Position numbers and translations under genes: made by a program
Shown here: positions 1 through 64,000 of the stretch, piece by piece
Numbering within the stretch: the stretch's first letter is position 1
How the letters are laid out: each line of letters opens with the position of its first letter
The notes under the pieces: model-generated
Told to the model about the DNA's origin: nothing
Databases searched by the model: none
Seen by the model: the letters and a program-made list of their open reading frames with translations, nothing else
Assembly: GCF_031769215.1 (NCBI RefSeq)
Contig: NW_026782257.1
Coordinates: 1 to 64,000 of the forward strand
Direction of reading: 5' to 3'
DNA length: 64,000 nt
From: Ylistrum balloti
Lineage: Eukaryota

Positions 1-3000
1 TGTCTACTGAATTACCCGTACCTACAGAAATGCCTGTGTCTACTTAAATACTTCTGTACCTACAGAAGTACTCGCACCTATAGGAAATGCCCGTATCAAC
101 AGAAGTACCCGTGTCTACAGAAATGCCCGTATCTACAGAAGTACCCATGTCTAAAGAAATGCCCGTATCTACAGAAGTACCTGTGTCTACAGGAGAACCT
201 GTACCTTCTGAATTACCCGTACCTTTAGAAATGTCCGTGTCTTCAGAAGTACCCGTGCCTACAGCAATGCACGTTTCTACAGAAGTACCTGTACCTACAG
301 AAGTACCCGTACCTACAGAAATACCCTATGTCTACTGAATTACCCGTACCTACAGAAATGCCTGTGTCTACTTAAATACTTGTACCTACAGAAGTACTCG
401 CACCTATAGGAAATGCCCGTATCAACAGAAGTACCCGTGTCTACAGAAATGCCCGTATCTACAGAAGTATCCGTGTCTAAAAAATGCCCATACCTACAGA
501 AGTACCCGTGTCTACAGGAGTACCCGTACCTTCTGAATTACCCGTACCTTTAGAAATGTCCGTGTCTTCAGAAGTACCCGTACCTACAGAAATGGTCGTG
601 TCTACTGAAGTACCCGTACCTACAGAAGTGTCCGTGTCTACTGAAGTATCCGTTACTACAGAAGTACCCGTGTCTACTGAAGTACCTGTATCTACAGAAA
701 TATCCGTTCCTACAGAAATACCCTATGTCTACTGAAGTACCCGTGTCTACAGAAGAACCCGTACCTTCTGAATTACCCGTACCTTTAGAAATGTCCGTGT
801 CTTCAGAAGTACCCGTACCTACAGAAATGGCCGTGTCTACTGAAGTACCCGTACCTACAGCAATGCCCGAGTCTACTGAAGTACCTGTATCTACAGAAGA
901 ACCCATACCTACAGAAATATCCGTTCCTACAGAAATACCCTATGTCTACTGAAGTACCCGTGTCTATAGAAGAACCCGTACCTACAGAAATACCCTATGC
1001 CTACTGATTTATCCGTACCTACAGAAATGCCTGTGTCTACTTAAATACTCGTACCTACAGAAGTACTCGCACCTATAGAAATGCCCGTATGAACAGAAGT
1101 ACCCGTGTCTACAGAAATGCCTGTATCTACAGAAGTACCCGTGTCTAAAGAAATGCCCATACCTACAGAAGTACCCGTGTCTACTGAAGTACCCGCACCT
1201 ACAGAAGTGTCCGTGTCGACTGATGTATCCGTTACTACAGAAGTACCCGTGTCTACTGAAGTACTCGTACCTACAGAAGTGCCCATGTCTACTGAAGTAC
1301 CCATACCTACAGAAATTCACGTTTCTACTGAGATACCGTTACCTAAACAAGTACTGGTACCTACTGAAGTGCCAATACCAACAGAAAAACCCGTACCTAC
1401 AGAAGTACCCATACCAACAGTAATGCCCGTGTCTACTGGAGTATCCGTACCTACAAAAATACCCGAGTCTACTGAAGTACCTGTATCAACGGAAGAACCC
1501 GTACCTACAGAAATATCCGTACCTACAGAAATACCCTATGTCTACTGAAGTACCCGTGTCTACAGGGGAACCCGTACCTACTGAATTACCCGTACCTTTA
1601 GAAATGGCCGTGTCTTCAGAAGTACCTGTACCTACAGAAATGCCTGTGTCTACTTAAATACTCGTACCTACAGAAGTACCCGTACCTATAGGAAATGCCC
1701 GTATCAACAGAAGTACCCGTGTCTAAAGAAATGCCCTTACCTACAGAAATATCCATGTCTACCGAAGTACCCGTAACTATACAAGTACTGGTACCTACTG
1801 AAGTACCAATACTTACAGAAATATCCGTACCTACAGAAGTACCCGTACCTACAGAAATCCCCGTACCTACAGAAATACCCGTACCTACAGAAATGCACGT
1901 TTCTACTCAAGTACCGTTACCTAAACAAGTACTGGTACCTACTGAAGTACCAATACCAACAGAAATACCTGTACCTACAGAAGTACCCGCACCTACAGAA
2001 ATGCACGTTTCTACTGAAGTACCTAGACCTACAGAAGTACCTGTACCTACAGAAATGCCCGTACCTACAGTAGTACCCGAACCTACAGAAATACCCGTGT
2101 CTACTGAAATATCCATGTCTAAAGAAGTACCAGTGCCTACAGAAATGGCCGTGTCTACTGAAGTACCCGTACCTATAGCAATGCACGTTTCTACTTAAGT
2201 ACCTGTACCTACAGAAGTACCCGTACCTACAGAAATACCTTATGTCTACTGAATTACCCGTACCTACAGAAATGCCTGTGTCTACTTAAATACTCGTACC
2301 TACAGAAGTACTCGCACCTATTGGAAATGCCCGTATCAACAGAAGTACCCGTGTCTACAGAAATGCCCGTATCAACAGAAGTACCCGTGTCTAAAGAAAT
2401 GCCCTTACCTACAGAAATATCCATGTCTACCGAAGTACCCGTAACTATACAAGTACTGGTACCTACTGAAGTACCAATACTTACAGAAATATCCGTACCT
2501 ACAGAAGTACCCGTACCTACAGAAATCCCCGTACCTACAGAAATACCCGTACCTACAGAAATGCACGTTTCTACTGAAGTACCGTTACCTAAACAAGTAC
2601 TGGTACCTCCTGAAGTACCAATACCAACAGAAATACCTGTACCTACAGAAGTACCCGCACCTACAGAAATGCACGTTTCTACTGAAGTACCTAGACCTAC
2701 AGAAGTACCTGTACCTACAGAAATGCCCGTACCTACAGTAGTACCCGAACCTACAGAAATACCCGTGTCTACTGAAATATCCATGTCTAAAGAAGTACCA
2801 GTACCTACAGAAATGCCTGTGTCTACTTAAATACTCGTACCTAAAGAAGTACGCGTACCTACAGAAATGCCCGTGCCTACAGAAGTACCCGCACCTACAG
2901 AGAAACCCCTACCTACACAAATGCCTGTGTCTACTGAAGTACCCGTATCTAAAGAAGTACCCGTGTCTACAGAAATGCCCGTATCTACAGAAGTACCCGT

Positions 3001-4310
3001 GTCTACAGAAATACCCGTATCTACAGAAGTATCCGTGTCTAAAGAAATGCCCATACCTACAGAAATATCCATTTCTACTGAAGTACCTGTACCTACAGAA
3101 GTACCCGTGTCTACTGAAGTACCTGTATCTACAGAAGAACCCGTACCTACAGAAATATCCGTTCCTACAGAAATACCCTATGTCTACTGAAGTACCCGTG
3201 TCTACAGAAGAACCCGTACCTTCTGAATTACCCGTACCTTTAGAAATGTCCGTGTCTTCAGAAGTACCCGTACCTACAGAAATGGCCGTGTCTACTGAAG
3301 TACCCGTACCTACAGCAATGCACGTTTCTACTTAAGTACCTGTACCTACAGAAATACCTGATGTCTACTGAATTAGCCCTACCTACAGAAATGCTTGTGT
3401 CTACTTAAATACTCGTATCAACAGAAGTACCCGTGTCTACAGAAATGCCCGGATCTACAGAAGTACCCGTAACTATACAAGTACTGGTACCTACTGAAGT
3501 ACCAATTCTTACAGAAATACCCGTACCTACAGAAATACCCGTACCTACAGAAATGCACGTTTCTACTGAAGTACCGTTACCTAAACAAGTACTGGTACCT
3601 ACTGAAGTACCAATACCAACAGAAATACCTGTACCTACAGAAGTACCCGTACCTACAGAAATGCACGTTTCTACTGAAGTACCTAGACCTACAGAAGTAC
3701 CTGTACCTACAGAAATGCCCGTACCTACAGTAGTACCCGAACCTACAGAAATACCCGTGTCTACTGAAATATCCATGTCTAAAGAAGTACCAGTACCTAC
3801 AGAAATGCCTGTGTCTACTTAAATACTCGTACCTAAAGAAGTACGCGTACCTACAGAAATGCCCGTGCCTACAGAAGTACCCGCACCTACAGAGAAACCC
3901 CTACCCACACAAATGCCTGTGTCTACTGAAGTACCCGTATCTAAAGAAGTACCCGTGTCTACAGAAATGTCCGTACCTACAGAACTGCCCGTGTCTACTG
4001 AAGTATCCGTTACTACAGAAGTAACCGTGTCTACTGCAGTACTCGTACCTACAGAAGTGCCCGTGTCTACTGAAGTACCCGTACCTACAGAAATGCACGT
4101 TTCTACTAAGTACCGTTACCTAAATAAGTACTGGTACCTACTGAAGTACCAATACCAACAGAAAAACCCATACCTACAGAAGTACCCTACCAACAGTAAT
4201 GCCCGTGTCTACTGGAGTATCCGTACCTACAAAAATACCAGAGTCTACTGAAGTACCTGTATCAACGGAAGAACCCGTACCTACAGAAATATCCGTACGT
4301 ACAGAAGTAC
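1..4310. repeat. 18-bp minisatellite (consensus ~CCTACAGAAGTACCCGTA) with nested higher-order duplications; + frame reads PTEVPV/STEMPV repeats
   Basis: 18-nt periodicity throughout. Recurrent variant blocks, e.g. GTAACTATACAAGTACTGG at ~1772, ~2441 and ~3469. Recurrent in-frame stops (TCTACTTAA) and 1-bp frameshift units (ATACCCTATGTCTACTGA) break it into short ORFs. Confidence 0.95.
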
Positions 4311-4896
4311 CCCTACAACTTGAACATTTCAAAAATATACCTCCGAAAACACCGGAGTTTTTTCACGGACAGAAAGACGGACGAAAGAAAGGCGATTGCA
4401 AAATCTATAATTCTATACTGAAATACAGAGTTTGTTTGATTCCGTGTCAGTTGGGAAGTCGTTTAGAAATACACAAAATAAGAATAAAAAACGATAAAAT
4501 ATATTTTACGTAAATAAGATTTATTAAATAAGTATATCTTACATTAAAATTCAAATTCACACGTAAGTAAATATTCTCTGTCCATTTCAACCGAATACCA
4601 ATGGCATTGTTCCTGGCTCTGGCTCGTCTCCTTAAATGGAAGGCAACCAACTTATTGCACATAGGATGCTCGCTCTAGAAACATTCCTCTATCTCGTCTT
4701 TGTCAGTTAACCATTTGTTGCTTACAAACTGGCTGTCTATAACAATATTGTTTGGAAATTAATCATTTCGTTTTCGTCATTTTGTTCAGCAAATATTTCC
4801 ATGTTAGACAGTGAGAGATAGACAGAGAAATTGAGCTTCAAGGCAGACAATGTACAAGTAGATGAGTCGAATGTCCAGGGCGGAGCATGCGGTTGC

Positions 4897-5232
4897 TTAG
4901 TTTGAAGAAGAATCGGCTTCAGCAGGTGACGGAAGAGTTGGCTGCTCAGGGTCAGCTTTAATCGGAATAGGACTTGAAGGTGGCGGTGGTGGACATGGGT
5001 AGATTGGGTCATTGTCCCTGATCCAGCAAGTGCCTCTCACGTCTCTAGTGCAAATGGGGAAGGTGAATAAGATCTTCAGTCCACGTGGCGGTGGAGCAAG
5101 TCTCAGTCGATAGTACTTCTTGCCACAAGGTACTTGAGGTGGTATACCTTCCATTTCTTCTTCGGTCATGTAAGGATGGATTTTTGGTTTCCTACGACGT
5201 TTCAGACATTTCAGGAAGGCGAAACAGCCCAT
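4897..5232 (-). CDS. Intronless 111-aa ORF (MGCFAFLKCLKRRRKPKIHP...PPPPP...), cassette copy 1; function unknown
   Basis: ATG 5232, TAA 4897. N-terminal Met-Gly-Cys plus polybasic stretch. Upstream CRE cluster and a downstream AATAAA on the minus strand (4520-4525). Differences between copies are mostly synonymous. Confidence 0.55.
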   Translation of the reverse strand: MGCFAFLKCLKRRRKPKIHPYMTEEEMEGIPPQVPCGKKYYRLRLAPPPRGLKILFTFPICTRDVRGTCWIRDNDPIYPCPPPPPSSPIPIKADPEQPTLPSPAEADSSSN

Positions 5233-5284
5233 TATTGAAGTCTTTGAAAAATCGTGCGTGTGTTTGTTGATATTCAGGATGTCA

Positions 5285-5480
5285 ATTATGACGTCATACG
5301 TAGATACATAATCTATTGTGACGTCATCAGCTATATTTTGATCTCGTCATGACGTGATTTGATGTTTTGACGAAATGAAAAACAACGCTTTTCGAAGTCT
5401 TAAAACTGTAAGGCTATAATATACTGTTATACGTGTGTCAACATTACCGTGACGGAATGCCTGTTGTCAATGACGTTCAG
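5285..5480. promoter_or_regulatory. CRE/ATF site cluster upstream of the MGC ORF (repeated at +1702 and +3404)
   Basis: Full TGACGTCA palindromes at 5289 and 5319, palindrome CGTCATGACG at 5345, further TGACG half-sites at ~5368, ~5450 and ~5471. The region is locally CpG-rich. Confidence 0.55.
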
Positions 5481-5666
5481 TTAAAGTTTTAAAGTCTCTC
5501 CACTACGAACGACTGACAGGATCTCTGGCAATCCCTACCATAGTTGTCGTTCCTTAATGCTTCACGAATCAATCTCGGCCAAAGAATTTGACTTTGTAGT
5601 GGCAACGCAATTTGACTCTGGTATGATCACAAAAGAGCTAGGACATACTGGTCTTTACCAAGAGAA

Positions 5667-6215
5667 ATGTCAGTACCTACATCAATGCCCATGTCTACTG
5701 TAGTACCCGTATCTACAGAATTACCCATATCTACAGAAGTACCCGTGTCTACAGAAGTGCCCATGTTTTCTGAGGTACCCGTGTCTACAGAAGTGCCAAT
5801 GTCTACTGAAGTACCCGTGTCTACAGAAGTGCCCATGTCTACTGAAGTAGCCGTTCCTACAGAAGTACCCGTGCCTACAAAAATGTCAGTGTCTACTAAA
5901 GTGCCCATACCTACAGTAGTACGAGTACCTAAAGAAGTACCGGTATCTACTGAAGTACCGATACCTACAGATATACCCGCACCTACAGAAATTCCCGTAC
6001 GTACAGAAGTACCCCTACAACTTGAACATTTCAAAAATATACCTCCGAAAACACCGGAGTTTTTTCACGGACAGAAAGACGGACGAAAGAAAGGCGATTG
6101 CAAAATCTATAATTCTATACTGAAATACAGAGTTTGTTTGATTCCGTGTCAGTTGGGAAGTCGTTTAGAAATACACAAAATAAGAATAAAAAACGATAAA
6201 ATATATTTTACGTAA
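5667..6215 (+). other. 182-aa open frame: PTEV repeat fused to a unique basic tail (also 7369-7917 and the tail at 4199-4513); coding status uncertain
   Basis: The minisatellite frame is open into LEHFKNIPPKTPEFFHGQ...KIYFT* in all three copies; ATTAAA follows about 10 nt after the stop. Confidence 0.25.
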
Positions 6216-6598
6216 ATAAGATTTATTAAATAAGTATATCTTACATTAAAATTCAAATTCACACGTAAGTAAATATTCTCTGTCCATTTCAACCGAATAC
6301 CAATGGCATTGTTCCTGGCTCTGGCTCGTCTCCTTAAATGGAAGGCAACCAACTTATTGCACATAGGATGCTCGCTCTAGAAACATTCCTCTATCTCGTC
6401 TTTGTCAGTTAACCATTTGTTGCTTACAAACTGGCTGTCTATAACAATATTGTTTGGAAATTAATCATTTCGTTTTCGTCATTTTGTTCAGCAAATATTT
6501 CCATGTTAGACAGTGAGAGATAGACAGAGAAATTGAGCTTCAAGGCAGACAATGTACAAGTAGATGAGTCGAATGTCCAGGGCGGAGCATGCGGTTGC

Positions 6599-6934
6599 TT
6601 AGTTTGAAGAAGAATCGGCTTCAGCAGGTGACGGAAGAGTTGGCTGCTCAGGGTCAGCTTTAATCGGAATAGGACTTGAAGGTGGCGGTGGTGGACATGG
6701 ATAGATTGGGTCATTGTCCCTGATCCAGCAAGTGCCTCTCACGTCTCTAGTGCAAATGGTGAAGGTGAATAAGATCTTCAGTCCACGTGGCGGTGGAGCA
6801 AGTCTCAGGCGGTAGTACTTCTTGCCACAAGGTACTTGAGGTGGTATACCTTCCATTTCTTCTTCGGTCATGTAAGGATGGATTTTTGGTTTCCTACGAC
6901 GTTTCAGACATTTCAGGAAGGCGAAACAGCCCAT
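6599..6934 (-). CDS. Intronless 111-aa MGC ORF, cassette copy 2
   Basis: Same ORF; versus copy 1 I see 3 synonymous changes and 1 replacement (FTFP->FTFT). Confidence 0.55.
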   Translation of the reverse strand: MGCFAFLKCLKRRRKPKIHPYMTEEEMEGIPPQVPCGKKYYRLRLAPPPRGLKILFTFTICTRDVRGTCWIRDNDPIYPCPPPPPSSPIPIKADPEQPTLPSPAEADSSSN

Positions 6935-8207
6935 TATTGAAGTCTTTGAAAAATCGTGCGTGTGTTTGTTGATATTCAGGATGTCAATTATGACGTCATA
7001 CGTAGATACATAATCTATTGTGACGTCATCAGCTATATTTTGATCGCGTCATGACGTGATTTGATGTTTTGACGAAATGAAAAACAACGCTTTTCGAAGT
7101 CTTAAAACTGTAAGGCTATAATATACTGTTATACGTGTGTCAACATTACCGTGACGGAATGCCTGTTGTCAATGACGTTCAGTTAAAGTTTTAAAGTCTC
7201 TCCACTACGAACGACTGACAGGATCTCTGGCAATCCCTACCATAGTTGTCGTTCCTTAATGCTTCACGAATCAATCTCGGCCAAAGAATTTGACTTTGTA
7301 GTGGCAACGCAATTTGACTCTGGTATGATCACAAAAGAGCTAGGACATACTGGTCTTTACCAAGAGAAATGTCAGTACCTACATCAATGCCCATGTCTAC
7401 TGTAGTACCCGTATCTACAGAATTACCCATATCTACAGAAGTACCCGTGTCTACAGAAGTGCCCATGTCTTCTGAGGTACCCGTGTCTACAGAAGTGCCA
7501 ATGTCTACTGAAGTACACGTGTCTACAGAAGTGCCCATGTCTACTGAAGTAGCCGTTCCTACAGAAGTACCCGTGCCTACAAAAATGTCAGTGTCTACTA
7601 AAGTGCCCATACCTACAGTAGTACGAGTACCTAAAGAAGTACCGGTATCTACTGAAGTACCGATACCTACAGATATACCCGCACCTACAGAAATTCCCGT
7701 ACGTACAGAAGTACCCCTACAACTTGAACATTTCAAAAATATACCTCCGAAAACACCGGAGTTTTTTCACGGACAGAAAGACGGACGAAAGAAAGGCGAT
7801 TGCAAAATCTATAATTCTATACTGAAATACAGAGTTTGTTTGATTCCGTGTCAGTTGGTAAGTCGTTTAGAAATACACAAAATAAGAATAAAAAACGATA
7901 AAATATATTTTACGTAAATAAGATTTATTAAATAAGTATATCTTACATTAAAATTCAAATTCACACGTAAGTAAATATTCTCTGTCCATTTCAACCGAAT
8001 ACCAATGGCATTGTTCCTGGCTCTGGCTCGTCTCCTTAAATGGAAGGCAACCAACTTATTGCACATAGGATGCTCGCTCTAGAAACATTCCTCTATCTCG
8101 TCTTTGTCAGTTAACCATTTGTTGCTTACAAACTGGCTGTCTATAACAATATTGTTTGGAAATTAATCATTTCGTTTTCGTCATTTTGTTCAGCAAATAT
8201 TTCCATG

Positions 8208-8636
8208 TTAGACAGTGAGAGATAGACAGAGAAATTGAGCTTCAAGGCAGACAATGTACAAGTAGATGAGTCGAATGTCCAGGGCGGAGCATGCGGTTGC
8301 TTCGTTTGAAGAAGAATCGGCTTCAGCTGGTGACGGAAGAGTTGGCTGCTCAGGGTCAGCTTTAATCGGAATAGGACTTGAAGGTGGCGGTGGTGGACAT
8401 TGGTAGATTGGGTCATTGTCCCTGATCCAGCAAGTGCCTCTCACGTCTCTAGTGCAAATGGGGAAGGTGAATAAGATCTTCAGTCCACGTGGCGGTGGAG
8501 CAAGTCTCAGTCGATAGTACTTCTTGCCACAAGGTACTTGAGGTGGTATACCTTCCATTTCTTCTTCGGTCATGTAAGGATTAATTTTTGGTTTCCTACG
8601 ACGTTTCAGACATTTCAGGAAGGCGAAACAGCCCAT
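8208..8636 (-). CDS. 142-aa MGC ORF, cassette copy 3, with a hydrophobic C-terminal extension
   Basis: The TAA of copies 1 and 2 is GAA here, adding EATACSALDIRLIYLYIVCLEAQFLCLSLTV. Confidence 0.5.
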   Translation of the reverse strand: MGCFAFLKCLKRRRKPKINPYMTEEEMEGIPPQVPCGKKYYRLRLAPPPRGLKILFTFPICTRDVRGTCWIRDNDPIYQCPPPPPSSPIPIKADPEQPTLPSPAEADSSSNEATACSALDIRLIYLYIVCLEAQFLCLSLTV

Positions 8637-8998
8637 TATTGAAGTCTTTGAAAAATCGTGCGTGTGTTTGTTGATATTCAGGATGTCAATTATGACGTCA
8701 TACGTAGATACATAATCTATTGTGACGTCATCAGCTATATTTTGATCGCGTCATGACGTGATTTGATGTTTTGACGAAATGAAAAACAACGCTTTTCGAA
8801 GTCTTAAAACTGTAAGGCTATAATATACTGTTATACGTGTGTCAACATTACCGTGACGGAATGCCTGTTGTCAATGACGTTCAGTTAAAGTTTTAAAGTC
8901 TCTCCACTACGAACGACTGACAGGATCTCTGCCAATCCCTACCATAGTTGTCGTTCCTTAATGCTTCACGAATGAATCAATCTCGGCCAAAGAATTTG

Positions 8999-10350
8999 AA
9001 TTATAATAATAAATGACTTTATTTAAGAGTCGATAACACTTTGAGTACAAGACTCTTCTAACAAGTGGTCGACAGTAAAATGTACAATATATACAACATT
9101 AAGATTACAGCATCACATATGATATAAAAATCACAAATATCACAGTAAACTAGCATAATCATGAAGGACTAAGAAGTACATCAATAAAACAAATGTAATG
9201 ATAAAGGCACATAGTGAAGAGGTATATAAAACGGTTATAGAGCGACTAATAATATAATAAAAGGACTAAATTAGCGAGGTTATGTAGGGGATACAGGACT
9301 GGTAATTAAAACAATTAATTAGCAACATTCATAAAGGTACCATATTATCTTGGGGCTAAAATAAGACTGGCATAAAAATGTGAATCTAGGGTGGTAAATT
9401 GGAGATGAATTTTTCACAATGAAATTTAAAAGTTGGTAAGGTTCCACATTGTCTGATATTTTCTGGAAGCTGATTCCACAAAGTTGGTCTAGTTTATAGG
9501 AAGGAATTTCTAATCTTTTCAGTTTTGTGTTTAGGTATGATATAGTTACCAGCAGTAGATGCCCTAGTTTGTCTACTGTGTACACTGGACATAAGCACAT
9601 TACAGTCCAAGTAGTTTGGACACAGTTTGTTAGCTACTTTACACATTAGTATACATTCATTGTAGTTCACTCTTTTGCTAAAAGGTAACCATTTGAGTTT
9701 AGTGAATAGTTCATCCCCTGATACAGAGTAGTCAGCATCCATAATTATACGTAAAACTCTTTTCTGTAATATCTCTAGTTTTTTAATATATGTCTGAGAA
9801 CAATGTCCCCAAATATTTGAACAATAATCTAGGTAAGGTAGAATGAAACAGTTAAAATAGGTGATTCTTGATGAAACAGGTAAGAACTTTTTAATTCTGT
9901 ATAACTGATATATTTTGAAATTGACCTTTTTGATGAAATCCTGGACATGTTTGTTCCAAGTAAGGGTATCATAAAATACACACACCTAGGAGTTTTTCAT
10001 GTTTAACATTTTCCAATGTAAGATCACCAGAATCAGTACATTCAATACATAATTCCTTTGCATTTTTTTGTTTTTTCTGTTTACTGCCTACAAGCATAAC
10101 TTTGGTTTTGTCTTTATTTATAACCATTTTGTTTGTTTTACACCATTTTTTTCAAATTTACAAAGTCAGTGCGCAAACATGTTTCAATAACCGTAGTACA
10201 TTTGTCAGTTTTCTGCAATGTTGAATCATCAGCATACATGTAAAATTCCCAATGTTTAGAATGAAGAGGCATGTCATTGACATCAATTAAAAACATCAGT
10301 GGCCCAAGTATTGAGCCCTGGGGTACACCAGTTGTAATTTCACAGGAATT
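8999..10350 (-). mobile_element. 5'-truncated, decayed CR1/L2-like non-LTR retrotransposon (RT domain to 3' end)
   Basis: Minus-strand translation gives NSCEITTGVPQGSILGPLMFLIDVNDMP...MYADDS. The downstream ORF 9494-9985 has the typical YFNCFILPYLDYCSNIWG...LKWLP tail. The 3' end has AATAAA and a short (TTA)n tail at ~9000; there are stops and a frameshift near 10020-10080. Confidence 0.9.
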
Positions 10351-10518
10351 ACTTTGTAGTGGTAAGACTGCTAGACTCTGGTATGATCACAAAAGAGCTA
10401 GGACATACTGGTCTTTACTAGGCGTGACTTTCATAGAACTTCTGAACCTGAATCTTTACTGGAATGGGTTTCTTACAGAATCACGTTTTCTGTCTTTATC
10501 AAGTTTTGCTTTACAGTA

Positions 10519-12482
10519 ATACCTGGTTATAATCACTGCAGTGATACCTGGTTATAATCACTATGGCAGTACCTGGTTATAATCACTATGGCAGTACCTG
10601 GTTATAATCACTATGGCAGTACCTGGTTATAATCACTACTGAGATACCTGGTTGTAATCACTGTGGCAGTACCTGGTTATAATCACTACAGTGATACCTG
10701 GTTATAATCACTATGGCGGACCTTGGTTATAATCACTATGGCGGACCCTGGTTATAATCACTATGGCGGTACCTGGTTATAATCACTATGGCAGTACCTG
10801 GTTATAATCACTACTGTGATACCTGGTTAATCACTATTGCGGTACCTGGTTATAATCACTATGGCGGTTCCTGGTTATAATAACTATGGCGGTACCTGGT
10901 TATAATCACTATGGTGGTACCTAGTTATAATCACTGTGGCAGTACCTGGTTATAATCACTACTGTGATACCTGGTTAATCACTATTGCGGTACCTGGTTA
11001 TAATCACTATGGCGGTTCCTGGTTATAATAACTATGGCGGTACCTGGTTATAATCACTATGGTGGTACCTAGTTATAATCACTATGGTGGTACCTAGTTA
11101 TAATCACTATGGCAGTACCTAGTTATAATCACTATGGCGGTACCTGGTTATAATCACTATGGTGGTACCTAGTTATAATCACTATGGCCGTACCTGGTTA
11201 TAATCACTACTGAGATACCTAGTTATAATCACTATGGCGGTACCTAGTTATAATCACTATGGCAGTACCTGGTTATAATCACTACAGTGGTACCAGGTTA
11301 TAATCACTATGGCCGTACCTGGTTATAATCACTACTGAGATACCTAGTTATAATCACTATGGCGGTACCTGGTTATAATCACTATGGCAGTACCTGGTTA
11401 TAATCACTACAGTGGTACCTGGTTATAATCACTATGGCGGTACCTGGTTATAATCACTATGGCGGTACCTGGTTATAATCGCTACGGCGGTACCTAGTTA
11501 AAATCACTATGGCCGTACCTGGTTATAATCACTATGACGGAACCTGGTTATAATCACTAATGTGATATCTGGTTGTAATCACTATGGCGGTTCCTGGTTA
11601 TAATAACTATGGCGGTACCTGGTTATAATCACTATGGTGGTACCTAGTTATAATCACTGTGGCAGTACCTGGTTATAATCACTACTGTGATACCTGGTTA
11701 ATCACTATTGCGGTACCTGGTTATAATCACTATGGCGGTTCCTGGTTATAATAACTATGGCGGTACCTGGTTATAATCACTATGGTGGTACCTAGTTATA
11801 ATCACTATGGTGGTACCTAGTTATAATCACTATGGCAGTACCTAGTTATAATCACTATGGCGGTACCTGGTTATAATCACTATGGTGGTACCTAGTTATA
11901 ATCACTATGGCCGTACCTGGTTATAATCACTACTGAGATACCTAGTTATAATCACTATGGCGGTACCTAGTTATAATCACTATGGCAGTACCTGGTTATA
12001 ATCACTACAGTGGTACCAGGTTATAATCACTATGGCCGTACCTGGTTATAATCACTACTGAGATACCTAGTTATAATCACTATGGCGGTACCTGGTTATA
12101 ATCACTATGGCAGTACCTGGTTATAATCACTACAGTGGTACCTGGTTATAATCACTATGGCGGTACCTGGTTATAATCACTATGGCGGTACCTGGTTATA
12201 ATCGCTACGGCGGTACCTAGTTAAAATCACTATGGCCGTACCTGGTTATAATCACTATGACGGAACCTGGTTATAATCACTAATGTGATATCTGGTTGTA
12301 ATCACTAGAGGGACACCTGTTTATAATCACTATGGTGGTACCTGGTTATAATCACTATTGCGGTACCTGGTTATAATTACTACAGTGATACCTGGTTATA
12401 ATCACTAGAGGGACACCTGGTTATAATCAGTACAGGGACACCTGGTTATACTCACTTTGGCGCTACCTGGTTATAATCACTA
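10519..12482. repeat. 25-bp minisatellite (GGTACCTGGTTATAATCACTATGGC), ~78 copies, with a 723-bp higher-order duplication
   Basis: Period 25 (CTATGGCAGT at 10561/10586/10611). The variant pattern starting at ~10858 recurs at 11581. Confidence 0.95.
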
Positions 12483-12884
12483 CAGCAGTGCCTTGTAGGC
12501 TGGTAATACTACCAACAGAAATAACATGTTGAGACAGTTCATAGAGCCCTTTATACTCATCCTCAAAGGTACAAAGATAACTACATAAGATGGTTAATCT
12601 ATGTGGATTGTTCAAGTGACTATTAAACTCTCTGATGGGAAATAAACAACAAATACAAAATCTAATTCTACCATATTTATAATTTCAGATAACAATTCAT
12701 GTTAAACATGCATCTGTTCACTATACAATATGTAACTTCAATACAATTCACCTAACCCAATCGTATGTCCAGCCACTGGCATTGTCACTGAAGGGAGATA
12801 ACCCACTATATCACATCTGGTTATCTCCTAACAATGGGACTACAATTATTGTCTTCATCTCTGCCATTGCATTAGAAAAGTCAT

Positions 12885-13940
12885 CTACTGGTGACCTCTA
12901 GAAATACATTTCAGTGTAGGACATCACAACACTGTATCAGAGGTTGTGGTCTGATGACCTCTACAATACAATACAGTACAAAACCTGATAACACTGTATT
13001 AGGAGTCATGTATGGGTGATCTCTTCAATACACTCTGTATATGAGATCACAACACTGTATCAGAGGTCATGTACTGGTGACCTCTACAATACAATACAGT
13101 GCAAGACTTGACAACACTGTATCAGAGGTCATGTTCTGGTGACCTCTACAATTCACTACAGTGCAAGACTTGACAACATTGTATCAGAGGTCATGTACTG
13201 GTGACCTCTACAATACACTACAGTGTAAGACTTGACAACACTGTATCAGAGGTTATGTACTGGTGACCTCTACAATAAACCTCAGTGTAAGATCTGACAA
13301 CACTGTATCAGAGGTCATGTACTGGTGACCTCTACAATACACTACAGTGTAAGATCTGACAACACTGTATCAGAGGTCATGTACTGGTGACCTCTACAAT
13401 ACACTACAGTGTAAGACTTGACAACACTGTATCAGAGGTTATGTACTGGTGACCTCTACAATAAACCTCAGTGTAAGATCTGACAACACTGTATCAGAGG
13501 TCATGTACTGGTGACCTCTACAATACACTACAGTGTAAGACTTGACAACACTGTATCAGAGGTCATGTTCTGGTGACCTCTACAATACACTACAGTGTAA
13601 GACTTGACAACACTGTATCAGAGGTTATGTACTGGTGACCTCTACAATAAACCTCAGTGTAAGATCTGACAACACTGTATCAGAGGTCATGTACTGGTGA
13701 CCTCTACAATACACTACAGTGTAAGACTTGACAACACTGTATCAGAGGTCATGTTCTGGTGACCTCTACAATAAACCTCAGTGTAAGATCTGACAACACT
13801 GTATCAGAGGTCATGTACTGGTGACCTCTACAATACACTACAGTGTAAGACTTGACAACATTGTATCAGAGGTCATGTATTGTTGACCTCTATAATACAC
13901 TTCAGTGTAGGACATCACAACACTTTATCAGAAGTCATGT
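12885..13940. repeat. 62-bp minisatellite, ~17 copies, two interleaved subtypes
   Basis: GTGACCTC at 13201/13263; unit TGACCTCTACAATACACTACAGTGTAAGACTTGACAACACTGTATCAGAGGTCATGTACTGG. Confidence 0.95.
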
Positions 13941-15212
13941 TTCTTAAACTGAAATGATTTGCTTGTGTTGAAGTTCACTAACATTTTGGCCCCTGGTAAG
14001 TGTTTTAATGTTTTATTATGAATCCTAATTTCCTGCAATAGGCCACCTTAAAAATTCCTGAAATCTCACATTTTTTCCAATTCTCAGCTTCTTAAATTCT
14101 AATTCATCAAACAATAGGAACAAAAACTGTTAATCACTGAATCACAATTCTTGGAGAACATTATACCTATATATTTCAAATACTGTCACATTTACACAAT
14201 GTGTAGGAATATATTATCATATTTATTTATATATACAACGTAAAACTATCAAATTTTGTTCTATAATACACAGGAAAGATTTAAGTTTAACATGTATATA
14301 TCTCAGTGTAAATACTGTACATATACTATACATAATAATTATACATATATACATAAGTATACATATATACTTACATATGTATATGTGTGGGTGGGTGTGC
14401 GTGAGTGTGTGTGTAAATATAACTATATATCACACAATCTTAATGCTTTTACTGACAAATGCACCACAAGAAATAAATGTATTACCGGTAGTATGATTTG
14501 CACTTTATTCCTCAAAGAAAGAACTGTCACACAATGTGTTAATATATATTGGGTACATATAATACTTACACAATGTATTACATGTATATATCTAATTTAC
14601 ATATAGCAGGCTGTCTTCAGAAACAAACTAAGTTAGTTGCAATTAAAATTTGTGAAATTTTAACACATTATCTGACAATACACAGAAACTTGACGAAAAT
14701 TTTGAGAACCCACTATATCTCTTTGCAATTGGACTCATCAAAATTTTGGAAATAGTGCTGAGGATTCACAAGAAAATATCCTGTAAAATTGACTTCCCTT
14801 GAAGAATCTTAAAGGCCAAATATCAACCTTCTCATACAATAACTGAATATTTTAAGAATGAATTTGCACCAACATTTTAAAAAAGAATAACACAAACATA
14901 AACACCAATGTGACACAGATGAGCCAGGGCTGTGCACGTAGCTTCTGTACAATTCATTTTAATATACTCATATGACCTCTGAAATAAAGTTACATATTTC
15001 CACTGATTCTACATAAGGATTTCAATACTTCAATCACAAAAAAACAAACATGTACTTCATTTTAGATGTTATATTTATGGTCCTAAGTATTCAGTATTCC
15101 TTCACTAGTTTGTGAGAGTTCTAATTCTGTCAAAAGCTGATTATTGTACAATGTGAAAAGTAAGGTTCAAATCTATCCAGAATTCCTGCACTACAGTAAT
15201 AGAAGTTTAGCC

Positions 15213-18200
15213 TCAAGGTGTCTGTGGGTTGCTATCCAGCCAGTCTTCTATCACACTAGTAATGTCATGGCGTTCCATGTCTGGATGCTGAAGGAGTTCG
15301 AGTAATTGGGCCAGAGTGAGGCGATGACTTCGACCTAGGTCCATAAGTAGCTGGTAGGCTGGCTCCTTGTGTGTGTCATAAAGGGCGATTTTATCTCCAG
15401 TGAGACCCAGTAATCCTGTAACAAAGACCAGTGAGATTTATTTTTAATTCATAACACAACATAATCAGTATTATCCATACTGGAAATAATTGGAAATAAA
15501 AACTGATTTATAAATCTTACCCCAAAAACATTAATTGCACAAAAGTTAGATGAAGTCGGTGAAGTAGTAAATATGGGTAACTGTGACCTAAATAATATAT
15601 TGGTGTAGCATTCCTCAGTGTTGTATCGTATCACCAGAGTGATACCATAAAATACTGAACTATATCCAAAACTCGCCATAATCCTGTTAAAATAACTAAA
15701 TAACCATCAGAAGACATGCATACCTCCAAGGAGCTTCCAGTCATTACCAAAGGTAGTTTCCAGGTGCAGCTTCTGGCTGATCGTCCTCAGTATCATATGA
15801 GGTAACTCGTTCATATACTTTGCCATCTGTAACAGGTTACACAACAGATTGTTATATTTCCAACATAACTGTATATTTTGATTCAGTTTGATTTAGGAAG
15901 CTATCTTTCCTCTTCAAAGAATCCATCATCAGTTTAGGGTTGAACCTCATTATCTCACATCTTATAACTTTAAGACCTGATATACTTTAAAGTATTTTGT
16001 TAGTCTCAGCCATACTTCACACTAATCATTCAAACTTTGCTTAGATTGAATACTTGGATAACTCGAAGTCTTCAAATGGTTGTACCAACTTTAAGATAAC
16101 GAGGTTTGACTGTAAAACATTCAAAACATTCAAATACTTTACTGTAGTTTTATTAATGCTATTATAACATCTTAATCTTCATTGACCATTTTCAGGACAA
16201 CAGAAAAGTTGAACTAAAATATGACACTAAACACAGATTTATTTCTCAATGGATACTGACCATGTTCGGTAGCCATATTTTGATCTTGCGATGATTGTCA
16301 AGCTTCTCGCTGCAGCATATCTGTCGTTTACTCAGGTCAAGCACATGCATGTCTGAATGGTGCTGGTTGATGAAAAGACATCTGTCCTGCAGTGGACAAG
16401 ATGGACCTAACACATACTTGACCTCTGACCCCAGTGTAGCCTTACATACTTTAAGCAACCACTGGTACAATACATAAGGCTTGGAAGCTGTTTCTGACCT
16501 GCAAACCAAAACATGTTTGAGGATGATGTAGTATAGAAAGTGTATGACAACAACTTCTGGTGTATTAAAATTTTGTAATTTTTGTTCAAATTGTATTAAA
16601 ATTTTGTCATTTTTGTTCAAACTGTATGTGGGAAAGACAATAAAACAAAGGTCTGTTCTGTTGACAGTAATATCTCAACCCTTAAATAAGAGTTTGGGTT
16701 TTGGATGGCCAAGCCTCATGCTGACCAGCCAAACTCCTACACTTGGGTAGAGATCTCCTTACCATCAGAGAAGACCATAGTAATCTATTAATCTTTGCTA
16801 GGGTACCTACCTAGCAAGGTTGATCTGTATTCGATCACGAAGCTTGTGATGGTGAAGGGTGATGTCGTATCCAAGGTGTGACAGACAACAGGAAGATGGA
16901 CCTATCATGGCAAGGTTGTGAATATCACTGCTGTTGTTGATAGCAAAGGCCAGCTGGTAAAACACCAAACTTGATGTATGCATGCGAAAGTCTACATATA
17001 AACACAGTTCTGTTGGTTCTGTTGTAGGAGGTGCTAGTGTGCTCTGGTCCGTAATCACATATGGCACTAGGTAATTCACTCCTCCTGATTCAGCCCCAAA
17101 TGATTTTTGACGGAATATAAGTCCAAATATTTCCAGGAGATGCGTGATTTTTTCAACCGAGTGGCTGTGACACTGCTGTGAGATGATATCTGTGAGGTCT
17201 TCTCCTGTTATGAGGCCAGTGCTGAGCCCCCGAACCCCTTTCTGGCGAGCCCCCTCCAAAGATTGCACTCCTTTGAGCTGTTGCAGAAAGACATTGACAT
17301 TCTGCACACAGTCCAGAAGAACTTTGGGATCAATGAACAAAAACTTATCAAGGTGTAGAACATGGGGTAAAGTCAATGGCGCCGCCTCTGAAACCATGGA
17401 AACAATTGTCAACATCAAAATATCTCCTACATGTATATCATCACTATTTGATGGCAGTTCTTTTCTCAAACAATTTTTCTAAAACATTATAAGATGAAAA
17501 ACATAAAGATTATCTGTAACTAATATATACTGTTAGGTCTAGTTGAACTATATATTGTACCTATAGCTTGTTAATATTAAAGTGGAACAAATTTCCTAGT
17601 TATATGTATATTTTTAAAGTGTAGCAGTTACCCTGACCACAATATAGTGCTATGGATCACTTGGATTAGGTTGATGATAACCGACATATTCACCTGGTAA
17701 TTAACATAATCTGGGGAATTCATAATTATTTTCAGACTTCAGGCCACCCTACATCTGTTGTTGTTATAAATCTGAAACTACAACATCTCGTAATGACTGG
17801 CCATCCCAACCCACATTTATAATACTACTAAATTTATAACGTCTGTACCCTATGTTATCCATCATACAACTCATTATCAGCAATATCATAATCTAATCGT
17901 CTCTCATGTGCGATTCACTTAATTGAATTTTGCAACTGAATTAAAATCCTTTAATCAATATTCATGGATTAGAACAAGGATAATATACACCAATTATTTC
18001 CATAGCATGATTGATAAACAAACAAGAGGCCCATATGTATCGCTTATCTGGATTTGCTTTGCTGAAATGCTTCATAAGATTAAGGAAAGGAAAATCTAAA
18101 TATCCCAATTCTCTGTCCCTTTCCAGGCATCAGTCAAACTATTCATACTTCAGACTAAATCATTCTTACAGGTTACGTAGGATTTTAAAGGAATTGCCAC

Positions 18201-21200
18201 ATTTCCAATATTGAGCCCTGCACCTCCTGCCCCATGGGGCCGGGACAAACTGTACATACAAACCCAATTCCCCTTCATCCAAGAATGCTTCAGACCACAA
18301 TTTAAGCAAAATCCATCATTCCTACTGGAGTAAGATTTTAAAGACTTTCCTCTAATCCCCTACTGGGCTCTGCCCTTCCTGCCCCATGGGGCTGAGACCC
18401 ATCATTTATACAAAATTGATTCCCTTTAAACCAAGAATGCTTCAGACCACATTTGGGCAAAATACATCATTCCTACTGGAGTAGGATTTTCAGTGTTTGC
18501 TCTTTTTCCCCTATTGAACCCCACCACTCTCACCCCATAGGACCCCAAGTAAAAGGGTTTATATAAAATTTGTTCCCCTTCCCCAAAGAATCCTTCTTTA
18601 AATAATCATAGTCAAAATCTGCTTCGTTGATCATGACTAGTAGCGAGCTGTAGAAAAAGTTGACAGACAGATGACGGACACCACGGTATGCCAATAGCTC
18701 ATGGCCCTTTGGGGCAGGTGAGCTAAAAAAAAAACAAAGTTAGCAGGGATTCACGATACCTCCCAGTCCTGCATTTCTACTTCTGATCTAAATTTGTGGT
18801 CAAGGGTGACCTTTGCCTTTAAACAGTCAAAATAATAAGGTGTAGAGAGACCTTGGTGGGACGAGTATAAATTAAATCTGTGCATGTGTTCACGGATGTA
18901 TAATCATAAACACAGGGAAGTTATAATAATCCCTTCCTTATGTAAGCTGGGGGTATAATTACTACATACTTCAACAGCAGATTATCCTGAATCTATCTGT
19001 TCAGAACGTACAGTTACATAGAGTGCTAAGTAAACTCACAGCTGATTTCATTGTGATTCATCTTTGCATTGCTACTGAAACAGACACTCGAGACTGAATT
19101 AATTTAGCAATCAGAAATGGGGTTTCCTTGTGTGTTTAAAGGAAGACTGTACTTTGAATTTACAATGAGGTTTAAAATTTATTTAAAGTTAATCACCTGT
19201 ATTTATGACACTGTAATTATGTAGATGTGAATGAAAGCAGGTTTACACTTAATGAATGTATAGTTAGATTGAATTATATCTTACTTGAAGAGAGAATTTC
19301 GCCAACATTTTTTAAGTCCGTCCAGACTATCTGCTGGAGGTCCTGACCTCCTCCTGGTACCTCGTCCTGAAACATGATTGAGAATTCTACCTCGTCAATG
19401 AACAGTTTCTGTTTGCCAGTCCTCACTGACTCAAATTGAAGCATCATTGCCACAGATGGCAACGATATCTTCTGCTTGAGTGTCATCTCACCAAGAACCT
19501 TCCAAAGTCCACGCTGAAGTCGACGACTTGCATCGCTAGTCTTGGCACCCTCAACTCCAGGGCAAAACAGTTCTGGCATGGGCACATTGTACTTCTGAAT
19601 CTGCTGGCCGAATGGCAGATAAAAAAGTGTGCGTACTTCATCTACGCCCACAGAGGCATCATTGTTCAATAATCCATAGGTCAGAATTGGGCATTCATAA
19701 CCATCAAAACACCTTATAGTATGAATCACATTTTGTAGACGCTGAATCTCTGTATGCGTAGATGTCACAACTTTTGCCCCATCGAATGTCAACACAAATA
19801 TGCTTGTCCTTGTGAATAAATACTGACAACAATGATGGAAAAATTTGTCGTCTGGGCTAAATCTATCATCAGGCATTATAAAGAACTCTACGTTGATGGA
19901 GCCTTTATGGATGAAGGAACTTGCGTCATCTCGGTCTCTAAATATGTCACTTTTTGTTAGAGATTCATTGCTGGCATGTAACCTTGAAGATGGCTCATCG
20001 TTAAGAAGATAATCAAATGAAGACCAGGATGTAAAACTTATGGCGCCCTCTCGGTCCATTCCCATGGTGCACTTAATACATTGATACAAGCCATTGTTAC
20101 CATCAGAAGACACCATGCCTGGCATTAACAGTCGAGCGAGGGCTCGAGCTTCACTACCACACAGAAACACACGTACTTTGGGCAGATTAATTGTTCTGTT
20201 TAATTCAAACAGGTCAACATTAATATCCTGTGGGTCCTGTGGATCGTTACTCTCAGACAGTGGTGTCACACGGTAGCTTTTGCCACCACGTAGTACTGGA
20301 TCACACAAGACAGGGCGTGCCTTTCCTGAGTTGTGAGATGGCAGGCGTTGATATGCCGGCATCTTGGGTGGTTCAGAGGCCAGAGGAAGACCAGGGACTG
20401 ATGGATAATGTACATCTGGGTCTGGCAAGGACGGGGTTGGAGGAAATATATTCTGGGACAGACCTTCAGGACGTTGTAGAACTATTCGTACCGTAGTCTC
20501 CTTAGCCAAGAGGTCCGGTATACTGCTGGCCTATGGACAGATAAACACTTTTAAATCAAGGCTCAATCAAATGCCAAGTTTCCTAATGTAGTGTCAGATG
20601 GTGGTCCTTACAATATCAGTGTCAGTTCTGTCACCATTTAAGGACAGAAGCTTGACTTCCAGCATAAATTTTATGATTTATGTCCTTAGGGCTATGGCAG
20701 GAATAACTTAGCCTAAGGGGCTCTTGAAGGATCAGTGGTCATGGTGATCAAAAACATAAGGTTATGACTTACCTCCCTTGGGCTCTGGAGGGGCTGCCCA
20801 TTGACAGAGCGAATCCAGTCACCAACCATGAGCTTACCATCTGCGGGTCCATCTGGCGTGATACACTCCACCAGAGTGTACAGGTCATCAGCGTTCTTAA
20901 ATTACAAACATAAGTAAGGTTAAACAAGTACAGATATATTGTACAGCTTATTCTAAACTTATTGTACAGCTTATTCTAAACTTATTCATCAGAAGTAAAG
21001 TTCATATTGAGTGATAACATTTGTTCTGGACCTAACAGAAAATTAATGAAATTCCGAGTAAGATTGCATTTACATCCTGCGGATACAGTACAGTTTTAGG
21101 AGTAGTCTGATTATATATCAATACTGACCACAACCTTTTGCTTACCTTTGACATTTTGACTTTGAGTTTGAAGCCAAAGGAGCCTCTAGCTCCACGTGTG

Positions 21201-22240
21201 AGAGACACTGTCTTTGTGATGGGATCCCAATGAATGAAGTGTGGGAACCGTAGCAAGTCATTAGCATTGGTGCTTGGTCTCACCAACAGATGGTTACTCA
21301 TGGTTGGAGGGAGAGAGCTGCATGTACGACCATTGATGTCAGTAATAGCTTGTGTCCTGCTATCTACTGTTGGAAGGGATGTAGTCCGATTTTCCTCGCA
21401 TGTACCTGACCCAAGACCAGTGCTGTCATGGAATGGTCGGCTGTCTTGTGACTGATGCCCCTCCAGTCCCTGTAAGAGAGGCTCTGACTCGACAGGGCGA
21501 CGTTTACTATCAGAACCCTTACGCATACCTGTACAGGACCGACAACTACTGTTGGACACCTGGTCCCGACTTCTTTTGTTGCTGATGCTGACTAGAGAAC
21601 AGACGATGACCTCTGTGATGGTGGTGGACAGACTTGACAAGAGTCCCCACAGTTGTGTTGGGGTAAGTGAGGTAACGTCCTGACGATTGATACACAAGAT
21701 ACGGTCAAGCAGCTGCAGGACATCACCCTGACCGAGACAGCATTCTGGTTTAACCTTAGTCACTATTGAAAAAGTCTCGTTGTTACCCTGTCAACACATG
21801 GTTTCAGCTCAATGAAAATATTGTATTATAACTTTCTTTATGGACAAAAAATAGACATAGATTTCCCAAAACAATTGTTTTTATTTTCTTTTATTTTTTT
21901 TTTTTCAAATCCATTTTTCAGAACAAGTGAAGAAGTAGTTATGTGTGTTGTGTATCAATGGGAGAAATACTGTGACAACCAATATATGAATATTTGACTG
22001 TACAAAATAACATCATCCAATTTACTGAAAATTATTACATTTTATTATAAGATAAATTGCTTAAACTATGCTGAGGTTGATGACCTTGACCTGTACCTGG
22101 ATAATGTCGACCTTGATGCCTAGTTTTCCACTGCTGGTTTTGGTGAGGCTGATGCGCCTTGTGTAGGACCAGAGTACCCGATCTGGATCGGTCTTGAGTA
22201 TTTTGATGGCTTGGTGGATGTCATTGGGGATGGCACCCAT
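15213..22240 (-). CDS. PDZ-PDZ / degenerate Roc-COR / death-domain protein, 1152 aa, 9 coding exons: 22240-22097, 21787-21146, 20895-20773, 20530-19285, 18851-18760, 17478-16811, 16498-16261, 15826-15724, 15415-15213
   Basis: All junctions are GT-AG with matching phases (0,0,0,1,0,2,0,1), 3459 nt in total, and an in-frame stop lies 3 codons before the ATG. PDZ1: RRISLTKTSSGKLGIKV...DRILCINRQDV. PDZ2: KTVSLTRGARGSFGFKL...GDWIRSVNGQP. Roc-like: HHCCQYLFTRTSIFVLTFD...PILTYG. COR: FIDPKVLLD...LLEIFGLIF...YLVPY. Death domain: NDWKLLGGLLGL...PAYQLL...LTLAQLLELLQHPDMERHDI. Confidence 0.85.
18021..18727 (-). mobile_element. Non-autonomous Helentron-like (HINE) element with ~153-bp internal tandem repeats, intronic
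   Basis: Termini AACAAGAGGCCC and TAGCTCA...TGAGCTAAAA (hairpin), an ACAG microsatellite near one end, and internal repeat CAAGAATGCTTCAGACCACA at ~18280 and ~18433. Confidence 0.65.
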
Positions 22241-24509
22241 CGCTAAGCTTCATATCAAGGCTTACATGATGACAGGTGACAGTTCTGTAATTACAGGTAA
22301 ATACAGGGTAAATGTTACATAAGCACATGTGATATCGTTATATTACCATCATATCTCAGCCAGGTCATACGACTGAAAAAGACAGATTTGTAACCAAATA
22401 CAGGATAAACATTGAAATTAGCGATAGTCAAATGCATGCTAATATATATACCCATGAAAACATACAAACTTTACATAGCATGTATGATGACAGGTTGTAA
22501 GTTCCAGTGGTACGGTGAGGGCTCTATGGATTATACCCAGTGATCAAAGATACACAGTTCCCGAAAACAACTAGATCTATATATAGGGTTTTATAAAGCA
22601 ATACATTGGTGTCTTGTGGGTTTTAAATTAATTAAGTAATTTCGAAATAAGGATTGTATATATATATTGTATATAATCACTGCCTTACAAACAGATGGCA
22701 TGAGTAGCTATATGGTAAGTATTAAACATTGATTGGTGTTGATAAGAATGAGTCATCAATCAGAACCTATAACAGAGCATGTTTGACTACAGTCATACCA
22801 CATACCCTGCCCAGCTTACTCCCGCTTGAAATGTAATCGATGAACTGTTATGAATTTGTGAGCTTGTTTCTCGCAATATCGTGACTGCATTCACACGGTA
22901 CACCAGGATATACCTCCCATGAACATGAAAATTAATTTCTGACCTGTTTTTTGTTTGTTTTGTTGGATAATGACAGTACACACTTTGTAATATTAATAAA
23001 CACTGACAGTTTGAATGTAAACATATGGTGTACATGTAGCTTATTTAACACTTAAAGTCACGAGATAAATGGTGAGAAATATTGGTTCAGAAATGTTGGT
23101 TGCTCTGTCCCTATATATTGCATGTTACAACAATGGTAGCCTACATGAATCTACAAAGTATATACAAAGTTTATCTACTAGGATATTGCAGACGGTCATG
23201 ACAAAAGAGCCTTGTTAAAGGAACCTTCATTGCTGTTGGGATCTAATAACAAACTCTATTTTAACGAAAATACTGAAGTGAAATACATGTTTGTTAATTT
23301 ATATATTCAAATTTTTAATTTCAAAATTATAACTGATTGCTTATCTCAAACCAAAGAGCTGATGAGAAAATGTGGACGATTAGATATGCATGCGTAAATA
23401 GTTATTTTACACCAGTTTTGTATCTAGTGGTCCCCTGTATAATTTTCATAAATGCCATGCTGTAAAAATAATTTTGTAGATGAATAAGTTTGATACAATG
23501 ACATAATGTGTGTCAACTGCATTTTTCTGTTTGTAATATCCAGTATATATGGTACATTTAAGGACATTGGACAATTTCTTACCATTTTATTTTGCTACTG
23601 ATATGACGCTAAGGTACCTGTAATTCACAAGGCGCTGCCACTCCCTATGTTTTTGTGACTGACGTAATAGATATAGCCACCCGATAACCCGATCGGTGTT
23701 AACAAGTAGGTCGACTGACTTGTTACCTCTTGTCAATAGTTTACTATTAGTCAGAAGCCTATTTCATACATCAAAAAGATCTTTTATAAGCAATGCATTT
23801 AGATAACAATAGGTAGAAAACTGAAGCAAATGAATACATCTGTGTTTGGAAAAAATTACCAATATTTACCAATTGGGCAAAATTAAATGGTAGGTTTATG
23901 TTTAAGCTTATATCAAAGTTAAAAAATAAACAGTGTCAACTAACTATATAAATGATTGTCTTGAACGGCTGGTCACTTTTAAGTTTTAATGCAGAGAAAA
24001 ATGAGAACTTAAAACTCTTTGATTAAAAATAAAACAAGGACATAGACTTTGAGATCTACCGTCCTTGTTTATTTGTAAAATATATATATTTGAAGTGAGA
24101 AACATGGAAAACTTAAGTATGGAAACCATTTATTGTTTATGTTCAGTTTAAAGTTCCGTTGAAAAGATCAATATAATAACAATATAGTAGCATAACACTG
24201 TGAATATTAAAATCAGCTGATCATACCTTTATATTCCCTTCTTTTACCAAATGGTAATGATAGAATATTTGTCACTTAATTTCAGTGATGCTGGATCAAT
24301 AAAGTATTCTATAACCGCTCAAGAATGACAAAACAGTTAAATGGTTTATACACTTTAATAAAATACAATACAGCATCTAATAGTCAGATATGTAAAATTG
24401 CAGGAAAATAAAACATAATCGGTGATAGTGCAACATTACTTCAAACATTAGAATTCTAAAAACATTTTGGAGATTCACTATCATAGGTTTATGAAAGCGT
24501 TTTACCAAC

Positions 24510-25540
24510 TGATGAGTAGACCTATTGTTATTGTTCTGTTTCTTATCATTATTTTACTTATCCTTCTTCCATGATTGTGTGGCATCTAAATTTCCGAATT
24601 GGTAAGAGATATGTTTAAAGTCTTCTAAAAGTCTCTTATTATTACTCCAGAAGAAGCAAATAGCCATCCAGGTCACAGTTGCCTCATTAGATATTTGTTA
24701 AATTAGCTGATAATCAAACAAGAGAGTGGTTATATATGTGAATAGGGTGCCATGTCTGCTAAGCAAGTGTCATAAAAAACTTTATCATTCCTTTGAAAGA
24801 AGTGTGGAAAGCAATCCACGAAACTGTTTGAAGAATTCGGCCAATCAGGTAAGAATACTATTATTACATATGCATGGAATTCATGGTTGATGGAACTTGA
24901 ATGAGCAAGCAAGTTTCATCAAAATTCATTTGTTCCTTCAAAATATAACACGTGGAAACCATTCAATAAGGGTGGTTAAAGATTTCAGCCAATCAGGTCA
25001 CAGTAGCCTCATCAAATATGCGCAGAATTTGCCGATAATCACACCAGAAAATGGGGTTAAGGTAACAAGTCTACCTAGTAAATCTCGTAATTAATTTGTT
25101 CCTTCAAAAGATAATGTGCGGAAAGTATTTAGTTAAGTGTTCCAAAAGATATCAACCAATCAGATCACAGCAGCCTCGTAAAATATGCATAGAATTGTCC
25201 AATAATTGAACCTGAACAAGGAAATAAGGTAATAAGAAAGTTTCCTAAAAATCTTATCATTCCTTCTTAAGATACTGTGCAGAAAGATTTCCTAAAAAGT
25301 AATTAAAGAAATCAGTCAATGAGGTCACAGCAGCCTCTTTAAATATGTGCAGAATTCGCCATTAACTGAACATGGGTAAGGGATTAAGGCATCAAGTGTA
25401 CCAACCAAGTTTCATCCAAATCTGACCATTCTCCAAATATATCATGCGGAAAGCAGCATACAGATTGACAAAAGGACGGACAGACAGAGGGATGGGTTGA
25501 ACCTATCTGAATATCCCCTGCCAACTTTGTTAGGCAGTAA
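24510..25540. mobile_element. Non-autonomous element with a ~160-166-bp degenerate internal tandem array and GACGGACAGACAGA microsatellite
   Basis: CCAATCAGGTCACAG-like core at ~24665, 24841, 24990, 25156 and 25317; terminal hairpin CTGCCAACTTTGTTAGGCAG at ~25518-25537. Confidence 0.55.
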
Positions 25541-28500
25541 ATAAAAAAAATTGACAATAAAATATCATTTCAAGGTTGCATATGAAAATAAAAATACAAA
25601 TGTACATGAAAAGTCTTAAAGAATTCAAATGGATTTTACAAACACAGAGATTAATGGTTTGAAATGCACATAGTCGTTAAACAATCACGATAAAAGCACA
25701 CCTGGTTTCCTGTTTACCTGATTTCCTGTTTACCTGATTTCTGATTTAAGGCTCGATCAGGTTGAAGGGTCCCAATTATGGAATGAAAATTACAACTTTA
25801 TTTTTTTTATGTACTTGTGATATTTGCTCAATACAATGCATGCATATAATATTTAAAAAGGGTTGTTTAAATTTTATCACATTGGAAAGTTTTATCCCAC
25901 TCAACTTGAGTGAAGGCATAAAAAGGGCAGTTCAAAATAACATACCTATATATAAATGTGTACCTTCTTGATCAAACTTTAGGCAGTGACTATTCATTTT
26001 AGAGTACATTCCAGGTTAATTTTAAGCTGACAATGCAGAACCGAATCACTAAAAATGCCTGTAGATTTAGTGTATTTAAGGGCGAATCAAACACTAACTG
26101 TGCAAAAATAGTTTCTTTAAAAAGACTTGAAAGTTTCAGGATTTGAAGATGAATATATAACAATGGCTGCTCGACAATGAAAAAGAGTTATTTATTACTT
26201 GACGTCATTTGGTTTATACACTAAAAAGGCACTTGTACATGACCTGGAATCCAGCCCTGTATTGGGGAGGTTTAAAGCTATTGAGGGCTGACAGAGTGTG
26301 AGCTCTACATTACACACATCTAGACCAGGAAGTTGCTGAACATAATCACAGCCAGCTATACCAGGTCAATGATATACAGTACATGTTGACAACAGATAAC
26401 CTAGTGTGAGGTTGTACAGTACAATTTAGGACAAATTTCTTAATATAATCGTGTTTTATCTTATTTCTATCTATATTTCATACTAATCTGTTTCCATTTA
26501 TCAGCCTGACAAATTGGAACATGTTTATGAAATAACGGCTGATCTGATCTTATTTGATTTTCTGGCAAGATTCAGTTGAGCCTTTAAAGGCTTGTATTAA
26601 TATTTGCAAGTCCATTCCCATTTATGCCTGAAATGTTCCATTTTAAGTGATGCTGAATTGGTTTATCAGCACCCATCAATAGACCCCTGTACATGTGTAC
26701 ATTAATTGTAAACCAATCAATAAGTTAGGGTATTCATATATTTATATAGATATTACAATTGGTTCTATAATATATTGCAAATACATTTGAATAAATATAC
26801 AACTAAAAATGAATGATCCTGTTTAAAGCCTTTTCCTATGGACTTTTATGGGATTGATTAATGAGGCATAAAAATCTTATATCTGGTATTTCATGCATAT
26901 GATTCTTAAAACTTCCAACTTATTCTTGGCCTTCCCAAACAGGTTAATTTTCTTCCTAAAGTAAGAAAAAAAGTCTCCCTTATATTCATTTCAGTTACTA
27001 CAGAGTGACAAGTGATTACATACGTTTCTTAATCTGTACATTTTATTTTTATCATTTTCTTGCCTGATTCATTCGACAGAAAAAAAAAAGTGTATGATGC
27101 GTTTACAATTTTTGTTGGAAATTTTTCTGATGAGTATAGATCAGTGCACCATTTCCATATTTTGATGAGTCCAGTTACAAAGAGATATAGCGAGATTACA
27201 AAATTTGAGCAAGTCCTACAGCAAAAGCATGTGTCCGGGTCTCAAATACATATATACGTATATAGGAGTCCCTAAAATCATTGAAAAGCCAAATTTTTAA
27301 TTATTTCAGTCCCAAAAATCATTTACACACATATCTTTTACAGTCAATAAAACAATATTTTGATACCATAAAATAAATACATGTATGAATCAATTATATA
27401 TTTTTTTGGTGAATGAAATATAATATCTGTGAAATGACAGAAAATTAATGTGTTTACTCTGCAGATGGCTGACCACAGACCATTACTTGCTTACTTTATT
27501 TCTGTTGCTCCTGAGAGGTTTAATGTTGCTAACGGTATTTATATAACCATAGATTAGGTAGTGCTATTTAAATTTAAAGAGCCTATAGACCTCCTTGTGA
27601 ACAAAGGAGAATGGAAAAGTTTGTTGAAGGAGAAAAACAGGATGCAAATACATAATTTATGTATTGTCTGTATACTAACTTATACAGACATAATCATTAT
27701 ATCCTTGTTACAAATCGCCATTATTTATATGTACAGAGTATTTGAAAAATAAGACCAAAGCTTAATGTAGTTCTGTCATTTAAATGAAATAACTATATTA
27801 CCTTATGATATATTTGAGGTGAAATTTTAACACTTAATCAGTTGACGAGCTTACTATACTTACATGAGGCACATGGGTCTTAACATCTAACTATATAGAG
27901 CAATCTCATACAGTACAACAGCATTAGGAGAAAAAGATATCAAATGATTTTAGCAGTAAAGCCAAACAAACACTTCTCATTTCAATTACCTTCCCACAAA
28001 ATTTCAGCGGAATGGCACCAGTGGAGTCACAAAGTTTATCAAGATTGTGGCCATATTGGATGTCGGATCAACCCCAAAAAATTCAACACAATGATAAACA
28101 AAACATGATGGCTATATATAGGACACCCTGACCCTTTTAGATGCTAAAGGAATTTTTTCTTATTTACATATATACACTTTTTGTGCTATGAAAATAAAAA
28201 CAAAGGTTACATTATCATAACAATTTATTCAGTTATAAACAGTATATGATCACATTGACTTGTGAATCTGATTCACACTACAACCTGGACTGTGATAAGA
28301 GCAATCTCATACAGTGCAAGTGTTTGTAATATTCATCTGTGGTAGCTAAATGTATACCTGTCTTGTTTTGATACCACAGAGAGTTACATATGGTGCTATT
28401 TGCAAAAGTAGCACCTAGCATCCATTAAAACAGTCTGTAGACCTAGTTTCATCTCATAATAAAGTAAACATCTTGTTCACAGGTGTGCTAATCATCTGCC

Positions 28501-31500
28501 ATACAAAGTCTAAAATACACTGAAGTCTATTTTACAATAAGTAAGCCCCGTTGGCTTCCACAAGTAACCTTTACTCAAAGTGTGAGGTATAGACTTATTA
28601 TAGACCAAAGGTATCTGTGTACACATAATACAAATGATATATTGTACATAAGTATGAGCTGAAAATAACATTGAAACAAGGCAAATGAACATAAACTCAA
28701 AGAAAAATTACTACAAATTTTAGGGTAATTTCTGGAAACCAAATGTCATAATGTGTACCAGTAATTCCTTGTATAAAATACCCGTTTCCGAAAGTTAACA
28801 CTATTAGAAAATAAAATTGATGTGGTTTTCTTTTTAACTGAATTTTTGTACCTATTCTTCATTTCATTTAGACTCTCATCTAATTTTTCGTCATTTTCAG
28901 CAATTTATTTCAAATGCCCTAATATTTTAGTGTTGATATATAAATCATTCTACATGCAAGATATGTGTGAACAAATATAGTTACACGTGGGATATATACA
29001 CATGTAGTTACCAAGAGTACTCTTCACAGGGCAGAACAAAATACAGTGTACACTATGTCAGACAAAAACATAAGATCACACCGAAATTAATACTTAGTTG
29101 AGGTCACCCACTGTCAGAGAGAAACGTTAAGATAACATCCAAATAAACACATATACGATAAGGCAGTACAACATACACTTTAGGATCACCCTGTGTCAGA
29201 GAGAAATGTAAGATCCCACCAAAATCAACATGGAAATAATACATTAAAGATCAAATCTAAATGCCACTGAAAAAGCACAATTTCTTTATAATTAAGCCTA
29301 CAAAGTTTGAAAGAAATCAGTTGAAAACCGATGGTGATTAACGGGTACAGAAAAAAAGTTGAAAAGATTAAAAGGGCATTAACTCTTTCAAAACTCAATG
29401 TGTCAAATTGCCACAGAAGAAAATATTTACAATTTGTGATTATCAAGCATATCAAGATTTAAAGTAGTATATATTATGCTACACTGTTATTCTTTTCAAA
29501 TATATGCCTCTACAAGGATCATCCTAATACATGTGACTAACAATGACAAAATAAGCATGAAATTGAACAGAAAATATATGTATTATGTCTAAACTCAAGT
29601 CTTTTTTGCACATGGCCAACACCCTTTAATATTTAAATATCAGATGACATGAAAGACATGGCACAATATGAGAACACTCAACCTGACGGCATAAATATCA
29701 TTTAAAGATAAGTTGGTCACAAATTTATCTTAAAGGATGGTAAAGAGATATATTATGGTGTTTACAAATGTAAATAAAAGTCTTGATAATGTCTGAATGG
29801 TATTGAGTGTAACTTCAAACCACTGTTAAGCTGGGGCAGAGTAAATTTTTGTCATTCATCTGAAGGGAGGTGGCACCATTTGGTGTCTTCTACCTGTCAA
29901 TGACTTTGTTAATATGACTTTTCTGTCACTAAGTGACCTGTTGTTTTGTTTTTTGTACTTTTAATGATCTTACGGATAACTTCTTCCAACCACCAATCAT
30001 TCTTTTGTTTTGTGTTCCAAACAACAACTTGATTGTGTATACTCAGATTTAAACTTTCTTACAGATTAAATCAATCTTTATACTTATGGGGTTACTTTTT
30101 TAAACTAACTGCTATAGTAGTGTCCTGTTAACTGTCACTACTTAAGAAAAATACAGGAAATCTCCAGACAAAATTGGGATAAAAATGGCAAGGGAAAAAA
30201 CTTGTTAAAAAAAAGTTTAATCATAATGTCACTCAGGAAGCCATCAGCCCATGGAAGTTGTTAAAAACAGAGGGAGGTCTCCAGAAAAGATTAAGGTTAT
30301 GAAGTAAACAAGAGCCAGTTACTTACTGTACCAAAAACAATTGAATCAAAGTGTTGTTCAGAAAATATGCCTCCATGTCATGGTGATCAACAAGCCTACC
30401 AAGCTTCATGGTAAAGACCTGTGACAGATCACTATACCCACTCAAAATAAAAATTTATAGGAGACAGACAAGGCCATACTATATGTCTTATCGAAATTTG
30501 AACATCAGAGTACTAGAAGTCTTAACTGAGGGTTTGGATGAAAGCCAATATATTATAGCTAGCTATTAAAGAAAAGAAAACTTGTCACAGTGGTTAGGTA
30601 TTTCTGCTACAAATAGTTAAAACCCTAGCAGGGTAAGGCTTTTTTCATTACTCCTTCCTATTACAGCTTTGGTACTGCTCACCATCCTATGAATATACGC
30701 AGAAGCTAGCAAATGAAATGCTTTCATGGATATGTCGAAAGTGGATTGTGGATGTCTTTGAGGTTTAAAACTTTGTGAAGGAGAGACTAGTGAGTAGTTT
30801 TGAATATGGGCTGCTTTACTGCACTGTGTAGTGAAACTGGACTCTGTAAATTTTCAGTGACCAGGTAGCTACATTGGTACAACATCCTTCCAGAGTTTGG
30901 AAACTCGGTATGGCCACACGTTTTTCTGTTCCTATTAGATTCGTTGCTTTTGACCAACCCGAAAATGTTTAAAGTAGTTGAATGCTTTACAAGGGGATAT
31001 TTCAACTTAGATTGTAAATAGTTGTTTCTTCAGGGGTAAAGCATTGAGAAAGGAGGAGAAACGCAGAACTAAACTACCTGGGTCGATTGTCAGCAGATCC
31101 TACTTGAATTCAAGGTATGAATCCTAATCTATCTGTGCATTTCCTGCTCCTATTACACATGTAAGCTTTGATAATAGGAAATCCTCGTTAGCAAATGTTG
31201 TGATGTCCAGCTAAAGACCAAACAGTCCCTAGTTCAAACCCCAGTGAGGGCTAGGTATGCTTTTCATTACTCCTTTCTATAACATATCTAACGTCTAGTG
31301 TATATGTAAGAGCCTGGCGAAACTTGGCTTTACAATGTAAATGTTACAAGTTGTTGCTAATACAAAACATCACAGAAATTAATCCACTGTGTGTGTTAGT
31401 TAGATGGGGCATGGGTTGTATGTACAATAAACAATGTAAATATCATATATTAAATCTCGTAAAAGTTATTGAAACAGGATACAGTAAGTTGTATAACTAC

Positions 31501-31852
31501 AGTATGTAAATATTTAACTTTCTTGAAATTATGGATGTACTTAAAACAGGAGATATTTCAGCAAATTTGTCAATAACATTTACCGACAATTTGCGTTTAT
31601 TTAAAAAAAAAAGGAGTATTGTTTTATAAAGTACATTACTACAATACACATAATTTTGTCAGTAAGCCGATGGACAATATACAATGTGTTGATTTATTTG
31701 ACACCAACAGGTTACTGTTGTTTTTCTCGGTCAAGGACGACCTTGTTTGCTGAATTACACCAAAGTCTTTCTTCAAAATAAAAACACATGCGATGACAGT
31801 ATTAATAAAGTACAAAGAATTGGTATACGTCATAAGTTAAAATGATACTCAC

Positions 31853-32500
31853 TTATCAAGGTGGCGTAGGGCCAGGGATGGAAGAAAAATCGTCTCCAAC
31901 TCATGTACTGAAAACACAAATTCCTGTGTACGCCTCGTTTCTCGTCCTAACGTGTTTACAGGACAGGAAAGTATAGTCCAAAGACATTCCGAGTGGTGAT
32001 CGGGCAAAATTAAAATCGTTGGACGGATAAATATCCGTAATAATACCAGACGATATATATATATATATTGATATTTGTTAAAACGTAGTCACGTTTGAAA
32101 TATTCTACATGGTAATATAAAGTAAATTGATATATTTCTAATCACGCTTTTTAATGGAATTAACATATTTTTTGTTATAATTTTGTCATTAATAGAATAT
32201 GAAAGTACGAGTTATGTCCCCTTCTATGATTGCAACAGATTGCTTGGCCCAAACAGCAAGTAAGGAATAGGTAAGTAAACATACTCTTATTTCCCTGTTG
32301 CATAGTTGCACATCATCTTATGTAAATAAAGATGGCTACAATTTTTGTTGCTTCAGGGAAAATATTTACAAACATTGTCATTTCCAATATTTCAACAAAG
32401 AGGAAGGAGATAACATAATTGACCTACATATTATTCTTGACCACAGCAGTGACGTATATATCACATATATATATATACGTCTCAGACCACAGGTAGGTCT
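31853..32500. promoter_or_regulatory. Probable head-to-head promoter region: non-coding first exon of the PDZ-Roc gene (minus, donor after 31853) and of the dehydratase gene (plus, candidate donors 32271 or 32493)
   Basis: Local CpG enrichment. Minus-strand donor ATAA|GTGAGT; plus-strand donors ATAG|GTAAGT and ACAG|GTAGGT. Both genes have acceptor sites just upstream of their ATG (22284 and 33925). Confidence 0.45.
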
Positions 32501-32819
32501 TCTTGTGGAAATGAGTCAGGTGATTTTATTCCAATTAAATATAGTAAAAGGCCAAATTATCACACACACACAGTCGTGAAGTGATAAAGAATGCTCTCAA
32601 TTTTGTTTGATTTTTTGGGAAATGAATTACCACACTTTCAAGAACTGGGGCCAGATAATTTCAAAAGTGCAAATATAACTGTGACTCACAAACATTTAGC
32701 TTCCTCAAAAGAAAAAAAAAAAACTTGGGAAATATGTGAGTCATTGTTTGTACTCTTGAAATTGCACAGGTCTTCAAGTACCTGTGTCCAGCTGACAGCC
32801 CAATAGGTCCTGAGGGAGT

Positions 32820-33437
32820 CTGTCTAGTCTAGTCTAATTTGTTACGTAACTATTGAAGAATAGTGTTAGTCTGGGCCTAATAAGTTGTGTGGGCTGAAAA
32901 TCTAGCCTACTTTGTTATGTAACTGTTGAAGAATGTTGCTAGTCTGGGTCTAATATGTTATGAGGGCTGCAAGTCTAGTCTACCTTGTTATGTCACTATT
33001 GAATGTTGCTAGTCTGGGTCTAATATGTTGTGAGGGCTGCAAGTCTAGTCTACTTTGTTTATGTCACTATTGAAGAATGTTGCTAGTCTGGGTCTAATAT
33101 GTTATGAGGGCTGCAAGTCTAGTCTACCTTGTTATGTCGCTATTGAAGAATGTTGCTAGTCTGGGTCTAATATGTTATGAGGGCTGCAAGTCTAGTCTAC
33201 CTTGTTATGTCACTATTGAAGAATGTTGTTAGTCTGGGTCTAATATGTTATGAGGGCTGCAAGTCTAGTCTACCTTGTTATGTCACTATTGAAGAATGTT
33301 GCTAGTCTGGGCCTAATATGTTGTGAGGGCTGCAAGTCTAGTCTACCTTGTTATGTAACTATTGAAGAATGTTGCTAGTCTGGGCCTAATATGTTGTGAG
33401 GGCTGCAAGTCTAGTCTACTTTGTTATGTAACTATTG
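32820..33437. repeat. 73-bp minisatellite, ~8 copies
   Basis: AGTCTACC at 33121/33194/33267. Confidence 0.9.
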
Positions 33438-33639
33438 CAGGGGTATTTTTAAGCGCCATCTTTTATTTGACACACTTGTACATTTTATGTCCATTGGCTT
33501 TGTGAGATTTGATTAGGTCTGTTTTGATGTCCAATGTTAGTTTTGATATTTTACTGTGATGTCCTATTTGATATCCTATATCAAATCATTCCAGTGTCTT
33601 ATGCCTCATATTAATTTGTTGTCTGCTACCTTACTCTAT

Positions 33640-33875
33640 GTTTGACATTTTCTGCCCTACATTGGAAATTGTCTTATGTGCTGTCTACATTCAAAGATGT
33701 CTGATTTTCTGTCCTGCATGGTAAGATGTCTGATTTGCTGTCCTACATTGAAAGATGCCTAATTTGCTGTTCTATATTGGAAGAAGTCTGATTTGCTGTT
33801 CTACATTTAAAGTTGCCTAATTTGCTCTCCTACATTTCCAGATTTCTGATTTCCTGTCCTACATTATAAAATGTA
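33640..33875. repeat. Degenerate 29-bp tandem repeat, ~8 copies
   Basis: GATGTCTGAT at 33696/33725 and further diverged copies. Confidence 0.7.
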
Positions 33876-33972
33876 TAAATGTTTGCTTCACTGATGAAGG
33901 TATTGTTGTTTCAATGTTTTGCAGATTTCTGCCGTTTTTGATGTCCTGACAAAGTGACCTTACAGCTTGACC

Positions 33973-36900
33973 ATGCCATCTGAACAAGGTCTGATCACAC
34001 TGGAAGATGTCCGAAAGGCTAGAGAGGTGTTGGCCAATAGCTCGCTTGGTGTATGCAAAACACCATTGATAAAGAATACAAACATGTTCCCAGGCCTAGA
34101 GAATGCTGAAGTGTACCTCAAACTGGAAAACATGCAGACAACTGGTAAACTGTACTTGCCTATTTAGCCTTCTTTCTCAGAGATATGTGGAATTCAACTA
34201 ATTAGTAACACAAATGCCTCATACTGGCTGTCCTTTGTGGGTGTTAATAAAAATCTTTAGAAAATTCAGTACCTGAAACACAGATTGAAATTTACTTGAA
34301 TTCAAAGCATCCTCAGGTGAATTTTATCTTATTTTCGATCTGATTAAAATACAGATTTTAATTTACCACTCAAATACTTTCCTTTCATTAAAGACAGAAA
34401 GCCCTGGAGTGGTAAATTAAGATCTAGATTTTAATCAGATTGATCCTATTTTCATCCTAGAAATACAAAAATATGCTGAAAATAATTCATTTTATTTTAA
34501 AACACCTTCCAGATCTCTCATTGAACAAAAGTTTTCTCTTTGGAGGTAATCAAATTTACTGAAAAAAACTGGAGATTGAATAGTTATAATGCCATTGTAT
34601 GTCTACAAGTTTACCTTCATTGCCTTAATTACAGGTTCTTTTAAGATCCGTGGTGTAGCTAGTCAGATGGCAATTATACCAGATGATGTTAAGAGGAGAG
34701 AGAAAAAACTAATCACAATATCTGCAGGGAATTATGGGAAGGCATTTGCTTATGCCCTAAATAAGTTGAATCTTTCTGGACTCTGTTTGATGCCTTTAAC
34801 AGCACCTTCAAGTCGAGTCCAGCTTATCAAGGTAATATGCCTCCTGACTATCTTAAACACTGACAATTGCTAAGAATGATATTATAATATCAAGTAGATA
34901 AAGCGTGATATTATTTCCCATTTCAAAAGAATTTTATGGAAGATTAATTAGTGTTAAATAGTTGTAACATAAATGGATAGTTTTAGGTGTGATATTTTAA
35001 TCATTATTGTGGTAATAGCTTGATCGAATAAGATAAAAAAAAATATATTTCATGCAATAAATGTGTAATGTTATGAAATGGTTCATAAGCACCATCTGTC
35101 TTATATAAGATAACTGTCTTTAAAAGACTGGTTGTTTACAATATACATATCAGCCATTTGTAAGAAAGTATCTAGATAGTCTCAATATCTGCCTGTATAT
35201 TGACCTCCTTTAGTAAAGACCTCATGTATATAGACATCCTTTAGTAAAGACCTCATGTATATAGACATCCTTTAGTAAAGATCTCATGTATATAGATATC
35301 CTTTAGTAAAGACCTCATGTATATAGACATCCTTTAGTAAAGATCTCATGTATATAGACATCCTATAGTAAAGCTCTCGTGTATATAGACATCCTTTAGT
35401 AAAGACCTCGTGTATATAGACATCCTTTAGTAAAGATCTCATGTATATAGATATCCTTTAGTAAAGACCTCTTGTATATAGACATCCTTTAGTAAAGATC
35501 TCATGTATATAGATATCCTTTAGTAAAGATCTCATGTATATAGACATCCTTTAGTAAAGATCTCATGTATATAGACATCCTTTAGTAAAGACCTCATGTA
35601 TATAGACATCCTTTAGTAAAGACCTCATGTATATAGACATCCTTTAGTAAAGATCTCATGTATATAGACATCCTTTAGTAAAGATCTCATGTATATAGAC
35701 ATCCTTTAGTAAAGATCTCCTGTATATAGACATCCTTTAGTAAAGATCTCATGTATATAGACATCCTTTAGTAAAGATCTCATGTATATAGACATCCTTT
35801 AGTAAAGACCTCGTGTATATAGACATCCTTTAGTAAAGACCTCATGTATATAGACATCCTTTAATAAAGATCTCATTTAGGTTAGCCTGAGGATAATTAG
35901 GTATGTCCAGTCTGAGTGGGCTAGCTGTATCTGAAACTAAGTTGTTGGCTGTCACATGTTTTCAGCATGATACAAGAACAGCTTTAAGTGGAATTCATTT
36001 ATTACCTTTTTTCATATTTTGTTTCACTTTTAAACTTTGCATTTTAAGCTCTGTTTGAAACATTTTGCACATCTAGTACAGATGCCCACCCTAAACTTCC
36101 CTTTCTTGTTATTTTTGTAGTTTTATTACGTATCTAGGAACATTATTAAGTAAACTGATCAATAATTAAGGTAAGAAACATCAGTTGGGCTTCATTTTAT
36201 TTAACTACATCGGGAAAAGAATTAAAGACTTCCAGACTTTGCCAGTATACATTGCTAGACTGCTCTGCTCTGCATGTTAAATTGATACTAAATATATATA
36301 TAAGTTTGTAATAATAACAACCATGCAAGTTAACCATCTTGCAAATGATCCCCTCCCTCTATTCCAGGGTAACAGAGGTAGATCATCTCCCCTCCAGTGA
36401 TTTACCTGTCATGGTAGAAATCCCCTCTTTCTATTCCAGAGTTACAGATTTAGAACATCTCCACACCTGTGATTTACCTGTGGTGATAGCAATCCCCTCC
36501 CTGTATTCCAGGGTGACAGAGGTAGAACATCTCCCCACCAGTGATTTAATTGTCTATATATATAGTGATGCCCTCCCGCTATTCCAAAGTCACAGAGGTA
36601 GAACATCTCCCTACCTGTGATTTACCTGTTGTGATAATGATCCCCTCCCTCTGTTCCATGGTTACAGAGGTAGAACATCTCCACACCAGTGATTTACCTG
36701 TGGTGATAGCAATCCCCTTCCTCTATTCCAGGGTTACAGAGGTAGAACATCTCCCCACCTGTGATTTACCTGTTGTGGTAGCGACCCCTCCATCTATTCC
36801 ATGGTGACAGAGGTAGAACATCCCCCCACCTGTGATTTACTTGTCATGATAGTGATACTGTCCTTTATCTCCCCACCTGTGATTTACCTGTCATGATAAT

Positions 36901-39900
36901 GATCCCCTCCTTCTATTCCAGGGTTACAGAGGTAGAACATCTCCCCTCCAGTGATTTACCTGTCGTGGTAGTGATCCCCTCCCTCTATTCCATGGTTACA
37001 GAGGTAGAACATCTCCCCACCTGTGATTTACCCTGTGATTCTACCTGTTGAGGTAGAACATCTCCCCACCAGTGTTTTAACCCCTCCATCTATTCCATGG
37101 TGACAGAGGTAGAACATCTCCCCACCTGTGATTTACTTGTCATGATAGTGGTCCTGTCCTTTATCTCCCCACCTGTGATTTACCTGTCATGATAGTGATC
37201 CCCTCCCTCTATTCCAGGGTTACAGAGGTAGAACATCTCCCCACCTGTGTTTTACCTGTCGTGATAGTGATGCCCTCCCTCTATTCCATGGTTACAGAGG
37301 TAGAACATCTCCCCACCTGTGATTTACCTGTCATGATAGTGATGCCCTCCCTATATTCCATGGTTACAGTGGTAGAACATCTCCACACCTGTGATTTACC
37401 TGTCGTGGTAGTGATCCCCTCCCTCTATTCCAGGGTTACAGAGGTAGAACATCTCCCCACCAGTGTTTTAATTGTCTATATATATAGCGATCCCCTCCCT
37501 CTATTCCAAAGTCACAGAGGTAGAACATCTCCCCACCTGTGATTTAATTGTTCATATATATAGTGATGCCCTCCCTATATTCCAGAGTTTTGGAGTTGAG
37601 GTGAAACAGATCCCATCAAGTGATTTATTGTCAACAGTGGATAAATATGTAGCAGAAAAAGACTTTACTTTCCTGCATTCCTTTGATGAAATCAACCTTA
37701 TTGCTGGTTATGGCAGGTACTTACCTTTGACCTCTTACCTCCAACCACTAAAACTGACATTGCATTTTAAGTACTATGAATATATTTCAGAAAACATCAG
37801 CCAAACATACAGCTGAAGCTAAATATTTACTTTTTATGAATTAAGCATTTTAGTTATTGAACATCAGCATTTTGGCTGCTATGGTAACCAAGTGTTGGAA
37901 TCTCAATTACATGTTACTTTACTTATTTTAGTTTTTAATGTGTTAAGAAAACTTTTTTTTGTGACAACTTGGTTTTTAGAATGCAATATCAGTTTTATTA
38001 CGGAATCTAACAACCATTACTTGGTGACAGATTTAGATGTATGATTTTCCTGTCCATGTGTTAGTGCTTCTTGTTCCTGATGAAATCCAATCAGAATAAG
38101 TCTGCCAGTGTTACACTCATGACGAAGCAAAATTAGTCGATGAGCAGAATCTGTTCATAAAACATTTTAAGATTGCACATGAAAATTGTGGCTTACTGGA
38201 GTTCACACTTTCAACTTCTTCACAAAAACAATCAGACTCCAATTTTACAAAACTTTGCGGAAGAGTCCACAGTTTGGATTGAAAACAAATGTAAACACCA
38301 ATCCAGCTCCATTGGCAAAGTTTGGCTGTCTAAAATAGTATCATGTACTTGCATGTGGTCAACAGGTGATTTTTAAGGATTTCAAATTTTGAAATAAAAT
38401 GGTGTGAGGTAAGATGTTTATTTAATTCTTAAGACACTGCAGTACGGTTTTGAGGTATTTCAGAACATTTTTTTCAGGTTGGTAATGTCAGTAGAATAGA
38501 TATAGTTCTGATAACACAACCAGTAGAAGGTTTGAATGTGATGTTTCGATAAGCATACCAGCACTGATGTATGTAGTGTTCGTGATTTTTAACCAAGTTT
38601 TAAACAAAGTATGGCCGAATTGACTACAGTACATTGTTATCATTTTGTGTATATTTTTTTTTACTATAATCTGTTTACCATCTAGTCGCACTATTTTTGA
38701 CCTTAGTGTACATAGGATTATATTACAGCCGAAAAAGTTGGTCAATTCCTTAAAATTTTGTTCACTATGTACATCAGTGCTAGTACATGCCACACTGGAC
38801 ATTTTTCTGATGAAGTTACCTTGTAGTCATCAAAACGTAACACTCCAATCTTCTACTGGTTGTGTTACAAGAACTTCTATTCTAATGGTTTTGAGGCCTT
38901 TTAAAAATGGCTTTCTTCTGTAAGCCCATCTTCAAAGCAATAAATCTATCATAATGTCAATAAATATATTTAACTTACAAATTATTTGATTTTGAACAAT
39001 TAACTTTTTAAGATAAGATGTCTTCCCAGAATTCTTACCAGGTATGAGTGACAAAATATTTTGCATTTGCTTCTGCTAAGGCTTTATGTACAAAAACATT
39101 TTTTTTAGGTCACATGGTTACCTGTTGTGATCACCTTTATCCAGCATCGTGCATCCGTAAACAAATCATCATTTTAGACTTCTCGAAATCTCTGGAACCA
39201 ATTTCATTGAAATTTTGCAGAAACCTTCTTTGGCCTAAGATGAAACAAAGTGGTGAATTATGTTGTCCCCACCCCATGTGGACTTGAGGGGTGGGGCCAA
39301 AAGTGTCAAATTTACTCAGATTTCAAAAATCTTCTTCTCAACACCCAGATATGGTAGAATCAAATGCTCTTCATGGATGGAAGTGTCTTAAGGTGGTTAT
39401 CTCAGGTGACTGTAATAGCCACTAGGCCTCTTGTTGAGTGTAATTTGTGTAATTTCCATTGGAAATATTTCAAACCTGCTTAGAATTCTAAGCAAAGGAT
39501 GATGGCTTGATGGTATGCCAAATTTGATCCTGGTTGACCCCCAGGGGCAGATTGGTTTGGCTAAAAATTGACTCAGATTTCAAAAATCTTCTTCTCAATA
39601 CCCAGGTATAGTAGAATCAAATGCTCTGTATAGATGGAAGCATATTAAGGTGGTTTACAGAAATTGTGAATTTCCATGTGCCTTTTTTTACGATAACGTT
39701 TATTTCCCAGTGGAAATAACTAAGATTTATTAGCATAGGATGACAGTTTTGATAGTATGCACATACTGACATTGGCTCACTTTCACCAATGAAATGTTTC
39801 AAAGCTGATTTCAGTTATGACAGGTTTTTTTTTCTGCACTTTATAAAGAATGGGTATAAGGGGTGATTTGTATAGCCAGAATATTTTTCCCATTATAAAT

Positions 39901-42900
39901 GGTGCTTTGCATTGCTGGAAAACTTTTCCAAATGGAAATGGTGCTTTTTATTGTTAGAAGACTTTTCCCAGTGGAAATGGTGCTTTTTATTGCTAGAAAA
40001 CTTCTCCCAGTGGAAATGGTGCTTTTTATTGCTAGAAGACTTTTCCCTGCTGAAATAGTGCTTTATGCTGTTAGAAGACTTTTCCCAGTGGAAATGGTGC
40101 TTTTTATTGCTAGAAGACTTTTCCCCACAGAAATAGTGCTTTTTATTGTTAGAAGACTTTTCCCTGCTGAAATAGTGCTTTTTATTGCTAGAAGACTTTT
40201 CCCTGTGGATATGGTGCAACTTTTCCCAGTAGATTGGCCATGAATACTTTACCAGATAGAAGAAGGGGTACTACACACTATAGGAGACATTTTGCTCAGG
40301 GAATTTGTACTTTATATTGCATACTAGTATGTGCATGTTGAAGTGCTTTTTTGTACTTGTAGCTTTTTCAGTAGAACAGTCTGTTTTGGACCCAGATTTT
40401 TCAGTCCTGCAATCGTGCTTTTCATTTTTAAATTAATGTCTGCATTTTGAGAACCTGTTACATCTCTTAGTAGGTGTTATAATGGGACGTAGGAGTTAAC
40501 AAAAAGAAAATAAGAACTCACAAGATATCGTACATGCACTAGATATTTATATACTTCAGAGTTATGGCTGTGATATTGAAGTGGTTCTAACTTCTGAACT
40601 AGAAGCAAGACTTGGTTTCCACATACACACACATGGCAGTCGTTTTTTCCATCCATTTGATGATTTGGAATTGATTGCTGGCTATGGAAGGTAAATAAGT
40701 ATTCCAGTCCTGTTGGACCATAACTGTGTAGATTTAAGGCCCTGTATAATATATGAAAGGCATTTAACCACAACGGTTAATATGATAAGTTGTGATATTG
40801 ATATATTTCAAGTTGGTTGATTATATAAGTTATAGCACTTCTCCAGTAATTAATGTCACAACTGTGACCCCAAACAGGTATATTTCAGGCGTTATTGTAA
40901 CATTAGAGGTCCAGAACTTAAAGCACTGCCCCAGTACTGAAAGTCAGGAGTTAATGTTATGTTAAAGGTCATGGCCCATGTACATTGTTCTGGTAAAATA
41001 CTGTTTCTACCATGCAATATGTCCAGGGACTAACACATCCACCATGATAAGCAGGGAGGTGGGCTTATTACATGTCATTTAAATGGGATTGGTTTGCTAC
41101 TGAAACTTCATTTAATGGGGATGGACATATCACAAGGCATGAACTTATTGCCAGGAACTATTGCAGTCCATTCTCATAGAAATGACAACTCACCAGGCAG
41201 CATGAATTGACCCTTAGTTGTGACCTTGACATTAGGGTGTAAAGGACCCAAGAGTTTGTAAGTTCTATGAAGCACAAGAATGTGATACTCAGCCAGTAGG
41301 CACCAATTGTATACACAATTGTTGTGCATGATAAAAAGGACACAATTAAACTTCTTAATATTTAGTGTTCTGGTAACCTACCTAGGCCCAGACATCCAAA
41401 GTTCACTGAAAGGTCACTAATGTATTAGCTGTTTACTAAATATTTGTAGATCTTGATTCCAATGGTAGAAAATGGCTAGCCTAGATGCAAACACCTTTAT
41501 CTTCATCAGCATTACTCTAACAGCTTGTTTGCTTTTGTTTATAACACTAATTCAGTTATCTGCTCTAATTTGTTAACTGACCATTGTTTTGCTTACTGTT
41601 AACAGTGCATCCCTGGAGATCCTTGAGGACGGTGTTAAACCTGATGTTGTGATTGTGTGCTGTGGAGGAGGAGGGCTTGTGTCTGGTGTCGCTGCAACTT
41701 TTAAACTGTCTGGTCTTACTGACTGTAGAGTGTACGCTGTAGAGCCAGAGGGATGTGAGTTGTAATTTAGAGATCATTAAGAAGAAGTCCGTGGATAGAG
41801 GACAAATTCAAATTTTCCTAAACGTAGAGAGTGTACACTGTAAAATCAGAGGGATGTAAAGTGTAATTTAAAGATCAGTGTGTAAAAGTCAAAGGGTAGA
41901 GGTCATAGTGTCTGGTCATCCTTACTGTTGATTATACCCTTTAGAACCAGAGCTATGCAAGTTATAATTTAGAGATTAGTGGGTAGAGGTCACAGGGTGG
42001 AGATCAAACTATCTATTCTTCCTTACTGTAGAGTAGTTGTAGAACTAGAGACATGCAATTATAATGTAGATGTTAAAGGTTAAAGGTCAAACTGTCTGGT
42101 CTTCTTATCTGTATTTAGAGTGTACCCTGTAGAACCAGAGGGATGTAAGTTAGAAGTGGTTGAGAGGTCAGAGGTAAAAACTGTGTATCTCTTTCATTGT
42201 AGAATGTACCTGTAAAACTACACTATAATGTAGAGGTAAGGGGGTAGAGGTCAAGTTATCAGTTCTTCCTAGGTGTAGAGTGTTTTTTTATGCTGTAGTA
42301 CGAGAGGGATATACTTTTTTGTAGAGGTCAAGTTCTCTCATATTCTTGTCTGTATTGTATGCTGTAGAACCAGAAAGACATAGGTTGTAATTAAGAAGTC
42401 AGAGGGTAGAGGTCAAACTCTATGGTCTTCCTACATGTAGAGTGTATTCTATGGAATCACTAAATTGTAGAAGTCAGAGGATAGAGACCAAACTCACTGG
42501 TTTCTCTTCCTGTCAAGTATTCTCTGCAAGTTATTACATGTAAATGTTTTGGTTTGCAGACCATGTTTTGTCAGAAAAGAAGTGTGTTATTTTTAAGTTT
42601 ACAGACCAATGAAGAGATTAAAATGTAAGTACTATATCGAGAACATAATGACATTATCACTTTGTGTTGACAGCTCCTACCATGTATGAAAGTTATAAGA
42701 AAGGGGAGGCAGTCACCATACCTACAGTGAATTCTGTAGCAGGAGGCCTTTCACCACCCTTTGCAGGTAACTTTTCTAAGACATTAACAATTGTCAGGAT
42801 AGAAAAAAAAAGAAACAACTTAATCAATTAATGTATATTCCTTCCTAATACCGGTAAATAATAGAAAAATATTAAATATTTTCCAGAATGGAAAATGTAT

Positions 42901-43360
42901 GAATAATTCATGTACAGACATACTGGTATCTATATTTTTTCCAGATTGGCATATCATTTGAAAAACATGTTAATTTGTATTGCATTAGAGACCTACCAGC
43001 TTTCTATCTAACTTCAAATAAAGATGAAGTAACGGAGTATTTTCTTTTCAATATCAACTTTGAAACTTTTTTTTGCATACATCGCAGTATGTTTTATGTT
43101 AAAATCTTCTTTCAACAGGCAAATTAACCTACCAACATTGTAGGAAATTTGTAGAGGATGTGGTCTTAGTAACAGACAAGGAACTAATTGATACCATGGC
43201 AATGTTCTACAAACGAGGCTTGGTCGTAGAACCCTCCGGGTGTGCTGCTATGGCTGCCTTGATTAACGGACGCATTCCTGATGTAACAGGAAAAAAAGTG
43301 GTGGTGTTTGTGACAGGAGGGAATATCACATCGGAAGAAATGACAGTTCATCTGAAGTGA
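33973..43360 (+). CDS. PLP-dependent serine/threonine dehydratase (serine racemase superfamily) enzyme, 327 aa, 6 coding exons: 33973-34144, 34635-34831, 37586-37716, 41606-41754, 42674-42766, 43119-43360
   Basis: GT-AG junctions with consistent phases (1,0,2,1,1), 984 nt. Motifs: LKLENMQTTGSFKIRG (PLP lysine), SAGNYG, HSFD, CGGGGL, VEPEG, VVEPSGCAA and TGGN. Confidence 0.92.
35200..35880. repeat. 31-bp intronic minisatellite, ~22 copies
   Basis: CTCATGTATA at 35221/35252; unit TATATAGACATCCTTTAGTAAAGACCTCATG. Confidence 0.95.
36340..37585. repeat. 72-bp intronic minisatellite ending at the exon 3 acceptor
   Basis: CCCTCCCTCTATTCCA at 37201/37273; the last unit supplies CCCTATATTCCAG|AGT. 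Confidence 0.9.
39101..39435 (+). mobile_element. Short Helentron-like (HINE) element, same terminal motifs as 18021-18727 in opposite orientation; a partial internal repeat follows to ~39680
   Basis: Starts TTTTTAGGTCAC, ends CTCAGGTGAC...GGCCTCTTGTT; CAGATTTCAAAAATCTTCTTCTCAA is duplicated at ~39317 and ~39574. Confidence 0.6.
39890..40230. repeat. 39-bp minisatellite, ~8 copies
   Basis: CCCAGTGGAAATGGTGC at 39967/40006. Confidence 0.9.
41705..42500 (+). repeat. Degenerate ~80-100-bp tandem copies of the 3' half of dehydratase exon 4 plus its donor
   Basis: Variants of ACTGTCTGGTCTT...GTAGAGTGTAC.CTGTAGA.CCAGAGGGATGT.AGT recur; the best copy is at 42091-42150. Confidence 0.7.
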
Positions 43361-45719
43361 AAAAGTTTGAAGCTCGGAGAGGCATTTAAAAGTTAATGAA
43401 GCAATGTAATTTGACTGTGATTATCCAATGGGATTTGGTTTGTAATCGTTAGTTTTCTGGAGGTTTGGATTGTCCACCAGTGACTAGTTTTACTCTGTTA
43501 CCACAGGAGTAATGCTGCATTTGTGCAAAGTGATTTATACAGTATATATGTATGGTCATTGTGAACTGGTGCCCGTCAAATCTCCAAAAATAAAATATTT
43601 GATTTGACCACAATTTAAGTAAATAATTTGACATGATTAAGTTTCCAACCGAACAGATTATAACCTAGAGATCTAGGAGTGTAAAATTTTACGATATCAG
43701 AATGTCATCGGCTTTTGCAAATCTTCAGAAATCCATGAATTTGTAAATTATGCTACATTTTGAACATCTAACCTTGATTAACAATTTAATTTGCGGTATA
43801 ATCATACTTAAATCACAATTATTTATCAATTTAAATGCAAATAACAATAATTTTCACAATTTGTTGCACTTTTTAGCAACAAATCTGCTTTTGGAAGGCA
43901 TATCCATAACAATGAAGCTTGTCGATACTGAATGTTTTTTTTACTACTTTTAGGCATTTTCTTAAGTTTCATCTAACATTGTGGTGTACATCAGTTTACC
44001 AAGTTGAGTTAAGCTCAAAATGACATGCTGTTTACATTGTTCAGGTATGTTGAAGACTATACAGTTGTTGATAATTATAATAATTATAATAATAAAGCTC
44101 TATGATATATGATCCTGTTTGTTACATGTATAAAAAAATTCATTTCACCCCCTTGTGGCTGAGATGGGATCCAAATTGTGGTGTCCAGTGGAGGTTGGGC
44201 ACACACAGGAGACTTGCATGCCAAAGTGTTTTCAACTTAATAACATCTGTGGGTTAAACAAGATTCCCTAGCTTACTGCTAAAGAAATCAGTGAATATTT
44301 TTCTAATACCATGCTAGCCATCTTATTTTGTATAATGCTTGCGTTTGGGAGTTTGCCTTGTCTGTAAACTAGGGTAAGACAAGGAAATCTCATACTGCTA
44401 ATAGTGCAGAGTCCAGGGTAAGAGAAATTTGTTTCTGTCTACAATACATAATAACAAGGGCATCGTGAAATTCCCATATAACAGACACCATTTTCATAAC
44501 TACATTGTCAGAAATGACTTTACAAGTATGATACAATTGATGTGAATAAAGTCATTTATTTTTAGTGTTGATTATCCTAGCATCAGGCCTTAATTTCCCC
44601 CACAATCTATGTGGTAAACTGCAGTGAACAATCTGATTTTGTGGTATTGGATTCATTCATGATCTTTAATACAAGAATCTAAAGAACATCAGGAATAAAC
44701 ATTCAGCTGAGTTGGCTTAAACTTTGACCTGGGAGGTCATGACCTTGACCTTTCATCTACACAGATAACTTGGATCTTAACGTTGTTGTAGCTATAGTTG
44801 TGTACGTCGTCTTTTAAATCTGTTGATTAGTGATAGTTTTTTCAGGATGCTGCTGACAAGTATTACCATCTGTCTGAGGTGACCTTTAAACTTTCACTTA
44901 ATCATGACCTAGAACCTGATAAAAGGTTGCATGAAGTCTCATTTCAATCATTTGGGTAATTTTTATCAGTGTGTTGCAGGCAAGACAATACAGCAGATCA
45001 AAAATTACCTTCTGTGAACTTGACCTTCTACCAATGACCTTGATACTTGAGTCAGACCTAGAGTTTGAGATCAGGAAGACTGTAGTGAAGTATCATCAAA
45101 ATTTATTAACATGTCTCTACCATGACATCTAGTACTATTACCATATGACCTTGATATGTAATGTCAAGTTGTTAATCAACTCTGGTGTGTAAAACATTAA
45201 CTATACATCTTCTCTGAAGTATGGGAAATAAGACAAGATATTTAATTATATGAAAATATCAATTTATTTACATAAATACAAGACAATTCCAACATAGTGT
45301 ACAGTCCTGTACTGAGGAATCATAAAATTATGGCAACCTTTAAGAACTGAGCGATACTACATTGTAGGATTCACCTGTATCACAGAAGCATTATACACAT
45401 TAAAATTTTTCATGTTTCTGTCAACATTTCTTTAATTCTCAATGCTATCATTATAAATTTAAGTTAAAGTTTAAGAAAGTACTGTATATTTGATTTAATG
45501 ATGAAATGAAGCCACAACATGTATTATCACCACTTATCCATGGCTCCTTCCATCAATTTGGTATTGTATATACCCTGCAATAAACCAAAAGACTGGTAAT
45601 GATCCCATCTATATTTCTATTGTTCCGTAAAATATTGTTTTGTTACAAGTGTTACTTATTGTCTTGTAACACAGCTAACCCCTATTGTTTAATCAGAGGT
45701 AATTAATGTTGGTTATCCT

Positions 45720-46012
45720 GAGGTCCTGTAATAAGCCCACCCTCTAGCTTGGAATGAGAGTTAATGTGTTGGCTACATGGGAAGTAGTAATAAGCCCACC
45801 CTTTGACTTGGAATGAGAGTTAATGTGTAGGCTACATGAGAACCAGTAATAAGCCCACCCTCTGACTTGGAGTGAGAGTTAATGTGTTGGCTACATTAGA
45901 ACCAGTAATAAGCCCACCCCCTGACTTGGAGTGAGAGTTAATGTATTGGCTACATGAGAACCAGTAATAAGCCCACCCTCTGACTTGGAGTGAGAGTTAA
46001 CGTGTTGGCTTC
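45720..46012. repeat. 59-bp minisatellite, 5 copies
   Basis: TAATAAGCCCACCC recurs at a 59-bp period (~45729-45965). Confidence 0.9.
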
Positions 46013-46309
46013 TAGGCTTATTGCAGGTTAAATACACCAGTTAGACACCTGAAACATATCAGTATGATGGATACGAATATGATATGATAATTCAATTAAA
46101 TGCACTCCAAAACGAAATCTAGTAAGAACTGAACAATTACATGCAAGTTAAGCACCATCAATATTTCAAAAAGACATCAAGAAGGAATCAATGCATTAAA
46201 TATAATCACTGGAAAAAAATTGAATTTCCAAGTCTGAAAATTTCATCTGACTCTTTAAGTCAATCTAAGGATGAAAATTTCACACTGGATATACTGTATA
46301 AAGACTGAT

Positions 46310-46605
46310 AGTACAATGGCCGTGGTAGATAATGCTACACTATATAAATACTGGTAGTATAATGGCCGTGGTTGATAATGGTATCACACTGACTATGATG
46401 CCACACTGTATAAATACTGGTAGTATAATGGCCGTGGTTGATAATAGTATCACACTGACTATGATGCCACACTGTATAAATACTGGTAGTATAATGGCCG
46501 TGGTTGATAATAGTATCACACTGACTATGATGCCACACTGTATAAATACTGGTAGTATGATGGCCGTGGTTGATAATGGTATCACACTGACTATGATGCT
46601 ACATT
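46310..46605. repeat. 66-bp minisatellite, ~4 copies
   Basis: ATGGCCGTGG at 46362/46428/46494/46560. Confidence 0.9.
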
Positions 46606-47104
46606 GTTTAAATAATATATATTTAATTAATTTTCTATAAAATGTCATTTTTTACAGAGTTTAAAACCTCATTGCAAGGAATATGAAATAAAAACCTCTG
46701 CATCTCACGTGAGCTAAAATACAATAAATATGAGATAAAATTTAAATGTCAAATGATAACCATAAAAACAATCTGAAGCAAGGTTAGCTATACATATCAA
46801 AATCAGACCTGAAAGCAGAAAAACAACTCATTCACAATGGGTTGAAGAGGATACAAATAGACCGAACCTTACATAAAGAACACTCGGGCCTTTTGGTGTG
46901 GGCTGGGTGTGATGCCCTTGTCAAGCAAACTGCTTTGTTTCTAAAGGTGATATTGGCAAAAAAGAAGCATCTTAGAACTTTGAATATTTTTTCCTGGTTT
47001 GTTTTTTCCATCTTTGTAATTGCTATGTCATGATGGAGGCCATTCATGGACGCAGTCTGGATTAAAATGACAGTACAAACATAAATTTATAAACTCTTTC
47101 TGTA

Positions 47105-47740
47105 TATAGTTTCCTCCTGTAAGACAGGTGCAGTACAAACCTCGAAGTCTCCTCCTGTAAGAAAGGTGGAGTACAAACCTCTAAGTCTCCTCCTATAAGA
47201 CAGGTGGAGTACAAACCTCTAAGTCTCCTCCTGTAAGACAGGTGGAGTACAAACCTCTAAGTCTCCTCCTGTAAGACAGGTGGAGTACAAACCTCTAAGT
47301 CTCCTCCTGTAAGACAGGTGGAGTACAAACCTCTAAGTCTCCTCCTGTAAGACAGGTAGAGTACAAACCTCTTAAGTCTCCTCCTGTAAGACAGGTGGAG
47401 TACAAACCTCTAAGTCTCCTCCTGTAAGACAGGTTGAGAACAACCTTCGTAGTCTCCTCCTGTAAACTTCTTCTTAAGTCTCCTCCTGTAAGACAGGTGG
47501 AGTACAAACCTCTAAGTCTCCTCCTGTAAGACAGGTTGAGAACAACCTTCGTAGTCTCCTCCTGTAAGACAGGTAGAGAACAACCTTCGAAGTCTCCTCC
47601 TGTAAGACAGGTGGAGTACAAACCTCTAAGTCTCCTCTTGTAAGACAGGTGGAGTACAAACCTCTATGTCTCCTCCTGTAAGACAAGTAGAGCACTAACC
47701 TATAGTCTCCTCCTGTACTACACATGGAGTACAAACTAGT
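47105..47740. repeat. 38-bp minisatellite, ~16 copies
   Basis: AAGTCTCCTCCTGTAAGACAGG at 47221/47259. Confidence 0.95.
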
Positions 47741-48007
47741 TGTCATTTCCTGTAGCACATGTGTGCTAGAACTTTTCACAGACATCATCAAAGCTATCAC
47801 AGACAATTATCACAGTTGTCATTTCAGTTACATCAATGTAAGCACACAATCAGCCATCATTAATACAGCAACATTCACCTGGTTGGTTTAAAATTATAAA
47901 ATGGATTCAAATTTCACTATTCTCATCCTCTGAATGGATTGGTTGCTTTGCATGTTGCTGTTTTCTGTGATCGAAGTAACAGAATCTTGGGTTGCTGTTT
48001 TCTTGGA

Positions 48008-51000
48008 TCAGATTGCTGGATTCCTGTGTCTCTGTTTTCGTCCCGTGATTAAACTGGTAGATTCTGTAGACGTTTCAAATGCTGAAAACATTGGACATTT
48101 GTTTTATTACTGGATATATAAGGACCTTCCCCTACCCTTAACTCCCAAAGAAAGTGTAGACTTTCTGGGAGAGAATCAAATTCCTGAAGAGAAAGTGTGC
48201 AATATTTGTTCCACTTAATTTTAGAAAATATCAATTTTAATTGAGAGTACTGTAAACCCAGAGAGCACACTTACAGAAAAATAGCCTATTTGTACTGTGA
48301 TCTTGGTAATAGGATTTCCAGCTTATGACATCTGTTAATCCCACAATGCCAATAATCCATAACAGTTGATATATACATTTGGTTGGTGGGGGAGGTGGGG
48401 CCATTTTAATATTGACTATTATACAGAAATTGTACCTACCAATCTCTTTAAGTCCATTGCCAAAGTTCTTGCACACAATATACAGTTCAATCATCAGTAT
48501 TAGCCAAACTAGTAAAGCCAGTATACCTGTAACAAATTTACATATTCTTCTGATAATAAGGTGAAAATTTGTAGAGAAAAATCGACCTGAACCTTTTCAA
48601 GACTTTTTAAAAATCTTAACCAGATGAAGCATTCTATTAGACTGTACAGATTTTTACTGAATTCATCTGGAGAATATCACTTCTTTTAATTTTAGCCATT
48701 AGGAAGTACAAAGCCTCATTAAATGTGTCTCTAGAAGATATATCAGATTACCAATGGTGCCATGCACTATATGGACTATATGTTGGAGAATAAGATTTCA
48801 TATTTTTAGGATATATCATTGATATAGATATATAATGATGTAGCACAGACCTGCAACAAGTACAGCGTAGGTAATGAATTGGCTCTCTCTTATGTTATCA
48901 TCTATATTCACATACTCCTGTAAAGAAACAGACACTATCACTAAACACAGAGAACATATAAAGAGATTATCAGCAGTTAATTGACCATCAGTAAGAAAAC
49001 TGTTGCCAATAAGTAAATAAAATATCACCCTCTGGTCAAGAGATTATCATCCTCATATAGATGAAATATCTCCCTCTGATCAAGAGATTATCATCCTCAT
49101 ACTGATAAAATATCTCCCTCTGATCAAGAGATTATCATCCTCAGACAGATAAAATATCTCCCTCTGATCAAGAGATTATCATCCTAAGATAGATAAAATA
49201 TCTCCCTCTGGTCAAGAGATTATCATCCTCAGACAGATAAAATATCTCCCTCTGATCAAGAGATTATCATCCTCAGACAGATAAAATATCTCCCTCTGAT
49301 CAAGAGATTATCATCCTCAGACAGATAAAATATCTCCCTCTGATCAAGAGATTATCATCCTCAGACAGATGAAATATCTCCCTCTGGTCAAGAGATTATC
49401 ATCCTCAGACAGATAAAATATCTCCCTCTGATCAAGAGATTATCATCCTCAGACAGATAAAATATCTCCCTCTTATCAAGAGATTATCATCCTAAGATAG
49501 ATAAAATATCTCCCTCTGGTCAAGAGATTATCATCCTCAGATAGATAAAGATATCCTCAGACAGATGAAATATTTCCCTCTGATCAAGAGATTATCATCC
49601 TCAGACAGATAAAATATCTCCCTCTGATCAAGAGATTATCCTCAGACAGATGAAATATTTCCCTCTGATCAAGAGATTATCATCCCCTGGTTAAAAATAA
49701 GTATGGTTACAAGAGACAAAATAAGAAAACTGTCATTATATACATACAACATTTCCAATACTTACCTGAATCACTTTGTAGATATAGTAGGCAGGCTTGG
49801 CCAGGCCAAGGAAAGCGAAGATAAATGCTCCTGAACGCCATTCTTTCTTAAGCTACAATCATCATGACATCAATCAAATATCAAATCAGTAATAATAGTG
49901 TAAAATTATATTACAGAGAAAATCTCATTTGTTGTAAACTGCTACCTTTGTCCTCAACTAGAATTAAGGAATATTGGAATGATTTGAAACAGAAATTGAA
50001 ATCATGTGATGAAAGTTATAAGATTTGTCACTACATCAATCATGTTACAAATCTGAGGACAAGATATAATAATGTTGGATTACTGAGAATATCAACTTGC
50101 AAAGCTTGACAAGAACAACTTAGAGTTTTCAGTTAAATACCCAAATTTCGAACCTAAATATATCAAGCTTATTTTTTTTTTTTTTTTTTTGAAACGTATT
50201 GATTTGGCTGACACAAGTTTTCACTGACAATGGGAGTCAGTCTTATAAAAGATTCCACAGACATTGTAAGTCAATCCTTCATATTCCAGATTAAAACATT
50301 GTCAAAACCACACAGCCAACCTTGGCTGAATATTATAATTTTTTCAGATGGTTCATTTGAAGTACTTGAAGACTCAGTGTTGATGGTTTATTGTCTAGAA
50401 AGTGACTTGATGAACTCCATGCTAAGCAACCCCTCCTTATCTATCAGAGACACTGATTTATATTCAGGATAGGCAGAAGAGACAAAACTCTGCTATATAC
50501 TCACCACAAGGGAACCAAGGATATTCCAAAGAATTGAGTATGGAATTCCAACCCCAAGTACAACCTGTTCTAGAACATTCAAACTGGTGCCTTTCCTCAA
50601 CACAAGTACTACCATACTCACCTGTAAAACAAAGACTGATATGTAAACAAAATAAAAGGGAGTAAGGGACCTCCCTTGTCAATAATAATCTATTTTTAAT
50701 TTTTTTTTTTTACAGAAAACGATTGTACAAATTGTTTCAACCTCAAATGATATCACAATGATATCTGAATACTTACAGTCCCTCCCAAATTTCAAGAAAT
50801 AAGGATAATATTTTTGTTTTTCTGATCAGTCCCAAAATTGCAAGTGTACAACTAGAGACCAAGGGAAACCTTCGGAAAGATCCATCCAGCAGGTCTTAAG
50901 TAATAGCTAGAACTGATTTACGACCAGACAGACTACAGACTAAGGATGTAGTGCTATTTCATGCTTTCTTTATTAGATATGTTCCTTCTGTATTAAGCTT

Positions 51001-54000
51001 TTGATAAAACCAATACCATAAAGTATGTGCTAGCTTCCAGTACTTGCTTCAGTATAAATCATACACAGCATCTGACTCAAAGTAAAGGGGTCAGCTCATT
51101 ACAGACAAATAACTGGGTTTTTTGGTTTTTTTTTTCTTATTTCTTCTGAAATTGTGATAGAATCTAATGGGCTTATTACCTGAAATGGACTTATTTTCTG
51201 ATAACCAATGTACTCAAACAGAATGCCAAAGCAAAATTTCCTCTAATATATTGTACTATTGTACTTACTGTAACTTGCACATCAAATTTCAATGCACAGG
51301 AAAATATTGATGCTTGGGCATACAGATCTGAAAAAGGAAAAACAAAGTTTACATTATACAATTTGCATATCTGAGACAGATTTAGCACATTTTAGAATAA
51401 GAAGACAAAAAGTTATTCTTCTCTCACTATTTATGAACATCCTTCAAAAAAAATTTACATAAAGTATACATTTGATTTTTACTGACACTTTTTATGTCAA
51501 AATCTCTTAAATATGTCGCATATTTTGAATAATTTGTACAATAAATACAAGGTGATAATTTAACTATAATTACTAAGAAAAACAAACAATATAACAATAT
51601 TCACTTAATAATTTTTAAGAATCTTATCAATTGGACATTTATATAAGTTTTGTGAATACTTATACAGACGTTGTAAGAATTCTGAGGCTCCAACAATACG
51701 AAACTGTAAGTAACCAAAGTCACTGGCTACTCTCCATGCTAGGACTATGTTCGGAGGCGCCAACACACATGTCAGTATCATACGCACCTGTTATTTAAAA
51801 ATAAACCATCAAAGTATAAATCAACTGAAATATCTTTATTTTTTTTCTAATACTTAATGCTCAGAAAGGAGGACTACTTTATGAAGGAAAATGTATTTTT
51901 TAGAAGTGGGAAGGGAGGATATTTGAAATAAAAAAAAAAGACTTACAAATTCATGTATATAAACTAATATTTCAGTTTCTAAGTTTTGGTAATTAAGTAA
52001 TTAAACAAAATTATCAAAACTATGAATTAGTGACGACAAAAAAGGAGGAAATGTACATCATCTACATCAGTACTAACTAGTGATAATATGGTTTAATCTT
52101 ATAGCATTAAATAAAAAGTCAATATTTACCAATTTAAATGTTTTTCTCCCTTTTTCATTCACACCATACTCGACCGTGCAGTAGAGGACGATAACAACGA
52201 TAGCAATGATCAAGACATACAACTCATAAATCCTCTCCCGGAGCGTGCCGTGGAACGCATAGAATAAGCAGAACACTGGAATAAATGTAGAGTATATAGC
52301 AGAGCAGGCAAGATAAAATTAGGATGTTAAATCTAGAATATGAGATGGCTGTCTCTTATTTCAGATGCTGAATATTATTATTGATCTACAAACTACTTGG
52401 CAGAAAAACACTGAAAATCTCAAGAAAATTACTGAAACAGTATTTATCCTGTGATAAATGATAAATCAAAAGGTGCCAACAAATAAATTTTGGCTCAAAG
52501 TCACTTATAAGTTCTGATGAATTGTCTGCAATTGACATGTGTGGGGTTATTCATAGTACAGTACCTGCATTTATTAAAAGTAGAAGAGCAAAAGTGAAAT
52601 CTGGAACCTCTGGGTCATTTTTGATGACGGTGATGAAACTGTACAATGTCAATCCGATCGCTGTCAATATGTTAACTGTGGTAACAAGGAGAAAGGTCAG
52701 CTCCGTACGACTTAATCCAGCAAATGTCTTAGTCTGGAAAAGAAAATTCAATGAAATAAACTTTTAAATAAATTAAACATATAATAATTAAAAATCTTAT
52801 TGCTGATTGAGTTAAAATATCAAAATAATAATTATTTGATTTTGAATAAACACCTAGAGAGATTTTATGATCCTGAAAGGAAACACCACAGAGGAAGGAT
52901 GGACACTAATGCACTTTCTTTGTCTCTTTTGTCAAAACTGAGCTTTAACAAAACTAATATATATAAGTTAGAAAAATCTGATTACGTAGATGTAATGTAG
53001 GAAAAACCTGCATTGGATATCAAAGTAAGCCACTGATTTACTGCGTTATAAATATCTGTTACCAGATCTGTTACCAATCAAGCCAAAAAAGTTAAGGGAC
53101 AGACAATTATATCAAACAGGGCTCTCGATCTGCCAGATTTGGGGTCGATATTCGGCCCTATTCATAATGCAAAATAGTATCTTTTCTTCCCAATTTAGAC
53201 CTGAAGTTTTCCAAATTCTAAGGAAAACACCATTTTTTCCCCAATTCTAAGGGCCCAAGGCCCCAGTCCCAAAATGGGGTGTGAGAGCCCTGTCAAATCT
53301 ACAGGTACAGTACATTAAAAAATATTGTATGTACTAGTCAAAAGTCCTTTTACACTAATTACCTAGGTTCCAATTTTTCTTAAGATTTCTTAATCAATCC
53401 ATATCTGGAATGCTATTGGGCGGCAATGTGAAAAACTGGGAGAATACAGCTGATTACAGACCCAACAGACACTGAGCCTGAATCTCCAGCTCGGCAATCA
53501 ATGTCCAATCTGAGTTTAAGAAACCTGCTTTGACAAATTTATGCCACATCAACCCTCTACTTTCACATTGTACAGTTTAGTTTTTACATTGCAATTAAAA
53601 TTGTCAAATTAAACTGTATCTATGCCTTGTTAATTCATTTTGATTACTACAGATCTGTTTTGGTAATAATAAACATACGTCCTTTTTAGACTATGCATTT
53701 CCATAGTATACGCTATCATTAAAAATACAATTTCATTTGACAAAATTCTCGCTTTTCCTTCAATTCTTCGAGCAAAAATTAAAAGTCATTGACTGAACGC
53801 TATTTTGCATATATAAGAGAAAAAATCGCTTCATAATTTTATCCGGAAACGAATCGAAAGTAAACATTATGTAGTAGCAAACTGAATTATGTTACCTGGC
53901 CCCACGACGTAGCGATCGATGTTTTGGGGATATCTACGATTCCATATTTGCTATAACCCGTTGATTCCTCTTTCTCTTTCTGATTGTTGTCTACTTCTTC

Positions 54001-54006
54001 TTCCAT
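48008..54006 (-). CDS. ~8-TM membrane protein, UPF0658-like, 344 aa, 10 coding exons: 54006-53896, 52733-52565, 52275-52130, 51787-51670, 51327-51269, 50621-50505, 49852-49766, 48917-48851, 48526-48440, 48081-48008
   Basis: Phase-consistent GT-AG model, 1035 nt, eight hydrophobic segments. Motifs SDFGYLQFRIVGAS..LY..ASIFSCALKFD, PAYYIYKV and CKNFGNGLK match my recollection of fungal UPF0658 proteins (EFGW.IY..IGAD...LLKFD; NFGKGLK). The last exon choice and two GTCTGT donors are less certain. Confidence 0.8.
49020..49690. repeat. 44-bp intronic minisatellite, ~15 copies
   Basis: AGATTATCATCC at 49261/49305. Confidence 0.95.
53117..53292. mobile_element. 176-bp MITE with 10-bp TIRs and 5-bp target-site duplication
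   Basis: TCAAA|CAGGGCTCTC ... GAGAGCCCTG|TCAAA. Confidence 0.8.
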
Positions 54007-54009
54007 GTC

Positions 54010-54300
54010 TTGTAAATATCTTCAACAGGCGTTACATACATGTATATGCCCAGAGAGGCAGAAGTCATGTGAAAATGAAATCACTAAAATCACGGAAAAG
54101 CTTTGATCATCATTACTCGTGCATTAAAAGCCTTCTCAAGATGCAGATTACACTGATTTCGGGAAGCCTCTAAATTTATCTTCATGTCAATGCTAGATTT
54201 TCGATTAAAGCGCGGGAATCTTTGCACGAGAAACAGGTAAGTTAACAAGTGGTAAGTCAACAAGAGGTAAGAGGGAGAGCAGATTATTTTTCGTTACGAG
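54010..54300. promoter_or_regulatory. CpG-enriched promoter region of the TM-protein gene; probable divergent plus-strand first exon
   Basis: CpG density is raised. Three plus-strand donors at 54237 (GTAAGT), 54252 (GTAAGT) and 54267 (GTAAGA). Confidence 0.4.
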
Positions 54301-54507
54301 ACTAAACCTTTAGAGTGAATAACACTTTATTAGAACTAATACACTTTCGACCAATTTAAAATTGCATATTTAACCCCCGCTTGAAATTTTTCCCTTCAAA
54401 CGTTTCGTCTTAAATTGTTTTCGGTGAAAGTAGAGCATTAGGAATAGGTCCTTTTCAGGTCTTTTGCCTCACTGGTTGGGGATTTTTTTCCTCTTTTCCT
54501 TTTTCTG

Positions 54508-54518
54508 TTTTTTTTTTT

Positions 54519-54549
<31 letters not shown>

Positions 54550-54553
54550 GGGG
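54508..54553 (+). repeat. T21 followed directly by G25 homopolymer
   Basis: Read directly: T at 54508-54528, G at 54529-54553. Confidence 0.85.
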
Positions 54554-57500
54554 AATGAGGGATGAATTGTTAAGGAAAATTTTCAGGAGTTAATTGCAAT
54601 TTTTTGGAATTTGGACTATGTGAAATAATTTGAATCAATAATGTGGCCCATTATCGGCCCTAAAAGCTGTAAAAGGTAATGTTTTATTTGAAACACATTA
54701 TATCATACCAATTATTGAAAGGGATGCATCTGTACACATATAATTTCGGTTCAATATTCACATGCGCTACTATTGCTAAGCATGAAAAACGAGTACATTC
54801 ATGTTACTAAGGATTATTTCTTTGTTTTTAGAGGGCTGAAACATTTGGTTTCAATATAAAGAATGGAAAAATGCATTCAGCTACATAACTTTTACTTGTC
54901 TGACACAATTGAAGATACGATGATTATATGGAGTGTTATTCAACAGGACGGGGAAAACTGCGAATTTGCATATATTATGCAAACTGGTCAATTATAAGCA
55001 ATTTGGGGTATTGATTTGTTAAGAAAATTTGCCAAATTTGTTTAAATGGTAAAATATACAGTGTATCATCAAAAGTTGCATGAATTTATGACAAAGTAAT
55101 TTAAAAATGTTTGTTAAAATTTCTGGCTACCTAGAAACTTGATGTAACAGTCGCTGTCATAGTAACTGTACTGTCATGACATAGGCCAGAAGTACTGCAT
55201 TCGTTTTTGGTACTTTCCCATGCGCAAATCAATTTTATTTTTGCAATTGGCTAAATAAATGCGATTTTGACAAAAGCATTGAAAAATCTTTAGTTTTAGG
55301 TAATTTCAGCTACTTTTAGTAACAAATCCATCCTAATTGGTGTGTTATAAGCCAGTTTGCATATTATATGCAAATTTGTGATTTTTCCCAACCTGTTCAA
55401 TGGATAACCTTGGAGATATACCTGGGTAGGATGTCTCCAGAACATCTACAGCTTCAAACTCAAGTTTTTGCAAAATGTTTCTTGTCATGTTTGTACTTTT
55501 TGATAAAGTCAGAAAACGAGAGATAATTATCGATGCTTATTTTTTTTCCATGCTGAAAATTAAAAATTCCTTGAGATTTAATTCCTGACTAGCTGAAGCA
55601 TTCAAATTTTTTTCTTTAGAACTTTGATTATCAATCAACCGCTTAATTGAAGTACAAATTCTCTCTGTAGTGATTACGCCTTTTGTTTCAAATGTAAACC
55701 ATGGCCAGTGGAAAGTTGTATTGTTTACCTTGCTGGCAGTGATACTTAAAATTTTCATATTTAATATATTTCAATTCAATGTTTGAAAATATTTATGTTT
55801 AGATCGTAAGTATTTGAAGATCAAACTGACAAAAGATATTTACGCAAAATTTTCTCCCTTATGCAGAATAAGGACATGCTGCAAGCACTTGCTGGTTACT
55901 AACATGCTCCTTATGTATTACATTTGTCTACGTACATGTCATTAGCTCTTCCCAGTTTTAACAAAGTTTTGTTGACTTATCATTTTCATGAGGTAAGTTT
56001 TCAGTAATTGTTTCCAAATTGATTTTAACTTGTAATAACGATTATTATATTTTCTAAAGATATGCTCTTTTACTTGCAAATTACGAGACATTTGAAAATA
56101 TTTATAGTAACATTGTGCTTAAGCTTAAAAGATTTTTAAAATATTAAGAAGCTTAACTTGGTTTGAGTAAATGACCCGTCACTACTACATACCATTAGTA
56201 TGTATTGTATGAAATGTAGACATTGAAGGCTTTACCTTATACAATTAAACTAGCAGTTGGTCTGGACTGACAATTACAACGTGTAACAATGCGTAACTGG
56301 TGAATTGGGCTGATCTTTATTTCTCCAGGTATTGTACGGATGTTTCATAGCCTCGAGTACCCGACATCGTAACTACGTGGTTGGATTGCTGGTATTGTAC
56401 ATAATTGATTGTACATTTTCACCTGTGGAAAACCTGCCCAGCTGTAATAGTACAACCCAACACAGGTGAGACCTTCAGGTAAGTTGTTGATGTTTACCAT
56501 TTTGTGGCTTTGAAGGTGTCGGTTTTCCTCATTACAGCTCTGACTACGTACTGTATCATAATTTAGGTTCAAAACATACAACACATTTTGGGTAATTAGG
56601 CTTGTATTTTGGTTATGGATATGAAAAAATTGTGATGAGAAGAGTATTATCTATGACAGTACTAACATCTGATGGTGGACAAAGTATTGATTTGTCTGTC
56701 ACTGGTACTGTTGAATATGTGATGTTAGCGAAGAGAATGTATTGACAGCCCTGCATATAATCTTACCAATATCTAATATCAACACGGAAATTACTTCAGT
56801 ATTCAAACATGATATATATTGTAACATCTATTATATTATAAAGTTTGGACGGCAAATGACAAAAAAAAAATCTTTAAGTTTTGCATTGTAATATTAAACA
56901 ATTGCCATTCTTTGTCGTCACTTCAGCACTGCACCAAGTCTGCATTGTTATTGAAATTCTACCTGAAAAGGTTCAGAAAAAAATTCAGACCACATACTGA
57001 AATCATTGTAATGTTTAGAAGTCATAGGAGTGCCAAGCTATTTTAATTTTAAGCTTTTCCACACACAACAGGTTTAAAATTTCATTATATTTAGTTCAAA
57101 CATTGTTCCATTACTTGTCTTTCAATATTTACATATCAGCACCGTTTTTAAGCCTCACTCTGTCAGCGTTATCCCTGTTTAAGAATGGTAAACTTTAAAA
57201 TGTGGAAAAATTAAAAAGACAACTAGACTGGTTTCAGGTCACATGTTTTGTGTGTGGACACTTTTAGAACTGGTAAACATTGGTTTTAGTTTGTTCCTCG
57301 TCATTGACCTTTTAAAGGGAGTGACCTAGGTTCCATGAGCTCGTTATACTCTGGAATGTCACAGGTACTCCTATAACTTAATCATAAACGACCCAATACA
57401 CTCTGGACTCGCTACACTGATCTGAAGGAAAGAGGATAATTACAACCGTCTACGCCTTTTGTGCCTTCATGGATTATCTCTGATCTCCTGTTGTATATTG

Positions 57501-58174
57501 TGTTGTTGGGAGTATATATGTGTGAGGTTTTACCCGGCAATAGTCCATAATCTGTGCTGACAGGTATGTAGATTTACCCACAATTTTAGCCAGTAGGAAA
57601 TCTGTTCTTATGACAACTAGAATAATTAATAATTCACATATGTGTATGTAATTGTTTCTGTTCATATTAATTATAAATAGGTTTCCTAGGTAGACAGGCT
57701 GATTGAAGAATACTGTCTTTATACTTAGATAGACCCCTCCCCTAGTGAAAAGTTTGCTATTAAAGTTTGGGGTCACTTTAAGCTTACTAAATAAAATTGA
57801 TAATTTTGCAAAATTGAAGCAAGGAGCTTGTTTCTGGGGATATGTACAGTATTTGACTCTGGAAACTGACTATGATGCTTTTGCACTTCATGAAGCATAG
57901 GTATACTGAAGGCTTAGTCCCAATGTGTCCAGCATCAGGGTACGTATGACTTAAGGTGCTGGGGTAGAACAAATTAATTCTTTTCCTTTATAATTAATAC
58001 TCGAATGTGACAGAATTTTATTTACCTACATCAGTGTTGGTAAAAACCACAAAAATATGCTAAGGTGAACACAAAGACTGGACATTATGGCATTGACCAC
58101 ATTTCTGCATTCTTTCAAATAGGAATCATTTGAGTCTCCTAATTATAGAGGTATGGTTTCTTTAGGGAGGTGGC

Positions 58175-58500
58175 TGCTTGATACAGGTTATCTCCTATGT
58201 TGGCCTTTTGTTGAGTGGTGGGTGCTTGACAGGTTATCTTCTATGTTGGCCTTCTGTTGAGTGGTGGGTGCTTGACAGGTTATCTTCTATGTTGGCCTTC
58301 TGTTGAGTGGTGGGTGCTTGACAGGTTATCTCCTATGTTGGCCTTCTGTCGATTGCTGGCTGCTAGAGACAAGTTATCCTTTATGTTAGACCTCTGTTGA
58401 GTGATGGCTGCTCCAGACAGGTTATCTTATATGTTTGACCACCATTGATTGGTGGCTGCTCCAGACAGGTTATGTTATATGTTGAATGGCTGTTGGGTGT
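58175..58500. repeat. 46-bp minisatellite, ~7 copies
   Basis: GACAGGTTATC at 58228/58274/58320. Confidence 0.9.
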
Positions 58501-61500
58501 TGGCTACTTGAGACTGGTTGTATCTTGTTAACGTCTTTGGCTGATTTTAACTATTATCTTTCGTTGGATGACCTTCACATGTCATCAGTTTCATCCAATA
58601 TCTGAACACCTTCAACAAAATATTATACATGTCTGTTATAGCATATAGGTTAAGTTAGCTTTGGTTATACTTCTACTGAAATAAGTTAAATATCATGTGA
58701 AGCAGTGGTACATTGCAGAAGGATATTGTTTCATAATAATTGTAATAAGTATGTTTCTTATTAGGTATGTACAGGGTTTATATATTAAGAAAATCAATGG
58801 GATATTCATATCTCCCCTGGATTCAGTAAAGAAATCATGCATTGTTTGTATAAGGAGTGTCGATTATTTAATCAAGGATAGGGAGAATTTAACATGATCA
58901 CTTACATTTAAATTTCTACCTAAATTAAAGATATGATAAGTGATAATAACATTCATTCCTTAGTTAATATTACTGTTAAATCATTGAAAAACTTTATCAT
59001 ATATTGCATTTAAATTATTTTGCTAAGCTTTTAGATGTTAAAATGAATTTCTTTTGCCCAATCTTGTGGACTAAGCAATTTAAACTTCTAAAACTGACCT
59101 ACTTCTTTATTATGAACGTATATAGACCATGACGTACAGAAACCTTGTCCTTTAATTTTCATCTTTGTTTGAATGGAAATGGTGAAACCTGTATGGTTTG
59201 TTAAAGCACTCAGCCTGGATACCATAATCTGTGGACAATATAACACCATTGTCACTTGAGTGACCTGACTGGAAGTGTCAGATTACCCGAGATCTTTGAG
59301 AGAGTAAAATAGTTGAATATCCATACATATACTATACAATAGATGGAAACAGAAGAAACTGATCGGTATCGGTTTAAAGAAGAAAAACATTCATGACCTA
59401 TATGGGTTTTAATTCATCTTTAAATTTACGGATAAGTTGACATAATGTTTTAACACAGATCAGGGGCAGACAGAATCTTGAAATTTAAGGAGAGGTTGTC
59501 AATCTTTTCATAAACAGGATTTAAAAGAATTTTCAAAATTTAAGGAGAATTGTTTATGATCTAAGACTACCACAGTTCACCAGAAACAAACACTGAATGA
59601 AGTATATTTAACACTTCAAACTGAAAATAACAGAGCTCTAAAACTGAAATAACTGAACTCTAGCTTTACTAAATAAATAGATGTCTAGTAAATCTACGAC
59701 GTTTGAACAAAAGAATTTGTTTTCTTTACAATACATTGTAGTAATCTTTAGAAATGTTGAGCTTTGCTGTGAAAAACAAACATTTATTTCAACCAAGAAT
59801 ACTGGCCTATTATGTATCATAAAGAATGTCCGTCCCTTTGTTATATAAGACCTGGATGTCAGTAAGTGTTTTAAATTGTCACATGTTTTTTTGTGAAGGA
59901 ATGTAAATGCTTTATTTGGTACGTACTCAATAGCGGAGGATTGATTTATCTTGGAACAGAAACCTAAACAACTACTGTTACTGTATAACTAGCTGTATAG
60001 GCGTGTAGGTTGTTGCAGTTCCCTTTAAGTAGCATTGTTTGACACATTCAACACGATCCTTATTTTGTTTATTTGAATATAAATATTTTAAGGTTGAAAT
60101 TCTGGCAAATTGCCAAGCAGAGTACTTCGGTGGTCGTTATCTTTTTCCTGTCCACTTGTACAGATCACAAGCAGTATGTATGCTAATGAGATAGCTTATT
60201 AAAAGAAGTTCTACACAAATTATAACAGCTGCTTTGTTCATTAAGTACCTTGCAGATTTCCTTGTGCAATTAAAGTCAATTTAGTTAAAAACCACATATC
60301 TGTCTATTTGATAATTTTTGACATTGGTATTTCTGTTCGCTTTTGAATCCATTCATTATTCGTTTCACTGCAGTTATACAAAAACGTTGCCTTGTTGGTC
60401 TTGTTGGTCAAGACAGAAATAGTGGAATACTTAAACAAACAAAAATGTGATTTGTCAGATAGCTGTTGATCCCTTGTATTTCTGTATTGTGAGCCAATGT
60501 TGATGAAAGCCACAATGTCGGTGTGCATGTTCCGACATGTGTTTGATATTCTCTCCTTTTATCTTACAGGTTAAGCTTTCATATTGGATATGATTTTCTT
60601 TGTATTCTTGGTATTATGGGTAAACCATCGTGAGAAATATGAGTTTCAAGTTAATATGGTGTTTAATGGACAACTTGACACAAGAAACTTGCTTATCACA
60701 GTGTAAGAAAACATTTAATTAAAAAACTAAAGAATGAAAACATACTGCCAACTAATAATTAAAAAAATAAATTGGACAGAAAAATGTACAGGCCAACATA
60801 TATCTGGAACAATGCCAATAATTTTGATTAAGATATGTACATTGTTAATGAAGGTTGCAGGATATATAGAATACATGGTCAGTGTCTTAAAATGTAAGCT
60901 GGCATTCTGCTGAGGGTAAAGAAAGACAAAAGTGGCAATCCTTTAGTTATTTATGATCATTCTTTCTTTGATATATAAATGTTAATTGAACTTTAACCTC
61001 TGATTATTTTGACATGGTATTTGATCTTTGACCTTTAATGACCTTTATCTAGAAGTTATATTTGATTGGTTGCTGTATTGATTACCGGATGTGAGTATTA
61101 TACATTGAACCAGGTAATATAATCTCCATTTATTGATTCAGTTATTGGGAATACCGTTATATATCATATACCACAAATGCTCTTACAATTTCCTTTGGGA
61201 CAAAGCTATTGTGTATGAATTTTTCATACAAAATCAATAACATTGGTTATTGAAAGTGCATCGCTCCACTGTCAAGTCAGTTCGACAAGCCAGTGTGAAG
61301 TACTTCTTATACATAACTGAAATATCTGTTGAAGTGTTTTATTTAGTAATTTTCCAAATTCTTTCTAAGTCTAGAATTAATTATTTCAGTTTAAGAATGT
61401 CATTTATCAGTGGTATTAAATTTCTGAATTGATAAAATTACAGGTTGTTGTATGTGACACTGGAAAGTAAATAATTATATAATACCTCTGCATAGAATGT

Positions 61501-64000
61501 TCAAGGGTGATAACTTAAATTAAATTCACAATGACATGTAAGGTAGCATGTCTCCTTAAATTAACACAAATAATCACACTTAATTTTTTGTCTAATCTGT
61601 GCATTTTTGTAATTATCAGACAATACAAACTATGTTTTAAACAATAGGTACTGTTAGTGTTAATTCATCGGTGAAAAAATAATAGCCTTGACCCAAACAG
61701 AAGTGCAAAGGAGATAAGCATGACCTGAGCCTGTTTTCTGAATGGACATAATTTACTTTTTCTGACCAGATAAGGTTGTGATCATTTTCTGTTGAGATGC
61801 CCATAAGTGGATATAAAAAGTAATTTAGTATTTTGACATCCCACATTCAGATTCATTCATATCAAATCCACATATTCTGTATTTGGTATCCAAGATTGTA
61901 CCCAAATTCATTCAAATATTTATGGAGGTATTAACTAAAAGTATGTTTCATTATCATGACCTATATAAAGATAACAATAATGGCTTCTACGGATTTAATA
62001 TTCCTCTACAAGGAAAACATGTTTATGTGCAAATATGTTTTATGTATAATTTTCTACCCGTAACCAGTAAGATATGATAGCATCTCTGTCAATCACTGTA
62101 TAGTGTACACAGCAGTTTCGATTCAAATATTACAAGTTTCACACTAAAACATATTGTGAAGCATTTTGCTGAAAAAAACAATAGATTTTCTTTCATATTG
62201 TTATAATCTTAAACTCATACTCTAACTTATCTTTTTGATTTCAGAATATTTATTAGTGAAGCTGACAATACTTTTCACATCTTTCTTTTACAAGCTTTGA
62301 TATCTAAGACTTGTTAGCTTGATTAACAGAACATGATATTTTTAATTAGTTTATACTTTCTCATTATTCAGAAATTTCAAACTAAAACTATCTGCATAGA
62401 GATTATCATTTCTTATTTGCCAGACAGGAAGCATATTGTTTTTGTAACTTTTGAAAATACGTAAAATATTTGTGTAAATATAATATCAAGCAGTGATAAC
62501 TCTCCTCATGAATCTTCTCTCCTGAATTTATTGGATAATTCCTAAATCGCAATATAAGTCAACAGAGCTTAATCTATGTTATGTAAACAGAGCCATTCCT
62601 TTATTTAAACAGTCTATTTCAAACCAAATTCCTAAAAGAACAATGGATAGAGTGATTTACTGAGTTAAACAATTATTTATAGACGATGGTGTCAGTCCTT
62701 CTCGCTTTGTATGTAAAGATTTGTATTTACGAGTGCCAGTTCTCCTCTAGGTTAAGTGACTGTAGTCTAACATTTTTTTTCCTTCAGAGCCAAATGTCCC
62801 ACCTGTTTCTTTTGAGGTACAGAAACAGGACCAAAGTATAAAAAAAATGATTTAATTTTTGTTCTCAGCCATTGCTAGTATTTAAAAAGACTAGCTTTAA
62901 CAAATAAATTGTTAATATTGAATGCACATGTTGATAAATTACTGTTTATTGTTCTATTACAAAGCTCTAGAAAGGTGTGTACACACTCACAAAGACACAC
63001 ATTCAAAATTTTGTTTCCAATCTTCCTTGAACTTAAAATTTCTGCAATGTAAACAAAATTATCTGATTATATTTGAATGTCAAAAGCTTTTGATATTTGT
63101 AGATTTTTTAAGAATAGAAGTCAGATTGGCCTGCAAAGGTACCTGTTATTGTAATTTTTGAGTGGCTGGGTGTGTATGGTAAATTATTCCAGTCAAATTG
63201 TAACCTGATTTTTCACTCAGTCTATTTACCAGGCAGATGATATGTTATAAAACAAGGAAACTTTTCCATTGGGTGTAAAGTTCTGCTCTAAATACTATAC
63301 TGAACAATGTAAACCTGAATAATACTCACATAACATTAATAAGTGTGGAGTAGTGTTCTGATTACTTACATATATAACAATTCAGCAGACATGGGGTAGC
63401 ACATCAATTTATTATGAGAGAGAATATTGGAATCTGCGCATTATAAAGTATGCATGGGATTCTATGCATGGCTGCACTATTGTACATATTGGACATTGAG
63501 TTTACTTTGACGTCTGCTCGCAGGGCACAGCAAAACATCAGGTGCATCTCTATCTATCAGTGATCCTCACCTGTCCACACCTGGTTCCGCTACAGTGATT
63601 TTGTGTATTCCAATTAGACATAGGTTTGCGGCTGATTAGAGCTTGGCTGTTTTTAGATTTATATACACCCTCCAAAGGGATTCTGGGATATTTAGATGGA
63701 TGAGGCTGTACCTGGAGATCGGGAATACACTATTTTTACATCACATGATCACGAAAAGGTCTGCTTACGCACGACAAAGGGCTTGTCATTGCATCCACTG
63801 AGGAGTACATATTTACATAAGTAAACTGCTCGTTAAGTTTCAATGAGTAGCGCTTCATGTGTCTTAGTTTACCTATTATATCATGTGACCAAGACTTTCA
63901 TCACCCAAGACGTATTTGAATGAGGCTTGCAGCTGAAACCTGACAGCTGAAACCTGACCGGTTGAGGTTGAAAACGAACCTGCTATTACTATATTGTAAT

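Follow-up and report, generated by a model that had tools for sequence, protein, structure and literature searches.

Tandem gene arrays evolve through unequal crossing-over, gene conversion and birth-and-death turnover. A cluster in the genome of the scallop Ylistrum balloti, located in a stretch of 64,000 nucleotides referred to here as the window, resembles such arrays: its copies lie head to tail and are nearly identical, variants are shared among them in mosaic fashion, the outer flanks have diverged, and some members are decaying. It differs from them in its spacer, a minisatellite that is specific to the locus and varies greatly in length, and in that the family is also dispersed as 1–2.5-kb copies on eight other contigs.

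Dispersed duplicates have been described in Drosophila, where 10 of 17 cases had repeats, satellites and a simple repeat among them, at the breakpoints or close by (Yang et al. 2008, PMC2211543). These duplicates resemble the scallop copies in being dispersed at the DNA level together with flanks. The repeats concerned are mostly DNAREP1/DINE-1 transposons and many of the duplicates are chimeric, whereas the clearest case here has (GA)n at both ends and a whole gene.

A GTCY microsatellite is a feature of oyster Helentron-type elements (PMC7492417). Cg_HINE and the DINE-1-like non-autonomous Helentrons of bivalves (PMC7492417, PMC4067079) are a further point of comparison, as a short, degenerate GTCY tract is followed by a tandem array in the window. 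In contrast to those elements, the repeated cassette has no subterminal inverted repeat, inverted repeat or 3′ palindrome that could be found, is low-copy, and carries an open reading frame (ORF) under selection. In addition, the microsatellite occurs in four other copies with no array behind it.

A further comparison is with KP79_PYT11274 (OWF45251.1, A0A210Q945), a hypothetical protein of Mizuhopecten yessoensis that has the same length (111 aa) and N-terminus, shares KIHPY and IYPCPPPP, and is encoded beside what is likely the same neighboring gene as in the window. It is uncharacterized, and a single model was found in Mizuhopecten as opposed to 13 copies here.

The reading favored here, and held with good confidence, is that of a selected, intronless ORF for which relatives were found in scallops only: likely a working host gene, at a likely ancestral locus, the tandem copies of which likely arose through unequal crossing-over together with gene conversion. 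Amplification of a host gene by unequal exchange was among the possibilities raised in a first-pass annotation of this DNA, and it is supported by purifying selection, scallop homologues with likely synteny, and mosaic variants.

Layout of the cluster

The features of the locus are collected in Table 1. The 1702-bp repeat recognized in the first-pass annotation is real. Each period joins a cassette of 1342 bp to 360 bp of an 18-bp repeat, with units 1 and 2 differing at 7 of 1702 positions.

Table 1. Features of the cassette cluster and its surroundings (positions in the window)
Feature	Position	Strand	Remarks
18-bp tandem array	4..4316		239 units; spacer between C580 copy and cassette 1
Cassette 1 (W1)	4317..5658	-	3′ flank, ORF, promoter, upstream DNA up to GGTCTTTAC
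W1 3′ flank	4340..4896	-	AT-rich; AATAAA 4520-4525; short GTCY microsatellite near 4366-4388
W1 ORF	4897..5232	-	Intronless, 111 aa; basic, proline-rich product
Upstream region, likely promoter	5233..5367	-	Conserved, TATA-less; TGACGTCA 5289-5296, 5319-5326; TGACGTG 5350-5356
360-bp block of 18-bp repeat	5659..6018		Separates W1 and W2
Cassette 2 (W2)	6019..7360	-	ORF 6599-6934, 111 aa; 1 amino-acid change vs W1
Second 360-bp repeat block	7361..7720		2 differences vs first block
Cassette 3 (W3), main part	7721..9002	-	ORF 8208-8636
5′-truncated fragment, presumed LINE	9003..10345	-	1343 bp; sits in W3 upstream DNA
Distal upstream end of W3	10346..10418	-	88% identity to W1/W2; then unique flank
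PDZ/Death-domain gene	15216..22240	-	Synteny anchor; 8 exon matches; ends about 5 kb from cluster

The three units had been described as ~99% identical. When positions 4305–5660 were used as a BLAST query against the window, matches at 6007–7362 (99.6%) and 7709–9002 (99.0%) agreed with this description, but the third cassette proved to be split, with a detached tail at 10346–10418 (88%), and to have lost its stop codon. Readthrough extends the ORF of W3 to 142 aa, KINP stands in place of KIHP, and the copy is likely decaying. The fragment that splits it, which we take to be a LINE from its reverse-transcriptase motifs, is a C-terminal reverse-transcriptase remnant with stops, frameshifts and a short (ATT)n tail; a Pfam scan of a single 82-aa piece of it gave no match.

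Each unit was also thought to contain a minisatellite block, to which the neighboring cassette is fused at GGTCTTTAC. The fusion is found at two GGTCTTTAC ends, but the third (10410–10418) enters unique flank, and the left side of cassette 1 adjoins the 4.3-kb array rather than a 360-bp block. Plus-strand frames of 182 aa cover the repeat blocks (5667–6215 and 7369–7917) and were treated as by-products of the 18-bp unit.

The unit is not limited to the window. Contig C580 ends with a fourth copy, in which GGTCTTTAC meets the repeat at an identical junction, and the cluster comprises four head-to-tail copies, three in the window and one on C580, with 18-bp-repeat spacers. In a genome pattern search, the 18-bp array was confined to the C580 end and the C400 start, an exact 30-nt array pattern occurring 15 times (5 at the C400 start and 10 at the C580 end). 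The array at 4–4316 likely runs on into the 8.9-kb array that ends C580, so that the C580 copy and the C400 cluster are likely neighbors across it, a join that we infer. Nine ORF copies sit outside the four-copy cluster, giving 13 copies on 9 contigs in all, 11 of which are free of frameshifts. Decaying members include W3, C173, C158 and a relic on C403, and tandem relics also occur at C400:262–267 kb.

The cluster begins 4.3 kb from a contig end, within a repeat array, and no run contig examined spans a whole unit, so the three copies could be imagined to be an assembly artefact beside a long minisatellite. This is extremely improbable, however. The copies differ at shared, mosaic sites; one has its own LINE insertion, the junction of which was seen in run X5; and the internal junction was recovered in contigs of four of four public runs, with 30 letters on one side, one short of the bar of 31.

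The ORF, its promoter and its relatives

The intronless, minus-strand ORF of 111 aa was confirmed. Among eight non-redundant intact copies, dN/dS for the whole ORF was ≤0.30 in 27 of 28 pairs, and for the core it ranged from 0.04 to 0.28 in all 28 (the pairs are not independent). Variable columns across the 79 core codons numbered 8, 13 and 38 at codon positions 1, 2 and 3, respectively (Fisher p = 3e-5, position 3 versus 2). On this sequence evidence, the ORF is under purifying selection and is likely a working host gene. Non-coding satellite DNA was rejected on the basis of this coding constraint, and an Rfam search of 4200–10600 returned no match.

The upstream region is CRE-rich and CpG-dense, as originally described. 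Each cassette upstream region possesses two full TGACGTCA sites, compared with one in the window beyond 12 kb, and two such sites arose by chance in 1 of 2000 dinucleotide shuffles of 5233–5532. CpG observed/expected is 1.7 upstream of the ORF versus 0.3–0.4 in the remaining window. Of 11 copies compared, 10 retain the proximal TGACGTCA and 7 the second; a conserved CRE close to the start, a CREB/ATF-type feature, is thus present. Searched across the genome, a 34-nt pattern from the promoter was matched 11 times, each time immediately upstream of an ORF copy. On the other side of the gene, the W1 3′ flank shares 85–90% identity with the C580, C400b/c and C173 copies.

Homologues were found in scallops only, across Pfam, PHROGs, PDB, Atlas, a profile search, and viral and metagenome contigs. 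Pfam assigned the protein to no family, PHROGs matched none of 10 family members, the PDB sequences gave just two chains at E 0.8 that represent proline-rich noise, and the Atlas held no homologue beyond scallops. The profile search of 1.84 billion representatives yielded four matches, namely the Mizuhopecten protein and three long proteins aligned over polyproline stretches. The former (OWF45251.1) is 73% identical over 72% of the query, has a tail nearer to that of the C105 copy than to W1, and is a model with a GenBank but no RefSeq accession. A further homologue is an Argopecten-cluster protein. None of eight Y. balloti copies was present in a protein collection look-up, though NCBI annotates both neighbors, and a literature search by accession and topic showed nothing on the family among the papers listed. 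This is apparently an undescribed scallop gene family, missed by annotation of the Y. balloti genome.

The PDZ/Death-domain gene to the right of the cluster anchors the locus. Its Mizuhopecten orthologue, OWF45250.1, lies on the same 1,390,201-bp scaffold as the homologue OWF45251.1 and bears the consecutive accession, the adjacency of the two being read from accession order rather than DNA. Since the accessions are consecutive on one scaffold, the locus in the window is likely ancestral; with scallop homologues and likely conserved synteny, the gene is not the young one first supposed. Synteny on the left side was followed through a kelch gene on C580, the orthologue of which shares a record with that of the PDZ gene in Pecten maximus only (46,316,487 bp). 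The Mizuhopecten kelch orthologue is on a different scaffold, and the three Argopecten models (for kelch, for PDZ and for the ORF) each occupy a record of differing length. One Argopecten model, XP_069122459.1, has the ORF fused to a peroxidase. None of the fetched copies has a peroxidase match in the 10 kb around it, so a fusion was rejected for the family; it is likely an annotation join or lineage-specific.

Growth of the cluster and dispersal of copies

The C580 copy is 96–100% identical to W1 from −330 to +370, and 85.5% identical in the 3′ flank. Four informative sites divide the four clustered copies in all three possible ways: W1 and W2 are set against W3 and C580 at −296, W1 and C580 against W2 and W3 at −112, and W1 and W3 against W2 and C580 at +122/+125. 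The copies are therefore mosaics, as expected under unequal exchange and gene conversion. Cassette contig depth was 3.6–5.9x that of the flank in four runs, a weak hint of copy-number variation; depth is not itself a copy number.

Growth would have begun next to the PDZ/Death gene with an early duplication, yielding a pair with outer flanks that are now 85–88% identical and the 18-bp array as a spacer. Misaligned exchange within the gene would then have added the internal 1702-bp units, with the ORF and promoter homogenized to about 99%. Later, the rightmost copy would have lost its stop codon and been interrupted by the LINE.

The first-pass annotation placed the origin of the amplification in the minisatellite, and tandem growth could instead have been driven by recombination in the 18-bp repeat. 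All internal junctions consist of this repeat, the C580 GGTCTTTAC end is likewise fused to it, and array length is unstable, from 360 bp to >13 kb. We nevertheless regard such an origin as unlikely. Identity between the 360-bp block and the best-matching sequenced part of the long array reaches no more than about 78%, although the unsequenced C580–C400 gap could conceal a closer match. The block also fails to match the array adjoining the C580 junction, so the history of the spacer is more complex than one duplication. Moreover, the array is a spacer present at no other locus, and the mosaic sites, together with an identity step near +370, put the visible exchanges within the gene.

While exchange within the gene is thus preferred for the cluster, the dispersed copies likely reflect ectopic duplication of 1–2.5-kb segments at the DNA level, because promoter and 3′ flank were carried along. 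A retrogene family was rejected, as the shared DNA takes in the CRE sites, reaching 135 bp or more upstream, and extends beyond AATAAA; no A-tail was found at its ends.

The cassette could alternatively be a small non-autonomous mobile unit that copies into simple-repeat tracts, the ORF being selected for persistence of the unit. Ten sites have just 1–2.5 kb around the gene in common, and a 2.5-kb segment common to C425 and C609 is bounded by (GA)n on both sides. All five (GA)8+ tracts in the 210 kb fetched are segment ends, compared with none in the 64-kb window. Merging or omission of 10 entries reduced a list of 21 boundaries to 11, of which 4 lay ≤100 bp from a tandem repeat, versus a background of 7.7% (binomial p = 0.007), and the tandem relics on C400 would also fit. 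However, the four boundaries that lie near a repeat all come from a single clade (C425, C609, C569 and C158), no repeat-near boundaries occur at C173, C126 or C400b/c, and the list was made post hoc from repeat-masked BLAST, with an unmasked recheck for C425, C609 and C569 only. In addition, the ends vary between copies, the cassette ends have no inverted or direct 8-mers in common, C173 is without a convincing target-site duplication, there are few copies, and between genera the locus appears stable. A mobile unit is accordingly improbable, and the (GA)n ends of some dispersed copies are a hint of repeat-guided duplication. Just as doubtful is a bolder version, in which a cassette with a triple bZIP-site promoter, a predicted membrane-anchored 110-aa protein and a polyadenylation signal would repeatedly colonize micro- and minisatellite tracts by templated copying, without ends or enzymes of its own, while selection keeps each site intact; such a cassette would possibly be selfish or germline-acting.

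Even less probable is that the gene is cargo of a DNA virus, Polinton or Helitron/Helentron, as was also proposed at first pass, whether recently inserted or domesticated long ago. The compact, intronless layout, the CpG-rich CRE cluster and the restriction of homologues to scallops would suit cargo, as would a promoter that forms a 70-bp hairpin in one copy and the GTCY microsatellite with which the seven group-A copies end on their 3′ side, a short, degenerate tract that could be a relic. Against this, viral contigs, metagenome contigs and PHROGs held no relative, and none of eight long frames around the copies was viral in a Pfam scan. A comparison of the two terminal 150-bp stretches of the cassette for Helentron-type subterminal inverted repeats gave no shared inverted 8-mer, and the cassette ends fold at −4 to −6.7 kcal/mol (without shuffle control), showing neither a strong hairpin nor a 3′ palindrome. 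The promoter hairpin was discarded as a mobile-element end, since just one of the 10 copies scored better than every shuffled sequence. Nor did the cassette end match a high-copy family: the 133-bp end has seven genome matches (very common words skipped), all of them gene copies. Finally, the copies share no flank beyond 2.5 kb and no large element ≤10 kb away. An ancient viral origin is a slight possibility that lies beyond the reach of these searches.

Predicted product and significance

Small, N-terminally acylated, polybasic membrane adaptors form a recognized class, and (K/R/Q)VxP motifs act as ciliary signals. N-myristoylated or dually acylated proteins usually have Gly2, a small residue at position 6, a nearby Cys and a basic cluster. 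KVHP is a signal of the (K/R/Q)VxP type (PMC3172256).

The scallop protein runs from an MGCF start through a basic cluster, KIHP, a conserved core and polyproline to a variable Pro-rich tail. Gly2 and Cys3 are invariant in 10 of 10 copies, and the first 20 residues have a net charge of +7, with KIHP invariant. Together with the polyproline, these features recall the acylated adaptors and ciliary signals, a likeness that serves as a lead only, as there is no sequence homology, Ile replaces Val, and the motif lies near the N-terminus. Residue 6 is Phe, and the protein thereby departs from the usual myristoylation consensus. An AlphaFold model was uninformative (pLDDT 44, pTM 0.20).

CREB/ATF-type factors would turn on a short transcript, the predicted product of which is a largely disordered protein held at the membrane by an N-terminal lipid (Gly2/Cys3/Cys9) and the basic cluster, where its polyproline would be offered to SH3/WW/EVH1-type partners. 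That the protein is an inducible signaling adaptor is a guess with a roughly even chance of being right.

The likely mechanism of amplification is ordinary and already known. The locus brings to light a conserved, scallop-restricted family of 13 copies, apparently overlooked by annotation, for which no domain, fold or paper was found. In a small space it also documents the passage from gene pair to array, with old flanks, converted cores, a minisatellite spacer and a dying copy. It would carry greater weight if the family were germline-specific or responded strongly to induction, or if new copies were guided to their landing sites by simple repeats.

Structure of the cluster

The three cassettes W1 to W3, each comprising upstream DNA, an ORF and a 3′ flank, lie near the start of contig C400, whose first 64 kb form the window in a genome totalling 648.5 Mb. 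Since a PDZ/Death-domain gene ends at 15216, the cluster sits beyond that gene's 3′ end. The cassettes recur with a period of 1702 bp and are separated by two 360-bp blocks made of the 18-bp repeat. Each is read on the minus strand and comprises upstream DNA rich in CpG, an ORF of 111 codons and a flank rich in AT, where AATAAA stands ~700 bp past the ORF start. W1 and W2 are unlike at 7 of 1702 sites, blocks included. W3 is interrupted by a LINE fragment of 1343 bp, and its ORF has lost the stop and reads KINP in place of KIHP.

A further copy, on contig C580, matches these in orientation, and its GGTCTTTAC end likewise runs straight into the 18-bp repeat; 8.9 kb of the array lies at the end of that contig. 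An exact 30-nt array pattern matched the genome only at the C580 end or the C400 start (15 of 15 matches), so the two contigs are likely adjacent, which would make a cluster of four copies. In Pecten, one record carries the orthologues of both flanking genes, kelch and PDZ; no confirmation came from Mizuhopecten or Argopecten.

To the extent that contigs can tell, the cluster is not an assembly artefact. The junction particular to internal units, GGTCTTTAC followed by the 360-bp block, is covered in contigs of four of four public runs; in the two junction pieces listed, the left side is 30 letters long, one below the tool's bar. The remaining two junction types are loose ends at the same place in the run contigs, and the LINE junction of W3 is seen in X5. 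Depth of the cassette contig relative to the flank bin (4.0 in X1, 3.6 in X2, 5.9 in X3 and 4.5 in X5) fits about four copies, contig depth not being a measure of copy number. The runs derive from two studies, one of which may be the assembly's own source.

Features of the cluster, its surroundings and related loci
Feature	Position	Strand	Remarks
18-bp tandem array	window 4-4316		
Cassette W1	window 4317-5658	-	
Cassette W2	window 6019-7360	-	
Cassette W3	window 7721-9002 + 10346-10418	-	
PDZ/Death-domain gene	window 15216-22240	-	uncharacterised 1091-aa protein, PDZ and C-terminal Death domains; conserved in scallops (88-90% over exon searched)
Exon with pyridoxal-phosphate enzyme domain (Pfam PALP)	window 34580-34873	+	amid many minisatellite arrays
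18-bp array, C580	C580:1824161-1833057		
Broken transposase-like frames (L032:1961-2726)	C580:1821961-1822726		in 3.5-kb insertion splitting the array near its left end; likeness to Transib/RAG-type motifs; no Pfam match
Decayed ORF copy (L015)	C403:1301973-1302133		stops and frameshifts; motif nearer Mizuhopecten protein than window copies
Second, older relic tandem group (L033, L034)	C400:261931-267047		two gene copies ~89% identical; repeated 757-bp flank; stray 117-bp upstream piece matching start of C173 copy
Nine-unit 228-bp repeat reading as polyubiquitin (L044)	C173:161790-163840		6 kb from C173 copy
Reverse-transcriptase-bearing element, Pfam RVT_1 (L047)	C158:1690578-1692426		~3 kb upstream of C158 copy
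Common gene-bearing segment	C425:2071368-2073945		
Common gene-bearing segment	C609:262484-265337		

The gene family and its predicted product

Searching the genome at DNA and protein level returned 15 matches to the ORF, representing 13 copies on 9 contigs (the C173 and C158 copies are each split by a frameshift), plus one decayed relic on C403. On the question of a single locus or dispersed units posed at first pass, there is a tandem cluster, and there are also copies elsewhere.

The ORF appears to behave like a gene. Among eight non-redundant intact copies (excluding W2, W3 and the C580 copy as near-duplicates of W1, and the frameshifted C173 and C158 copies), dS reaches 0.9, and whole-ORF dN/dS is ≤0.30 in 27 of 28 pairs, the closest pair giving 0.51. 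Over the first 82 columns dN/dS is 0.04–0.28, and the tail is much less constrained. Variable columns fall mostly at third codon positions (8/13/38 at positions 1/2/3, of 79).

No homologue was found outside scallops. In Mizuhopecten, one 1,390,201-bp scaffold carries both the homologue (OWF45251.1) and the orthologue of the PDZ gene (OWF45250.1), and their consecutive accession numbers suggest that they are adjacent; in its tail the homologue resembles the C105 copy more closely than W1, which counts against a simple picture. The Argopecten irradians homologue makes up the opening ~130 residues of a peroxidase model of 923 aa (XP_069122459.1, P0003) whose own signal-peptide-like stretch begins near residue 190; the model is likely a joined annotation. 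Eight ORF copies were checked against the protein collection and all are absent from it, so the family seems to lack annotation in this genome; listings of literature records showed no description of it.

The upstream region is conserved together with the ORF. Of 11 copies examined, ten retain a proximal TGACGTCA and seven a second one 30 bp further upstream, with no TATA box within 150 bp. In the alignment a third site, TGACGTG(A/G), lies near −120 on the opposite strand, and we take it to be an XBP1/ATF6-type motif. The promoter pattern has 11 genome matches, every one directly before an ORF copy. Just one copy forms a long hairpin from the three sites, so they are read as putative factor-binding sites rather than as a structural end.

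The predicted protein is 20% proline, with a pI of 9.1 and a net charge of +7 over the first 20 residues. Across genera the protein keeps Gly2, Cys3, the motifs KIHPY and IYPCPPPP, and an APPPRG-like motif. Gly2/Cys3 with a basic N-terminus suggests lipid anchoring at the membrane, although Phe at position 6 departs from the myristoylation consensus. Searches returned no domain or structure for the protein, nor a fold of any confidence. KVHP is the ciliary signal of polycystin-1 (PMC3172256); the scallop KIHP is similar, but unlike it in residue and position. Our committed reading from sequence is a predicted bZIP-inducible, membrane-tethered proline-rich adaptor, function being its weakest step.

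Origin of the cluster and spread of the family

Unique sequence flanks the C580 copy on the left and W3 on the right. The C580 copy and W1 are 96–100% identical from −330 to +370 and 85.5% identical in the 3′ flank, W3 and W1 are 88% identical at their distal upstream ends, and four informative sites among the four clustered copies back all three groupings. Such an identity step between flank and core, with conflicting groupings, is expected from exchange and conversion within the gene of an older pair. The cluster would thus have arisen from an older gene pair, with the 18-bp array as spacer between them, when the copies exchanged out of register and were converted within the gene. Of the minisatellite-driven unequal exchange proposed at first pass, exchange is favoured by the mosaic sites; the array does not look like the source, because the stretch of the long array that best matches the 360-bp block, among those sequenced, is only ~78% identical to it, though the unsequenced C580–C400 gap may hold a closer match.

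The array itself reads as [PS]TE[VMI]P[VI], with most of its variation at the first and third codon positions (0.24/0.09/0.22 for positions 1/2/3). Stops now occur in 14 of 235 units, and some units are 19 nt long. The array may once have been a mucin-type coding repeat that has since decayed, CpG decay accounting for part of the pattern.

Dispersed copies share ~135–1400 bp upstream and 600–1600 bp downstream. The shared downstream DNA runs past AATAAA without A-tails, which argues against a retrogene origin and for DNA-level copying as the probable route of spread. These copies showed neither common termini nor inverted repeats, and no clear TSD. Virus or Helitron cargo, the other origin suggested at first pass, is improbable: against Helentron-type features (PMC7492417, PMC4067079), the cassette showed no common termini or inverted repeats and has the hairpin in a single copy, and no relative turned up in viral contigs, metagenome contigs or PHROGs.

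The C425 and C609 copies lie in a common 2.5-kb segment bounded at both ends by (GA)n tracts, the downstream one being common to C569 as well. Across the 210 kb covered, each of the five such tracts lies at the end of a copy. Four of 11 collapsed boundaries are close to a tandem repeat, where 7.7% would be expected (p=0.007), all four being in one clade and the boundary list drawn up post hoc; ten of 21 boundaries had been set aside or merged, namely four from the cluster, two from C105 and the duplicates. Repeats are likewise associated with dispersed duplicates in Drosophila (PMC2211543).

In its behaviour the locus resembles any ordinary tandem gene array that evolves in concert, as part of a family with birth-and-death turnover. 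That family is real, undescribed and lineage-restricted, has a tidy promoter and was probably amplified by a mechanism already known.

What the first reader, a model, noticed from the sequence alone, without database searches (positions are those of the whole stretch)
15213..22240. Unfamiliar ROCO-family architecture: PDZ-PDZ-Roc-COR-death domain
Seen: nine phase-consistent exons give 1152 aa with two PDZ-like domains, a Pro-rich linker (PPTPSLPDPDVHYPSVPGLP), a Roc-like and COR-like region, and a C-terminal death domain. The ORF track shows only fragments; a 92-nt exon at 18851-18760 is needed to restore phase. Known: characterised animal ROCO proteins (LRRK1/2, DAPK1, MFHAS1) use LRR, ankyrin or kinase modules; DAPK1 ends in Roc-COR-DD, but none has PDZ domains. 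Inference: a kinase-free scaffold linking PDZ-bound membrane proteins to death-domain (innate immune or apoptotic) signalling. I do not recognise this combination as described.
Basis: partly seen in the sequence, partly recalled or inferred. Interest (0 to 1): 0.85.

Follow-up and report, generated by a model that had tools for sequence, protein, structure and literature searches.

The report
PDZ-PDZ, dead-Roc, COR, death-domain scaffold
This scallop gene encodes a conserved but unstudied relative of the LRRK2/DAPK1 (ROCO) proteins in which two PDZ domains and a death domain flank a Roc-COR core whose GTP-binding motifs are all missing, so it most likely works as a fixed adaptor, not a switch.

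Summary
The gene is real and lies on the minus strand at 22240-15213. The correct model has eight GT-AG exons and 1091 aa, not nine exons and 1152 aa. It is letter-for-letter the RefSeq protein 'uncharacterized protein LOC132553878 [Ylistrum balloti]'. Four scallop orthologues and an intronless Argopecten cDNA contig lack them, and the direct splice 19285>17387 keeps phase without them.

On the spliced protein both PDZ domains and the death domain pass Pfam cut-offs. Pfam sees nothing in the middle 570 residues. AlphaFold models (pLDDT about 81) match LRRK1/LRRK2 Roc plus the start of COR-A (Z 17-18). They also match C. tepidum Roco and LRRK1/2 COR (Z 9-12), in the same order as LRRK2 1329-1866.

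None of 36 family members has a P-loop, DxxG or NKxD motif, yet non-synonymous change is far below synonymous change in every domain.

Named family members are bivalves and gastropods, plus one sea urchin protein with the same domain order (hhalign E 8e-34). All are annotated as uncharacterised. No paper found describes a PDZ-ROCO.

Verdict: a new variant of a known kind, and the proposed function is inferred only. The same reader separately noted the pseudo-GTPase point on this window (s1-234468); I did not find the architecture noted on other DNA.

The parts
22097..22240 (-). Exon 1 (coding part): start codon at 22240, aa 1-48. Holds the N-terminal MG..P motif and the first strand of PDZ1, including its KLGI carboxylate-binding loop.
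   Evidence: tblastn of the Argopecten orthologue. GT donor after 22097. cDNA block ends at 22096/22097.
21146..21787 (-). Exon 2, aa 49-262: rest of PDZ1 (to about 21596), a Ser/Arg-rich linker, and the start of PDZ2 (from about 21208, with its SFGF loop).
   Evidence: AG acceptor before 21787 and GTAAGC donor after 21146. Pfam PDZ 26.1 bits on aa 30-96.
20773..20895 (-). Exon 3, aa 263-303: core of PDZ2.
   Evidence: Pfam PDZ_6 and PDZ on this exon alone. 97.7% identical to Argopecten. Splice sites.
19285..20530 (-). Exon 4, aa 304-719: end of PDZ2 (to about 20468), the Pro-rich linker, the pseudo-Roc G-domain (about 20185-19478, aa 419-654) and the first helices of COR-A (19477-19285).
   Evidence: AF2 model pLDDT 80.7. 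Foldseek and VIA best matches are LRRK1, LRRK2 (residues 1329-1587) and MbRoco2 RocCORdC. No P-loop, DxxG or NKxD motif.
16811..17387 (-). Exon 5, aa 719-911: rest of COR-A (to about 17053) and the first part of COR-B.
   Evidence: The 19285>17387 splice reproduces the RefSeq protein exactly and matches the cDNA block 17392-16806. COR fold match to CtRoco 3dpt, Z 12.1 over 223 residues.
16261..16498 (-). Exon 6, aa 911-990: C-terminal part of COR-B, with conserved Cys and Pro residues (the 'LGPxCPL' motif).
   Evidence: tblastn. Splice sites. Family alignment. COR match extends to model residue 275, which is aa 990.
15724..15826 (-). Exon 7, aa 991-1025: first helices of the death domain.
   Evidence: tblastn. 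Death-domain fold match covers model residues 277-367.
15213..15415 (-). Exon 8, aa 1025-1091 plus the stop codon (15215-15213): rest of the death domain.
   Evidence: Pfam Death on this exon and on the spliced protein, 28.8 bits. Family profile against p75NTR DD E 5e-14 and MyD88 DD E 4e-11. VIA p75NTR DD Z 13.3, rmsd 1.6.
18760..18851 (-). Not part of the gene by the available evidence: it is intronic sequence next to a high-copy repeat.
   Evidence: Absent from the RefSeq-identical model, from four scallop orthologues and from the cDNA contig. High-copy repeat at 18200-18799.

Best explanation
The locus encodes a 1091-aa cytoplasmic adaptor of the ROCO superfamily with the order PDZ1, PDZ2, pseudo-Roc, COR-A, COR-B, death domain.

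Shown here:
- the gene structure;
- the four domain types;
- co-linearity of residues 419-990 with LRRK2 Roc-COR;
- loss of every GTP-binding motif across the family;
- strong purifying selection on all domains;
- conservation of the architecture in bivalves, gastropods and a sea urchin.

Inferred mechanism:
- The Roc-like domain no longer binds or hydrolyses GTP, because its P-loop is reduced to a two-residue turn. It serves as a fixed structural partner of COR.
- COR-B dimerises the protein, as it does in bacterial Roco and LRRK2.
- The two PDZ domains keep canonical carboxylate-binding loops (KLGI, and an SFGF whose F-G-F is invariant or nearly so). They tether the dimer to C-terminal tails of membrane or cortical proteins.
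- The p75NTR/MyD88-type death domain recruits other death-domain proteins, so a PDZ-bound partner is coupled to an innate-immune or cell-death assembly without any kinase or GTPase step.
For: Gene model: eight GT-AG exons, 100% identical to RefSeq LOC132553878. Exon boundaries match an intronless orthologous cDNA contig.

PDZ x2 and Death pass Pfam cut-offs. The family DD profile hits p75NTR and MyD88 DDs at E 5e-14 and 4e-11.

Roc:
- AF2 model pLDDT 80.7, pTM 0.83, with G-domain topology.
- Top Foldseek hits are LRRK1, MbRoco2, CtRoco and LRRK2.
- VIA gives LRRK1 Z 17.8 (244 aa) and LRRK2 Z 17.2 (236 aa, rmsd 2.8, residues 1329-1587). Plain small GTPases score Z 13-15 over about 165 aa.
- Protein-language-model neighbours are all Roc/Ras/COR-A clusters.

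COR:
- Foldseek top nine hits are all Roco/LRRK1.
- VIA gives CtRoco COR Z 12.1 (223 aa), LRRK1 Z 10.0 and LRRK2 1584-1866 Z 8.9.
- Pfam COR-A hits are weak: 3 of 20 members (best E 0.002) and the sea urchin member (E 4.5e-5).
- The model's secondary structure fits the published N-COR and C-COR description (PMC6337361).

Pseudo-GTPase: 0 of 36 members have GxxxxGK[ST]; no conserved DxxG or NKxD at the expected places; beta1 ends at G24 and alpha1 starts at A27 of the model.

Constraint: pN is 0.02-0.13 against pS 0.58-0.82 in every domain, Ylistrum versus Argopecten.

Conservation of the architecture.

COR-B as the dimerisation device: PMC6337361.
Against: No sequence profile links the middle domain to Roc. 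Pfam Roc/Ras give no hit even at E 10, and family profiles find no GTPase in the PDB by sequence. All COR-A hits are below Pfam's cut-off. The Roc and COR assignments therefore rest on predicted, not solved, structures.

No RNA run of this species was available, so the junctions rest on orthology and on the RefSeq model.

Nothing here tests ligand binding by the PDZ domains, dimerisation, nucleotide binding, or the partners of the death domain. The sea urchin member shows only one detectable PDZ.
Confidence: 0.55

Rival explanations
1. The Roc-like domain is still a switch. It binds a nucleotide or another small ligand in a non-canonical way, and that ligand controls COR conformation and death-domain exposure.
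For: The domain is under strong purifying selection (pN 0.059 against pS 0.64). It also keeps family-specific invariant residues around the former nucleotide pocket: C23-G24, N112, D120 at the position of the DxxG aspartate, C133-C134, E160 and R163.
Against: The P-loop is shortened to a two-residue turn with no Lys or Ser/Thr. There is no NKxD/THxD guanine-specificity motif and no DxxG glycine in any of 36 members.
Confidence: 0.12
2. The middle region is not a ROCO homologue. It would be another G-domain lineage (for example Rag/Gtr-like) followed by unrelated winged-helix and alpha/beta domains that only resemble COR.
For: There is no Pfam Roc hit. Rag/Gtr GTPases reach Z 15 on the G-domain alone. 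Sequence identity to Roco structures is only 9-17%.
Against: Only Roco proteins match beyond the G-domain. They do so co-linearly across both models: LRRK2 1329-1587, then 1584-1866. COR-A is the only non-Death Pfam family that more than two members hit. The nearest ESM-Atlas shapes are mollusc Roc-COR(-Death) clusters, with TM 0.73 over 276 residues.
Confidence: 0.05
3. The long ORF is an annotation artefact that fuses a PDZ gene with a separate Roc-COR-DD gene.
For: No RNA evidence from this species was available. The only run found is genomic DNA.
Against: A 3515-nt intronless contig from an Argopecten run carries the whole 1093-aa ORF from the PDZ domains to the DD. The same order is found in more than 20 proteins from bivalves, gastropods and a sea urchin. 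Several of these sit on 3.4-4.5 kb contigs sized like a full-length mRNA.
Confidence: 0.02
4. The architecture is the same but the role is different: a DAPK1-like pro-apoptotic or autophagy adaptor, or a neuronal/synaptic PDZ scaffold, and not an innate-immune adaptor.
For: DAPK1 is the only characterised animal ROCO that ends in Roc-COR-DD (PMC6337361). The best death-domain match is the neurotrophin receptor p75NTR. PDZ scaffolds are typical of synapses and cell junctions (general knowledge).
Against: The death domain matches MyD88, IRAK4 and Pelle DDs almost as well (Z 12-13). Mollusc ROCO proteins are often combined with TIR or Death modules (PMC9334734). Nothing here discriminates between the roles.
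Confidence: 0.25

Closest known systems
DAPK1 (death-associated protein kinase 1), the 'group 3' ROCO proteins
   Same: A Roc-COR tandem followed directly by a C-terminal death domain, with no LRR; found only in metazoans (PMC6337361). An ESM-Atlas cluster named DAPK1-like is among the nearest shapes for the COR-DD model.
   Different: DAPK1 has an N-terminal kinase, a calmodulin-binding segment and ankyrin repeats, and its Roc binds GTP (PMC3458246 abstract). This protein has two PDZ domains instead, no kinase, and a Roc without nucleotide-binding motifs.
LRRK1 / LRRK2
   Same: Best structural matches. Roc plus COR-A plus COR-B are co-linear with LRRK2 1329-1866 and LRRK1 620-1327.
   Different: No ARM, ANK, LRR, kinase or WD40 domains. 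Only 11-12% identity. P-loop, DxxG and THxD motifs are absent. PDZ and death domains are added.
Prokaryotic Roco proteins (C. tepidum Roco, M. barkeri Roco2)
   Same: RocCOR fold: 4wnr at E 1.2e-6 with TM 0.49/0.48, and 3dpt COR at Z 12.1 over 223 residues. COR-B is the known dimerisation device (PMC6337361).
   Different: These are active GTPases with an N-terminal LRR and no PDZ or death domain.
Mollusc Roc-COR proteins fused to Death or TIR modules (Aplysia 'ROCO' TLR/MyD88-like proteins)
   Same: Found in the same phylum, with the same Roc-COR-Death module. These are the nearest predicted shapes: TM 0.73 for Roc-COR-A and 0.55 for COR-DD. They are described as candidate immune signalling proteins (PMC9334734).
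   Different: Those proteins are detected by the Pfam Roc and COR models, so they look canonical. They carry LRR, TIR or EF-hand domains, not PDZ, and PDZ is not mentioned in that paper.
p75NTR / MyD88 / IRAK4 / Pelle death domains
   Same: The C-terminal domain is a typical six-helix death domain: p75NTR Z 13.3 at rmsd 1.6 with 25% identity, and MyD88 Z 12.9.
   Different: It is attached to a ROCO core, not to a receptor, a TIR domain or a kinase. One orthologue is mis-annotated as MyD88 (Mactra antiquata), although my Pfam scan of it found PDZ and Death but no TIR domain.
Pseudo-GTPases in general (for example the p190RhoGAP pseudo-G domains and CENP-M; from my own knowledge, not tested here)
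   Same: The G-domain fold is kept while the G1-G5 motifs are lost, and the domain is used as a structural or scaffolding module.
   Different: I found no paper that pairs 'pseudoGTPase' with Roco among the listed results. A dead Roc inside a conserved Roc-COR tandem appears to be undescribed.

Membership tests
ROCO (Roc-COR) superfamily | Ras-like G-domain (Roc) fold | tested here: met
   The AF2 model (pLDDT 80.7) has G-domain topology. VIA gives LRRK1 Z 17.8 and LRRK2 Z 17.2; Foldseek gives E 8e-7 to 1e-5 to LRRK1, MbRoco2 and CtRoco.
ROCO (Roc-COR) superfamily | COR-A and COR-B immediately C-terminal to Roc, co-linear with known RocCOR tandems | tested here: met
   Model 1 ends on LRRK2 residue 1587 and model 2 starts on 1583/1584 and runs to 1866. 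CtRoco COR Z 12.1 over 223 aa. Foldseek's top nine hits are all Roco/LRRK1.
ROCO (Roc-COR) superfamily | Sequence-profile membership (Pfam Roc PF08477, COR-A PF16095 at the gathering score) | tested here: not met
   No Roc hit at E up to 10. COR-A appears only below its cut-off: best E 0.002 in 3 of 20 molluscan members, and 23.8 bits against 35.3 in the sea urchin member.
ROCO (Roc-COR) superfamily | Functional GTPase motifs G1 (GxxxxGK[ST]), G3 (DxxG), G4 (N/T-K/H-x-D) | tested here: not met
   0 of 36 family members carry a P-loop, and there is no conserved DxxG or NKxD at the expected positions. Actual GTP binding cannot be tested with these tools.
DAPK1 group of ROCO proteins | Kinase domain and ankyrin repeats N-terminal to RocCOR, death domain C-terminal | tested here: not met
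   The death domain is present, but Pfam finds only PDZ domains N-terminal to Roc and no kinase or ankyrin repeats.
PDZ domain proteins | Two PDZ domains above Pfam's gathering score, each with a carboxylate-binding loop | tested here: met
   PDZ1 26.1 bits (aa 30-96) and PDZ2 33.2 bits (aa 242-308) against a cut-off of 23.2. KLGI and SFGF loops are visible in the alignment; in the PDZ2 loop G253 and F254 are invariant and F252 is nearly invariant.
Death domain superfamily | Six-helix death domain by sequence and by fold | tested here: met
   Pfam Death 28.8 bits against 22.6. The family profile hits p75NTR DD at E 5e-14. VIA Z 13.3 at rmsd 1.6 over 84 aa.
Pseudo-GTPase (no nucleotide binding) | Experimentally shown absence of nucleotide binding | not testable with these tools
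   Only motif loss and the predicted two-residue beta1-alpha1 turn are shown.

The most novel reading that the evidence does not exclude
PDZ-pseudoRoc-COR-DD is an old, separate class of animal ROCO protein. It would predate the split of molluscs and echinoderms and be absent from vertebrates. Its RocCOR core works without any nucleotide, as a permanently 'locked' dimeric platform that couples PDZ-bound membrane proteins to death-domain (Myddosome-like) assemblies. It would be the first natural GTPase-dead ROCO and a natural experiment on what RocCOR does apart from GTP hydrolysis.
Probability: 0.35. Interest if true: 0.7.

Novelty: new variant of a known kind. Interest (0 to 1): 0.55.

Why it matters
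ROCO proteins are defined as GTPases. How the Roc-COR tandem controls LRRK2 and DAPK1 is a long-running question in Parkinson's disease and cell-death research. Here the RocCOR fold is kept under strong purifying selection while every nucleotide-binding motif is gone, in a family conserved across molluscs and a sea urchin. That suggests the tandem has a nucleotide-independent scaffolding role that can be studied on its own.

The family also adds a fourth animal ROCO architecture (PDZ in place of LRR, ankyrin or kinase). It gives a name to a set of 'uncharacterized / PDZ domain-containing' proteins, one of them mis-annotated as MyD88. It also fits the picture of death-domain and ROCO diversification in marine invertebrate immunity.

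The practical value is limited until partners and expression are known.

Tried and rejected
1. Pfam on single exons gave only sub-threshold PDZ and Death hits and nothing for the middle exons. On the spliced protein it was informative for PDZ and Death only.

2. HMMER profiles of the Roc part (A1, A3) against PDB sequences found nothing meaningful; the only hit was a Septin-4 coiled-coil peptide at E 0.27.

3. A simple splice-site scoring script left several junctions ambiguous. I replaced it with orthologue-guided mapping.

5. The RNA-seq check was not possible. The only run holding the locus is genomic DNA (contigs co-linear with the introns), so no junction could be read in this species.

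6. The search for homologous proteins with the Roc-to-DD family profile (A5) added no new taxa, because the word pre-filter capped the candidates.

7. The locus of P0004 could not be fetched as DNA (file too large). Only its gene list was seen, with a PDZ exon upstream of the Roc-like exon.

8. N-myristoylation of the conserved N-terminal Met-Gly was considered. Residues after Gly2 vary and often do not fit the usual pattern, so I do not claim it.

9. A ZU5-UPA module before the death domain (as in ankyrin, UNC5 and PIDD) was considered and rejected. The pre-DD region matches COR, and UNC5 matches only through its death domain.

10. No residue-level structural alignment was available. Equating family-invariant G24 with the first P-loop glycine of LRRK2 is inferred from aligned ranges only.
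Full report
**1. What is in the sequence**

The window has eukaryotic, intron-rich structure. On the minus strand between 22240 and 15213 lie eight open stretches whose translations look like parts of one protein. Scanned one by one, they gave only sub-threshold Pfam hits: PDZ twice and Death once. The two large middle pieces (418 aa at 19277-20530 and 223 aa at 16810-17478) gave nothing.

**2. Gene model**

A profile of the 418-aa exon and its first four relatives (A1) was run with HMMER against 1.8 billion representatives. It found 43 proteins, many of them full length.

- The Argopecten irradians orthologue (XP_069140792.1 and identical Logan sequences, 1093 aa) maps onto the window in eight pieces.
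- Reading the junctions gave eight exons, all with GT..AG introns: 22240-22097, 21787-21146, 20895-20773, 20530-19285, 17387-16811, 16498-16261, 15826-15724 and 15415-15213.
- Their translation is 1091 aa and letter-for-letter identical to RefSeq 'uncharacterized protein LOC132553878 [Ylistrum balloti]' (P0052). The window therefore comes from that scallop and the gene is already annotated, but without a name.
- It is 88-89% identical to the Pecten maximus and Mizuhopecten yessoensis orthologues and 86% identical to the Argopecten one.

**3.

The extra 183 nt (61 aa) keep the frame, but they are not needed, because 19285>17387 is in phase too.

- The insert is absent from all four scallop proteins.
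- It is absent from a 3515-nt Logan contig (SRR19746226) that carries the complete 1093-aa ORF without introns, so that contig is cDNA. It aligns to the window in eight blocks whose ends coincide with my exon ends, and nothing aligns at 18851-18760 or 17478-17388.
- The only public run that holds the locus is genomic. Its 4.5-kb and 5.7-kb contigs run straight through the introns, so no junction could be checked in this species.
- That run does show a high-copy repeat in intron 4, at 18200-18799 (summed contig depth 126-360 against 10-13). The supposed 92-nt exon abuts it.

**4. PDZ and death domains**

On the spliced protein Pfam gives PDZ1 at aa 30-96 (26.1 bits), PDZ2 at aa 242-308 (33.2 bits; cut-off 23.2) and Death at aa 1015-1084 (28.8 bits; cut-off 22.6).

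- The carboxylate-binding loops read KLGI (PDZ1) and SFGF (PDZ2). In the PDZ2 loop G253 and F254 are invariant in 20 sequences and F252 is nearly invariant.
- A family profile of the C-terminal part hits the death domains of p75NTR (E 5e-14), MyD88 (4e-11), NRADD and IRAK4.
- The modelled domain superposes on p75NTR DD at Z 13.3, rmsd 1.6 Å over 84 residues, and on MyD88 DD at Z 12.9.

**5. The middle 570 residues**

Sequence methods fail here. There is no Pfam hit at E up to 10 apart from weak COR-A (3 of 20 members, best E 0.002), and no PDB sequence hit. Protein-language-model neighbours of aa 405-720 are all Roc/Ras/COR-A clusters (score 0.90, a lead only).

I folded two pieces with family alignments.

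*Residues 405-720 (36 sequences; pLDDT 80.7, pTM 0.83)*
- The model shows a G-domain topology followed by a helical extension.
- Foldseek's best PDB hits are LRRK1, M. barkeri Roco2 RocCORdC (TM 0.49/0.48 over 322 columns), C. tepidum RocCOR and LRRK2, ahead of Rab and Rap GTPases.
- VIA gives LRRK1 Z 17.8 (244 aligned) and LRRK2 Z 17.2 (236 aligned, rmsd 2.8, residues 1329-1587). Plain small GTPases reach Z 13-15 over only about 165 residues.

*Residues 716-1091 (20 sequences; pLDDT 80.9)*
- This is the published description of N-COR and C-COR (PMC6337361).
- Foldseek's top nine hits are all Roco COR or LRRK1 (E 8e-6 to 1e-3).
- VIA gives CtRoco COR Z 12.1 (223 aligned), LRRK1 Z 10.0 and LRRK2 1584-1866 Z 8.9.

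The two models therefore map end to end onto LRRK2 1329-1866. In the ESM Atlas the nearest shapes are mollusc clusters carrying Pfam Roc plus COR-A (TM 0.73, 276 aligned) and Roc plus COR-A plus Death (TM 0.55). I conclude that the core is a very divergent Roc-COR tandem.

**6. A dead GTPase**

None of the 36 aligned family members has GxxxxGK[ST] or even a loose [AG]xxxxGK at the G1 position.

- The conserved sequence there is (V/I)-x-C-G-S/N-E-A. In the model beta1 ends at G24 and alpha1 starts at A27, so the phosphate-binding loop is reduced to a two-residue turn.
- At the G3 position the family has P/x-D-(D/E)-x-F-F-H-x-C-C. An acidic residue is kept, but not the DxxG glycine.
- At G4 it has T/S-Y/C-G-L-L instead of NKxD/THxD.
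- The sea urchin member likewise reads '...VIMGSNSENVAEQL' at G1.
- The domain is not decaying. Between Ylistrum and Argopecten pN is 0.059 against pS 0.64 for the pseudo-Roc. Values are similar for COR-A, COR-B and the DD, and PDZ2 is the most constrained (pN 0.02). Synonymous sites are near saturation, so the ratios are only approximate.

**7. Distribution and annotation**

Named members come from these groups:
- Bivalves: Ylistrum, Pecten, Mizuhopecten, Argopecten, Pinctada, Saccostrea, Mactra, Mya, Potamilus.
- Gastropods: Aplysia, Plakobranchus, Elysia, Biomphalaria, Pomacea, Babylonia, Haliotis.

All are 'uncharacterized', 'hypothetical' or 'PDZ domain-containing'. The Mactra one is mis-named MyD88.

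One cluster holds Strongylocentrotus purpuratus XP_030828250.1 (1127 aa). It has PDZ, a weak COR-A hit (E 4.5e-5) and Death in Pfam. It aligns with the molluscan Roc-to-DD profile over 646 columns at hhalign probability 99.9%, E 8e-34. The architecture is thus shared by molluscs and an echinoderm. No vertebrate, arthropod or other named taxon appeared among the 43 hits. The unnamed Logan, ENA and JGI sequences could not be assigned to a taxon.

**8. Literature**

- Reviews of ROCO proteins list three topologies: LRR-RocCOR, LRR-RocCOR-kinase and the DAPK1 group with a death domain. They do not mention PDZ (PMC6337361; occurrence counts).
- An Aplysia immune-gene survey reports Roc-COR combined with TIR, LRR, EF-hand or Death modules as possible novel signalling proteins, again without PDZ (PMC9334734).
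- Searches for ROCO with molluscs, or for pseudoGTPase with Roco, turned up nothing closer.
- The library covers open-access papers only.

**9. Mechanism**

Shown: the architecture, the fold assignments, the motif loss, the selective constraint and the conservation.

Inferred:
- The pseudo-Roc acts as a fixed partner of COR.
- COR-B dimerises the protein, as in CtRoco and LRRK2 (PMC6337361).
- The PDZ domains bind C-terminal tails of membrane or cortical proteins.
- The death domain nucleates or joins a death-domain assembly of the MyD88/IRAK/p75NTR type.

I put about 0.55 on this adaptor reading as a whole. The architecture itself I hold at about 0.9.

The main rivals are a non-canonical ligand-controlled switch (0.12) and a different biological role with the same parts (0.25). 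A non-ROCO origin (0.05) and an annotation fusion (0.02) are unlikely.

**10. Verdict**

It is a new variant of a known kind (ROCO). It is unstudied and of moderate interest to people working on LRRK2/DAPK1 mechanism and on invertebrate death-domain signalling.

Two other notes on this genome describe further unusual Roc-COR genes (s1-262760, s1-254269). I did not test them.

Noticed in passing
window 18200-18799 (intron 4 of the gene): A high-copy interspersed repeat. Summed contig depth in the only DNA run is 126-360, against 10-13 in the flanks, with many short contigs and loose ends. Translations show repeated '...PHGAGGAG...'-like units.
   Followed up: partly
window 500-4500 and 5600-8000: Long minisatellite-like arrays open in several frames on both strands (repeating 'EVPVSTEVPVPTE'-type units). 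They are interleaved with three near-identical copies of a 149-180-aa minus-strand ORF at about 4900-5346, 6602-7048 and 8211-8750. Other notes of this scan already cover this region.
   Followed up: no
window 15677-21101: There are 18 single-base differences and no indels between the window and the contigs of the public DNA run X1, probably another individual or haplotype. Three fall in the pseudo-Roc exon (19967, 19988, 20402).
   Followed up: no
window 22240-22226 and alignment A2, columns 1-40: The protein starts Met-Gly-x-x-Pro in most bivalve and gastropod full-length members. That could be an N-myristoylation site, but the following residues vary and often do not fit the usual pattern.
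   Followed up: partly
window 9497-9985 (minus strand): A 163-aa open frame whose text looks like the C-terminal part of a retroelement reverse transcriptase. I did not scan it.
   Followed up: no
P0014 (Mactra antiquata KAL4226970.1): This 1418-aa family member is named 'MyD88' in GenBank. My Pfam scan of it found PDZ and Death domains but no TIR domain, so the name appears to be an annotation error driven by death-domain similarity.
   Followed up: partly
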